Part shown: piece after piece, positions 1-64,000 of the stretch
How the letters are laid out: every line of letters begins with the position of its first letter
Position numbering within the stretch: the first letter of the stretch is position 1
Source of the DNA: Cetorhinus maximus
Lineage: Eukaryota
Direction of reading: 5' to 3'
Assembly: GCF_964194155.1 (NCBI RefSeq)
Contig: NC_135897.1
Span: 48,360,001-48,424,000, forward strand
DNA: 64,000 bases
Notes under the pieces: generated by a model
What the model was told of the DNA's origin: nothing
What the model saw: only the letters and a program-made list of their open reading frames with translations
Databases searched by the model: none
Translations under genes and position numbers: made by a program

Positions 1-2048
1 AACCAGGGCACAAAACTGGTAATATATTTGTCATCCAATTTTCATTTCCACTGATGGTACGAAAATCAGACAATGTTGATATTAAACAGATGAACTGATT
101 ACAACCTCTGCTAGAATATTAGCCATTCAGTGAAGATGAAAATTTGTCAATTTATCCTACGATCAGTCTTGTTTCTTTGATACTTGAAGTTAAATTAGTT
201 CCAGTAAATTGCAATGTGGTCATTTTAACTTTCGACAATGGCATAAAAGTGGCAGAATTAAATTAGTCCCCATAAATGCTGTCCACTTTTTGTTTCTGTT
301 GGTTATTGCATGTGATAAAAAACAGGCAGCCAATCCAATATTGTAACTTTACCCCTTAAAATTAAATCGATCCCCAGTTCCTTTAATAGTAGTTGTCGCA
401 TTTTGCATTATATATGATTAGAAACTTTGCCTTCAATGATGCAGGATGCTTGTGAAAGACAATTAACAGTATTGTGGTTTTGAATTAAGCAACAAAATGA
501 GTTTTACTTTTTGTTTTTTTCAACATTCAGTAGAGGCACAAGAGCTAAAATGCTCTTCCATTTGCAATAACCTGTTATAAATTATTTTCATTTGGAGAAT
601 TTTTTTGCATAATATTGACAGAATACATTACAATATCTTGTCTTTGCCTCTTCACATTTATTCCTCTCCTCTCCTGCAGGGATATGGGTCCAGAGTGTCT
701 CCTCGAATATTGAAAAGGCACATACAGCAGTAATTGAATGAATTTTCAATGAAGTGTTACACATATAGAGTGTCAGGAATAGGAGCTGAAATCTTAGCAG
801 CAAATATTCCAATATAAGTAGGAACTGAGCAACCTCACTTATATGTCAAATAGTGGACATTATAAATTACTTTTCATTGTTTATACTAATGCACATCATA
901 TATGGCAGGGTTGCGATATCAGTGATTTAGTTTAAGGTCCAAAATAAGACAAGAACAAACGTATTATTTTTTGAGATTATTTTAAAATATTTCTTTAGGC
1001 AGTGAGATATGAAGGTAAGATTGATTACACTATAAATTAGAAAACTTAATAAAACAAAAACAAAACAATATTGAAAGTCACCGTTTAATATGGTTGTACA
1101 GGCTTGTATAAGAAGCCTCCAAGCTGCTTGTAAACAAATACTTTAGCACTGTTGTTATTATTTGAATTAACACATCTACCACAGGATAGCAGTTCCTAAT
1201 ACTACATTCTTAACTGGATAACAAACAAGCATAATCACAGTAAAAGTTGTGCAGGCACAAAATAAATCCACAAAATTCAACTTGCATTTTTGCAGTCAAA
1301 AATCTTGACCTGCTTTTCAACGAGTCTGAATTAAAATGAGCAAAAGTTCAAAAATTAAATAAGTTCTAGTTAAATGTCAAGTTTGCTTTGACAAATCCAA
1401 TTTTGCGATGGTTGTATTGAGAAAAATAAATCCACAAAGAGAGAGATGGCACAAGCTCTCAAAGATTCTTGTGGCCCAACAGATAAGAAAGCTTTGAAAT
1501 AATCTGCTCTATTTTTCTTGGAATTTTTTATCTGTCAGACTTGCACCATGGTATAATTCATAAAATTCAACATAATTCAATTTAACAGATTATAAAGTAA
1601 TTGGTTTAAAATAAAGATTTCATAATTTTCTACTTTACACTGAACATTTTTTCTGTTCCATATGGCTATCAGAGCTTAAAATGACTTGCAATGTAAATGT
1701 AATTAAGTTTGATAACTCAAGAGACTTGTAAACAGCCTTCAGCAATATAATTAAAACTCGATAACTATCACCTGGAGTCAAAGGGTCACAATCCTTATGA
1801 ATGTGGATGAGAACTTGTGTTTCATTTGTTTGCATGCAACAAGTATGCAATGTCATAACGTAACGTGTATTAAAAACATGTTGGAATTACTGCATGCATC
1901 ATCATTGTAATAAAACTATACACAACTCTTTGGGATCTTCTCAATCCAGAAACAAAACAATCTGTTTACCAAACATTTTCATGAGGACAATGTATATCCA
2001 ATGTAACCTTGACACTGGCCCAGCCAACAGATATATCAAAAAATTATA

Positions 2049-2270
2049 AAAGCAAAATACCACGGATGCTGGAAATCTGAAACAAAAACAGAAAATGCTG
2101 GAAAAACTCAGCAGTTCTAGCAGCATCTGTGGAGAGAGAAACAGAGTTAACATTTCAAATCCGTATGACCGCTCTGAAAAACGGTCATACAGACTTGAAA
2201 CGTTAACTCTGTTTCTCTCTTCACAGATTCTGCTAGACCTGCAGAGTTTTTCCAGCATTTTCTGTTTTTG
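2049..2270. mobile_element. Non-autonomous fold-back Penelope-derived element (two inverted pLTR fragments)
   Basis: Inverted arms of ~89 bp (2083-2171 / 2182-2270) resemble the pLTR of the PLE at 5913. A 15-bp TSD tatcaaaaaattata lies at 2034-2048 and 2271-2285. The right arm has a degenerate HHR-like motif (ctgaaaaacggtcatacagacttgaaacgttaact). Confidence 0.85.
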
Positions 2271-3785
2271 TATCAAAAAATTATATTCAATTTCCTTACT
2301 GAAATATTTTGAGTAAGTTTTGCTGTCATATTGAATTATAACCACTGCTCTTTACATAATATAATTAGTCAGGAGTTGCAGCTGGAACATTAGTAAGTAC
2401 TGTAACTGCGGTGCAATGTTGCATGAAACAGTTGGGTGATACCTTGTCTACAATGACAAACAATTACATTACTTTCCCTGGGCCAAGAGAGAACAAGAGG
2501 GCTCTAAGATTCTTTCAACAGTAAGATTTCCCAGTTCATGATGTAATTGATTGCATGCATACAATATTATTTGCTCCAGCACATAAAAACCAAAAGGGTT
2601 TCTACTCAAAAGTGCAAATTGTCTGTGACCATTCTTATGGGATAATTTGGCAGTTGGTATGTTGCCTTTTTTTTAAAATCACAGTCTGTAACAACCCCAT
2701 TATTCACTACTAACCACAAAGTACAGGATTGAAGCCTTGAGAACACTGCCCAGCCACAGCACTGCGTCTACATTCCATAGACAGGTATAACAAAGTTCAT
2801 GCTTCCACCACAGCCATCATCAAATACAAAATATATAAGCAATTCCAATGCCTTAGTAAGTCAGAGACTTTCCAATACAGCCCAGCTAAAATTTCCACTA
2901 TCATTATGGTGCGGGGTGCTGCATTTACCACAACTTCACTATTCAACAAGGTATCCTCAAAAGGCATTTCATACAATTAATTGCTTTAAAGTGCAATGAT
3001 AGTTGTTAGATACTCAAAGTGAGTTGTGACTAGTGCACTGTCTATTTTCAGCATGACATCCTCAGATTTATATTCTATCTTTTGGCATTCTTGCTCAGCA
3101 TACTAGCTCAAATGAACTAATAAGTAATGAATAATAAATCACAAAGTTTTTCAGACGAGTTTGCCAATTAACTGCTCTTCTATTTGTCACACTTGTAGCA
3201 CAATTATTTGCTGACAAAAGAAAACTGAAAGTTGACTTTGGCATTTAGTCTTAGAAATGTTAATGATATAAAACTGACACAGTGCATTAAGTTCCCCACT
3301 AGTCCCATACTTGAATCATCTGAAACAGCAGCATAATGGTTACAATAATCTGCTAAATGCAGGTTCAAATCCCACTATGACAGTTTGCAACAAGACATGA
3401 AAAACATAAAGTCCATTAATATGATCCAAGAATAACTGAATACAACTTTTCTTTCTCCACTGCAATGTTTTAATGTTGACTGTAAAACACTGCTCTCTAC
3501 TTACAGTGGAATTTAGAGAAGGTATCTATGACATAGTTGCTGTGAGATTATTAATTCTTCATGACATACTTGCATTCAATGAGGCATATCTGTTTCACCA
3601 TGTAAACTATCCAACGATGGCCAATGTTTAATGACGTCTCCTACTGATACATTTTCAGGAAGTTAAACCTACTTGACTGTGACCTTTAACAGAAAACAAA
3701 AAGATCAACAGTCCAAACTGCCACTCATCTGTCACACTCCAATCATTAGATTAGCTAGTGGTCTTATCTGGTATAACATCCACCA

Positions 3786-3905
3786 GAAAGATCATTGACC
3801 TGAACAGTTAACCGTTTCTCTGTGCACAGATGCTGCCAGGCCTGCTGGGTATTTCCAGCATTTTCCATGTTTATTTCAAATTTCCAACATCTACAGTATT
3901 TTTTG
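3786..3905 (+). mobile_element. Degenerate PLE pLTR fragment
   Basis: gacctgaacagttaaccgtttctc...cagatgctgccagg...tttccagcatttt resembles the pLTR tail of the other PLE copies. Confidence 0.6.
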
Positions 3906-5943
3906 TAGTAGTTTTACTTCTTTCGCTTGTTTTCCCTTTTCTTTTTCTGAGCCTCATCTTCACATCTCTAATTTTATCTCTTCTTAATATGTATGTGAAA
4001 GAATATCCTGAAGACTACCTGTCATGTATTGTGACAAACAATGTCCATTCTTCTCACATTGGTAATATTCATAGAATATTGGATACCTCAGAATCCTGCT
4101 TCATTGAACTCTATCTAAAACCTTTGGCATAAAGCAGCTCATTGAATCTCATACTTGCAGTCATCAGGCGCTTACAAGTCATAACTGTCTTCTTGTACTT
4201 CATGTTCAGAAGGGATATTGCATCTATCCAATAATTTTCCTTTCCTTAAGATCATTATTACAAGGATAATGGTTGGTGCCACATGAATCCTCAATTGTCA
4301 CAGAGAGGCAAGATTTGAATCAATATAGTTTTCCACATAGTACCTCTCAACCAAACAATAATATAAATGCAGCTTCTCCTGGATCCACTGATTTCACAGA
4401 CACTTGAAGATTCAAATGGGTCTATCCCTGGACAGCAAGTTAACACCACAAAGAATGTAAGTATGAACTATCTCACAGGAAGATTAGGACAGAGTAATTT
4501 CTTTAAATCAGACAAAAAAGAAAATTTTCCCCAAATATTCTCAAGATGTTGTGCTCCTTCTGTTGTAATTCAGGTCTTATGCCTTATTCTTTAAGTGTGA
4601 CTGTTTCCCTGCCAAAGTTTTGGTGCCAATCTCAGGCACCGATTTTGTGTTGTCTAGCACCATGCTTGTACAATATTCAGCATTATTTCCGCTCAGTGCT
4701 GTCCCTGTTAGGAAGCTTTAAAGAAATCACTGAGTATTCAACCTCTGTAAAATGTTTCATGTTGCTGACTGACTTGTAACAGAGCTTAGGAGCTTTCCTT
4801 GAACTCTTGAGCTATGCATCAGCTCACACAATATGCTGATTGTTGTACTTGGTTATTAGATCCCAATCAATTCTTTCGTTAATACTGCCATTTATGGATT
4901 CACTTAATGGGACTGTTTTATGATAGGGTAATTTGAAATTTGTGTGTGAATTGATATAATTTTCCTAATAGGAAGCATGTGCCAAAAAGGATGTTCTAAA
5001 ATATATGTCATACGACCTGTCATTCAATGAACAAAAAACATCTCAATATAGCAACCAGAATTAGTTATTCTATTTCACCTGCACACCCAGCAGTCGTTGT
5101 TTCTGCCAGCAGTGACTAAACATGAGCCATGCATGTTTAATGTTACTACATTAAGTTATTTATTTTAGATTGATTTTATGTTTTAATGCCAAAAATTGCA
5201 AGACCATCACTGATAATAACAACCATTGGTAGCAACGTTGATTTGATGAAACAATGTGGAAATTTTACACTGATGAGTGAATGCATGGCACATTCCAAAA
5301 GTCTCGAGTCCTGTTCTGATTTCCCTGGCTGAAGGAATCACTAATTGAAGACTTCTGTAATTCCGCTGGGTGGCACATACTGAATGATTGAGATGCTGAA
5401 CTGAACAGTATGATTCAGTCAGCCCATATCGCAGAATCTTTCACACACTCCCAGCAGGCCTACTGTTATATACCTACTGCTTTGATATATTGCTCCATTA
5501 TTTAACAGTCTGAGAATAATTTAAACTTTGTTTATTAATTTGTGGCCCAAATATATTGAAAAAACTGACACACACACAAACACATCTACCTTACACATTG
5601 ATTACTGTGCACTGTGTCACATAAACTATTGCCTTCCACAAGGCTGAGTTTGGTGATGCCACTTCCCAAAATGTATTTGCACTTTGAAGTCAAAGCCAGC
5701 AACGTCCAGCCAACCACCTGCAGCAAGGATGGAGAAAGGAAAAACAAGTCCTGTCTTTCAGAAATATGTGCAATTGCTATTAAAACATATGAAAGAAAGC
5801 TTTTTGATGTGGGAGATGGGCAGAGCATTTTGAAAGATGAAATGTGTTAATAGTATGCTAGTACCAGTACAGATGGTGCAGAAATTTTGGATGCCAAAAT
5901 GTCAGAAGTCTATTTATATTTCTCCCTTGTTGAAACTATGCTG

Positions 5944-5984
5944 CAGTTCTGCCGAAGGGCCATGGAGGCTCGAAACGTTAACTG
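5944..5984 (+). ncRNA. Minimal type I hammerhead ribozyme motif in 5' pLTR (A6C core variant)
   Basis: cagtt-CTGCCGA-a-gggcc-atgga-ggctc-GAAAC-GTT-aactg. Stem I is cagtt/aactg, stem II is gggcc/ggctc, and stem III is the loopless ACGT palindrome. HHRs in PLE pLTRs are established. Confidence 0.75.
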
Positions 5985-6132
5985 ATTTCTTCTCCGCCGA
6001 TGCTGCCAGACTTGCTGAGTTTTTCCAGGTAATTCTGTTTTTGTTTTGTTTTGGATTTCCAGCATCCGCAGTAGCTTTTAGCTTTTTGTTTTTATCTTTG
6101 TGTTTGATTGACTGCCACCTCTCTTCAAAAAA

Positions 6133-8886
6133 ATGCCCTCTTGGAAGAAGTATGGCTCTGTCCTCCGACAGGATTTCCGACTGTCTCTTCTGCCCTGCTC
6201 ACCTTCATTGCTTTCCATTTCTCTCCTGGTGTTTGACAAGGTGTTTACTAAAACCCGCTTTCACAGCCATATCTCCTATCTCAGTGACTGTCTCCGTCTC
6301 CGACTCACCCCACGTGGATTTCAACTGAAATTCCATCCCTCTTGTTTCGAACCCACCCAGGATTACAGGTATCTCCGGGACATAAAACGTTTCTCGGACT
6401 GCTGTTCCTGTTGCATTCTGAGATCCACACTCAGTGCCATGCGCCGCCATATGAACACACTCGACCTCTCCCTCCAGCAGCACCGCCGCACCCTTTTTCA
6501 AAGCTGCCCGTGCCCCCAGTTTCATTTTATTCTTCACCTCATCCGTCGCCTCAACAAGAAACTTTTTCTCTTTCTCTCAAGTGCTAAGGAACGCAAGCTC
6601 CAACAACTCATCGACTCCAACACCCATCTGGGACCCTCCACCCCTGCTTGTCCCTCCGTCCTCACCCCATCTTCCAATCCCAGCCCCAGCCGCGTATTCA
6701 CTATACCCCCTGACCTTCCCCTCCCCGATGCTGAACGTTCAGTGCTCAACAAAGGACTTAGTTTCATACCCTTACGCCCTCATCTCAATGAATTTCGGGC
6801 TCGGCATGATGCTGAACTCTTCTTCCGCCGTCTCCGTCTCCGTGCTCACTTCTTTGGGCAGGAGTCCTCTCCCCGTTCAACGGATCCTTTTACCCACCTC
6901 CAATATTCTCCCTCCACTTGGACCCCTCCCTCTGGATTCTTACCTTCTCTTGATCTTTTCATTGAGAACTGTCGGCGTGACATTAGCCGTCTCAATTTCT
7001 CTGCTCCTCTCACCCATTCTAATCTGTCTCTCTCTGAACTCACTGCACTCCGTTCTCTCAGGTCCAACCCCAACATTGTCATCAAACCCGCTGACAAGGG
7101 TGGTACTGTTGTTGTCTGGTGCATTGACCTCTACCTCGCGGAGGCTGAGCGTCAACTCGCAGACGTTTCCTCCTACCTCTCCCTGGACCATGACCCCACC
7201 ACAGAACATCAAGCCATTGTTTCCAGGACTGTCACTGACCTCATCTCCTCTGGAGATCTTCCTCCCACAGCTTCCAACTTGATAGTCGCCCAACCTCGGA
7301 CGGCCCGCTTCTACCTCCTACCCAAAATCCACAAACAGAACTGTCCTGGCAGACCGATCGTGTCAGCCTGTTCCTGCCCCACGGAACTCATTTCTCGTTA
7401 TCTTGACTCCCTTCTCTCTCCCCTTGTCCAGTCCCTTCCCACCTACATCCGTGATTCCTCTGACACCTTACGTCACATCAACAATTTCCAGTTCCCTGGC
7501 CCCAACCGCTTCCTCTTCACCATGGATGTCCAATCCCTCTACACCTCCATCCCCCACCAGGATGGTCTGAGGGCCCTTAGCTTCTTCCTTGAACAGAGGC
7601 CCCAACAATCCCCATCCACCACTACTCTCCTCCGTCTGGCTGAACTTGTTCTCACACTGAACAATTTCTCCTTTAACTCCTCTCACTTCCTTCAAATAAA
7701 AGGTGTGGCTATGGGTACCCACATGGGCCCCAGCTATGCCTGTCTCTTTATGGGGTATGTGGAACATTCCTTGTTCCAGTCCTACTCCGGCCCCCTCCCA
7801 CAACTCTTTCTCCGGTACATCGATGATTACTTCGGTGCTGCTTCATGCTCTCGTCGGGACCTGGAAAAATTTATTAATTTTGCTTCCAATCTCCACCCCT
7901 CCATCATCTTCACATGGTCCATCTCTGACACTTCTCTTCCCTTCCTTGACCTCTCTGCCTCAATTTCTGATGATAGACTGTCCACCAATATCCATTACAA
8001 GCCTACCGACTCCCACAGCTACCTCGACTACAGCTCCTCACACCCCGCTTCCTGTAAAGACTCCATCCCATTCTCTCAGTTCCTTCGCCTCCGTCGCATC
8101 TGTTCTGATGACGCTACCTTCAAAAACAGCTCCTCTGACATGTCCTCCTTCTTCCTTAACCGAGGTTTTCCATCCACGGTCGTTGACAGGGCCCTCAACC
8201 GTGTCCGGCCCATATCCCGCGCATCCTCCCTCACGCCTTCTCCTCCTTCCCAGAAACATGATAGGGTCCCCCTTGTCCTCACTTATCACCCCACCAGCCT
8301 CCGCATTCAAAGGATCATCCTCCGCCATTTCCGCCAACTCCAGCATGATGCCACCACCAAACACATCTTCCCTTCACCCCCCTTGACGGCATTCCGTAGG
8401 GATCGTTCCCTCCGGGACACCCTGGTCCACTCCTCCATCACCCCCTACTCCTCAACCCCCACTTATGGCACCTCCCCATGCCCACGCAGAAGATGCAACA
8501 CCTGCCCCTTCACTTCCTCTCTCCTCACCGTCCAAGGGCCCAAACACTCCTTTCAAGTGAAGCAGCATTTCACTTGCATTTCCCCTAACTTAGTCTACTG
8601 CATTCGTTGCTCCCAATGCGGTCTCCTCTACATTGGAGAGACCAAACGCAAACTGGGCGACCGTTTTGCGGAACACCTGCGGTCTGTCCGCAAGAAAGAC
8701 CCAAACCTCCCTGTCGCTTGCCATTTTAACACTCCACCCTGTTCTCTTGCCAACGTGTCTGTCCTTGGCTTGCTGCATTGTTCCAGTGAAGCCCAACGCA
8801 AACTGGAGGAACAGCACCTCATCTTCCGACTAGGCACTTTACAGCCCTCTGGGCTGAATATTGAATTCAACAACTTCAGATCTTAA
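6133..8886 (+). CDS. PLE reverse transcriptase + GIY-YIG endonuclease (917 aa, uninterrupted)
   Basis: Motifs IKPADKGG, YLLPKIHK, PGRPIVS, MDVQSLYT, GVAMG and RYIDD (RT). A Cys-rich linker CPRRRCNTC is characteristic of the Neptune group. LVYCIRCSQCGLLYIGETKRKLGDRFAEH is the GIY-YIG domain. Confidence 0.96.
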   Translation: MPSWKKYGSVLRQDFRLSLLPCSPSLLSISLLVFDKVFTKTRFHSHISYLSDCLRLRLTPRGFQLKFHPSCFEPTQDYRYLRDIKRFSDCCSCCILRSTLSAMRRHMNTLDLSLQQHRRTLFQSCPCPQFHFILHLIRRLNKKLFLFLSSAKERKLQQLIDSNTHLGPSTPACPSVLTPSSNPSPSRVFTIPPDLPLPDAERSVLNKGLSFIPLRPHLNEFRARHDAELFFRRLRLRAHFFGQESSPRSTDPFTHLQYSPSTWTPPSGFLPSLDLFIENCRRDISRLNFSAPLTHSNLSLSELTALRSLRSNPNIVIKPADKGGTVVVWCIDLYLAEAERQLADVSSYLSLDHDPTTEHQAIVSRTVTDLISSGDLPPTASNLIVAQPRTARFYLLPKIHKQNCPGRPIVSACSCPTELISRYLDSLLSPLVQSLPTYIRDSSDTLRHINNFQFPGPNRFLFTMDVQSLYTSIPHQDGLRALSFFLEQRPQQSPSTTTLLRLAELVLTLNNFSFNSSHFLQIKGVAMGTHMGPSYACLFMGYVEHSLFQSYSGPLPQLFLRYIDDYFGAASCSRRDLEKFINFASNLHPSIIFTWSISDTSLPFLDLSASISDDRLSTNIHYKPTDSHSYLDYSSSHPASCKDSIPFSQFLRLRRICSDDATFKNSSSDMSSFFLNRGFPSTVVDRALNRVRPISRASSLTPSPPSQKHDRVPLVLTYHPTSLRIQRIILRHFRQLQHDATTKHIFPSPPLTAFRRDRSLRDTLVHSSITPYSSTPTYGTSPCPRRRCNTCPFTSSLLTVQGPKHSFQVKQHFTCISPNLVYCIRCSQCGLLYIGETKRKLGDRFAEHLRSVRKKDPNLPVACHFNTPPCSLANVSVLGLLHCSSEAQRKLEEQHLIFRLGTLQPSGLNIEFNNFRS

Positions 8887-9248
8887 ACTCCCCCTCCCCC
8901 CATCCCCACCCCATTTCTTTTCCCCCCCCACCCACTTTTTTTTCAATAATTTATATAGATTCTTCTTTCCCCACCTATTTCCATTATTTTTAAATCTAAA
9001 ACTAAAACCTTTAGTCTTTCCACCCCACCCCCACTAGAGCTGTACTTTGAATATCCTGTTTTCCATTCTTAATTAGCACTTTTCTCAGACAAAGACCACC
9101 ACCTTCAACACCTCTTTGACCCTTTTGTCTGTGACATCTTTGGATTATCTGCTCACACCACACCCTCAATGTGTCTCTTCACCCACCCCCCCCCACCCCC
9201 CCACCACCTTAAACCAATTTATATTTCTCCCTTGTTGAAACTATGCTG

Positions 9249-9289
9249 CAGTTCTGCCGAAGGGCCATGGAGGCTCGAAACGTTAACTG
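9249..9289 (+). ncRNA. Minimal type I hammerhead ribozyme motif in 3' pLTR
   Basis: Identical to 5944-5984. Confidence 0.75.
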
Positions 9290-9446
9290 ATTTCTTCTCT
9301 GCTGATGCTGCCAGACTTGCTGAGTTTTTCCAGGTAATTCTGTTTTTGTTTTGTTTTGGATTTCCAGCATCCGCAGTAGCTTTTTGTTTTTATCTTTGTG
9401 TCAGAAGTCTAAGTGTTTTAACGAGCGGCTGTCTTTCGGTCCAGAC

Positions 9447-10442
9447 AATGTTAAACCCCCAGTGCACTGCTGCAGGAATATACCAATGTTAAATCCAGTG
9501 TACCGTTGGAGGAATATACCAATATTAAACCCAGTGTACTACTGGGGCATTATGCCCAATGTTAAACCCAGTGCACTATTGGAGGAATATACCAATGTTA
9601 AACACAGTGCACTGCTGGAGGAATATACCAATGTTAAACCCAATGCACTGCTGGAGGAATATATCAATGTTAAACCCAGTGCACTGCTGGAGGAATATAT
9701 GAATGTTAAACCTAATGCATTATGGAGGAATATACCTAAAGTTAGACCTAGCACACTACTGGAGGAATATACCAATGTTAAGCCCAGTGCACTGCTGAAG
9801 GAATATACCACTGTTAAACTCAGTGCACTACTGGAGGAATATACCCAATGTTAAACCCAGTGCACTACTGGAGGAATATACCCAATGTTAAACCCAGTGC
9901 ACTGCTGGAGGAATATACCAATGTTAAACCCAGTGCACTGCTGGAGGAATATATCAATGTTAAACCTAAAGCACTATGGAGGAATATACCCAAAGTTAAA
10001 CCTAGCACACGACTGGAGGAATATACCAATGTTAAACCCAGTGCACTGCTGCTTCATTATACCCAATGTTAAGATAAAAGCAAAATACTGCAGATGCTGG
10101 AAATCTGAAATAAAAACAGAAAATGCTGCAAATGCTGGAAAAACTCAGCAGGTCTGACATCACCCTGGAGAGAGAAACACAGCTAATATTTTGAGTCCGT
10201 ATGACTCTTCTTTAGCTCTGAAGAAGTCATACGGACTCAAAACTTTAGCTCTATTTCTCTCTCCACAAAAGCTGTCAGACCTGCAGAGTTTTTCCTGCAT
10301 TTTCTGTTTTTATACCCAATGTTAAACCCAGTGCACTGCTGGAGGAATATACCCAATGTTAAATCCAGTGCACTACTGCAGCATTATACCCAAGGTTAAA
10401 CCCAGTGCACTGCTGGAGGAATATACCAATGTTAAACCCAGT
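9447..10442. repeat. 36-37 bp minisatellite (~21 units), interrupted by a PLE-derived insertion
   Basis: Head-to-tail unit AATGTTAAACCCAGTGCACTGCTGGAGGAATATACC with internal palindrome CAGTGCACTG and no spacers. Confidence 0.95.
10073..10309. mobile_element. Fold-back Penelope-derived element inserted in the minisatellite
   Basis: Inverted pLTR arms of ~80 bp centred near 10215. Flanking repeat ttatacccaatgttaa at 10057-10072 and 10310-10325 is TSD-like, though it is also array sequence. Degenerate HHR motif ctgaagaagtcatacggactcaaaac. Confidence 0.85.
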
Positions 10443-10448
10443 GATGCA

Positions 10449-12678
10449 GAATGTACTGTGGGTGGGGGACTTCAATGTCCATCACCAAGAGTGACTCGGT
10501 AGCACCACTAATGACCGAGCTGGCCGTGTCCTAAAGGACATAGTTGCTAGACTGGGTCTGTGGCAGGTGGTGAGGAAACCAACAAGAGGGAAAATCATAC
10601 TTGACCTCATCCTCACCATCCTGACTGCTGCAGATGCATCTGTCCATGACAGTATCAGTAGGAGTGACCACCTCACAGTCATTGTGGAGATGAAGTCCCA
10701 CCTTCACATTGAGGATATCCTTCAGTGTGTTGGGTGGCATTACCACCGTGCTAAATGGGGTAAATTTTGAACAGATCTAGCAACTCAAGACTAGGCATCC
10801 ATGAGGCACTATGGGCCATCAGCAGCAGAATTGTACTCGAACAATATCTGTAATCTTATGGTCCGACATATTCCCCACTCTACCATTACCATCAAACCAG
10901 GGGACCAACACTGGTTCAATTAAGAATGCAGGAGGGCATGCCAGGAGCAGCACCAGGCATACCTAAAAATGAGGTGTCAACCTGGTGAAGCTATAACACA
11001 GGACTACTTGCATGTCAAACAGCATAAGCAGCAAGTGATAGGCAGAGCTAAGTGATCCCACAACCAAAGGATCAGATCTAAGCTCTGCAGTCTTGCCACT
11101 TCCAGTCATGAATGGTGGTGGACAATTAAATAACTCACTGGAGGAGGAGGTTCCACAAATATTCCCATCCACAATGATGGGGGAGCTCAGCACATCAGTG
11201 CATAAGATAAGACTGAAGCATTTGCTACAATCTTCAGCCATTAGTGCCAAGTGCACGATCCATCTTGGCCTCCTCCGGAGGTCCCCAGCATCACAGATGC
11301 CAGTCTTCAGCCAATTCAATTCATTCCACGTGATAGCAAGAAACGACTGACGGCACTGGATAGTGGAAAGGCTATTGGGCCTGACAATATTCCAGCAATA
11401 GTACTGAAGACTTGTGCTCCAGAACTTGCCACACCCCTAACCTGACCTCATTTCAGCCTTGGTTCAAACATGGGACAAAAGATCTGAACTCCTGAGGTGA
11501 GGCGAGAGTGACTGCCCTTGACATCAAGGCCACATTTGACAGAGCATGGCATCAAGGAGCCCTAACAAAACTTGAGTCAATGGGAATCGGGGAAAACTCT
11601 GTTGGTTGGGGGTCATACCTAGCACAAAGGAAGATGGTTGTGGTTGTTGGAGGTCAGTCATCTCAGCTCCAGGACATCACTGCAGGAGTTCCTCAGGATA
11701 GTGTCCTCGACCCAACCGTCTTCAGCTGCTTCATCAATGACCTTTCATCCATCATACGAGTGGGGATTTTCGCTGATTACTGCACAACGTTCAGCACCAT
11801 TCGCGACTCCTCAAATACTGAAGCAGTCCATTTCCAAATCCAGCAAGACCTGGACAATATCCAGGCTTGGACTGACAAGTGGCAAGTAACATTCGCGCCA
11901 CACAAGTGTCAGGCAAAGGCCATCTCCAACAAGAGCGAATCTAACCATCGTCCCTTGACGTTTAATGGCATGACCATCACTGAATCCCCCACTATCAACA
12001 TCCTGGGGGTTACCAGTGATCAGAAACTGAACTGGACTAGCCATATAAATATCGTGGCTACAAGAGCAGGTCAGAGGCTAGGAATCCTGTGATGAGTAAT
12101 ACACCTCCTGACTCCCCAAAGCCCTTCCACCATCTACAAGGCACAAGTCAAGAGTGTGATGGAATACTTCCCATTTGCCTGGATGAGTGCAGCTCCCACA
12201 ACACTCAAGAAGCTTGACACCATCCAGGACAAAGTAGCCCGATTGATTGGCATTGGCACTACATTCACTAACGTTCAATCCCTCACCACTGATGCACAGT
12301 AGCAGCAGTGTGTACCATCTACAAGATGCATTGAAATGAATTCACGAAAGCTCCTTTGGCAGCACTTTCCAAACCCATGACCACTACCATCTAGAAGGGC
12401 AAGGGCAGCAGACAGATGGGGACACCTCCACCTGGAAGTTCCCCTCCAAGTCACTCACCATCCTGACTTGGAAATATATCACCTTTCCTTCACAGTCGCT
12501 GGGTCAAAACTGTGGAACTCCCTTCCTAACAGCACTGTGGGTGTACCTACACCACATGGACTGCAGCGGTTCAAGAAGGAAGCTCGCACCACCTTCTCAA
12601 GGACAACTGGGAAGGGCAATAAATGCTGGCCCAGCCAGCGAATGAATGGCCCACATCCCGTGAATGAATAAATAAAAA
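10449..12678 (+). mobile_element. Decayed APE-RT LINE (CR1/Jockey group, clade uncertain), internally deleted
   Basis: Endonuclease-like VGDFNVHH, GPDNIP, ALDIKATFDRAWH, GVPQDSVL and FADY, with multiple stops and frameshifts. The 3' tail cccacatcccgtgaatgaataaa is shared with other copies. Confidence 0.9.
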
Positions 12679-12689
12679 TACTGCACAGC

Positions 12690-13090
12690 CCCTCACAGAG
12701 AGAGAAGGAGCTGGGTTAAAGAGGGATGTGCTGAGACCCAAGGCCATAAAATTGGAGCGCGATAGATTGGAGAACCGCGCGGTAGGATTCGGTGCCGGAA
12801 GGAGCAGACCAGCGGCAGATTGTCGGCTCCACCGCTGACCGGCAGGCGGGTGGAGGACCGCTCGGCTCCCCCGCTGAACGGCAGGCGGGTGGAGGACAAC
12901 TCGATTCCCCCGCTGACCTACAGCAAGAGGCGGAGCCAACGAGCTAGTCACGCGCATGCGCATTGCAGTTCAACAAGCGTACACACCAATGACGTCAACG
13001 GCGGGAGGAACCGCGCATGCGCTAGTGGATGCGCTGTGTGTCGTGTTCGTGCACAGTTTGCTGGCGCGTGGCTGATCAACAAAAGAGCAA
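12690..13090. promoter_or_regulatory. CpG-island-like promoter candidate
   Basis: CpG-dense and not matching the window's TE families. Two NRF1-type GCGCATGCGC (12952-12961, 13013-13022), CCAAT overlapping a CRE palindrome TGACGTCA (12986-12997), and a GC-box-like gaggcggagc (12927-12936). Confidence 0.65.
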
Positions 13091-13119
13091 GAGAAAGCTG
13101 ATCATTGTTGTCCAAAAGC

Positions 13120-13125
13120 ATGGAT
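13120..13125 (+). other. Candidate coding end of first exon (ATG GAT | gtaagt) of an unidentified gene
   Basis: Strong Kozak context aaaagcATGG and a consensus donor gtaagt at 13126, directly downstream of the promoter-like region. Confidence 0.4.
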
Positions 13126-13219
13126 GTAAGTTCTTATAGTAATATCCAACTCATTCAGAGTGAGGGTGTACACACTTCTCATCCCTGCCACAACAATAGG
13201 TAGAATATACAGACTTTAT

Positions 13220-15517
13220 TATAAAGGCAAAATACTGCAGATGCTGGAAATCTGAAACAAAAACAAAAAGTGCTGGAAATATTCAGCGGCTTGACAGCAT
13301 CTACGGAGAGAAAGACAGAGTTAACGTTTCGAGTCCATATGGCTCTTCTTCGGAACTAAAGAGAAGTAAAGATATGGTAAAATATATACTGCGTAAGGGG
13401 GGTGGGACAGGTGAAGTTGGATAGAAGGCCAGTGATAGGTGGAGGCAAAGGAGAGATTGCAAAAGATGTCATAAACAAAAGATCGAAGGGGTGTTAATGG
13501 TGGTGATACTGGCTAAAGGAGGTGCTAATGGTGACATAAAGAGTAGAAAGCATAATAAGCAAGTGACAGATGGCCCTAGTGGGGGTTGCGGGAGGGGACG
13601 GTGGTAGGAAAAAAGATCGACATAGGCTAAAAGGTGGGGGTAAAGCAATGAATAAAAATGGAAATAAATTTTTTTTAAAAATAATAAAAATAGGTGGAAA
13701 ATATATACAAGTTAAAAAATAAATATTTGAAAAACGGGTGAGGATGGAGGAGAGTTGGTCTGAAGTTGTGGAACTCAATGTTAAGTCCGGAAGGCTGTAA
13801 AGTGCCTAATCGGAAGATGAGGTACTGTTCCTCCAGTTTGTGTTGAGCTTCACTGGAACATTGCAGCAGGCCAAGGACGGACATATGGGCATGAGAGCAG
13901 GATGGTGTGCTGAAGTGGCAAGCGACAGGAAAGTCTGGGTCATGTTGCAAACAGGCCGAAGATGTTCTGCAAATCAGTCACCCAGTCTGAATTTGGTCTC
14001 TCCAATATAGGGGAGACTGCATTGGGAGCAGCGAATGCAGTAGACCAAATTGAGGGAAGTGCAAGTGACTGCTTCAGTTGAAAGGAGTGTTTGGGCCCTT
14101 GGACAGTGAGGAGGGGGGAAGTAAAGGGGCAGGTGTTGCAATTGTATGGGAAGGTGCCATGGGAGGGGGTTGAGGTGATGGAGGAGTGGACCAGGGTGTC
14201 CCAGAGGGAACGGTCCCTACGGAATTCCGATTTGGGGGGGGGGGGAGGTGGTGAAGGGAAGATGTGTTTGGTGGTGGCATCATGCTGGAAATGGCGGAGG
14301 ATGATCCTTTGAATGCGGAGGCTGGTGGGGTGAAAAGTGAGGACAAGGGGGACCCTATCATGGTTCTGAGAGGGAGAGGAAAGTATGAGGGCAGAGGCGT
14401 GGGAGTTGGGTTGGACACGGTTGAGTGACCTGTCACCAACCGTGGTTGGGAAACCTCGGTTAAGGAAGACGTCAGACATGTTTTGGAAAGCAGCATCATC
14501 AGAACAGATACGATGGAGGCAAAGGAACTGAGAGAATGGGATGGAGTCTTTACACGAAGCAGGGTGTGAGGAGTTGTAATCGAGGTAGGTGTGGGAGTTG
14601 GTGGGCTTGTAATGAATATTGGTGGACAGTCTATCATGAGAAATTGAGACAGAGAGGTCAAGGAAGGGAAGGGAAGCGTCAGAGATGGACCATGTGAAAG
14701 TGGTGGAGGGGTGGAAATTGGAAGCAAAATTAATACATTTTTCCAGGTCCAGACGAGAGCATGAAGCAGCACTGAAACAGTCATCGATGTACCGGAGAAA
14801 AAGTTGTGGGAGGGGGCCTGAGTAGAACTGGAACAAGGAATGTTCCACATATCCCATAAAGAGACAGGCATAACTGGGGCCCATGCGGGTACCCATAGCC
14901 ACACTTTTTATTTGGAGGAAGTGAGACGAGTTTAAGGAGAAATTGTTCAGTGAGAGAACAAGTTCAGCCAGACAGAGGAGTGGTGGTGGATGGGGTTTGT
15001 TTGGGCCTCTGTTCAAGGAAGAAGCTAAGGGCCCTCAGACCATCCTGGTGGGGGATGGAGGTGTAGAGGGATTGGATGTCCATGGTGAAGAGGAGGCAGT
15101 TGCGACCAGGGAACTGGAAATTTTTGATATGATGTAGGGCATCAGAGGAATCATGGATGTAGGTGGGAAGAGACTGGACAAGGGGAGAGAGAAGGGAGTC
15201 AAGATGGGAAGAAATGAGTTCTGCTTTCTACTCTTAATGTCACCATTAGCACCTCCTTTAACCCGTGCCACCACCATCAACGCGCCTTCGATCTTTTGTT
15301 TATGACATCTTTTGCAATCTCTCCTTTGCCTCCACCCATCACTGGCCTTTTATCCAGCTTCACCTGTGCCACCCCCCTTAAATAGTATATATTTCACCAT
15401 ATTTTTACTTCCCTTTAGTTCTGAAGTAGAGTCATTCGGACTCAAAAGTTAACTCTGTCTTTCTCTCCACAGACGCTGTCAGACCTGCTGAGTTTTTTCA
15501 GCACGTTTTGTTTTTGG
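13220..15517 (-). mobile_element. 5'-truncated, frameshifted Neptune-type PLE with inverted pLTR
   Basis: ORF pieces 13940-15016 and 13675-13950 closely match the 917-aa protein. Segment ~15222-15516 is an inverted copy of ~13258-13552. A 12-bp TSD tacagactttat lies at 13208-13219 and 15518-15529. HHR-like motifs at 13319-13357 (-) and 15417-15454 (+). Confidence 0.93.
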
Positions 15518-15751
15518 TACAGACTTTATGATTACTATATAATGATAGTTGCAGTTTTATCAAATATGTTAACTTTTTTGACAACAGTTGTGGCTAAAAA
15601 CACAAAACGTTATTTGCAGAACTGGAAAAGTCCAGAAGCCTTATTGCTTGTATCAAAAGAGAAATTAATAAATGTTGGAACTTGTCTGCATCAATGGAAA
15701 CATTCAGTAACCTTGTAATTTTGATGTTGTGAATCATTTTTAATAACGTAG

Positions 15752-15844
15752 GGCTCTTCTCATTTTGGGAAAGTGCAGGATGAAAATCCTCAGAACAGAA
15801 TTTCTACTGATTATACTTGCAATAATGTAGAGAGGAATAATGCC
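15752..15844 (+). other. Candidate internal exon (93 nt, phase 0/0)
   Basis: ttttaataacgtag | GSSHFGKVQDENPQNRISTDYTCNNVERNNA | gtatga. It is open and in phase with the exon-1 candidate; no homology recognised. Confidence 0.3.
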
Positions 15845-15900
15845 GTATGATCTCCTCCAAAGTACTGTATGATGAGCATTTATGATGGAAAATACTTATG

Positions 15901-16554
15901 GGCCAGAATTTTGCCATTGGCGAGCAGGGGGGCGGGGCCCACGGGACATGTAAAATGACGCAGGATGACATTGGGCGGAACCCCCGACGTCATCCCGCCC
16001 CATTTAAATTTTCAGGAAGGCGGGGGCGCAGCAAAATCAGCTGCGGGCCCACCGACCTGTCAATGGCCAATTGAGGCCATTGACAGGATCATTTAACCAA
16101 TTAAAGGACCTGCCCGTCCAATCTTAAGGTTGGCGGGCAGGCCAGGAGCTCCGGCATAAAATAGAGAAAACATGAAACCTCATCCAGCAGCGGGATGAGG
16201 TTTCATGCAGGGATTTAAAAATGTTAATAAAGTTATTCTGTAAATTATGAATATGTCCCAACTCTTGTAATATTTTTCAAACTCCAGGTGATCTCCCTGA
16301 GGCTGCACTTAGCCTCAGGGAGATGTGCGCTCTTTCGTGCGCATGCGCGAAAGAGCACACTTTCGCTATTAGGGAATCCCCTCCGCCCGCACAGGGAGTG
16401 CATAGCGCTTCCCGCTGGGCGTCATGCTGGGTGGGCCTTAATTGGCCTGCCTACGTAAAATGGCGGCGGGGCCCGCTTCGCTGGCAGGGATCGGCTCCCC
16501 GCCCGCTGGAGATTGGGTCAGGCCCACCTGCCCAACAGGCAGAAAATTCTGCCC
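15901..16554 (+). mobile_element. PIF/Harbinger-type MITE, family A
   Basis: TIR ggccagaatttt...aaaattctgccc, flanks atg/acg (3-bp TSD with one CpG-type change), and the internal hairpins shared by the family. Confidence 0.88.
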
Positions 16555-16993
16555 ACGATGTCAATTAAACGTTCATGTAGTAGACAAGGGTGTCATATGT
16601 TCCAACTTATTTTTAACCTTTCAGCAGTACTGACCTGTTTAACAACAAAACTCAAATCACACACACAATGATGAAGTTCAATGGCTTTGAAGAGTAACAT
16701 CAGCATAAGCTCTAGTGATATAAATAACTCATGAATGTTCCAATATTGACAAAAATGGCCCATACCTGTACAGCATAGCAACAGTATTCCGTTTCTTCTG
16801 TGAAACCTTCCCAGGTGAGCCAGCCAATGAATCAGAATACATTTCTCCCAATAAAGAAATGCAACATATTCTAAAGAGGGAAAACCAAAAGAAAAATTAA
16901 CAGGACTGGCAAGTAGCTATTTAAGCCAGAGTAATAGTCTACAAAATGTTGTGATAATTTCTTAGAACCAAATTGTTTCATTGTGATACATGT

Positions 16994-17073
16994 CCTCAAG
17001 GGTAACTAGGGATGGGCAGTAAATGCTGGCCCAGCCAGTGAAGCCCACATCCCGTGAATGAATTAAAAAAAAA
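16994..17073 (+). mobile_element. 3' tail fragment of the LINE family seen at 10449-12678
   Basis: aaatgctggcccagccagtgaagcccacatcccgtgaatgaatt followed by poly(A). Confidence 0.75.
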
Positions 17074-17679
17074 CTTAAATCTCAGAATAAATGTTTTAGA
17101 ATTTAGTTCCTAAAATGATGTATAATGTCTTCTTTGAAAAATGTTTACCTTCTCTGTGCCAGTCACTGTTCTTGTTCTGAAGGAATAGAAAGGTGAACTG
17201 TGCCTGTGGTAATCTCTAGCATTGTATAATTGCTGAGGGAAAAATAGTAAGGCAGTAGGCCATGCCTTTTTCTTCAACTGTTTCTCTTCCCTGCATCCAT
17301 CCAAGGAAGCACCTAACCGTAGTTGTGTGGCACCCCCTTTGACAACTGATCATTCTTTGGAAAATTATTTTATCAGGCTTCTGTAGACTCCTTACATTGT
17401 TGTTGCTGTGAGAATATACTATTTCCAATAATTCATGGAATACTATGGAACCTCCTATTTTATCTGTACAGACTTAAAGAAAGTACGTACACAAAATGTA
17501 TGTGAACGCTAATGGAACCACTTCTATTTTGAATGCTAATCAGGAAGTACTAATTTGTATAAATTGCAACTTCTTAAAGTACTTTTTTATTGTATAGTAA
17601 TGAATTTTGTCATACCTTGGTAATATATTGCACATCTTAAGTAAATGTGTGCATTCTGCATCAACATACATCTAACTAG

Positions 17680-17778
17680 GTTTGGAAAAACTATTTTGTG
17701 AGAGGTTGGCTGAAGCTATGCAATGAGACTGCGGTTGTCTTCTCCAGTTCACTTCATTCTGCATTTCTATACTGCGAG
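17680..17778 (+). other. Candidate exon (99 nt, phase 0/0)
   Basis: ctaactag | VWKNYFVRGWLKLCNETAVVFSSSLHSAFLYCE | gtaagt. Strong donor, weak acceptor. Confidence 0.3.
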
Positions 17779-18287
17779 GTAAGTAGCTGACTGATACACT
17801 TTTTTCTGCCAGAATAGTTAAACCACTCTTTTAATGACAGTGTTTTTCAAGACAAAAGAAACATGATTAAACAGGTAGAGTTCAACATTCTGATCCCATG
17901 GGCATGCCAATGAGTAATTAAATTAACTAAAAACACTGTTGTGTGTCCATACATTCTGTGTGTTATTTAGTCCATGCATCTGTATGCCAGTGTTTCTATG
18001 TGTGCTGTCTGATGTGTGTGACATCATGTCCCTGGGTAGAGAATTTTATTTAATTCATGTTACAAAGTACTCCAACCTCAGGGATGGTGTTTGTCAATAG
18101 TACTGTAAAGTTACTTCTAAAGCTGCAAAAATATAATTCAAGGCTACTTCCTTTACCACCCCATTCCACCAGCCCCAGGACACAACCTACTGCTGCTCTA
18201 GAGGGGTATTTCCATTTTGCTTTAGCATGTGTCAACTTCCAAAAATGCCTTAACAAAGTTCTTCACAAAAGGCTGCTGCATCTGGCC

Positions 18288-19030
18288 AAAATATTTGATA
18301 AGGTGCCATATCAAAGGTTATTGTGGAAAATAAAAGCTCATAGTGTAGGGGGTAACATATTGGCATGGATAGACGATTGGCTAGCTAACAGGAAACAGAG
18401 AGTAGGCATAAATGGGTCTTTTTCTGGTTGGCAGGATGTTACAAGTGGTGTGCCATAAGGATCAGTGCTGGGGCCTCAACTTATAACAATTTATATAAAT
18501 GACTTGGATGAAGGGACCGAAGGAATGGTTTCTAAATTTGCTGATGACACAAAGATAGGTAGGAAAGCAACTTGTGAAGAGGACATAAGGCGGCTACAAA
18601 GTGACATAGATAGGTTAAGTGAGTTGGCAAAGATCTGGCAAATGGAGCATAATGTGGGCAAATGTGAAATTGTCCAATTTGGTAGGAAGAATAAAAAAGA
18701 AGCATTTTATCTAAATGGTGAGAGATTGCAGAGCCTGAGGGATCTGGGTGTCCTAGTTTATGCATCACAAAAGGCCAGTATGCAGGTACAGCAAGTAACT
18801 AGGAAAGCTAATGGAATGTTATGTTTATTGCAAGAGGAATTGCATATAAAAATAGAGAGGTTATGTTTCAGTTTTACAGACACTGGTGAAACCACATCTG
18901 GAGTACTGTGTGCAGTATTGCTCTCCTTATTTAAGGAAGGATTTAAATGCATTAGAAGCAGTTCAGAGAAGGTTTACTAGACTAATACCAGGAATGGGCA
19001 GATTGTCTTATGAGAAAAGATTGCACAGGC
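18288..19030 (+). mobile_element. CR1 LINE, RT portion (continues at 21543)
   Basis: FDKVPY, VTSGVP*, KFADDTKIG and KPHLEYCVQ, with stops and frameshifts. Confidence 0.92.
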
Positions 19031-19033
19031 TAG

Positions 19034-21539
19034 GGGCAGAATTTTCCACGCCACGTTGGTGTTGGGCATGTTTGGTGGTGTGAGCAAACAAAATGGCGAG
19101 AAGGCCTGAAATCAGTTTCACCAGGTTGTGAAACCAGCTTGCGATCAACCGTTCAACCTGTCGATGGTGGGCTGCATTCCCCACCATTGGACATCGGGAA
19201 CCTCACTGTGATACATCTGCATATCATTATAAGGCCAGCCCGCTGAAATAATCCCCCGGAACTTACTGCCAGGGCCTTGCTCACATCACGGACATCTGAG
19301 GAGCAGTAGATGCAGGAGCCCAGCAGCAATGGCACACTGGAGGAATGTCCATGGCATGCTGAGTGGATTCTCATGGACATGGCTCTGCTGCAAAGCAGTC
19401 CATGGAAGTTCAAAAATCACCACTGAGGGTCTGCTCACAACAGATGATGGTCGAGGGAGTGGAGAGGGAGGTCCAGCTGTGTTTGGGACAGGAAGGTCTA
19501 GGATCAACTAGGAGAGGAAGAGGTGACGGGGGGGATGAGGTTCGGAGGGGGAGGGAATGAAGGTGTCAGGGGATGAGGTTGGGAGGTGGGGAATGAAGGT
19601 GTTGGGGGATGACATTAGGAGGGGGGAACAAAGGTATCGGTGGGGCTGGGAGGGGGTGGAGGGAGTACGGGGTGGGAGGAGGGGTAACGGGGAGAAGATG
19701 GCAACTGGGGAGGTAGGTGCAAGGGGAGGTGGAAGGTGTAAGGGAAGGAGCTCGGACGGTGGAAGGAGTGCGGAGAGGGGAGGGAGTAATGGTGGAGGAA
19801 GGAGTCGGGAAGGAGAAAGGCTGGAGGAATGAATCGGGGGGGGAAGGACTAAGGTTGGAAAAGAAGAAAGGGTGTCTGAGGTAGTCAGGAGGGGGAAGGA
19901 CCACGTTTCCCTCTCGCGTTGCCACTGCAGGAACTCACCCATGGCTCACACAGTGGAGTGCAGGTCTGCACACATCTTCACGTTTTGCTGGACCAGAGTC
20001 TCCATGGCGTCTGCCATCCTTCCCATGGAGACCTCCATACGTGCACATGTGGGCATCACTTCTTCAGAGAACAGGCGGACACACTCCTCCAACTTGCAAG
20101 CCACTCTATTGAAGGCTTCCAACACCTCTGGGTGATGTTCCCACACCTTCTGCTGACTCCACAGCATGAGTTGGAAGGCCAAATTCAGAGATTCATCATC
20201 TGACTCAGACTTCACAGATGCCTCTTCCCCAGCAGTGCTCCAAGTGCCAGGGAGCTCGGCTGTACCTGCCTTCCCCTGCTGCAGACATGTGTCCGTGCGG
20301 TGACCACCGGATTGTGAACCCAAGCCCGTTCTAGATCCAGATCCCACCGAGGTGTCTGTCTCTGCGCTGGTGCAGGGTGTGGGTAAGCACTGTGACAGGT
20401 CTTCCAGGCTGCTTATTTCCAGCTCTTCAATGGGGGAGGTGTTCTCTTGGCTGGAGGTGAGGATGTGGATGGAGATGAGGGACTGGCTGGCTGAGGGTGT
20501 CAGTCATTTGGCAGAGCTCCCTGTGAACCAAGTAGAGATAATTAGTGCATGGCAGCAGACTCGAGAGAAAGAGCAGTCACAGTTGTGTTGAGAGAGGGAT
20601 GATGTGGTGCAGGATCCTCACGAGGGTGTTCGCCGTTGACCTCACCGTCACTGCAGGCACAGTCCATGTCCTCACCAGTCAGTGCGATGGCACACTCTTC
20701 AAAGTGAGTGAGGGGCCTAATATGGGCCACTGCACTCCCGGTCTGGGACCTCTTCCTGCTGATATTAGCAGGCTTCTCCTGCATGAAAACAGATGGAGAG
20801 AGTGTGAGCAGGACACATGGCACTGCATGGAATGTTTGTGTGGCGAGCAGAGACATGGACGGGATGAAGACGCGAGCTCGAGACGATATGAGCCTGATGG
20901 AGTTGTGAGGGTATGTGTGAGAGTTAGTGGTGTTGTCCCTTGAGGTGTGAGATCCCTGTGGATGTGTGATGGGCTTGTTGAGTGTGTGAGTTGAGAGTGA
21001 GGAGAAGAGTGAGTTACCCTGGCGGAATGGATGAGACCATTCATCCTTTTGTGGCACTGGGTGGCTGTTGTCTTTTGAAGGGCATTGGTGCTGACCACAG
21101 TTGCCACCATCTCCCATGCTGGATTGGTGATGCCGCTGGCCCTCCTGCAGCCAGAGCGAAGGCAGAGGACATCATGGTGGGCTTCCACAGCATCCAAAAG
21201 GTGCTCAAGGCATATGTCACTAAACCGGGAGGCTGCAGTCTTTTTGCCTTTCAGGGTCATCCTGTCTTTTATGCGGCAGTCATGGGCTGGAAGCACTGAG
21301 AGGTGTGCATGCAGCTACACTTTAAATGTGACGCCCGGCATGATGAAGCAGCGAGGTGATGGCGTAGGGGCGAATGAGAACGCACCCACCATCGAAATGG
21401 CATGTTTCCCGGAATTGCATAATTAATGCAGCGAGTTTGGGACGATACAGTATGAGAAGTCGCCATTGTGGCTGGTGAGTGGTAAAACATTTTTCCCGCC
21501 CGCTACCGCACTTAGTGCAAAGCTGGGATGGTTCCGCCC
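19034..21539 (-). mobile_element. Harbinger-type element carrying a Myb/SANT-like gene but no transposase, inserted in CR1
   Basis: Ends gggcagaattttcc / ggatggttccgccc, flanks tag/taa. The CR1 sequence resumes directly across it. Confidence 0.8.
19900..21260 (-). pseudogene. Harbinger Myb/SANT-like DNA-binding protein gene, intron-containing and decayed
   Basis: Exon 1 (21260-21018) reads RFSDICLEHLLDAVE...AWEMVATVVS...TATQCHKRMNGL | gtaact. Exon 2 (20778-20622) reads catgcag | EKPANISRKRSQTGS...LTHFEE | gtgagg. The exon 3 acceptor is ttcacag at 20521. The 3' boundary is approximate. Confidence 0.75.
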
Positions 21540-21542
21540 TAA

Positions 21543-21953
21543 CCTTGTATCTGCTGGAGTTTAGAAGAGTAAGAGGCAACTTGATTGAAACCTTTAAGAT
21601 CCTGAGGAGTATTGACATGGTGGATGTGGAGAGGATGTTTCCTCTTGTGGAAGAATCTAGAACTAGGGGTCACAGTTTAAAAATAAGGGCTCACACATAT
21701 AAGACAGAGATGAGAATTGTTTCCTCTCAGAGGATAGTGAGTCTTTGGAACTCCCTTCCTCAAAAGGCAGTGGAAGCAGAGTCTTTGAATATTTTTAAGG
21801 CAGTGGTAGATAGATTCTTGATAAACAAGGGGGTGGAAGTTTAGCAGGAGTAGTCGGGAGGTTACAATCAGATCAGCCATGGTCTCATTGAATGGTGGAG
21901 CAGGCTTGAGGGGCCGAGTGGCCTACTTCTGCTCCTAATTCATATGTTCATAT
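21543..21953 (+). mobile_element. CR1 LINE 3' end
   Basis: RRVRGNLIETFKIL...RTRGHSLKI...SLWNSLPQKAV followed by a CR1-type 3' UTR. Confidence 0.9.
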
Positions 21954-23849
21954 TCAAGGTAGATTCTAGATAGAGACAAGGAATTGGCCTAAGTGAAAGA
22001 AATAAAATATATGGAGTAGGGAATTAACAATGGTGTGGTGAAATGTTCTCAGTGAAGTGCCCAGAGATTGATGATCATACGAATTAGGAGCAGGAGAATG
22101 CCATTCTGCCCCTCAATCCTACACTATGACTTGGATTCAGGCATTCAATATAAATTGATCAAATTTTCAGATTAAACTTGGAAGGATTCTAGTGAGACAG
22201 CCAAATTTACCACTTCAAAGGGAGACATAAAGTCAAGGAATGTGTGGACTGAGAGATTAAATGAAACGTAAACAAATTTAAGCTGCTGCACAGAGAGGAA
22301 AATGGGCAGGTTATGTATTCTAGGAATGTCATTACATGAACTAAGGGTGAATTGAAAGAGATCCGGGGTGTTAGTAGACCAAACTTAATAGGAGCAGCAA
22401 TCAGTTCAACAATATCAGACTGAAACTGTGCAATGTGGTCACTCTGTTCCTTGAGTGTGAGGTTTGGTTTTAGTCATCAATACTCAAGGTAAACATTCAA
22501 GCCAAGGACACAGTACAGTGAAGAACCATGGCATATTTGTAATTAAGACTCAAATAATGGGATTACTTTCAAAGCCATTTCATTATAAGGACTTGCTATA
22601 TTACACACTGGATATATTATATACATACCTTGTAATTCAAATGTGATCATAGTCATAGAAAATTTATGGCATGGAAGGAGGCCATTCGACCCATCATGTC
22701 CTTGCCTGTCTGGATGAGACAGGCCAAAAGAAGGGCCACAGGCCTAGGTCATGGTTGGGCGACAAAAAGTGGGATGTGTGGGATTAGGCATGAGGTGGGA
22801 GAGAGGGCAAGGGGCATGGAAGGCTTTGAAGTCAGCACCAGTGCAGCATCCAGGACACCTCTCTCTCTTTCTTGTCTGTCATCGAAACGCACACCACTGA
22901 ACGAAAGCAACTGCGTATGGTAGGCCCATCCCTGTCTCAAATCAACTGATATTTTTTTTTAATCCTGCGCAAAACCAGTAGCACTATTGATCTCTGATCT
23001 CTCGCTTTGTGTGTGCGATCCTTCTTACTCACTTGTTCTAGGCTGACGGAGCTGGTGCAACACGCCTATTCATCAGCATTGGCGAGGTTTTTGTGCAGAG
23101 TGAGCTTCCAGCCGCGCAAGAGGTGCCAGACACTGTTGACCAAGGTTTGAGGCACGTACCTGCAATTGCTGTTTTTATAAGAATGGTCTAAGACTTTCAG
23201 AACAGTTTAATCCTGTGCCATATCTGCAAAGTTCTATCACTGAAAAATCTATAGTAAACAGAACAGCTGCACTTGTTTAACAATCAGTCAACTTCAGGTT
23301 CTAAGATTGGTTTTCAATTAATCATATGCAGTATTAGCTTGTGATGAAGCGCCAATGAATAAAAATGGAAAAGCATTTGTAATCAATTAAATGACACATA
23401 ATCTAGCAATGATTGTAAAAATTATAGTTTTCATTGTTATAACCTATTAGAAGTTAATCATATTGGTTTAATAAATAAGCACATGACAAAATACACCCAC
23501 CTGTTAACTTGAAGAAATATAAATAAAGCAATTTTTATCCTCAATACTGATTTTTGAACATACGCTATGTTAAAAATTGCTATCACATTGCTATCAGATA
23601 CAGATCTATTTTCTGCTGAATAACCTTTCATTGTTTTGGCACCTAACAGAAGAATTAGCTTAACTCACAGTCAAAAATCAATGCACATTTTCAAAAATTG
23701 TTTTTTTTTAATTTTTTGTAGGAATAAACAACCAACAGGCAGAATTTCTAATGTTTGAGCAACGTATTTTCAATCTCCCTAAATCTTAATGAAACAATTA
23801 AATCAAGAGATCAATCTGAACAAACTCACCTCTCTTTCCAATCTGCAGT

Positions 23850-24760
23850 TCGTAGGCCCACATTTCCTGTCCCTTTAGCAAGGCATTAAGGCAATCACTT
23901 GAGGTATTCAACTGTTGGAGACGAACCATTAAGCCTTATCACTTGGACAATGGGACCCTGGTTAGGAGAGCTTCCTACGCATGATCTAATCAAATTACCT
24001 TTCAAATACACTGACAATGACCTTATTTGGATCCCCTGGGCAGTTGCCGAGAGAAGGTCATGTTACAAGACAACCCCTTGTACGTTTAAGCACCTTTGTC
24101 TCTGCAGAACTGAGGATAAGCAGCTGAGATGCTGAGAGAGAAGACCAGAATGGGTCCCTCCTGCCTCCCTCTCTCTCTAGTTTACCTTGCAAGCTTTGAA
24201 TTCTGTTTGCTGACTATCCAGAGACACCCCTGCTGCAGACAAAGACTTCTTTAAAGAACTTAACCCAGCACTACCATCTCCAGAAAAACATCCAAATCAG
24301 TCATCTACATCTTGAAATCGCAAGCGATGAGACCATCGAAGAAAAATCGCAAGACCAGCAAATTAAGCCTAAAGCCAGTTGAGTTACCAAGCTACAGACT
24401 GCATATTCCTTTTATTTTTTATGGACTTTAATCTAACCAACCTGTCCTTACCCACTCTACAATCTATTCTTGTGTGTACGTGTGTGTGCACGTGTGTGTG
24501 CCGTGAACTTCGAATGTGTGTGTGTGCAAAACTCATTGTATATTTTATTATTTTACTTAGATCGGTTTAAATATAAAAACCTTTTTCTTTGTTAAATGCA
24601 ACAAAACCTGTCCAATTGTTCTTTTATGATCACAGCGTGTAAACAGTTAAGTACTCACCAAATTGGCAAGTATATCCTTTTCAAACAAAATAAATCTGTT
24701 GCCGGCAAACGAGGAGAGGTGAGTAGCCATTCAGCCCCTCCTCATCTGATTATAATACCA
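23850..24760 (+). mobile_element. Possible old solo-LTR-like repeat
   Basis: It shares layout with 40490-40940 (TG-rich tract, aataaa, then ccatt(t)ca-cccctc end). Boundaries and class are uncertain. Confidence 0.3.
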
Positions 24761-24934
24761 GTGACTGTGAAGGAGGCTGTGATGGTGAACTTTTATGTAT
24801 CTGGTGTCTTCCAGGCTTGAGCTGGAGATTCTTGCCATGTCTCACAGTTTTCCATCCACTGTTGTGTGAGGGAGGACATTAAGGCTATTTATTCCTTGAG
24901 AGCTAACTACATTTAATTTTCTCTTGCCAAAGAA

Positions 24935-25292
24935 AAAGTTAGCATGGAGATATTGCAAGTAATTAGGAAGGCAAATAGAATGTCAGTCTTAATTGTAAAG
25001 GGGATGAAGTATATAAATAAAGAAGTCTTGCTACAACTGTGCAGGGCATTGGTGAAATTGCACCTAGAGTACTGTGTACAGTTTTGTCACCTTACTTACT
25101 TACTATATATTGCATTGGAAACAGTTCAGAGAAGGTTCACTAGCCTAATTGCAGGGATAAGGGATGATTTTTGAGGAAATGTTGAGCAGGTTGGGTATAT
25201 ACTCAGAAGAATGAGAGGTGATCTTATTGAAGCATATAACGTTCTGACGGGGCTTGACAGGATCGATGCTGAGAGAATGTTTACCCTTCTTG
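24935..25292 (+). mobile_element. CR1 LINE fragment
   Basis: IRKANRM...ALVKLHLEYCVQF...LETVQRRFT. Confidence 0.85.
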
Positions 25293-25387
25293 ACATCAAG
25301 AGCTATCACTTGCCCGGCATGCACCAAATGAAAGCCATGCTGCAACTCAATACTTGATAGAGCAGATCATTGTAATGATGAAACAAT

Positions 25388-26084
25388 GGGCGGTATTTAA
25401 TGGAGGTGACGGGGTTTCACCTGCTAGTTGGAGAGAGAGAGAGAGCAGATGAGAGCTCCACATCACCTATTTTAAGGAAGGCCCTTCGAATTAAATGCCA
25501 CTCAGGCACTTAACAGGATAGAAGTGGCTCTCCCCTGGGATCAGGAACCCCAAGGGAGGGAGGTCACCGGCGGAAGTCCTGCTCGGCAAGAACTGCCTGC
25601 CAGTCAGAGGCTGATAATTCTATTGAATGGCAATGCAACTGGGGAGGTGGTAGCTGCTGCTGGTATGGCACCCATCCAAGGCTTGGGATGTGAATGGACC
25701 CACGCTATAGGTGAGTGATGGCAGGAAGGGGATCGCAGGGTGGGTGTTGTGGGGTGTGGGGTGGGTAGGAGGATCATCAGGAAGGACAGGGATTGGTTCT
25801 CACAATGGTGTATCCCTTGATCAGGCACTGAGTGCCTTTGGACGAGAGATCTCTCCTGGAAGTCTGCAAGCCACATCGCACGGGTTAATACCAGCAGCAT
25901 TAATTGCCCACTTAAGGACCTCAACTGGCAACGGGATGGGAAGGCTGTCCACAGGCCTTCCCTCCATGGATTTAATCGGGGGGAGGCAAGAAGGTGATGG
26001 GCTCCAGCCTGCCACCCTCTTCCCTGATTATATGCCCTCCCCGCCACCAAACTCGCTAGAGGGGAGGACATTAAATTTTCACTC
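25388..26084 (+). mobile_element. Harbinger-type MITE, family B
   Basis: TSD aat at 25385-25387 and 26085-26087. Homologous in reverse orientation to 60413-61058. Confidence 0.75.
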
Positions 26085-27489
26085 AATGATGGACAGCTTT
26101 AAAGGAGCCCTGCAGTATTCAGCAGAGCATGTGTCAATGTTCGTGGTGGACTGCTGCATGCTGCACAACCTGGCCATCATGAAGGAATAGCCCTTACTAC
26201 CAGCTATATAGCGAGCAGCTCAGGAACAGGAGCATGATAAGAGAGGGGGAAGAGAACGAGGAAATGAAAGTGAGGACCTGGACAGCCCCTTTCTACCCAG
26301 CTGTCCATGAAGAACTTATGCGACTGCAACACCAGTAACCTCAACCCCATTTCCCCATTCACTAACATTCCCACATCTTACCTTTCCTCTCTCACTGACC
26401 ATCACAGTATCGTCTTGGCCACAATGCAAAAATAAAAAGCACCAATAATAACAATTTCAAACCAAATTTATAAATGAAATCATGCCATTTTGCATCCAAA
26501 ATCAACTAATCAATTACCCTTGTGTATTCTCTTACTGCCTGTCTATCGTGTACCTTTGTCTGCACTTGTGCTCCTACGCAGTGCTGCCCAAGTGACTGCA
26601 GCATAGCCGGTGGAAGACTGTTGACTTTCAGTGGAGGAGACTGCAGATGACCTTGGAGGACGACCTTGAGCAGCTTTGATCCTAAATAGCCCAGCCGTGA
26701 CTGCACTATCTCAGCATGGGCAGCAGCATTTCAGGCTGGCTGGCTGACAAGCAACAGCAAGGGTACTGGCAGAGTGACAAGAATGGGAGGATGAATGCTG
26801 TATTCCTGAGAGAGAACAGAAAATTCCAGTTCCATTGAACCACTGGCACTCCCCCAGGATGATGCCTCAGCAATCCTAATAATCTGTTGGAGGATCGATT
26901 GCTGGACCACTGTGACACTCTGGATGCCCCTTGAACACCGGTATCCACAGCCATGATGACAGCAGTCTGAGCTGACATAATAGCAAGCTGACCTCCATGA
27001 CAGCAGTCTGAGCTTCCACTGCTGTGCTCAGATGTTGAGCGGCTGCTGCTTGCATTGCAATAGAAGCTGTGATGTGGCCATCAGAGGTGACCATCCATTC
27101 CACGTTGGAAAGGATGGGCTCCAAGCTCTACGTACAGGCCTGTACCTAGTTGGTACCAGACTCCTCCATATTCCTTAAGATTGATCGCAGGCTTTCTGGC
27201 AGGCTTCCCGGGGTGCCTCCCAGTTCACCAAGCATTTTGTTGTGCACACCTATTAGCGTTCTTTTATAGTCTGCCCATTGAGGTCCGCACCTGCGCCCTC
27301 TGAGCAGAGGCCGCATGTAACTTCGCCCTCGAGCAAGCTGGCATCTGTGTTATTCTTGCTCCGACTGCAGCCCACTCATGCCGTGTGTCTCACCACCTGC
27401 AGATCCTGCCTCTTATCTATCCTCTAAGCTGCACAGAGTGTTAGTTTCCAAGCTGGTGGCCGCAAGTGTGAAATGAACTACGTACAAAC

Positions 27490-27876
27490 ACACATCCGAA
27501 TTAGGAGCAGGAGTAGGCCACTCAGCTCTTTTGAGCCTGCTCTGCCATTCAATAAAATCATGGCGGATCTGATTTTAACCTCAACTTCACATTCCTGCCT
27601 ACTCCCGATAACCTTTCATCCCCTTGTTTATCAAGGATCTATTTACCTCTGCCTTAAAGATATTCAAGGACTCTCCCTCAACCACCTTTTCCGGAAGAGA
27701 ATTCCAAAGCCTCAAAACTCTCCAAGAGAAATTTTTTTTCCTCATCTCTGTCCTATATGGGTAACCCCTTATTTTCAAACAGTGACCCCAAATTCTAGAT
27801 CTTCCCACAAGAGGAAACATCCTTTCCACACCCACCCTGTCAAGTTCCCTCTGAATCTTATGTGTTTCAATCAAGT
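27490..27876 (-). mobile_element. CR1 LINE 3' fragment
   Basis: LIETHKI...RMFPLVG...LWNSLPEKVV. Confidence 0.88.
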
Positions 27877-28250
27877 AATGTTTTTGTGCCTTCATTATCA
27901 CTCTCTTCTTCATGCTCCTGCACCTCCAGGGAAGGTTATACCTCTTGGGCATCTGAAAGGAAAAAGGCACAAGGATAAGGCTGTGATGTAAGAAATTGGG
28001 GGGGTGGAGGGGGTGAAGGATCGTGGATGTAAGAGGTACATGCTTACACCATCTGCAGATGGTAAATCAGAAGAGAGTCTGGGATGAAGTGAATTGCATG
28101 AGACAGAGGATTAGGAATGAGTGTAGTATCACCATCAATAGTTTCAGCGTGGTTGCTGGCCATTGCCTCAGCAATGGACATCCCAATAATGGCCAGCACT
28201 GTCTTTCCCATGGGGATAAGGACCGTCAAGTGTAGCTGTCCCCTTCTGTA

Positions 28251-28978
28251 ATTTTTTTAAAAATTCATTCTAGGGATGTGAGTGTCGCTGGCTAGGCCAG
28301 CATTTATTGCCCATCCCTAACTGCCCTTGAGCAGGTGCTGCTGCGCCACCTTCTTGAACTGCTGCAGTTCATCTGGTGCAGGTACACCCACAGTGCTGTT
28401 GGGGAGGGAGTTCCAGTATTTTGATCCAGTGACACTGAAAGAACAGCAAAATATTTCCAAGTCAAGAAGGTATGTGGCTTAGAGGGGAACTTGCAGGTGG
28501 CCATATTCCCATGTGCCTGCTGCCCTTGTCCTTCTATGTAGATATTGCGGGTTTGGAAGGTGCTGTAGAAGGAGCCATGGTGAGTTGCTGCAGTGCATCT
28601 TGTAGATGGTACACACTGCAACCACTGTGCATCAGTGGTGGAGGGTGTGAATGTTTAAGGTGGTGGATGGGGTGCTGATCAAGCAGGCTGCCTTGTCCTG
28701 GATGACATTGAGCCTATTGCGTGTTGGAGTTGCACTCATCCAGATTAATGGAGAGTATTCCATCACAATCCTAACTTGTGCCTTATAGATAGTGGGCAGG
28801 CTTTGGGGAGTCAGGAGGTAAGTTACTTGACACAGAATTCCCAGCCTCTGACCTGCTCTTTTAGTCACAGTATTTATATCCTGGTCCAGTTAAGTTTCTG
28901 GTCAGTGGTAACCTCCTTGCCCCCAGGATGTTGATGGGTGGGGGATTCAGCAATGGCACTGCCATCGAATGTCAAGGG
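28251..28978 (-). mobile_element. LINE 3' fragment (family of 10449-12678)
   Basis: RAGQRLGIL...IYKAQVRIVMEYSPL and the same 3' tail. Confidence 0.88.
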
Positions 28979-30079
28979 TTATGTCCTGCTGCTTCCAGTT
29001 GTGCATCGCCTTGTCCTGAAAGAGATAGGGAAATGTGTCAGTGAGTATCATGCATGTGTTTTGCTGATGTGGCTGTCACAGTTGAATAGTTGCAGTGTGT
29101 GCAACCTGTGAAATGTGAGTGTGAGTCTTGCAGCAGCACTAAGTGTGGGAGGTTAAGGTGAAGCATATAATGTTCAGTGTGAGGCCTAATTGATGGAAAT
29201 TGTTGGTAGATGAGGTGAATTGAGCTTTGTCCGGGCCTAGTTTTGCAATTGGTAGGGTATGGCATTTGAAGATGTGTTCATTGACATTGACCACTTGTGT
29301 AAGGTCATTGAACTTAAAGCGGTACTGCATTCAGGTCCACAGTGCTTGACTCCTGGCATTGACCTCTATGGTTATCTACTTCCACACCTTTTGACTATGT
29401 GTCTAGAGGGTCTCCTGCTTCCCTCTGGATATAGGACTTTTCTCCTCCTTTCCATCTTCTCCATAATGACCTTCAGTGTGGTGCTCATAAAGTTTGGAAC
29501 CCATTTTCTTCCCTGTTGTGCCATTCCTCACTTTTTCCCAGGCCAGATTCTCTTCAACTATGTCTCCCAGCACTTCCTCTAGCCACAATACACTTTCATT
29601 TTAGGCAGTGGAGGATAGCTCGAAGTAGTGCTAGCCCCACACAATATTGGTCCCCTGTTGATGCGTGCAGCCAATGAACAGTACAGTGAATACTGGCTGG
29701 ACAGAGATCAGTCAAATAAGCAGGCAGCATAAAGCTGTCATGCTGACTGCATTAAATCCAAGGCTCCAGGTTAATCGTTCAACATGGTACAATGCTCGTT
29801 TTCAGGGGTGATCTAATTTAGCCTCTTATCAAGTCTTCAAGAATTCAGCCATTTAAACAAGGAAGAGTCTGGGTTTGGTCCATCATCTTTGGGATAAGTT
29901 AATTGTCTGTTGGTAGGAGAGCTTTCATCTGTTGGCAACCTGTTTCTCACCTAAAAACAAATGGATAATCAGCAATTGAAAACATGATGGGGACTTTGTG
30001 CACTCATCTGCCTGCCTGAATATACTTTCTGGCAGAACCTTAAATGGGTGCCCAGCAACCTTGTTAAAGAAGGTGAGAG

Positions 30080-30196
30080 TCTGAAATAAAAGCACAAAAT
30101 GCTGGAAATAGGCAGCAGGTCAGGCAGAGAAGCACAGAGAAACATATAGAGAGAAACACAGTTAACATTTCAGGTCAGTGACCTTTCATCAGAGAG
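30080..30196 (-). mobile_element. PLE pLTR fragment with canonical CUGAUGA hammerhead core
   Basis: The minus strand reads CTGATGA-a-aggtc-act-gacct-GAAAT-GTT-aactg (30159-30192). The 5' strand of stem I appears lost. Confidence 0.7.
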
Positions 30197-30746
30197 ACAG
30201 GTCGGAATCTGTTTAGTTGTGCAAATCAGAGTCCTACGCATGTTGTCCTATTTCTCCCAAAGTTGAAAGACCTAACCGATTCCTCCATGCCTTACTAATA
30301 TCTTCTGACTATAAGCTGGTCCATTCTCGTCTAATGCCACCTGCCCCACCACCCCCTCCCCCACCCCCACCCCCACCCCAAAAAGACTAACTAGCCAACC
30401 AAGTGAACAGATTACAGTTACTGCAGCTTGCTTGTAAAATGTAAATAAGGCCTGAACCTGAAAGTGGGTCAGGCCTCCTGACTGCTGCATTGGGCAATTG
30501 CTAGAGTTGCGTTGTAGAATATTGCTGCCATTTGTCACCCAAACCAAAAGTTCTTTCCCAGAACCCTGATCTTAGCCAGACCAATGATGAGAGCAGTGTA
30601 ATCAGCCTTATATCATTAATTTAAAAAGTAGAAAACAGTGAATTCCAACCTCTGAGCACTATCTTATGACTGCTGGCTGGAAAGTGCATGCAGATGTACT
30701 TCCTAGCACAATAAAGACACACTCAGAACAATCACAAGAATGTTTA

Positions 30747-31288
30747 ACAAAAACAGAATTACCTGGAAAAACTCAGCAGGTCTGGCAGCATTGGCGGAGA
30801 AGAAAAGAGTTGACGTTTTGAGTCCTCATGACCCTTCAGCAGAACTGAGTAAAGTTAGGAGAGGCGTGAAATATAAGCTGGTTTAAGGTGTGGGGGTGGG
30901 GGTGGGGGGAGAGAAGTTGAGGGGGGGGTGGTTGTAGGGACAAGCAAGCAGTGATAGGAACAGATAATCAAAAGATGTCACAGACAAAAGGAACAAAGGG
31001 GTGTTGAAGGTGGTGATATTATCTAAGAAAATGTGCTAATTAAGAATGGATGGCAGGACACTCAAGGTACAGCTCTAGTGGGGTGGAAAGACTAACAGGG
31101 TATTACAGTTATAGATTTAAAAATAATGGAAATAGTTGGGAAAAGAAAAATCTATATAAATTATTGGAAAAAACAAAAGGGAGGGGGAAGAAACAGAAAG
31201 GGGGTGGGGATGGGGGAGGGAGTTTAAGATCTAAAGTTGTTGAATTCAATATTCAGCCCGGAAGGCTGTAAAGTGCCTAGTAAAATGC
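30747..31288 (-). mobile_element. 5'-truncated PLE (ORF end + pLTR)
   Basis: Encodes LGTLQPSGLNIEFNNFRS*. A 12-bp TSD caagaatgttta lies at 30735-30746 and 31289-31300. HHR-like motif at 30808-30846. Confidence 0.88.
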
Positions 31289-31700
31289 CAAGAATGTTTA
31301 CTTCCTCCTGACTTGATTACTGGCAGCTGATTCTCACCTAGTCACTGTGCCATTTTTATGCAAGCCTCAAATTCTTTGTCTTCAGCTCCTTCCAGGCTGT
31401 CATAAGGTATTTCAGTTCTATCAGTCAATTTGCAGTTCATGCTTGCATTAAGCAGGTGACTAATACCATGTTTGCTAAAACAAATACTTACATCATGTTC
31501 CCCACGGGCATCCAGAAACAGCAAGTTAGGGCTTCATGTTTGTTCAGGTTGCTTCCGCCAAATGCAGAGCCTTGCTGACGTAAGAGGTTTCATTGCCAGG
31601 CAATAAATTTCGGATGAGGAGATACTTAATGCGGAGGTATCAGGACAATTTATTAAGCAACAAAAGTTATGCTTAACAAACAAAGACAGTTGATACCCTA

Positions 31701-31802
31701 GGGTGGAATTTTACAGTCCCACCAAAGCCAATAGAGTTTAGAATGAATTGCTGCATTTTACGGCCCCATCCCCGCTACAACGGGGCCGTAAAATTCCTGC
31801 CC
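31701..31802. mobile_element. ~100-bp mini-MITE with Harbinger-like TIRs
   Basis: gggtggaattttac...gtaaaattcctgccc, with ccctaggg at both junctions. Confidence 0.55.
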
Positions 31803-33094
31803 TAGGGTTTGAATAGCTCTTGCTTCCCACTGATGCTAGTGGCGATAGACTGCCTGTGACTTCTTCCTCTTTCTCTCCCTATGTCTTCAAATCTGCTCAC
31901 TGGACCTGTATTCACAGTCTGAATTTATCCTCTGCAGCCAAGGCTCATGCTGTGTTCTAATATTGCTATCATACTTTTGATTTTGTTATTCCATTTGTCA
32001 ACGGCCATGAACCCGTGAACAGGATATCCTCAAAACTTAAACTGTCCATCGTTAATATTTTCCTGTATAACCATTTGACAGACTTAATAACTTACACTCA
32101 TTTAGTTATACCCCAAAGTCCATGATCATACATTTCAAAGTATATCTCTTGTGAACATCTGTCCTACTTGCCTTTTGCTATTCACACTTTCAATTTGCGT
32201 TACAGTGTGACTTCAATTTGACTTGTCACACAGGCCAAATACCCTTCACGTTACAGTGTGATTTGGATTTGACCCAAGCCACACAGGCCATATGTTCTAA
32301 GCATATAAACCTTTCATCTACCAGGAACTGCAAAATACAAAATACATGAAATAATTCATAGCACAAATTATAAAAAGTACAATAAGGAACACATTTCCTA
32401 CATCACCCTGTGGGCTCCTAATTCACATTACCTTCTGCCTTCCTAAATTTCAAAGCTGTCAACTGCATTATACATGCAACTCATGTGTGATCACCAGCAG
32501 TGCATCATGCAGGTCTGTGCCCACATCCCCTGCAGCTGCCGCAATTCTTTTTCTCCTGTACAGAGAGAGAGAGGTTGGTTAACTTGGAGACAGGCTTAAA
32601 TCTTAACTCCTCTTAGGAATCCACGCTCAGTGGCTGAACTGCTTTACAGTCAGATCTATTGCTTTGAACCCTGATCAAGTAGAACATTGACATCCTCAAG
32701 CAACAGTTCAAATAATTAGACAGGATTGGTGATTTCTTGCAATACAGTCCAGCAAAGTGTGTTCTGTCTGATTTCTTTTATTCATCTTAGGAATGTAAGT
32801 AACTCAGCAATGGTGAGATTTATTGCCCATCCCTAATTGTCCTTCAAAGGTAGTGATAGACTTTCTTCTTGAACCATTGCACAGTTTCATAAAAGTGAAA
32901 GGCTTCCTAACAATTCACAAGACAGTTAAGAATCAGCCCCCTTGGTGTGAGCCTGCAGTCGCATGAAGGAGGCAGGTTTCCTTCCCTAAAGGACACCAGG
33001 GAACCAGTTGGGCTTTTATGACAATTCAGTGTCACGTTTGCCGATACCAACTTCGTATTTTCAGATTTTAAAAAATTGAACTCAAATTCTCAAA

Positions 33095-34813
33095 TCACTG
33101 TAATTCCTGACGCCAACCAGTCAGGTGCCAGGAAGGGTTGCACATGAGCACTCAGCTTGAACTGCGGCTGCCAGCATGAGTGGTTTTCTTCATCACTGAC
33201 ATCATTGGCTCATCAGCCAATGCCAGTACTGGTTTGCGCCTGTATGAATGGCAACATCGCTCACTCAGCCACTCTCTCTGGCGCACAGATCACTCCGCCT
33301 CCGCCCCTTGCTGCCTGCAGCTCAGGAGCCATCCTGTCCGCTGCTGGCCTGCTCCCTCTGATTCCCTGAGCTCTCGTCGCCCCTCTCCTCTACCCTCACC
33401 AATGCTCTCCCACACCCTCACTATCCTTCTCCTGCACCCTCTCCTGTGCCCTCCCCTGTGCCCTCACTGCCCCTCTCCCACACCCTCACCGCCCTCTCCC
33501 ATGCCCACGCTGCCCCTGCCTGCACCCTCGCTGCCTCTGTCCCAAGCCCTCTCCTGTACCCTCACTACCCATTTCCCACACCATCGCGCCCATGCTGCCT
33601 ATCTCCCACGCCCTTGCTGCCCCTCTCTCGTGCCCTAACCACCCCTCTCCCGCTCCCTTGCCGTGTGGTGTTCCAGTCTCCAGCCTTTATGAGCCACGGT
33701 CAATCATCTCCGCTTCGCTCCCCTGGGACTCAGCACATCGCTCTCTAACCAAACAGATATGCTCCTTCCCTCCTCCTTTCTCTGTTGCACTAATGGTATG
33801 CAGAAAGGGACTGTGCAGTAATGATATGTTCCTCAACAGTGCACTGGGTTTAACATTGCCTGAGTAAGAAATACATCCACTGATTAAAACACTTGGGGCA
33901 GAATTTTGCCCTTGATGGGCAGGCGGGCCCCACCAGCTTGGTGGCGGGCGGGCAGCTGATTGCCACCATTGAAACGGGCCCCGCCGCCATTTTGAGTGGG
34001 CGGGCCAATTAAGGCCCACCCAGTGGGCCGCCCGACAGGAAGCGCTATGCGCGGGAGGGGAGGGATTCCCCAACTGTCAAAGCACACTTTTGCGCATGCA
34101 CGTGAAAGAGCGCATATCTCCCTGAGACTAAGTGCTGTCTCAGGGAGAGCGCTGAAAGTTTTATAAACCTAAAAAATAGAAAAATAAAAAAAATTATTAG
34201 CATGTCCCCCTCATGTGACAATGTCACACGAGATGGGACATGTTAATAAATATCACATAAACTTTATTAAAGTTTTTTTAAAACAGACATGAAACCTCAT
34301 CCCGCCGGTGGGTGAGGTTTCATGTTTTTTCAGAAGCCCGCTGGGTCTCCTGGCCTGCCCGCCGGCCTTAAGGTTGGATGGGCAGGGCCTTTAGTTGGCT
34401 TAATTATCCTGTCAATGGCCTCAATGGGCCATTGACAGGTCAGCGGGCGGACAGCTGATTGCGCTGTCCACCCGCCTTCCTGAATATTTAAATGGGGCGG
34501 GATGACGTCGGGGGTTTCCCCCAACATCATCCTGCGTCATTTTCGCGTCGGCAAGCAGGTCCCACCCACAGCTCGCCGACGGAAAAATTCTGCCCTTGGA
34601 CTTCTGACGTATGGTAGCCAAAATTTCAGCACAACATGTAACAAGGTACTAGCACACATCACTGAAACTGTTGAAAGAAAGAACTTGTTTTTCCTAGTTA
34701 TTCCCATCTTTGATACAGGCAGCCGGGACCTCACTGGCTTTGATGTCATGGGCAGTACAACTACATGTGCAGGAAGTGCACCCTCTGCAGTTGCAACATC
34801 ACCAAACTCAGCC
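33095..34813 (-). repeat. Inverted, diverged paralogue of the 5640-13080 region (minus its later insertions)
   Basis: Collinear shared anchors: aaggctgagtttggtgatg, aggaaaaacaagt, tgctagtacc, gtcagaagtcYaagtgttttaa, caatgttaaacccagtgcactg, tactgcacagYccct, gatgtgctgagWccca, ggagcagRccagc, cagcaagRggcggag, ccaatgaYgtca. Confidence 0.8.
33896..34595 (-). mobile_element. Harbinger-type MITE, family A
   Basis: TIR gggcagaatttt / aaaattctgccc; TSD ttg at 33893-33895 and 34596-34598. Confidence 0.92.
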
Positions 34814-34917
34814 TTCTCAAACTGTCCGAGTGGAATTTGAATTTATGTTCTCTGGATTATTCATCCCAGTTACTGGATTACTAGCTCAGTTGCATAAACA
34901 CCGCACTACGGTACACA

Positions 34918-35040
34918 AAATATTGGCTTGCTGTGTGCTGCATAACTTTGCTCTCTAACAATACATAAAGATAAGGACCTTCATCATGATAAAGGAGAGG
35001 ACACTGATAATATAGAGAACAGTGAAGGAGTGGAAGTGCT
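34918..35040 (+). pseudogene. Harbinger transposase C-terminal remnant
   Basis: ILACCVLHNFAL motif. Confidence 0.45.
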
Positions 35041-36033
35041 GAATCATTATGATTCACCAGGGATAAACCCTCAGTGATACGATTGCCACATTTAAAATTT
35101 TGTGATCATTTCGCTTCAAATAAAGACAGTAAAAAAAATGCATAAAATTAACCAGTATTTTTATGTTCAAGCAAATAATTGTCTTAAATCTTCAATTAAT
35201 GGCGGGTTCTTACCTTGCTCTTCTGCCATCTATCATGTGGGTGGGTTTCCCTTAGACAAAATACAAACAACTTTCAGAAAATTTAAGATCTTGTTCATGA
35301 AATGTCAGATTTAATCTCAATTTAACTCACACCCTAAGCACATTCCGCAAAACAACTTGTAAGTAATATATTCAATTGACATTAAGGAATATATGGTATA
35401 ATATGCAATGATGTAGTGACAACTTTATATAAATGTAAATTTAAATGCTTTTTAATGTTAAATATTTATATATTGTTATACTGTCATTTAAGAGTCCCAT
35501 AGGGAAACATCATTTGGTTTATTACTACACTACATGTAGAGCCTGCATAAATCAGAATTCAAGATATGAGGTGATCAACAAGCATTACTGAGTCAACTTA
35601 CAGTAAATTGCACATTGCATCATTATATACAAAATTCCAAAGAAATTTTATAGAGCAAAACATGATATTGCAATTCTTAAGAAAAGCTTGAATATATTGC
35701 CTGGATTTTGCAGTAGAAGTAACAATGAGGCAATCAGCAGCTACTGTTACTGTGGAGTAAATAAGATGGCAACCTCCAACATTTGCGCAAGCACAGTTAA
35801 ACACAGAATCAGAAAGTTGCTTCCCAATTTGCCCCCTCCACTACACAGTACCTCACCGAGAAGTTCAGCATTCAAACACAGGGACACAGTAAGGTTGCAG
35901 TACTTACCATGAGATAGATACCCACTAAAAGCACCAGAAAAACTGAGGGCTTGTTCGTTCAAGTGCAAGTGAATTTCTAAAGGCGTGATAAATCTTAATT
36001 ACCATGAAGCAACCTCTTGGCCACTGTAAACTT

Positions 36034-37935
36034 CACAGAATCACAGTGCAGGAGGCCCTTTGGCCCATCGAGTCTGCACTGACACGTGAGAAACACCTGA
36101 CCTACCTACCTAATCCCATTTACCAGCACTTGGCCCATAGCCTTGAATGTTATGACGTGCCAAGTGCTCATCCAGGTACTTTTTAAAGGATGTGAGGCAA
36201 CCCGCCTGCACCACCCTCCCAGGCAGTGCATTCCAGACTGTCACCACCCTCTGGGTAAAAAAGATTTTCCTCACATCCCCCCTAAACCTCCTGCCCCTCA
36301 CCTTGAACTTATGCCCCTTGTGACTGACCCTTCAAATAAGGGGAACAGCTGCTCCCTATCCACCCTGTCCATGCCCCTCATAATCTTGTACACCTCGATC
36401 AGGTCTTCTCTGCTCCAACGAAAACAACCCAAGTCTATCCAACCTCTCTTCATAACTTAAATGTTTCATCCTAGGCAACATCCTGGTGAATCTCCTCTGC
36501 ACCCCATCCGGTGCAATCACATCCTTCCTATAATGTGGCGACCAGAACTGCACACAGTACTCCAGCTGTGGCCTCACCAAGGTTCTATACAACTCCAATA
36601 TGACCTCCCTACTTTTGTAATCTATGTCTTGACTGATAAAGGCAAGTGTCCCATATGCTTTTTTCACCACCCCACTAACATGCCCCTCCGCCTTCAGAGA
36701 TCGATGGACACACATGCCAAGGTCCCTTTGTTCCTCAGAACTTCCTAGTGCCATGCCATTCATTGAATACTTCCTTGTCAAGTTACTCCTTCCAAAGTGT
36801 ATCACCTCACACTTTTCAGGGTTAAATTCCATCTGCCACTTATCTGTCCATTTGACCATCCCGTCTATATCTTCCTGTAGCCCAAGACACTCAACCTTCC
36901 TGTTAACCACCCGGCCAATCTTTGTGCCATCCGCAAACTTACTAATCCTACCCCCACAAAGTCATCTATGTCGGTTATATAAATGAAGAATAATAGGGGA
37001 CCGAGCACAGAACCCTGTGGTACGCCACTGGACACTGGCTTCCAGTCACTAAAGCATCCTTCTGTCATCACCCTCTGCCTCCTACAACTAAGCCAATTTT
37101 GAGTCCACCTTATCAAATTACCCTGTATCCCATGTGCCTTTGCCTTCTTTATAAGTCTCCCATGTGGGACCTTGTCAAAGGCTTTGCTCAAATCCATATA
37201 AACTACATCAATTGCACTACCCTCATCTACACACCTGGTCACCTCCTCAAAAAATTCAATCAAATTTGTTAGGCATGACCTCCCTCTGACAAAGCCATGC
37301 TGACTATCCCTGATCAAACCTTGCCTCTCCAAGTGGAGGTAGATACTCTCCTTCAGAAATTTCTCCAATAGTTTCCCTACCACTGTCGTGAGACTCACTG
37401 GCCTGTAGTTCCCTGGCTTATCTCTACAACCCTTCTTAAATAGCGGAACCACATTAGCTGTTCTCCAGTTCTCTGGCACCTCCCCAGTGGCCAGAGAGGA
37501 ATTAAAAATTTGAGTCAGAGCCCCTGCAATCTCCTCCCTTGCCTCTCTCAGCAGTCTGGGACACAAATCATACGGACCCGGAGATTTGTCCACTTTTAAG
37601 CCTGCCAACACCTCCAATACCTTGTCGCTCCCTATATCAATTTGCTTAAGAACCTCGCAGTCTCTCTCCCCAAGTTCGATACCTTCGTCCTCATTCTCTT
37701 GGGTGAAGACGGACGTGAAGTATTCATTCAACGCTCTAGCGATGTCCTCTGGCTCCACCCATAGATTTCCCCCTTGGTCCCTTTTGGGCCCTTTCCCTGG
37801 TTATCCTCTTCCCATTGATATACTTATAGAATATCTTGGGATTTTCCCTACTTTTACCAGCCAGAGCTTTCTCATATCCCCTCCTTGCTCTCCTAATTGC
37901 TTTCTTAAGCTCCACCCTGCACTGTCTGTACTCCA
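36034..37935 (-). mobile_element. CR1 LINE, 5'-truncated and frameshifted
   Basis: KSPGP, PGNYRPVSLT, QHGFVRGRSCLTNL, DLSKAFDKVPH, GVPQGSVLGP and RPQLEYCVQFW. Confidence 0.95.
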
Positions 37936-38203
37936 CTTACCCACTTTGCAAGGGTGGAGTTTTATTCCTTTAGAATCATTGTTGGAATTTTTTCAAAAAT
38001 GAAAATTGCAACAAATCCTTTTGATTTTACTTTTTCTGTCTCGTTCAACTCTCTCTCTTAGTCCCATCTTTCTTTCCCTCTTTTTATTTTGCTTCCTGTT
38101 CGTGACTTTGCATTGAATTATTTTTTCTAACATACACTTCCTGGTTCAGACTCTGCATGCCTAAGCAAGGATTCTCCAATTTGTTTGTCTAAGAAGAAAT
38201 GCT

Positions 38204-39013
38204 GGCCCAGATCTTCCAGTACCCAGATAGTTGGAACCCGGAAGATGTGCTACAGGACTCCTCAGAAGTCCCAATGCAAGGACTCCATGGGAATTGCCCA
38301 GGAAGTTTGAACTTCTGATGGGCAATTCCCCTACTCTCCAGGACCCTCTGAAAAAATCTCCAACTCTGATTTAGAGTCGGCGACTTCAGACAGTTCCAAC
38401 TCACCTACCTGAATATTTACCCAGGCAATATTAGACAGGAAAAGTCCTAGTCTAACATCTGGGTGACTATACAACTGACCGCCCCCCAATCACTCACATT
38501 GACCCCTCCCCTGACTCCCACCTGAATGCCCAACTATACCCCTGACCCTCAGACTAACCCGACTCCCCCGAACCTGACCTGACTAGACCCCCGACCTGAC
38601 CTGATGGGCCCCAGCACCCGACTCCCCCACTGACTCCCCAATTATCCCCCCAACCCAACCTCAATTCCTACCAACCACCCTACCCACCTCACCCACATAA
38701 CCACCTACCACCCTAGCCCCCTTACCCATTTACCTTACATACTTACCATCTCTCCATAGCTGTTTTCAAAACAGCTTTGGGACATTTAAACTCTTTACTT
38801 ACTGGAATATGGCAGCCAGCACCATAAAAGGGGGACATGGCTTCTGCGCAGATTCTCTGTGCTTCTCCCTATGAGGATTGCTGCATTGGGTCAGATGTGA
38901 AGGATCCTCCATTGAAAGATTGCTCGGAAAAATCAGTGGAAGGTAAGTGTGCATTTTCTTGTACGATCAAGGTTGGAAATAGGGTTTCCAATCCTGATCG
39001 GAAGATCTGGGCC
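38204..39013. mobile_element. Non-autonomous TIR element, family C
   Basis: Perfect 14-bp TIR ggcccagatcttcc / ggaagatctgggcc. Internally homologous to 57318-58039. TSD unclear. Confidence 0.75.
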
Positions 39014-39684
39014 ATTGTTGTTTGTCCTGTTCACGTAGGTATGTCATGATGTTGTGACCTGTGCATATCTGATATTAATCTTTAATTTCATTGGCTGGTC
39101 AATTATACATTGAACTGCTTTTAAAGGACTTTTAAAAAGCAAGCAAAGGCACTAACTTAAGATGGCTGTCACAAGTCACCTGATGGCTAGTATTACAAAT
39201 TGGCCATTTCTGGAAGTTTCCAATGTCAATTACGATTAAGAGATGTACTGACAACCTCCTATGGAATTTCACACCTGCTGATGTCAAGAACTATTTCAAA
39301 AGGTTTACTGAAATTGTACTAGACCTCACCATTTGCATTTCTATAAAGCTACCTCTCAAGCGGATACAGAGAGTCTACTGGGAGAATAACTATATGGAAG
39401 GTGTTCTTCTTATCTCATCAAGATGGATGTTGGGTCATTCAGGAGTTAATGGCTGGGACATTATGTGGGTGAGGTGGGTAGGCCATAAAACAATAGCTAT
39501 GGTCGGTCCGGGGAGAGAGGTCATGTGACTAGAATAACCACTTTTAAATGTTTTTTATTACAACACCCAAGCTGCTAAGCAAGGGTCTGGGAGAAATCTG
39601 CCAAATGGAGCAGTAACACCATTTCTCTCTCTCAAGTTCAAGACCCTATCTCTATTATAGTTTGAAATCCAGCACAGAGACAGA

Positions 39685-40401
39685 GGGCTGAATTTTGCCG
39701 TCAGCGAGCAGGGGGCGGGGCCCACTTGCCGACGAGAAAATGACGCAGGATGATATCGAGGGGAACCCCCGACGTCATCCCGCCCCATTTAAACCTTCAG
39801 GAAGGTGGGGGCACAGTGAGATCAGCTGTCCGCCCGCCGACCTGTCAATGGCCAATTGAAGCCATTGACAGGATAATTAGAACAATTAAAGGACCTGCCC
39901 GTCTAACCTTAAGGTTGGCGGGCAGGCCAGGGGCCCCAGCGGGCTTCTGAAAAAACATGAAACCTCATCCACCGGCGGGATGAGGTTTCATGTAGGGTTT
40001 TAAAAAATTTATTAAAGTTTCAGTGAAATTTATTAACATGTCCCATCTCATGTGACATTGTCACATGAGGGGGACATGTTAAGGACCTTTTTATTTTTCT
40101 GTTTTTAAAGTTTATACAACTGTCAGCGATCTCCCTGAGGCAGCACCTAGCCTCAGGGAGATGTGTGCTCTTTCACGCGCATGTGTGAAATAGCGCACTC
40201 TCGCTTTTGGGGAATCCCCCCCCGCCCCCCCACCCGCACAGAAAGTGCATAGCGCTTCCTGCCGGACATCACGCTGGGCGGGCCTTAATTGGCCCGCCTA
40301 CTTAAAATAGCAGCGGGGCCCTCTTCTCCGGCGGGGATCGGCTCCCTGCCCGCCGGCGATTGGGTTGGGCCCGTCCGCCCGACAGGCAGAAAATTCTGCC
40401 C
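39685..40401 (+). mobile_element. Harbinger-type MITE, family A
   Basis: TIR gggctgaatttt / aaaattctgccc; TSD aga. Confidence 0.92.
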
Positions 40402-41814
40402 AGAGAATTTTCAATCGAAAAGAACATCAGATGCAAAAATCATTAACTTTTGGAAAAGATGGATTATGTTAAAATAAAAAGAATTTGCTTACATGGACTT
40501 CAACTCTGCTGAATTTTCAAGACCACCATGAAAAATTCTGCTTCAGTCACGGAAACCAGCAAAGGACACATAAACAGTGAACTCTCTATTTTTTACCTTT
40601 TAGGAGTGAATTTTAATTTGACCAAAAAGCAACCTCCTACTGTATAACTTGTTATTTTTGCATTTGCATATGTGTGTGTTGCGAAGATCAGGATGTCGGT
40701 TTACCTTTTTAATTATTTTTATATCTTTACCTGAGTGGGTTTTTAGTTCAATAACCCCTTAGTGCTTTAAACTCAAGGACACTTGTCAGGCTGGTTTCTC
40801 TGCAATCAGCACCTAAACGGTTAAGCACAGACATTGAATTAATACCTTCATCTTTATAAATTCACAAATAAAACCCTGTTATGGTCAGACCTGGAGTGGT
40901 AGAATAGGGAATCATTTCACCCCTCTTCCTCCTGTTCTATATCCTATATTTTTTTATATAAGGCTCCAGATCCCTGTAAAGGGTGGTGCACTGTTTCAGA
41001 TGCCTGATGACTATAATTTGCTGCTCGAAAGCCCACGAAAAGTCTGTGGACAGTTAGAAGCGTAATGAATGGAAAGTCCAATACTTTACCACTGCTGCTA
41101 TTTAAACTATGTTAATTCATGTTTCTCACTTCAAAATTATAGAATGCCATCTTTTGATTTGTCATGAATGAAATGCCTGCAAGCAATCAATGTGCAGTAT
41201 TATTACAATTGAGAAAGGCAGGAGGGGAGGCTTTACGCACAGCAATTAGTTCAAATTTCCAATCACTCAAAGACATACATCATCATAGAACCATAGCAGT
41301 TTACAACACACAAAAAGGTTATTCGTCTAATCATGTGGGTGCCGGATCTTTGCAAAGGCATTTCAAAACTAATTTAAGTGTCCTGCTTTTTCCGTCTAGC
41401 CATTAATCTTCCTCTGGTTCAAATATTTATCCAGTTTTCCTTTCAAGATGCTATAGTCTCTGCCTTAATAATTGTCTTTTGCAAAATAATCTATGATCCA
41501 TCTATCCTCTGCATGAAAACAATTTCCTAACTTTTCTTTTCACTCTCCTGGTGATAACTTTAAATTGATGACATTGTATCACAGCTTCCCCAACCAGAGG
41601 GAATAGTCCTTTCCTATTCATTGTATCAAAACTCTTCCTAATTTACAAAACCACTATTAAACCTTCTTTTAGCCTCATCCACTCCATTGGAATAATTCAG
41701 GAGTTGGGGTGTTCATCCTGAAGCCTAGTGGAAACTGGGTGGGTGGGGGGAGACGGGGCAACAGTTAAAATACCCTGGGTTATTTACCAAGGAACTATTT
41801 CTGATATTAACAAA

Positions 41815-42025
41815 AACAAAAATACCTGGAAAAACTCAGCAGGTCTGGCAGCATCTGCGGAGAGGAACACAGTTAACGTTTCGAGTCCGAATGACCCTTC
41901 AACAGAACTAAGTAAAAATAGAAGAGAGATGAAATCTAAGCTGGTTATAAACCAGATCTGCTGAGTTTTTCCAGGTATTTTTGTTTTTGTTTTGGATTTC
42001 TAGCATCCGCAGTTTTTTGCTTTTA
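41815..42025. mobile_element. Inverted-pLTR Penelope-derived mini-element
   Basis: A minus-oriented pLTR with HHR motif (41871-41909) is followed by a plus-oriented pLTR tail. Flanking repeat tctgatattaacaaa at 41800-41814 and 42026-42040. Confidence 0.85.
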
Positions 42026-42832
42026 TCTGATATTAACAAATGTTTCTTGACAGGCTTTAAACCACTCACCCAATATTGGTTCAAACACACATATGCTGAT
42101 GGGTGTCCAGTGACATGGTTGACCCCTGGCCAATTTTAACTTTGGTGTAAGCAGGGAAACCATCGCTGCTTTTCCACCAGGTGAAGACCAGTGTATCAGG
42201 AACCAATTAGCGGTTTGTTAATAGGCCCTGGCAGTTAAAATTCACATGGCTTCATACTGTGACAGGCTAACTGAGATCGGTGGTTTTGTGCCAGAAACCC
42301 GCTGGCTATTAAAAACCTCTTGCCCCGTCCTATGCGGTATCAGAGTCTTTTCTCAGAAACAGTCGCCCATCGCTGACATCAGCATACTGGATCTATATTC
42401 TCTTTATCTATGACTTTGAGATACTCAAAACTGTTCAGAACTCTCTCTCACTGTGGTCTAGTTAATATTTGGTATACATTTATAATTACTCCTTCATTCA
42501 TGTACATTGTTCTCCTATTTGTATGTACCAAAATACAGTTGTTTTCTCTACCTGCACCTATATATCCAGGGAATGATGTATTTCAATCCTTAGGTCTTTC
42601 TGTTCATCCATACCCTTCAGTGTCTTTTCACTAAATGTAAGTATACTCCATGTTTTATTTCCAACTCTAACATGGAGTTCTTCACACTTATCCATATTAA
42701 ATTGCCTCTGCCATTTATAAGCTCATTCCACCAATTTTTCCTATGTTACCATGAAGTCTCTTACAATCCTCAAACGTTTGCACAACTTCTAATCTTTGCA
42801 TCATCATAAAATTTCAATGTCCTATATCCTAT

Positions 42833-43260
42833 ATTTTTAAAAATTTATTCTTTCGCAAGATATGGACTTCACTGGCTAGGCCACTATTTCTCGCCCATCC
42901 CTAATTGCCCTTGAGGAGGTGGTGGTGAGCTGCCTTCATGAACTGTTGCAGTCCATGTGGTGTAAGTATGTCCAGAGTGCTATTAGGAAGGGGGTTCCAG
43001 ATTTTTGACCCAGCGACAGTGAAGGAATAGTGATATAGTTCCAAATCAGGATGGTGTGTGGCTTGGAGGGGCACTTTAAGGTGGTAGTGTTCCCATGCAT
43101 CTGCTGTCCTTGTCCTTCTAGGTGGTGGAGGTCACAGTTTGGAAGGTGCTGTCGAAGGAGGCTTGGTAAGTTGCTGCAGTGCATCTTGTAGGTGGTATGT
43201 ACTGCTGTCACTGAGTGCTGGTGATGGAGGGAGTGAATGTTTGAGATGGTGGATGGTGTC
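42833..43260 (-). mobile_element. LINE 3' fragment (family of 10449-12678)
   Basis: IHSLHHQHSVTAVHTTYKMHC and the shared 3' tail. Confidence 0.85.
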
Positions 43261-43557
43261 ATGAACACTTTAATCACAGAAAATGGTTCATCATCAAGGA
43301 CTTAGGACATTCTGGAAGAGCTTGTGTTTTAAAAGACACTGTCCCTTACTCTGATTGCTATTCCTGGAAAAAGCATCCTTTTACAATAAAGGGTAATTAA
43401 ACAGTTGAAAAAAAAACTGCCATCTTCTTGACCGGGTGAACTTTGTACAAAGGGGATCACATGGGTTTTATGACTCTTAAAAAAAAAGCCATGCCTGGAA
43501 GACTGTGTTTTAAAACTGGATTTTGGTTTTGCTTTGAGAAGAGAAGGACCATTCCTT

Positions 43558-43783
43558 GGGTAGAATTTTCAGGTCAGCGGGCCCGGGGAGCGACCAGGGA
43601 ACGGGCCACCACCCATAATCGGCCCCTGACCACGATTTCACGCTGGCTGGCCAATTAATGGTCAGCCAATGCGAAACATGTGCTGAAAAGCTCAGCACTG
43701 CCGGCGTGGGGGCGGGGTGAGGGCGAGTGCGCTGAAGTCAGCACGGGCCAGGGGAGCGCGAAAAGAAAGCTCACTGAAGGCAG
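43558..43783. mobile_element. Partial Harbinger-type MITE
   Basis: One TIR gggtagaatttt with a family A-like subterminal region. Confidence 0.55.
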
Positions 43784-44218
43784 ATTGTGTGTGTGTTTGT
43801 TTGTTTACTGTACATTGGTAAGCTTTGCTTTTCTATTTGACATGACTGGTTTTATAATAAACTATTAACTTTGTTGTTTATTGAATGAAGCCTGGTTAAA
43901 GTCTATTATTTCTGGGTGCCAGTAGTGAATTTAAACAATTGGCCACGTTGGTGAATAAATTAAACTTTTAAACTAATGGTACAACCTCTGGAGTAGAGGG
44001 GCTAGATCAGCTGCGCACTCTTCCCATCCCAGTCATAACAATGGGGTCACAATCAACTGGGCTGCTTTGTCTAATCATCATAATGTGAACAGAGTAGTTG
44101 AGCTCATGCGATATGATCCAAACAGGATTTAAATATTGTGAAGTGCTCTGGAATGCCAGAGGTTCTTTGAAATGCAATGTTACTCAAGTATGTAGTATCA
44201 AATGATTTTTAACACTAT

Positions 44219-44879
44219 GACCTGAATTTTTCAGGCGGCGGACGGGCTCGGCGGGAATGGGCAGGGGCGGTCGCGGAGCTGATCACCGTCTGCGATCGGC
44301 CCCACGCCGCTATTTTACATAGGTGGACCAATTAAGGCCCACCCAGCATAAGACACAAGCCGTAGCGCTCAGCACTACCAGTGTGGGCTGGGGGGAGAAG
44401 GGAGAGTCAAGGCACTGAACTGCCTCAGGGAGATTGAATCGATATTGAAATAATTAAATAAGTGGAGAAAATATTTTATTAAACATGTCCCCTCATGTCA
44501 CTGTGTCACATGAGACGGGACATGTTTTTAGATCTCGGAGAAATTTCTTATTTATTTAATAAAAGCTTTAGGAAACCTCATCCTGCTCATGGATGAAGTT
44601 TCCTAAAAACGTAAAGGCCGCATGGCCTTTTCGCCTGCCTGCCAACCTTAAGGTTGGACGGGCAACGTTAACAATTACATTAATTACATGCTTAATGTAA
44701 TGGCCTCAATAGGCCATTTATATATCGGCAGGCGCGCAGCGGACTCCGCACCCGCCCACCAAACGAAACATCGCTAGACAGAATGATGACATCGGGACGC
44801 ACGCCCGATATCAGCGTGCGGAATTTTACATGTCAGCGTGTCAGGCCCACCCCCACATTCCAACTGAAAAATCCTGCCC
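44219..44879 (-). mobile_element. Harbinger-type MITE, family A-related
   Basis: TSD tat. The empty site is visible in the duplicate at ~46885. Confidence 0.88.
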
Positions 44880-45010
44880 TATATCAATTTCCTGAATATT
44901 TCTGAAGTTAATATCAGAGCCTTGAGATACAAAAGGAATTGAAACAGCAGGAAGGGTCTGTATCGTTATTGCCAATATTTAAGATTAATCATAAAGAATT
45001 GATGTGATCC

Positions 45011-45585
45011 TCTTTGTCCTCGATGGTGTCAAGTTTCTTGAGTGTTATTGGAGTTGCACTCATCCAGGCAAGTGGAGAGTATTCCATCACACTCCTGACT
45101 TGTGCCTTGTAGATGGTGGACAGGCTTTAGGGGGTCAGGAGGTGAATTACACACCACAGCGTTCCCTGCCTCTGACCTGCTCTTGTAGTCACAGTATTTA
45201 TATGGCTGGTGCAATTCAGTTTCTGGTCAAAGGTAAGCCCCAGGATGTTGATAGTAGGGGATTCAGCGTTGGTAATGCCATTTGATGTCAAGGGGCGATC
45301 GTGAGATTCTCTCTTGTTGGAGATGGTCATTGCCTGGCACTTATGTGGCACGAATGTTACTTGCCACTTATCAGTCGAAGCCTGAATGTTATCCAGGTCT
45401 TGCTGCATATGGACATGGACTGCTTTAGTATCTGAGGAGTCGCGAATAGTGCTGAACATTGTGCAATCATCAGCGAATATTCCCACTTCTGACCTTATGA
45501 TGGAGGAAAGGTCATTGATGAAGCAGCTGAAGATGGTTGGGCCAACGACACTACCCTGAGGAACTCTTGCAACTATGTCCCAGGA
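45011..45585 (-). mobile_element. LINE RT fragment (family of 10449-12678)
   Basis: VPQGSVVGPTIFSCFINDL...FADDCT. Confidence 0.9.
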
Positions 45586-46742
45586 CATATTCAATATATT
45601 ATATACGTTCTATATATCATGTTATATACCCTATATATTCTATCCTCTATATTGCATTCTCTATTTATTCACTTCACAATAAAGATCTTTGATGTTTTTG
45701 AGAAAAAATTTCCTTGAAGCTTCTCCCAGTCTGGTACCATAACTTCGATGGATATGAGAAGCATTGCTACACACGCTTACAGGGTTTCCATTGCACTTCT
45801 GGCAAAATGACAGCAGTAAAACATGAGAAACTGAGGAAATTTACTCATAAAATTTTCTTTAGGCAAATATGTTATTTAGAAATTATTGTCTGTCAGACAT
45901 TAAAAGACCAGATGAGGACAAGAGCCTAATTTTTTTCAAAATACAAGTGCTACTTATGTTGAAACAAGTATCATCTTCAAAAAAGCCAACAGTAAACTAT
46001 TTGCAGAATATTTATGACCAAGTTGTACAATTAATTTGATGTATGTTCTAGGATAGGGTCATTACCAGCACTAATATTGACTGACATAGGCAAAGAGAAG
46101 TTGATATACAACAGCACATTTATCGGCGGAGAACTAGAGCTTTTATTTTTGCCCTTGCTTGATATTTTCCTGAATTAGGCCCCTTTGAATTATATATGTT
46201 TTACTTGAATTGAAAATGATAAAAAGCTGACTGGTTCATCACTGCAATGTTCTCCTCATTATTATTATGCAGCCTATGGCGCTCCTGATTTTAACTCCAG
46301 TGATCAGGGCCTGGTGTGCTAAACTTCTGGCGCTGGATATTATCATAGATTAGGAACTGTTTTGGTGCAGGTTTGTCCTAAATTGATTATATTTTTCTCC
46401 AGCTACTTTTATGGTGTCATTTTGCGTCACCATAAAGAAGCATATGCCTAAACCAGGACTTAATAGTAATTAGTATAATTCTACTAATAAACAGATCTCC
46501 CACACTAATATTACTCATGTATCTATAAGTTCCTACAGGTTTCCTGAACAAAGAAAGCTGAAATCGAGAACAACATTTGTTACATGCTTGGATGAGATGT
46601 GGATAGTCAAAGGAAACTGTTTTGAATATTCCAATCCACATGAAACTTCTAAAAATAATTATCCTCAAAAGATAGAGGATTATTTATTCATTTAAATTTT
46701 TAAATATGCTCTAAAAAAATCAAAATAGTGCCTGAGTCAGAG

Positions 46743-47012
46743 ATCATAACAATGTCAACAGAGTAGTTGAGCTCACTGAATATGATCCCGACAGGATGTA
46801 AATATTGTGAAGTGCTCTGGAATGCCAGAGGTTATTTGAAGTGCAATGTTACTCAAGTATGTAATATCAAATGATTTTTAACATTATATCAATTTCCCTA
46901 ATATTTCTGAAGTTAACATCAGAGCCTTGAGACACAAAAAGAATTGAAACTGCTGGAAAGGTCTGTATCGTTATTACCAATATTTAAGATTAATCATAAA
47001 GAATTGATGTGA
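46743..47012 (+). repeat. Direct local duplicate of 44076-44218 + 44883-45007
   Basis: About 270 bp are collinear, from aacagagtagttgagctca to aagaattgatgtga. Confidence 0.9.
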
Positions 47013-49679
47013 CTCTCATCAGCCTGAAATGCTGATGTATAATGCTTGAAAAACAGTTATACATGCGAAAAGAAGGTACTCCATAACCACAGCAGCACCA
47101 TAGCTGAAAGCAAAGACCAAGTGCATGGCTGCAGCTTCCATTTTGCTACTGCTACACAGTACAGTACTTTCAAAAAAACTCTAGAAATTTCCTGCCTGTT
47201 GTCCAATGAAGAATTGCACGTAATATTTTCCTGACACAATACAACAATTCAAGCAGGAGTTAGCAATGACAGTTCTAAATGAAGCAGACTTTCACAAGAA
47301 GCTCTGTCTCACCTTAAACCTTTGCAGATCCTTAAGATTTCTGAACACAGTTCCGCCCCTGATGTTCTGCAGTCATCCAGACTTTCTGCCTATGAGCTGT
47401 AAGTGCTACTGATTTTGTTTACCCATTCACACAACTTTCTCAGACATGTTTGCGTTGATGAAGCCAGACTTTGCTGTTCCATTATTAGCACAACCTGAAT
47501 CAATTGTGACTCCTGCCAGCATTCAATTCTTTGGCACATTAAAAACATAAGCATTCAAGCAGTAAGGATCTCAGGAGACCAACATAACACAGCTGCAGTT
47601 TATAAATCAATATAACTTGGTGCATCCTTATGAGATTTTTTTAATTTTTAATTTTTTCAAGTAATTACACAATGCATTAAACAATCTGTGGTTATCCTCT
47701 TCATATGCTGCATTGGGCTATTATGTTTTATTAGACCTGGAAAACACTTCAAATATGTGACCAGACTACTGCCCAATAACTTAAACTTATAATACATAGA
47801 AAACAAACTTACAGAAACACATGCATTTCAAATATATTTTGAATACTAAAGTCTTCCTTTTTAGGGAACTCCTTTTCTTTTATTTTAAACGGTATAAAAT
47901 CTGAAATCTATTCATTAGCTACAGAAATAGAATTTACTTCAGTGTTTTTAGGCTTTAAGAGATGAGTATATGGATTCTGTCACACAGGATTTAAGCACCC
48001 AGAATGCACAAAAGTTCCAGCACACAGATCTTTTATTCCACCGGCCTCAAACCTATAAATACACTTGTGTAAAAGCTTATATTAAAGAAATGAACATTTT
48101 TTTTTACAATGGACGACCATTGCTCCACACTACAAAACACAGAAAAGCCAGTAAGGGCTCAACTCTTCATCGTGAATCAGCAGTGTTGTGGACTTGCTTG
48201 TTAAACAATGTGAACCAGTGTTCAGCTAGCGTGCCAGGTCATGGTCCTGAGTTTTTTTCCTTTATCCCCTTTCCCCAATCTTCACATAATGGAATGGGCT
48301 TTAAATTGGACACAGCAGAGAAACAAAGTTTAAAGACGAAGCGCTCTAGCTAGTTCCCCTAGAACACACGAGCCAGATTGCCTTGCCATCCAGATTCAGA
48401 ACAGTATGCCCTTCTTCTCAGGGCTCCACAGGCTCAGGAGGGATTTGTGTTGCCCAGACTGTCCTTTTGGGTCCTCACCAGCTGTCTCCAATCCTCCTTG
48501 GCTGGTCTCCGGGTGGCATAGGCCTCAGGCTGATCTCTCCTGCTCCTGCTCCATCCCGTTCCTCATGGCCTCCGTCCCCAATCCGCCAGCCTGCAAAGGA
48601 CACCATTTCATGCACCAGAGGGGCCCACAGGGGCCTACCAATTCCCCTGCCCAGTGCTCTCCCCACCATCGCCACCAGGCAGAGGCCCAGCCAACTGAAC
48701 TTTCTGGTAGCCACAGGGTATGCCCCGTGGAGAATACCCTGCAGAAGGCCAGGCCCAGCTTCTGGCCTCATGCCTATGGTGAAAGTCGGGAGCCAGGACC
48801 CAGTGCAACTCCCCCGCTACACATGACTAAAAGATATTGCACATTGCAATGAACGGCTATGAAAAGGATGTAAATTTGATTGCTTGGATAATTGTGTCAA
48901 AATTATTATCTTCATATGAAAATTTTTATTCCAGGTGGTAGCAATAAAATTATGTCTAACTTTAGTTTTGACCATCAAACTTCCTTTGGAGCCACAGTCA
49001 GACATCACAGGATTGGTTTTAACCACCAGCAGGTTTTGGACAGGTGAGGGGGTGGCAAGTGCAAGATGCATTCACAGGCCTAAGCTTGAGGCCCAGGGTA
49101 TTTTAATACTCCGGCCTCATCTGCAACCCCTTAGTTAGCTGGCCACACAAGATGAATGAAAAGCAGCAACTGGTCACTGGGCAAGAGTGGCAGCTCAGGC
49201 AGTCACAGGCCACAGCCAACACCAAAGAAGGGCTCACCAGCAAGTGGACCAGTTGTGGGAGGGGTTTTGAAAATTATCACTCATTCCAGGGTGTTACAGG
49301 GAACACTTCACACATCACGTTGCCTGTAATTCAAAAATGCAACAAGCAGGTAACCAATATTCCTTTATCAGGCCCAATGAATCCCCGATGAACACCAGCA
49401 GTCAAAATTCAAGGGCTCTGGAATTTGCTGCATTGGCTGGCTTCTCTCATGAGCAGAAAGTCATATAATGCATATGTATAGCTAGCAAGGCACCAGAAGA
49501 TCAACTATGAGCATTCATTAAATGGAAAGAATTTCATTCCATCGTTGTGCAACTGCTCTGCGATTATTGAAACAGGATTAAGTGGGTCTATGCCTGGTTT
49601 CCAGAAAGCTTTCTCAATTCTTTCATCATGTGGCAGTCAATTATCTCCCTGCTTATTTAACCCCATCCAGAAATGTATT

Positions 49680-50050
49680 AGTGGATGACTTCTTAGGGAT
49701 AAGATGAGCCCCTCCACACCACTTCACAACCCCAGCACACTTGAATGTCTGAAGACCAACCCAAATCACAGGACCACCAGGATTGAACACACTATCGGCC
49801 TCCTGAAGCAAGGTGCCTGGAGCACCTAGGGGCTCAGTTCAATACACACCACAGAGTGTCATAAATTGTGGTAGAATGCTACATCTTGTATCATTTTGCA
49901 ATCCACAAAGGATTGCACATGGATGAGGCGGAGCAAGAGGAACTCACAATATCTGACAAAGAAGACAAGTGAAGGTTCAGAAGGAGCAAAAGAGAGAAGG
50001 ACACTACAACATCTTGCAGCCAGAGATGAGTTTATTGTTCAGCATTTCAG
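49680..50050 (+). pseudogene. Old Harbinger transposase remnant
   Basis: Frameshifted G*LLRDK, IEHTIGLLKQ and QYTP motifs. Confidence 0.55.
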
Positions 50051-53000
50051 TTGACATGCTCATTCTCCTGAAGTTCTGCACAATTATTTTCTGCTTGAAC
50101 TATCCATGTTACCTCATTCACCACTCTCAATCCCTGCAATAAAGAACATTGAAACTGTTCAACCAATCATCATATACATGGTACATTGACAATACACATA
50201 AGCTGCTGTGAAAGCCCGCTGCAGGCAAAAGTGCAAAACATGAATTATTTAATGGCAACCACAATAATTGCCTTGAATTCATTTCTCGCCCAAAAGTCAA
50301 CCTACAGTGCATTTCTCTAAACTGGTTTGCTAACTCTACTGCTCATATAAATTGCCCATCCCTAGTTGCCCTGAGACGATGGTGATGGGCCTTCTCTTTG
50401 AACTACTTCGGTCCGTGTGGTGAAGGTGTTGTTAGGTAGCAAACTCCAGGATAAAGGATGAAATGTTAAATGTCCAAGTCAGGATGGTATCTGACTTGGA
50501 GAGGAACTTAGAGGCAATGGTGTTCCCATGCCTTTCCTTTGGTGTCAGTGACCCTCTTACGTGGGAGGTGAGGATCAAGTAGGACATGGCTGGCAGTGGG
50601 GCCAGTATGGGAAACCCCCACCAATGGCAGTGACACTGGATTTTCCTGTTACATGTGGCAGATGAACAATGTTAGTACAGAGGGTGCTAGTGGGTATGAT
50701 CACAGCAAAACAGTTGGGATCACGGCCTGAGGAATTTCATAACCAATAGCTTCATCAAATCTACACTTACTCCAAAATTTAAGGGAGAGAATGATATAAA
50801 CAGTTTCCTGAGAGCTTTCTTGAATTGTTGATACCCTATTATTGGTGAAGTAGAGAAGTATCAATAAAAAAAGCTGTTACTGTAACTTAGCAGTAATGTG
50901 TTCACTACATTTCTGTACAATGAGGATTATGATGTTGCAAAGTAAATGATTTTCACTGCTTTTTACCTGACACCAGAAGCATATAACTAGAAATTTAAAC
51001 TGAAGACCATTGTTTCAGAAAACTGATGAACAGATGATGTATTGAAATTGTTTGGAGAGACAAAATGTCATATAACATGATGAAGCACATTGTCAGAGAT
51101 TTTTTAATGGAAGTGACTGTGTGGAATCTTGAATGAGAGCCATATCCTAAATCAGATGGCTGAGTTTGTTGACAATTTCACCAGGGAGTGGTTGAGAAGC
51201 TTCTGGTTCAAATCTGATTGACAGATTCAGTGAAATTGTCCATCAGTCAATCAGCCAGAATCCTGTGAGCCTGTGACAGTACAGTCCAGCAGGTCATGAA
51301 GGACTATTCAAAGATAATTAATTCAATAAGATGAACACAAAAGTATAATTTCTGGTCTGAATGGGAGCCTGTGACCTAGGTGGGAAATTCAGTGCTGTTG
51401 TTAGTTTTAAGGTTACTTATCATCATCAGATTCCTTCAAATTCATGTAATATGATGAAATTTGGCACGAGCATCGCCCAATCATTTTAAACAAACTGTGT
51501 GCACATAGGAATAGTTGGACAATGATATACTTGAATCTAGTGGCAGGACCATCCAAATTCACTGCATTTTGCAGGGGAGTACCTAGTGACATTTGTGCTT
51601 TTCTCATGGACTTGAATTGACTTGACTTCGGTAGCTAATCGTGAGTTAAAAGAAACATTACAACATTCATATCAGCATTTTCCATGTCAAACCATGTCAG
51701 TATACTGCTAATCCCAGAGCTTGAAGTTTGGGTTTGTTATTCAAATTAAACTGACCCGAAACATTGTGACAGAATAAGTGCTTGTGACGTCAGGTTGGTG
51801 AAAGTCTCACGACAAAATAATTCCAACTGGAATCAAAATGCCCTCACTGCATTGGCAGGCTCAGCCCTTAATGACTGCCTTGGCAAGTTCTATCCTATGT
51901 ATGGAAAACATGTCTTCCCAACTTTTCTAATATGCAGTACCATACTTTTATCCCTATTGAACTTCATTTTACATGCACGCAGACATAAATAGATCTACAT
52001 TGCACTCAATATCAGAAAATATGGCCTGCAGTGTCTATGACAAGTGAACAGAAAAAGAGCTGGGTATTCAATAAAGAACTAAAATTTGTGAAGGTCTCTC
52101 CTTGTGATAGAGTCAGAAAATGATAAAGCACAATAGAAGATCTGGCACATTGCTGGTCCCTAATCAATCCCGTCCTTCCTTTGACTGCTCTTTCACTAAT
52201 TATTTGTTTTTAAAAGACTTTTGTGCTCCTTCCATGAATTTGTTCTTATGCTTTCTCTTTCTCTCCTATTCCCTTTTAGATTTCTTCAGTATTTTCTATA
52301 TTTAGCTAGGTTTTCTGTTGTATTATGAATCGTACGTTTGTCACAGCCGTACTTTCTCATCTCACTTTAACCACTACATCTTTAGGGATCTCATTTTGAA
52401 CACCCTTCCTTTCCCCCTCATAGGAATGTCTCTATCTGTACCTGAATCATCTCCTCTTCAAAGGCCTCCTATTGATCAATTACTGTTTTGCCTTTAATTC
52501 CAATCCATCTTGGCCAGACCTCTTTTCAGCTTATTGAGGTTAGCCTCTGCCAGTTAAGTATTTTTATGCTACATTGTTTCTTGTCATTTTCCACAAACAT
52601 TCTAAACTTGATGGTATCTTGTACATTTTATAAAGTCTGCTTATTTAATTGGTTAAAATGCTCAAAGTATTCAGAACATTAAAAGGCACACCTCATGGGA
52701 AATGTAGATCCAGTTTTGTTTCTGTCATTCGCATATACTCAATCTATCCTGAGATTCTGCATTGAAATTGTTGGCTATCTCAAGATAATGAAACATCTCT
52801 TCTGTTTGATAAGCTTGTTATGCCATGTGTGCTTCTTGCTTTACAAGTTAGACTGCAAAATAAGCAAACCTATGTCATTGTGATGACAAAGATAATCACT
52901 GTTTCACAATGAATGTTTTGGAACTTTATGGTAGTAATTTTCTTCTGCTTTGCAACAGGTATTGCTTACTTCCAGGCACAATAGAAAGCACGGAGACAGT

Positions 53001-53873
53001 AGATTTCCTGGGTATCTACCCCACAACCCACCCTCTCATCCCAAGGCCTCCCTTTTTTGGACAGCAGTTAAAAGTATCCAAGACCAATAGCCACTATGCT
53101 AAAAGGCCTGGAAACCAGCAGACTCTCTGACCTGCAGCTACCATTTCCAGGTAAGGCTCTGCAAAGTATCAGGACTGCACCTAGATTGCATTGGGCCTCA
53201 GCTAATATCCTGAACTCACAAACACAAGCAGAATTAGGTGGAGATCTTTAGATAAATCAGGACCTATATGCTCTCCAGTGGCAAGTCCTCTGATATCACA
53301 AACACATCCAAACCTTTGACTCACAATTAAAATCTCTTAGCCTTTTTAGTTTGACATAATCACAATTTAATTTAATGTAAGTTTTTTTATCAAATGATAT
53401 TAGTTTACGAGATTGCATAGTATTACCAGTTAAGCTAACATAAGGGATGGAAATATTTTCAAAGTTATATGTTAAAAGTTATGCCATTGAGTGGGGGCAC
53501 ATAATTCATCCCCCACTCCAATAAGGCTGTGGTGTACCTTCTCCATTGTGAAGAGATGCTAAGTGGACGTCAACTCATCCTTCAGGGAGGGGAAACAAAG
53601 GAAGAAAAGTCACAAAGTTGCAATCCAGCATCTCCAGCAGATGGTTTCACAGCAACTTTGATAGAGGCTGGAGAGTAGGTCATGCACATGCTATCTCGGT
53701 TAGATATGGAGAGTGGCAAGCCTAGGGAAGGGGAGACATTTTTATAAAGCGCTATTCTCAATTCATCAAAAGTCGATGGTTATACTTAAATAAATGGAAT
53801 GGAAAAATTACTAATTTTTAATTAATCTTTTAAATCAACTGAAGCCTGTTGTTCAATTTGAATAAACAACATC

Positions 53874-54213
53874 ACAATATCACAGTATCTTTACAGTACA
53901 GAAGGTGGTCATTCGGCCCATCAAGTCTGCACTGGCTCTTTGAAAAGCTTTCCACCTTGTCCCACTCCCTTTCCTTATCTGCGTAACCTTGCATGTTCTC
54001 TCTTTTCAGGTAGCAATCTAATTCCCTTTTGAATACCTCAATCGAAACTGCCTCCACCACCCTTTCAGAAAGTTTGTTTCAGGCTCCAACCAACCTCTGG
54101 GTGAAAAAGATTTTCCTCGCACCACATTTACTAATTTTGCCAAATATTTTGAATCTATGCTATCTAGTTCTTGAGTTCAAGAGAATCTTGAGCGGGAACA
54201 TTTTCTCACTATT
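53874..54213 (-). mobile_element. CR1 LINE 3' fragment
   Basis: VEAVSIEVFKRELDCYLK and a CR1-type 3' UTR. Confidence 0.75.
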
Positions 54214-54486
54214 TGGTGAGGTTGGTAGACAGTACATGTTTGTTTATATTTGATTTCTCTGTGACGTTCTGTAAATAAATGACCCATGAAGTAACACAAT
54301 TTTCATTTAAAATAAAAACCTTAGCCCAAAAATGACTGTTGGCAATTATAGCAAATACTTAAACGTGTTCAAATTACATTTCTTTTCCCACTATTTTAAC
54401 ACAGAATTGTCCATTTATTTTAATATCAAAGGAAAGTTTCCTATTAAATAAAAACATATATTGCAATCATTAAATGTAGCAACAAT

Positions 54487-55187
54487 GGCCAGAATTTTGA
54501 CTTGGTGGGCGGGCGGGCAGGCCCCACCAGCTCGGCGGCGGGCGGGCAGCCGAAATCCGCCGCCAAAACAGGGCAGACCGTCATTTTACGTGGGCCAATT
54601 AAGGTCCGCCCAGTGGCCTGCCCGACGGGAAGCGCTATGCGCTTCCTGTGCAGGGGGTGGAGGGATTCCCTATCTGTCAAAGTGCGCTCTTTCATGCATG
54701 CGCGCGAAAGAGTGCACTGCTCCCTGAGACTAAACGCTGTCTCAGGGAGAGCGCTGAATGTTTAAAAAACTTTAAAAATAGAGAAAGAGAAACATTATTA
54801 ACATGTCCCCCTCAAGTGACACGAGATGGGACATGTTAATAAATATGAGTGAAGCTTTAATAAACTTTTTTAAAACTGAGATGAAACCTCATCCCGCCGG
54901 TGGGTGAGGTTTCATGTTTTTTCAGAAGCCCGCTGGGGCTCCTGGCCTGCCCGCCAGCCTTAAGGTTGAATGGGCAGGGCCTTTAATTGGCTTAATGATC
55001 TTGTCAATGGCCTCAATGGGCCATTGACAGGTCGGCGGGCGGACAGCTGATTGCGCTGTCCACCCGCCTTTCTGAATATTTAAAGGGACCAGGATGACGT
55101 CGGGAGTTTCCCCCAACATCATCCCGCGTCATTTTCCCGTCGGCGAGCGGGCCTCGCCCCCAAATCGCCGACAGGAAAATTCTGGCC
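54487..55187 (-). mobile_element. Harbinger-type MITE, family A
   Basis: TIR ggccagaatttt / aaaattctggcc; TSD aat. Confidence 0.92.
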
Positions 55188-55303
55188 AATATTTTTAAAC
55201 TTATTTGTGTTAAATAAGCAAAAGCAGAACACAAAAACAGCTACAATAGAATTGTAAATATGCAGAACAAGTGCACTCTGACCAGTGTTGCACCAGATCC
55301 CTT

Positions 55304-57304
55304 GGGCAGAAATTTCACCTCGGCGGGTGGGCACGCACCCGACCTGCTCAAGTGTGAAATGACGGGTGATGATGTCGGGCAAGCATCCCAACATCAACGG
55401 GTTCGGTCAGCGGGCGTGCACAGGAATCGGCAGCGCTCCCGCCGACAATTAGAAGGCCTATAAAGGCCATTAAAGTATTAATTTACTTAAATTTTTCGCT
55501 GCCCGTCCAACCTTACGGTTGCCATGCAGCCTTTGCATTTTTTTGGAAACCTCATCCGTGGGCAGGATGAGGTTTCCAACATCAAATAAAAATAAAATAA
55601 CAGAGTCACATGACGGGACATGTTTTATAACATTTTTAAAATCTTTATTTCTGATTTTTAAAACTCTTCGGACAGAATTTTGCCAGGGTGGGCTCGGCGG
55701 GGGCGGAACTCCCAACGTCACCCTGCCCCATTTAAATTTTCAGGAAGGCGGGGGCACAGCGAAATCAACTGCGTGCCTGCCGACCTGTCTATGGCCAATT
55801 GAGGCCATTGACAGAGCAATTAAAGTAATTAGTGGACCTGCCCGTCCAACCTTAAGGTTGGTGGGCAGGCCAGGAGCCCCAGCAGGCAATAGAAAAAACA
55901 TGAAACCTCATCCACAGGCGGGATGAGGTTTCATGTAGGGTTTTTAAAATTATAATAAAGTTTTTTTGGAAATTATCAATATGTCCCAACTCATGTGACA
56001 TTGTCACATGAGGGGACATGTTAGGGAAATTTTATTTTTCTATTTTGAGCTTTTTCACATTTTGAGCCAATCTCCGAGGCTGCACTTAGCCCCAGGGAGA
56101 TGAGTGCGCTCTCGATTTTGGGGATCCCCCACCCCGCCCACACAGGGAGCACATAGCGCTTATGTGCAGAAGTCACACTGGGTGGGCCTTAATTGGTCCG
56201 CCCACGTAAAATGGCGCCGCGCCTCCGATCGGGGACGCCGATCAGAAGCGTGCCCGCCCATCAACTTCCCCCCCAACGGGAGGAAAATTCAGCCCCATAT
56301 GACAGTGTCGCATGAGGGGACTTGTCAGGGAATTGTTTTTTCTATTTTTAATAATTTGTACATTAGAGCCGATCTCCCTGAAGCAGCTCTTAGCTGCATG
56401 CGTGAAAGAGCGCACTCTCAGGTTTAGGGATTACCCCCCGTCCATACAGGGAGCACTTCCGTGCAGATGTCACACTGGGCGGGCCTTCATTGGCCCGCCC
56501 ACATAAAATGAGGGTGCGCCCCTGATTGGAGGCGCCGATCGGAGGCACGTCTCCGCGCGCCCGCACTTCAACATCCCCCCGACGGCGGGAAAATCCTGCC
56601 CATAATCGAGCTGCCTCAGGGAAATGAAACATTAAACTTTATTTTAAAAAAAATAAATAATATAATAAAACATGTCCCCTCATGTGACTCTGTCACATGA
56701 TCAGGGACGTGTTATTAATTTAATTTTTAATTTTAGTTTAATTTGCTTTAGGAAACCTCATCCCGCCTGTGGATGAGGTTTCCTAAAATGTGGAAAGGCC
56801 GCATGGCCTTTTCGCCTGCTCGCCAACTGTAAGGTTGGGCAGGCAGTGAAAAATTTAATTTAATAACCTTGTTAATGGCCTTAACAGGCCTTTTAATTGT
56901 TGACAGGCACATTGCCAACTCTCATGCGCACCCGCCGAACGAAACCACATGACTGTGCGTTGACATCGGGATGCTCTATGGCGTCAACGCACATCATTTT
57001 ACGCTCAAGCAGGTCAGGTGTGTGCCCTCCCGCCCAGCTAAAAATTTTTGCCTTTCATGTCCCTGAGACAGCTCTGTGCCTCAGGGAGATTTGCAAGCAC
57101 TCACTCAAGCGCATGTGCAAAGTTCCCCACTCGCCCTCCTCCCCCGCCTGCACGGGCAGCGCTGAGCGCTGCTGCTCGTGTTTCACCTGGGTGGGCCTTA
57201 ATTGGTCCACCAGTGTGAAATCATGATCTGGTCCCGATCGCAGGCAGTGGTCATCTTCCCGACTGCCCCTGCCGAGCCCACCTGACAAGGGCAAAATTCT
57301 GCCC
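55304..57304. mobile_element. Nested cluster of Harbinger-type MITEs
   Basis: Outer TIRs at 55304 and 57304. An inner block 55670-57053 is flanked by ttc. Further TIR ends occur at 56295 and 56601. Confidence 0.8.
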
Positions 57305-57317
57305 TTTGAAACATATG

Positions 57318-58039
57318 GGGCCAGCTAGAACTTCTGAATTCTGGATGTTCGCACCTTGAAGGTAACCCACAAGATGCACAGGGGAAGTCCTTGGAAGCCT
57401 TGACGCACTGACTACGCAGGAATTGCCCAGGAAGTTTGGACTTCCGATGGGCTGTTCCCCACATCTGGAATCCTACGAAACTCTGAGTTAGAGTCGGAGA
57501 CTTCAGATGGTTCCGACTTATTTACCAGAATAGTTACCCACGAATAGTTAGGAGGATTAAAACCAGTTCTAACTCCTGGGTAACTACTACTAACCCCTAA
57601 CTCCCCAACTAACACCCCTGACCCCGACACCTCCGGACCCACCCTACATCTTCACCCACTTACCCGTCACCCTACCCCATCACCCATCCACCTACCACCC
57701 TACCCCCTCACCCACTTACCCTACATACTTACCTTCTCTCCATAGCTTCTCAAAGTGGCTTTGGGACATTTAAACTTACCAGAATACGGCAGCTAATGCC
57801 ATAAAAAGGAGGCATGTGCTTGGCTTCCCCCGATGATTCTGCACTACAAAGGAGGACTCCCACAACAGATATGTTCCGCATTTCTGAAGATTGCCACTCC
57901 ACTCCAACTTTCTTATCTTGCACTGGAACTCCGCAGTTCGGAAGTCCAGGTGGGAAATGCAGAGTTCCAGTGCAAGATAAGGAAACTGGAGTGGAGTGGC
58001 AATCCGAAAGTGATTGCCATTCCTTGGAAGATTCGGCCC
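57318..58039. mobile_element. Non-autonomous TIR element, family C
   Basis: Shares ggaattgcccaggaagttt, ttagagtcgg and ctttgggacatttaaact with 38204-39013. Confidence 0.7.
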
Positions 58040-58762
58040 ACAGTATCATATTTAAAGCTAGATATGCATTCAGCATGACATCTCAACCTTCATTTGGGAC
58101 ATGGCCGCATGGTGACAAAAGTTAGCTTATTGGGGCCTTTATACACGGCATTGGTTTTGCACTGGGAATACAATTATCTAAATGAAAAATGGCAAAATCC
58201 CCACCCACGGTTACTTTTCATTGTGTTTTTTAGTTCAGACATTATAATCCACAATTTTGTAGCTTGCTAGGTGTTGTCGTTAACCTTCTTCATCAATCTT
58301 GCTGATTCTCTTTTAGTTTCTGATTTTGTATGTGACAGCGACTGGGTGTGAAGATAAGAGCAGTGGACAAACCATGCAATCTAATCATATTTTAAAATAA
58401 TTTTTAGAAATAGTACTTTGAGTTATTACACTTTTTAAACAAAATGGCTTTACTTCATTATTTTCTCAAACATAAAATGAGGTAATGGGTCCTGTAGTTG
58501 AGAGTACAAAATGACCTTAATTTGCTGCTTCAGGTTGTTACACTTTTATAGTTTTGCATACAGAGAATTGCTCAGGGGATAAGACAAGAACAGAGAAAAA
58601 TACATTCTACAAATTCTGACATTAAAATAGAATCTAATAGCATTTTATATGAATGATATACAATCTATAGCTTCCTTAAGTGCTTGAGGAATATAATAAT
58701 GTATATTCAAGCAGAAAAACAATCCTAGCATCACTTACAGACCTTGTTTGTAAGCAAGTTTA

Positions 58763-59757
58763 TTAACTGAGTGTAACTGTTGAACAGGCGGTGCTTATTG
58801 CTGAGTTCGTCAGTGACTGTGAAGTTGGTGGTGCACTCTTGTCATTTGTATCAGTTTTGCCCTTAACTAATTCCTCTGTGTTCCTTTCTGGCTTCAATAA
58901 GATAATATAACATTTAGGAACAAAAAGACAAGCCAGCAAGCCAAAGCTGGATGCCAAAATGGCAAACATTTCAACAGCTACCATATATTTACCCCGAGTG
59001 CTTAAATAGGCTGGGATAAAAGAAATCCAAACAATAAAAAAGACAAGCAGGGCAAAGGTCATAAACTTGGCTTCATTAAAGTTATCAGGTAATTTCCGAG
59101 CAATGAAAGCAAAAATAAAGCAAATAGCAGCCAGTAATGCATCATATCCTAACACACAACACAGGAACACTACAGAGCCTTCATTGCATTCCATAATTAT
59201 TTTGATATTTTGAGACTGTGTATTCTTGATAGGGTAAGGAGGTAGAATTAGTAACCAAGCTGTACAGAGACAAGCATGGCATAAGACAAGGATCAATGCA
59301 ATAATTCTTTGCTGAAAAGGGCCTAAAAGTTTACTTTCTGTGCCTTCAGGTGATTTTGCTTTGGTTGCTTTGGCTTTGAGCATCAGATTAACAGCCTTTG
59401 ATAACATACATGAAAGGCAGGTAGCAAAGCTAACAGCAAGAAGAACCTGTCGTGTCATACAAGACCATGCTACTGGCAAGCCAACAAAGACGATTGCACT
59501 GAGAAAGCATATAACTAGTGAAAATAACAGCATAAAGCTCAGTCCACGATCATTAGATTTGACAAGGGCAGTATTCTTTCGAACCATGTAAACCACAGCA
59601 ATGGCTGCAGCAGTGCAGGCCCCAAATATTGATAGTGCTATTAATGTCATTCCCAAGGCATCATTATAACCAAGGTATTCAATCACTTTATGTACACATT
59701 CATCTCTGTTTTCATTGGACCAGTAATCTTCAGGGCACTGAATACATTCCCTCGAAT
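58763..59757 (-). CDS. Terminal exon (end of Cys-rich domain + 7TM + C-tail) of a class C GPCR, V2R/OlfC receptor most like family C (Vmn2r1/OlfCc1)
   Basis: Acceptor tttgacag and a phase-1 exon, open for 330 codons: CIQCPEDYWSN, VKSNDRGLSF, KNTQSQNIKIIMECNEGS, ARKLPDNFNEAKFMTF, SFIPAYLST, AVEMFAILASSFGLL, PKCYIILLKPERN. No upstream exons were found in the window. Confidence 0.93.
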
Positions 59758-59972
59758 CTGTCAAATAAACATCAAAATATTGTTATGCAGTTGATATATA
59801 CATATGTACTATTTATTTTCACATTTAGACCTGCAATATACTGTTAATTCTACTTAAATATCTCAAATGGCTATTACTTTTGGTAAATATACACAATCAA
59901 CCCATCACTGTTGTAGTGTTAACGGTTGATGTGCAGTGCTGCTTTTCTCTTAACTTTTAATCCAATTAAATG

Positions 59973-60290
59973 AGCTCTTGTGGTACAGTGAGTAATGTCA
60001 CCCTGTCTCTGAGCCAGAAGCTCCAGGTTTAAGCACCTGCCCATCACTCAAGGAAGATACCTTTGTAACGCAGCCAAACAGGTTGATTATCAACCTGCAA
60101 ATCCTTCTAACACACGCCAATGGTAAGTGGTAAGAGGGGGAGAGATTCCTGGTCAGCCATGTGATAGAAAAAAAATTGGAGTCTCTACCATCATTACCCA
60201 AAAGTTCCAGACTACAACATGACTGTAAAGTTCATGTTGCCATAGCAACTTGGCCTACAGGAATGAATTTTAACACACCACTACCGAATG
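59973..60290 (+). mobile_element. tRNA-derived SINE-like remnant
   Basis: A-box-like tggtacagtgag and B-box-like ggtttaagcacc at tRNA-like spacing. Confidence 0.45.
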
Positions 60291-60412
60291 AGAAACATTT
60301 ATTTACTTAAGAAAGCTGTTCCCCTGCCCCCAGTCCAGGTCATTTTATTATAAGTCGAATAAATATCAAATAATCTTACTTTATTTGTAAAGGGTCTCAT
60401 TTTTCACTCATA

Positions 60413-61058
60413 GGGCAGAATTAATGCCCTCCCCCTTGGCGAGTTTGGGGGCAGGGGCCATTTAATCAGGCAGAAGGGCGGTGGTGGGGACCCCAGCACC
60501 TTTGCACCACTGCCTGGATTAAGTCTGTGGCAGGAAGGCCCGTGGAAGGTCTTCCCACCCCACACTAATAGAAGCCCTTAAGTGAGCAATTGCCCATTTA
60601 AGGGCCTCATCCCACCACCACTGGCATTCATCCAGCAGCGGACAGAGGACTCACCATACAAGAAGCCTGAAAAGCAAACCCTGTCAGGGTTGCTTGCGGG
60701 CTCCCAGGGGGTGTCCCTCATTCAAAGGCATTCAGTGCCCGTTCAAGGGACCTGGCATTGAGAATGCGAGGCCCACTGAGAGGCAGCCCCTTGCCCTTGC
60801 TGCTGACCACCCTGTGACCACCTGTCATCATTCTTCAGTTGTGCCTAGGTCCACTGGTGATCCTAGGCCTCGGGTGGGTGTAGTCCCAGCGGTGCCACCT
60901 CCCCAGTGGTGCTTTCAAGCAATGAAGAGCTGCTGGTCTTTGATCATGGGAAAGACCTGCTGCAAAGTTAAGTGCCTAATTGGCGCTTAATTTGACGGGC
61001 CTTCCCAAAAAGAGGTGCCATGGGGCTCTACCCCCGTCACCTCCATCAAATATTGCCC
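60413..61058 (-). mobile_element. Harbinger-type MITE, family B
   Basis: Ends gggcagaatt / aatattgccc; TSD ata; reverse homologue of 25388-26084. Confidence 0.78.
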
Positions 61059-61094
61059 ATACTAGCTGTCATTTTTGAAAAAAAGTGAGTACAA

Positions 61095-62813
61095 TCCACT
61101 GATGATTTCTGTATCACCCTGGCCCTGGCCTGTGTTGGAGGTCCATCTGTGGTAGGCTAGCTGAAGATACATTGGTTTAAAGCCTCCCGGGTGTCCCTGC
61201 CTCCCTGGAGGATGCCTGGGTCAGCATCTACCCCCTCAGCGTTCTCCTGCACATGCTCATCCTCGGACCCACTATTGGACTCATCATGTACAGCCGGAGC
61301 ATCTGCGTCTACATCTTTTTCCTCCACTGCGACCCCCCTTTCCAGCACCAGTTTGTGGAGAGCACAGCATGCAACCACTATCAGCGACAGACGATCTCGG
61401 GGGTATTGGAATGTGCCCCCTGAATGGTCCAGGCATTGGAAGCGCAACTTGAGAAGACCGATGGTTCTCTCTACCACAGCCCTTGTGGAGGCTCCTATTG
61501 TACCGCTGCTCAGCCTCTGTTCTTGGATGGCAGAGGACTGTCATGAGCCACCTTCTGAGGGGATAGCCCTTGTCACCCAGCAGCCATCCATCCAGCCGGG
61601 CTAGAGCACTGAAGAGCCCCGGCACCTGGGAGTGTCTGAGGATGTAGGCGTCATGAGAGCTGACAGGGTACCTTGCGCAGACTTGCAGAATCTGCATCCT
61701 ATGGTCACACACTATATGCATGTTCATGGAGTGGAAGCCCTTCCTGTTGACAAAGGCACCTAGCTCACCCGCTGGCACCTTGATGGCCACATGTTTGCAG
61801 TCTATTGCACCCTGGATGCAGGGGAACCCAGCAATCGCTGCAAAGCCTCTGACTCGCTCTGTCTAGCTGGCCTCATCCCAGCGGTAGTGGATGAAAGTCA
61901 ATGCATGCCTGAACAGAGCGTCTGTCACCTGCTTGACACAAGTGTGGACAGCTGACTGGGAGACTCCGCAAAGATCACCCACCGACCCCCGGAAAGAGCC
62001 AGAGGCATAGAAGTTGAGGGCAGCCGTGACTTTCAACGCCACTGGCATGGGCTGCCCACCCACACAGTTGGCGCAGATCTCAGGGCCTATCATCTGACAT
62101 ATGGAGGTCACTGTCTCCCTTGAGAAACGGAGCTTCCTTCGGCACTGCACCTCAGACATATTGAAGTAGTTGCGTCGCCGCCCGTAAATCCTGGCAGCAG
62201 GATAGTGTCGTCTTCTGCAACCCCTTCCGCCTTGGACTTCCTGTTGGCCTGTGCCCCTTGTGCCTGTGCCTCTCCTCCCAAAGGTGGCTCCCTCCAGTGG
62301 ATAGCACAACCCCCATTCCCAGGCTAAGGGGAGGCTTCCTGAAACCAGCAAGACCCCAAAAATGATATTTACTCCAGAGTCCTGACCTGAAGGCTGTTAC
62401 TCCTGTCCAAGCAGCTGTGAAGAGTTTTGAAGTTTTCCTGCTCACACAGGCAATTAGCAGTAAGTTTAAGCATTAAATGTCTGACAAATAGCACCCACGA
62501 CCCCACTCACCCCTCTTATCCCACCCATGGATGAGGTTTATAAAAATGTGACCTACCTGCCTGCCTGTTGCGCCCATGCGACGACCTGAAGATCGCACGG
62601 ACCCCGAAAAATCGGCGTCAATTGCTGCCTCAAGGGCCTTAAGTGGCCCATTAATTAATGGCGGGCGCGCATCAGTGATCAACATGCATCCGCCCACCTA
62701 AACACCGCGATAGCACACAGTGCCATTGGGACACACGCCCAACGTCACTGTGCATTATTTTACAAGTCGGTGTGTGGGGCCCGCCCCCGCACACCGACTT
62801 GAAAATTCTGCCC
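61095..62813 (-). mobile_element. Truncated Harbinger transposon sharing its terminus with family A MITEs
   Basis: TIR aaaattctgccc ends at 62813, and 62470-62813 resembles the MITE arm. The other end is missing. Confidence 0.8.
61157..62351 (-). pseudogene. PIF/Harbinger (HARBI1-like) DDE transposase, disrupted
   Basis: KVTAALNFYASGSF, GAIDCKHV, NRKGFHSMN, SSHDAYIL, LLGDKGYPL, VVERTIGLLKLRF and ACCALH. In-frame stop at ~61863 and frameshift at ~61490. Confidence 0.92.
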
Positions 62814-64000
62814 CATATTTTACCACAGGGGATTGTATTTTTTATACAACTGTCATACCATTTGCTTTCCTTTTTTCAAGCTTATTAACTTCAAGTTTTA
62901 TCATTCAAATTCTAAACCTCTGCTACTACCATCAACCTTCCTTCTTTATTTACCACTGATAAACTATGCAAACAGGATGAAAGAGTGTGATAAGGATCAT
63001 GATGAAAATGTTACAAGCTGGTGAAGTAGTATGTTGGTTATCTGGCACCACGTACCATGCAATGGTGATATGTAGGTTCATACCAGCAATTTCTTCCACT
63101 TTAATTTTCTGAATTTTGGTTGTCAAAGATGTCAAGTGGAGATCAAGTGGTTTCCTCATGGGAGGGTAAGAAAACTGAAGCACATACAACTGTACCTTCA
63201 CAACTATCATGCAGCTTGTACTAATTGATTACAGTGTAGTATTAATTGGTTATGAAGCAGGTATTAGCAATTACCTAAGAGCAAGAGGTTTTTCACCTCA
63301 GCCACCACCTATCCCCAATCCCCCAAAATGGAACTGTTCAGTATGGAAGCAGCTAAAAGAACAGAAACGTTACTAAGATACAAAGAATACAAAACAGCAC
63401 AAGGGACAGGAGCTATGACATTCATTTAAATACCTGGTACTACAGAACTATGGATTATGTTTCTGTATGTCACAAGATTTTCAATAGAAGCTTAATGTAG
63501 TTATGTCATTGAGAATTTCTTTTATTAATGGTTCATATTAAAATTGAATTGATCAGTTATTCAGCTGAATCAACTATTAGGTTTGTGCTAATTGCTTTTA
63601 AGAGCAGCTATTCCACACTATACGTTCCATGCTCATCCTTGGGTATATGAAGACATCTTACTCAAATGCACAAATTGAACATTTTCTTTTAATGCTTTCA
63701 TTGGATTCCCCCCAGCTAAGAATACAATAGTTTTTTTTTGTATGTGAAAGTACAATGTGAACTTTAGGGGTAATGTTAGAAAATTATCCTCATAATCAGC
63801 AGTCTTACCTACACATTAGGAATTTAGATGCATAATCCTCACAATGCCCATCCATTAATTATAAAATTGTGAGCTAAATGTCATAAAACCACCTATGTTA
63901 CTGTATTAATAGAAATAATATATTTGTGTCTTGGCATCTTAATTGCTCTTACATTATCTTAAATGTTATAATATATTCTGCTAAATATGCTGTGTATATA

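What the first reader, a model, noticed from the sequence alone, without database searches (positions are those of the whole stretch)
2034..2285. Recurrent fold-back, ribozyme-bearing mini-retroelements made only of PLE pLTR sequence
Seen: three insertions (2049-2270, 10073-10309, 41815-42025) of 210-240 bp. Each consists of two inverted pLTR pieces with a 15-16 bp flanking duplication, and in two the fold-back centre lies at the HHR motif. Established: PLEs often insert with an inverted pLTR. Inference: these are either extreme truncation products whose junction is set near the ribozyme, or a non-coding hairpin family mobilised in trans. Transcripts would form 40-90 bp dsRNA stems.
Basis: partly seen in the sequence, partly recalled or inferred. 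Interest (0 to 1): 0.7.

Follow-up and report, generated by a model that had tools for sequence, protein, structure and literature searches.

The report
Penelope fold-back stubs marking RNA start
These three short mirror-image insertions are real but are the smallest members of a known layout of Penelope-type jumping genes, not a new self-copying family; their ends pile up at one spot, likely the start of the element's RNA, which suggests the element is copied from both cut DNA strands at once.

Summary
All three fold-backs and their 15-16 bp duplications are confirmed. They are head-to-head pairs of 3' ends of a Neptune-like Penelope element (an intact copy lies at 5913-9398). A 1.6 Mb genome sample held 22 such short units (about 55,000 genome-wide), in a size series up to 5.9 kb, all 23 paired junctions different. 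None of about 90 fold-backs has the 36-nt tail on both arms. Arm 5' ends pile up 3-4 nt before the hammerhead core, 13-25-fold, in fold-backs and lone arms alike; the cleavage site shows no peak (434 versus 12 junctions). One junction recurs 695 times, but on three subfamily backgrounds and in both polarities, so it is re-made, not inherited. Best reading: both nicked strands prime reverse transcription at two fixed sites, the copies run off the uncleaved RNA's 5' end (TATA/Inr-like, untested) and are joined. The layout is published (Arkhipova 2013; Cervera 2014; Craig 2021); the fixed stop was not found in my seven searches. This scan noted the same thing in at least 13 other genomes.

The parts
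2034..2048 (+). E1 left target-site duplication (15 bp)
2049..2170 (-). E1 tail arm: pLTR 3' end from +134 back to +9 (numbering: hammerhead C3 = 0); includes the 36-nt tail, lacks the CUGA box
2171..2270 (+). E1 tail-less arm from -3 to about +100; hammerhead motif degenerate (G8>A, G10.1>C)
2271..2285 (+). E1 right target-site duplication
10057..10325 (.). E2 with its 16-bp duplications: tail arm on - (10073-10212, reaches about +3), tail-less arm on + (10210-10309, starts about -8), about 3 nt microhomology; inside a 36-37 bp minisatellite
41800..42040 (.). E3 with its 15-bp duplications: tail-less arm on - (41815-41947, reaches -41), 5 extra bases, tail arm on + (41952-42025, starts +57). 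Neither arm contains the other
5913..9398 (+). Intact Penelope-like element of the same family group, direct pLTRs (5913-6087 starting at -37; 9217-9393), 13-bp duplication at 5900-5912 and 9399-9411
6112..8886 (+). 924-codon open frame: RT (PF00078), C-x4-C-x2-C linker at residue 790, GIY-YIG (PF01541, below curated cut-off)
5945..5983 (+). Minimal type I hammerhead-like motif of the 5' pLTR; A at 5945 (-4) is the inferred RNA start; predicted cut after 5979
   Evidence: start site inferred
13220..15517 (.).
30740..31281 (-). Lone 5'-truncated, tail-less arm with a 12-bp duplication

Best explanation
The three units are head-to-head pairs of Penelope pLTR 3' ends between target-site duplications, likely made anew at each insertion when both nicked target strands prime reverse transcription of the element's RNA. 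SHOWN: 12-16 bp duplications; one arm ends at the tail (+133), the other at about +97 or earlier; a size series from 120 bp to 5.9 kb; 5' ends pile up at -4/-3 in fold-backs and lone arms. INFERRED: the GIY-YIG nuclease makes a cut staggered by about 14 nt; one strand primes at +133 and the other at +97; when priming falls in the transcript's first pLTR both cDNAs run off the uncleaved RNA's 5' end at about -4, likely a Pol II start; the two cDNA ends are joined through 0-4 nt of homology (the AGCT palindrome in one subfamily) or a few added bases, and each serves as template for the other's second strand. Earlier stops (E1 +9, E3 +57) are ordinary truncation; long arms come from priming in the 3' pLTR. 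The products are dead on arrival.
For: One-tail rule: 24 of 26 sampled and window fold-backs have one tail arm, 2 old ones none scored, 0 two; 65 of 65 search-derived ones have one (35 of them found by centre-only patterns), while 46 of 105 unpaired arms carry a tail (P 2e-5 on the 23 sampled alone). Two RT start sites that bound the tail, extension of both strands and use of uncleaved RNA were shown in vitro for a Poseidon PLE (PMC11167929). In 13 of 26 the tail-less arm reaches further 5' than the tail arm, so neither arm contains the other. Pile-up: 18 of 53 arms at risk stop at -6..0 (9 paired, 9 unpaired), 14.6 times the upstream rate; repeated in two genome-wide listings, 18 versus 7 of 100 and 41 versus 6 of 100 (hand tallies; 54, 73). 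434 junctions at -6..0 versus 12 near the cleavage site, none flush with it. TATAWWW starts at -31..-28 from that A in 31 of 32 matches over 37 long copies, and YYANWYY fits 25 of 37. Same junction on TT, AT and CC backgrounds, arms concordant in 43 of 50, central base 7 T: 7 A: 1 G relative to the tail; arm differences recur 676 times in the same and 649 in the opposite polarity.
Against: No RNA 5' end was seen; only contigs were available. The -4 site also reads as a 3' splice acceptor (pyrimidine tract, YAG). The -6..0 window was chosen after seeing the sample. The E1-type junction has the tail on the same side in 9 of 10 copies. Same-molecule origin is not shown: arms share 22 rare alleles against 2.5 for random pairs but 12 for the best foreign partner, and own arms are closer than the nearest foreign arm in only 17 of 72. 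A few inverted arms are tiny and stop far from +97 (11 nt in L053; +42, +43, +62), which fits snap-back better. The in vitro data are for another clade.
Confidence: 0.62

Rival explanations
1. Self-priming or snap-back: one cDNA (or an antisense RNA, as Arkhipova et al. 2013 proposed) folds on itself at a local palindrome and is copied back, giving the inverted arm.
For: Proposed in PMC3846280. The motif is rich in short inverted repeats; 21 of 50 listed AGCT-subfamily junctions are the perfect CAG-AGCT-CTG. Tiny inverted arms exist (L053, L083, L130). Arms share subfamily and some rare alleles.
Against: In 13 of 26 neither arm contains the other (E3 is one). Lone arms stop at the same place. 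The perfect GTTAAC palindrome at the cleavage site is never the centre (0 of 12). The AGTT subfamilies lack the palindrome and still stop there.
Confidence: 0.15
2. Two-strand priming as in the best reading, but the fixed stop is not a transcription start: it is a 3' splice site or another processing point or RT barrier at the motif's 5' edge.
For: Pyrimidine tract plus YAG in 31 of 37 long copies; in D. virilis Penelope an intron ends at the 5' side of helix I (PMC4209133).
Against: No shared upstream exon precedes the arms; most ends keep the G or AG (-3, -4) that splicing would remove; a structure barrier should stop RT on its 3' side; TATA-like spacing fits a start.
Confidence: 0.13
3. A non-coding hairpin family: some fold-backs are transcribed and re-inserted whole by the PLE protein.
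For: Identical junctions at hundreds of loci; 9 of 10 same polarity for the E1 junction; strand-wise A>G slightly above T>C, 64 versus 49 and 117 versus 97, not significant; non-autonomous PLE derivatives exist (PMC8557442).
Against: 23 of 23 sampled junctions differ; recurrent junctions sit on three or more backgrounds and both polarities; no inherited arm differences; same ends and duplications in lone arms and multi-kb inserts; a run-off hairpin lacks the upstream promoter-like motif.
Confidence: 0.07
4. The junction is set by hammerhead cleavage: templates are ribozyme-cut RNAs.
For: One sampled unit (L087) is centred at +32/+33, and 7 of 76 arms stop at +25..+35.
Against: That rate (0.9% per nt) equals the rate at +1..+24; 12 versus 434 junctions, none flush with the cut; arms retain the sequence upstream of the cut; cleavage was dispensable in vitro (PMC11167929).
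Confidence: 0.03

Closest known systems
EN+ Penelope-like insertions with inverted pLTR, one-sided tail and TSD (Pen2a_Av and Pen2 of Adineta vaga, PMC3846280; general scheme in Craig et al. 2021, PMC8557442)
   Same: Head-to-head inverted 5'-truncated copy, 30-40 bp tail at one end, flanking duplication, TATA and Inr-like motifs in the pLTR, foreign sequence caught between solo pLTRs.
   Different: No ORF between the arms; about 55,000 copies; 12-16 bp duplications rather than 8-10; a sharp shared stop at -4/-3; strict one-tail rule counted here.
Paired minimal hammerheads on opposite strands, 100-700 bp apart, in Schistosoma mansoni (Cervera and De la Pena 2014, PMC4209133)
   Same: Two PLE min-HHR motifs close together on opposite strands, read as truncated PLEs.
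   Different: One sentence there; junctions, duplications and tails not described in the parts I read.
PAc (Poseidon of Anolis carolinensis) in vitro, Frangieh et al. 2024, PMC11167929
   Same: Two RT start sites bounding the tail; both strands cut and extended; uncleaved RNA used; predicted dimer.
   Different: Other clade; no strand preference of start sites was seen in vitro, whereas here the two arms never share the tail start; fold-backs not analysed.
Non-LTR retrozymes (bioRxiv 10.64898/2026.07.22.740005)
   Same: Non-coding, pLTR-derived, type I HHR motif.
   Different: Retrozymes are head-to-tail tandem repeats with consecutive HHRs; these are single head-to-head pairs with often broken motifs.
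L1 twin priming (recalled, not from a call)
   Same: Both target strands prime; 5' inversion inside a TSD.
   Different: In L1 the two pieces cover different parts of the RNA; here the same 100 nt is copied twice.

Membership tests
EN+ Penelope-like element (parent) | Single ORF with RT and C-terminal GIY-YIG | tested here: met
   924-codon frame, PF00078 E 5e-7, PF01541 E 5e-4 (below cut-off); 327 relatives with the same domains
EN+ Penelope-like element (parent) | pLTRs with minimal type I HHR | tested here: met
   Direct pLTRs; stems I and II 93% paired in 31 copies, one compensatory pair in 3 copies, weak against shuffles; A6 is substituted in several subfamilies; no Rfam hit
Neptune clade | Cys-rich linker between RT and EN | tested here: met
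   C-x4-C-x2-C at residue 790; feature named in PMC3846280 and PMC8557442
Neptune clade | Placement in an RT tree with named clades | not tested
   No reference set was at hand; nearest named relatives are Chiloscyllium punctatum proteins, 65-68%
PLE inverted-pLTR insertion | Inverted 5'-truncated copy adjoining the 5' end | tested here: met
PLE inverted-pLTR insertion | 30-40 bp tail at one end only | tested here: met
PLE inverted-pLTR insertion | Target-site duplication | tested here: met
   20 of 26 against 0 of 650
Self-propagating non-autonomous family (SINE- or MITE-like) | Copies descend from a master: shared junction with linked mutations and fixed polarity | tested here: not met
   tested on 90 loci, not genome-wide
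Non-LTR retrozyme | Head-to-tail tandem units with consecutive complete HHRs | tested here: not met
   Head-to-head; motifs broken in E1 and E2; definition
Active hammerhead ribozyme | Self-cleavage | not testable with these tools
   Needs an assay; core changes argue against it in E1 and E2

The most novel reading that the evidence does not exclude
These stubs are a fossil record of the whole PLE integration reaction: one dimeric RNP copies a single uncleaved RNA twice, from the two tail-bounding sites on opposite target strands, to the capped 5' end, and the two cDNAs then prime each other's second strand. That one scheme would explain the inverted pLTR, the one-sided tail and the TSD across EN+ PLEs.
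Probability: 0.35. Interest if true: 0.7.

Novelty: new member of a known kind. Interest (0 to 1): 0.4.

Why it matters
How PLEs make inverted pLTRs, the tail and the second strand is called unresolved in PMC8557442 and PMC11167929. Tens of thousands of minimal inserts give sharp predictions (one tail per unit, stop at -4, 14-nt stagger, no use of the ribozyme cut) that the existing in vitro assay and a CAGE library can test. Practically, repeat pipelines could mis-file these hairpins as MITEs, SINEs or miRNA precursors (weak Rfam miRNA hits). As an object the thing is ordinary PLE debris.

Tried and rejected
Rfam: no hammerhead match, only sub-threshold miRNA hairpin hits. RNA evidence: only Logan contigs, RNA status guessed; they show family sequence but no starts, strand or these loci's junctions; no small-RNA or editing data. 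ADAR scar: no significant strand bias (64 versus 49, P 0.19) and no outlier among 90 loci (largest 6 versus 1). Cap-derived extra G: 7 of 19 ends at -4..-6 are preceded by G and 5 of 5 single-base inserts are G/C; too weak, and confounded by a native C. Same-molecule test inconclusive. The arm-reach estimate was inflated by inverted arms and replaced. Four 'two-tail' flags were alignment over-run and vanished in the strict test. Sequence look-up in earlier findings was empty. Paper searches for shark PLE insertions and PLE twin priming gave nothing relevant.

Full report
Observation. The three units, their lengths and their 15-16 bp flanking duplications are as stated. Each is a head-to-head pair of 3' ends of a Penelope-like element; an intact relative with RT, a Cys linker and GIY-YIG lies at 5913-9398 with a 13-bp duplication. 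The host looks like a cartilaginous fish: 4.0 Gb, nearest named proteins from Chiloscyllium. I number positions from hammerhead C3 = 0; the predicted cut is after +30, the two 3' end points are about +97 and +133. E1 joins a tail arm reaching +9 to a tail-less arm starting at -3; E2 about +3 and -8; E3 +57 and -41. The window also holds a 2.3-kb unit of the same build and a lone arm with a duplication.

Sample. I took 160 evenly spaced 10-kb stretches from 15 large contigs (1.6 Mb) and found about 155 pLTR ends with a profile that gave no hit at E<0.5 on reversed DNA. 23 pairs were joined automatically, 22 under 330 bp, which extrapolates to about 55,000 (34,000-83,000) in the genome. Longer fold-backs of 0.5, 0.7, 3.0 and 5.9 kb were also present. 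All 23 junctions differ. Duplications scored in 20 of 26 (with the three window units), 19 of them 12-16 bp, against 0 of 650 cross-pairs; they are 68% AT against 56% for the sample.

One-tail rule. 24 of 26 have exactly one tail arm, two old ones score none, none has two; 65 of 65 further loci from searches have one (30 were found with E1 as query, including E1 itself, and are biased; 35 by centre-only patterns). Unpaired arms carry the tail in 46 of 105, so random pairing would give about half. The tail-less arm reaches further 5' in 13, the tail arm in 6, equal in 7; in those 13 no single cDNA could have templated both arms.

Fixed stop. Of 93 arms at least 88% identical to a reference (the rest were dropped as too decayed to map), 18 of 53 at risk end at -6..0, 9 paired and 9 unpaired, 14.6 times the rate further upstream. 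That window was chosen after looking, so I checked two genome-wide listings by hand: 18 ends in -1..-6 against 7 in -7..-44 among the first 100 of 12,144 matches, and 41 in 0..-6 against 6 among the first 100 of 3,116, 22 of the 41 at -3 or -4; ratios 13 and 25. The cleavage site shows no peak in the sample, and matched 26-base patterns find 434 junctions at the motif's 5' edge but 12 near the cut, none flush. The A at -4 sits in YYANWYY in 25 of 37 long copies with TATAWWW at -31..-28; these copies are related, so this is one observation, not 37. It also reads as a splice acceptor, but no upstream exon is seen and most ends keep the G or AG.

Family or not. One junction, GAAC-N-GTTC, occurs at 695 loci; of the 50 listed, 29 are TT/TT, 8 AT/AT, 6 CC/CC and 7 differ by one base. 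Relative to the tail the central base is 7 T, 7 A, 1 G in 15 readable loci (two left out). In the AGCT subfamily 21 of 50 listed junctions are the perfect palindrome. The E1-type junction occurs 10 times exactly, on three diagnostic backgrounds, 9 in one polarity and 1 in the other; that skew counts against my reading, though tail-less arms tend to run longer anyway. Over 72 loci, arm differences recur equally in both polarities (676 versus 649) and there is no editing signature. Recurrence is thus what a hard stop plus short-homology joining gives. A small hairpin lineage among the perfect-junction copies is not excluded, since only 90 loci were compared.

Ribozyme. Stems I and II hold in 93% of cells over 31 long copies with weak covariation; several subfamilies change A6. 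E1 and E2 carry further core changes, and the fold-back would bury the motif. Nothing here shows cleavage.

Mechanism. Most likely: staggered cut, priming on both strands at the two tail-bounding sites, run-off at the 5' end of uncleaved RNA, joining of the two cDNA ends, mutual fill-in. The anatomy is shown; each step is inferred. It agrees with in vitro results for a Poseidon element (PMC11167929) and differs from the self-priming proposal of PMC3846280, which may still explain the few tiny inverted arms. Whether one or two RNA molecules are used is open.

Literature seen. PMC11167929 parts 1-2 of 4; PMC4209133 parts 1-2 of 4; PMC3846280 parts 1-4 of 5; passages of PMC8557442 and PMC2377424; part 1 of 5 and passages of bioRxiv 10.64898/2026.07.22.740005. 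No supplements were read; Fig. S2 of PMC11167929, which maps genomic ends, may bear on the stop. Seven searches found no account of the fixed stop or a counted one-tail rule; the library lacks most subscription papers and Repbase or Dfam notes. L1 twin priming and the Inr and TATA consensus are recalled. Earlier notes of this scan report the same pattern in at least 13 genomes; my reading was recorded before I saw them.

Verdict. Real and not chance; a known layout at its smallest size; not a self-propagating family on this evidence; of moderate interest as a testable record of PLE integration.

Noticed in passing
L185:443-882; L075:2064-2456: Fold-backs with about 200-250 bp of unrelated sequence between the two arms, inside one duplication (9 and 12 bp); in L185 both arms stop near -4. 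Looks like template jumping onto other sequence, as noted for A. vaga solo pLTRs.
   Followed up: partly
L053:3114-3270; L094:5918-7627: Inverted micro-arms of 11 and 34 nt next to the duplication, not starting at +97; best cases for snap-back.
   Followed up: partly
L066:1115-7004: 5.9-kb insertion: full-length element with a 0.5-kb partial tandem plus a 2.1-kb inverted arm, 13-bp duplication.
   Followed up: partly
window 5913-5945: The intact element's 5' pLTR starts at -37, just enough to keep the TATA-like motif upstream of the inferred start.
   Followed up: no
pLTR core: Large, young subfamilies have CUGUUGA, CUGCUGA or CUGCCGA in place of CUGAUGA, changing the conserved A6, yet kept transposing; cleavage may be dispensable.
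   Followed up: no
window 9458-10443: 36-37 bp minisatellite beside the intact PLE and holding E2.
   Followed up: no
window 58763-59782, - strand: Last exon of a class C GPCR (PF00003, E 1e-74), probably a V2R/OlfC-type or taste receptor (label recalled).
   Followed up: no
window 61157-62396, - strand; repeats at 15977, 34274, 39762, 54866, 55705: Broken DDE_Tnp_4 transposase (PIF/Harbinger type, recalled) and a separate dispersed GC-rich repeat family with short hairpins.
   Followed up: no
window 11496-12092, 36356-37800: Broken LINE reverse transcriptase fragments.
   Followed up: no

Follow-up and report, generated by a model that had tools for sequence, protein, structure and literature searches.

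A minimal hammerhead motif with C at core position 6 in a young Penelope-like retrotransposon of Cetorhinus maximus: a likely slowed-down form of a known ribozyme

A 64,000-nucleotide stretch of the Cetorhinus maximus genome (NCBI RefSeq assembly GCF_964194155.1, contig NC_135897.1, positions 48,360,001 to 48,424,000 of the forward strand), referred to here as the window, contains two identical 41-nt copies of a minimal type I hammerhead motif on the plus strand. They are located at 5944-5984 and 9249-9289, 3305 nt apart, with predicted cut sites at 5979/5980 and 9284/9285. The initial annotation of a type I topology, a stem III consisting of ACGU and a C at position 6 in both copies was confirmed.

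The motif pair lies in an insertion flanked by a 12-bp target-site duplication (left copy 5900-5911, the first 3 bases of which also match the element tail; right copy 9399-9410). Inside, all on the plus strand, a 5' pseudo-LTR (5912-6103), starting 32 nt upstream of the hammerhead, and a 3' pseudo-LTR (9217-9401) enclose an uninterrupted open reading frame (ORF) of 917 amino acids (6133-8886). Relative to the 5' repeat, two CpG sites of the 3' repeat show C-to-T changes, and 7 nt are missing from it, a private loss. The ORF codes for a reverse transcriptase (RT) domain (Pfam RVT_1, 30 bits at a cutoff of 29.6, with a YIDD motif), a CX4CX2C linker of the sequence CPRRRCNTC, and a GIY-YIG-like endonuclease, the match of which (20.8 bits, E 5e-4) is just under the cutoff of 22.6. 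A single ORF with RT and C-terminal GIY-YIG between direct pseudo-LTRs, 3305 nt apart, corresponds to the layout of endonuclease-bearing (EN+) Penelope-like elements (PLEs). The end traits of this group were also identified, namely two 3' end zones (an optional tail) and inverted 5'-truncated partners, with 149 head-to-head junctions within the motif alone. The repeat shares 99-100% identity with each of its 40 best full-length matches in the genome. The element is a young endonuclease-bearing Penelope-like retrotransposon. An open frame of 924 codons between two repeats was identified in two C6 elements and in none of the older-class pairs examined, several of which are partial. The Neptune clade has been defined by a CX2-5CxxC linker between RT and endonuclease, and Nematis likewise carries a linker, while Penelope and Poseidon are reported to be linker-free (PMC8557442). 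By its linker, the element would be classified as Neptune-like.

Further members of the lineage and other repeats are present in the window. An older A6-class copy (CUGAAGA) with an inverted 5' repeat and a broken ORF, about 86% identical, is located on the minus strand at about 13200-15520. A C6/GUC-class stub with a mutated G12 was found at 30746-30847 (minus strand), and a U6-class stub at 41812-41990 with an intact motif at 41875-41905 on the minus strand. A tandem repeat array with units of 36-37 bp (9458-10079 and 10279-10443) starts about 50 nt past the right end of the element. A match to Rfam mir-577 at 10165-10267 (43.7 bits, threshold 100) was rejected, since the segment consists of two old repeat stubs from this family in head-to-head arrangement, which form a long hairpin. 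LINE-type RT fragments were identified at 11496-12092, 18459-18980, 36865-37800 and 45127-45609, a DDE transposase fragment (Pfam DDE_Tnp_4) at 61284-61862 on the minus strand, and members of a dispersed, GC-rich repeat family, which contain internal palindromes and occur in either orientation, at 15952-16555, 34249-34596, 39684-40411 and 54816-56924. Among 18 long frames scanned, a host gene was recognised in a single case, an exon of a class C GPCR, probably of a chemoreceptor gene (58763-59782, minus strand; Pfam 7tm_3, E 1e-74), about 49 kb from the element and on the other strand.

In the first copy of the motif, stem I is formed by 5 bp (5944-5948/5980-5984) and is followed by the core nucleotides C3 U4 G5 C6 C7 G8 A9 (5949-5955), with C6 at 5952. 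A single extra A at 5956, between A9 and G10.1, was absent from the initial annotation; an extra nucleotide at this place is typical for the minimal hammerheads of PLEs (PMC4209133). Stem II (5957-5961/5967-5971) contains 5 bp, one of them G-U, and a loop of 5 nt. It is followed by G12 A13 A14 (5972-5974), the palindrome ACGU (5975-5978) and U17 (5979; 9284 in the second copy). Compared with the canonical core consensus (C3 U4 G5 A6 N7 G8 A9, G12 A13 A14, A15.1-U16.1, H17), every position agrees except A6, which is C. Given a published natural exception at this position, the exchange lowers the designation as canonical, not that as hammerhead-like. The traits of PLE minimal hammerheads are all present: the palindrome ACGU without loop 3, the extra A5956 and the pair G10.1-C11.1 (G5957-C5971). 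At each of these positions, 90-99 of 100 copies agree.

With positions 6 and 7 left free, the core pattern has 3 matches in the 64-kb window as compared to 0 in 100 shuffled sequences, and 27,317 matches genome-wide as compared to 0 for the reversed pattern. The folding energy of the motif is unremarkable (z = -0.88), and an Rfam scan of 4000-11000 gave no hammerhead match up to E 10. Since the two repeats are parts of a single insertion within a single target duplication, their identical motifs do not count as independent evidence of conservation.

Two further features overlap with the motif. An ATG in loop II with a strong start context opens a 7-codon frame (5962-5985); it is present in the GUC and C6 subfamilies and missing from the older ones with an AUAC loop, and the frame could be an upstream ORF damping translation. 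In addition, a pyrimidine tract ending in YAG (5923-5946) runs directly into the 5' arm of stem I, its AG being kept in 98 of 100 copies, and a donor-like CAG/GT site is located downstream of the motif at 6028/6029 (region 6026-6035). Helix I marks the end of an intron in the Penelope element of Drosophila virilis (PMC4209133). Judged from the sequence, splicing at the YAG site would replace part of stem I. A joint at this possible acceptor was not seen in contigs assembled from putative RNA runs, 4 of them compared with 5800-9500 and 4 with 9195-9335 (6 distinct runs), nor did these contigs provide usable RNA ends.

To what extent C6 is a property of this locus or of the family can be read from the 3.99-Gb assembly. 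Among the 27,317 exact matches, U6 was found in 11,887 (44%), C6 in 9,935 (36%), A6 in 5,112 (19%) and, by subtraction, G6 in 383, so that non-A6 forms make up 81% in counts that favour young copies, undercount old A6 ones and do not include GUC or wobble variants. A second search was anchored outside the core, in the 5' part of a predicted downstream hairpin (5999-6067, plus strand) which is common to all subfamilies, and yielded 53,384 copies. In the first 100 of these, all from the first 4.8 Mb of one contig, position 6 is U in 53, C in 34, A in 9, G in 2 and a gap in 2. The other 12 core positions are 91-100% canonical in the same 100 copies, the two lowest being the CpG formed by C11.1 and G12, and position 17 is U or C in every copy. 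C6 is a trait of the lineage, and the non-A6 cores, which form the majority in the genome, likely arose in the master lineage. A point mutation after insertion at this locus is ruled out by the 9,935 C6 copies. The U6 form was also met in a loose-end consensus from a sequencing run of another organism, a weak observation with an agreement of 0.67.

A tree was calculated from the 3' part of the ORF for those 51 of the 245 motif-covering copies which have at least 380 nt of upstream ORF. It has the form of a ladder, with classes defined by positions 6, 7 and 17: AA copies are basal with long tips, followed by mixed AU and UU-GUU copies, then UU-GUC, and finally CC and CU, whose tips measure 0-1.7%. 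The AU and UU-GUU classes intermix in the tree, with synonymous differences at 0 of 111 sites. The median nearest-neighbour distance is 8.8% for AA, 6.0% for AU, 4.9% for UU-GUU, 3.9% for UU-GUC and 0.4% for CC, with A6 and CC copies deliberately oversampled, which lowers their values. From these sequences we infer that A6 is likely the oldest, U6 the intermediate and C6 the youngest subfamily state; the order is held as likely only, because the tree is midpoint-rooted without an outgroup, contains many weak nodes and is affected by the oversampling.

The remainder of the motif has changed in a restricted manner. Across the five non-A6 classes, two of which hold only 6 and 10 copies, 12 of the 41 positions differ: the class-defining positions 6, 7 and 17, three in loops, the two that form the outer stem I pair, two with wobble changes and the two of a double change in stem II from U-A to C-G. 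None of the 12 other core positions changed in these classes, as compared to 16 of 35 flank positions (Fisher p=0.004), a significance that rests on fast-changing flanks; within the motif, 9 changes fall among 38 positions, none in the core (p=0.019). Between the UU-GUU and CC classes, 12 of 138 4-fold synonymous ORF sites changed, and measured against these, 0 of 12 core changes is unremarkable (P=0.34). Across the 245 copies, pairing in stems I and II is kept through both covariation and wobble changes. Pair 10.4-11.4 is U-A in 160 copies and C-G in 73, which counts as one compensatory event and not 73, since the copies are related; pair 10.2-11.2 is A-U or G-U, and pair 2.1-1.1 is U-A or U-G. 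A constraint on the fold is probable, not proven, from this pattern.

What C6 would do to catalysis can be estimated from characterized ribozymes. The hammerhead of phage Bcep176 is a natural A6C variant and cleaves at under 0.1 per min (PMC3088659); its rate was reported as 0.004 per min in 1 mM Mg2+ as compared to 0.31 in 1 mM Mn2+, and an engineered A6C ribozyme prefers Mn2+ over Mg2+ by >10,000-fold (PMC7151607). A6C is slow yet not dead in the two hammerheads tested (PMC7151607, PMC3088659). In a full pairwise mutational scan, all changes in the U-turn gave low activity except a C-G swap (PMC9901934). The initial annotation had stated that minimal PLE hammerheads cleave as dimers, in agreement with the published view of the class, according to which their activity is low even with A6 and cleavage requires multimers (PMC4209133). 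For the PAc hammerhead, cleavage was observed only in the presence of protein, and the motif was dispensable for insertion in vitro; uncut RNA is described as the dominant substrate, with no RNA-seq ends at the cut site (PMC11167929).

In a folding model, the stems of the isolated 41-mer are formed at 86-100%. In the context of the whole repeat they are mostly unformed, with at most 6% for 5912-6103, and stem I is mostly low in repeat context for all classes tested. The modelled active dimer of the commonest C6 motif has an energy of -16.7 kcal/mol, as compared to -22.6 for two monomers and -26.4 for an inactive duplex; the double hammerhead can be drawn without a pseudoknot and is not the lowest-energy state in the model. 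By analogy with the tested variants, the motif likely represents a known ribozyme in slowed form, its cutting being either slow or gated by protein. The idea that C6 RNA is a mere substrate of A6 partners is not favoured: mixed dimers are possible on paper, but the C6 lineage retains its own enzyme half.

The ends of genomic copies give information on the RNA that was copied. Downstream of the cut site, 76 of 92 C6 copies end within 63-78 or 107-130 nt, corresponding to two zones on the plus strand at 6042-6057 (33 of 92) and 6086-6109 (43 of 92), and 12 of the 92 continue into the ORF. The zones are likely start sites of reverse transcription, the tail of the element; in PAc, two internal RT start sites match the genomic 3' ends (PMC11167929). 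Every copy ending in these zones was read across an unbroken junction, so that the template was uncut or re-ligated. The 5' ends of the first 97 of 100 C6 copies listed are at 5931-5946, shortly ahead of stem I or within it, in 22 cases, at 5900-5924 in 8 and within 5700-5899 in 14, with 53 copies being longer; ends near 5912-5919 are perhaps partly alignment artefacts, and copies starting inside the motif are invisible in this set. The cluster fits linear RNAs starting near stem I.

Copies starting exactly at the cut site were searched for as matches with a purine before 1.1. There were 73, of which 23 of 30 were scored by script as truncated, as compared to 41 matches at a control position 3 nt further, with 15 of 30 scored as such, including three duplicates. 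Extrapolation gives about 56 junctions at the cut site and about 20 at this one control position, a roughly 3-fold excess; a check by eye revealed one wrong call in each direction and microhomology blurring the junction in about half of the cut-site cases. The excess may reflect some cutting and copying of cut RNA. For head-to-head junctions, the cut site is no clear hot spot, with 5 of the first 50 of 149 (plus one with filler) as compared to 4 of 50 on the neighbouring and equally palindromic AACGTT, counted by eye. At five unlinked loci, an identical head-to-head junction lies 1-3 nt from the cut site, which would point either to recurrence of the event or to a small fold-back subfamily of non-autonomous type. 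The genomic footprint of cutting is weak, and the copying template is most likely uncut RNA.

We lean, by a modest degree, towards the following reading: the motif is a Penelope-like minimal hammerhead, position 6 of which likely went from A over U to C in the master lineage, with the fold likely still under selection and slow cutting predicted. The RNA would start just upstream of stem I and run through both repeats. Copying by the RT-endonuclease protein would begin 60-130 nt past the 3' cut site and would have to proceed through an unbroken motif. A cut at 9284 in linear RNA would part the RT start sites from the ORF, so that slow cutting would protect the template. Cleavage would need two motifs paired via ACGU with exchanged stem I strands, probably helped by the protein of the element, and may be a late trimming or disposal step. 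A weaker core would then be tolerated or favoured, and dimer-dependent, probably protein-assisted cutting would keep the remaining core under selection.

In an extended form of this reading, position 6 would be a tuning knob: the lineage would have been selected to weaken its hammerhead stepwise (A6, U6, C6), so that cutting occurs only on cue, by the protein of the element or another metal ion, and the linear template is protected. This is conceivable, and we consider it unlikely. If it were true, and if the change at position 6 were general in animals, attenuated and gated hammerheads would form an uncounted class missed by searches in which CUGA is fixed.

Alternatively, catalysis may have been lost altogether, leaving position 6 unconstrained, and the motif would be kept in shape and sequence as a binding site for the protein of the element or a host factor, or as a promoter- or splice-related sequence; the three states of position 6 within one lineage speak for this reading. 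Minimal PLE hammerheads are weak even with A6, and the A6C cost of >10,000-fold in Mg2+ as compared to Mn2+, in one ribozyme, points in this direction (PMC7151607), as does the spread of Naiad PLEs, which are reported to lack canonical hammerheads (PMC8557442). A second constraint could come from the AG that follows the pyrimidine tract within the 5' arm of stem I and is present in 98 of 100 copies. However, G8, G12, the C3-G8 pair, a non-G at position 17 and ACGU are all kept, which is what cutting and dimer formation require, and natural and engineered C6 hammerheads still cleave (PMC7151607, PMC3088659). We regard a loss of cutting as rather improbable.

According to the initial annotation, the C6 form could cut at both sites and release a unit-length RNA that might circularise; a circular RNA is a published hypothesis for these elements (PMC4209133). 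The two motifs of one transcript would pair and cut after 5979 and 9284, the 3305-nt piece would be ligated to a circular template, and copying around the circle would give the order repeat-ORF-repeat. The geometry fits, the insertion exceeding one unit (5912 to about 9400), a copying start 60-130 nt past the junction works on a circle as well, the RNA can include the 5' motif, to judge by the 5' ends near 5912-5946, and the excess of cut-site junctions (about 56 as compared to about 20) is in line with cutting. However, a C6 core would have to make two efficient cuts, and a circle offers no end upstream of stem I at which the 22 of 97 copies could have started. Head-to-head junctions at the cut site are no commoner than at AACGTT in the 50 listed for each by eye, microhomology is present at many cut-site junctions, and in PAc, uncut RNA was dominant with no ends reported at the site (PMC11167929). 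Differences between the repeats are uninformative for distinguishing circle and linear templates, since among 50 young copies the 7-nt difference occurs in this 3' copy alone, and a circle junction reads the same as the genomic repeat in sequence reads. With slow A6C cleavage in Mg2+, the PAc precedent and no clear genomic footprint of cutting, the proposed release of a circle is unsupported so far, and we hold it to be improbable. Least probable, and by our estimate very unlikely, is a relic decaying by drift, in which A6 was the first core letter lost with too little time for others: core invariance is indeed not significant against synonymous sites, but all 12 changes in 41 positions fall in loops, at 6, 7 and 17, in the outer pair of stem I, or keep pairing.

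As in the minimal hammerheads of metazoan PLEs, the motif is present in both repeats about 3.3 kb apart, with a stem I of 4-5 bp, an extra nucleotide between 9 and 10.1, a G10.1-C11.1 pair, a palindromic 15.2-16.2 segment without loop 3 and thousands of truncated copies; all 56 representatives in Fig. S3 of the report on these have A6, probably fixed in its search descriptor, whereas here 81% of the exact matches are non-A6 and the youngest subfamily is C6 (PMC4209133). The Bcep176 hammerhead shares C6 and an otherwise intact core (PMC3088659, PMC7151607), but it is a single phage motif cutting as one molecule, while the present family joins C6 to a dimer-only stem III and has it fixed in some 10,000 copies. 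PAc, a Poseidon element of Anolis, likewise has a minimal pLTR hammerhead with two end zones downstream of it; its start codon overlaps stem II, whereas the ORF here begins 149 nt after the motif (PMC11167929), and the CX4CX2C linker of the present element is reported to be lacking in Penelope and Poseidon (PMC8557442). Cleavage of PLE-associated small hammerheads as dimers via a very short stem III has been described (PMC6765202). No report of family-wide non-A6 PLE hammerheads was found in a literature search that drew on PMC6765202, PMC6155905 and bioRxiv 10.64898/2026.07.22.740005, and left out Repbase, Dfam and the paper of Lunse and coworkers. The hammerhead class is already known; its family-wide non-A6 form may be new. 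PLE-associated small hammerheads cutting as dimers are reportedly also the subject of that paper (Lunse, Weinberg, Breaker, RNA Biol 14:1499).

The role of hammerheads in Penelope-like elements is an open question (PMC4209133, PMC8557442, PMC11167929). In this genome, searches fixing CUGA would miss about four fifths of the motifs. Within one lineage, its A6, U6 and C6 motifs with near-identical stems form a natural series that is dated, so that the rate of cutting can be measured against amplification success.
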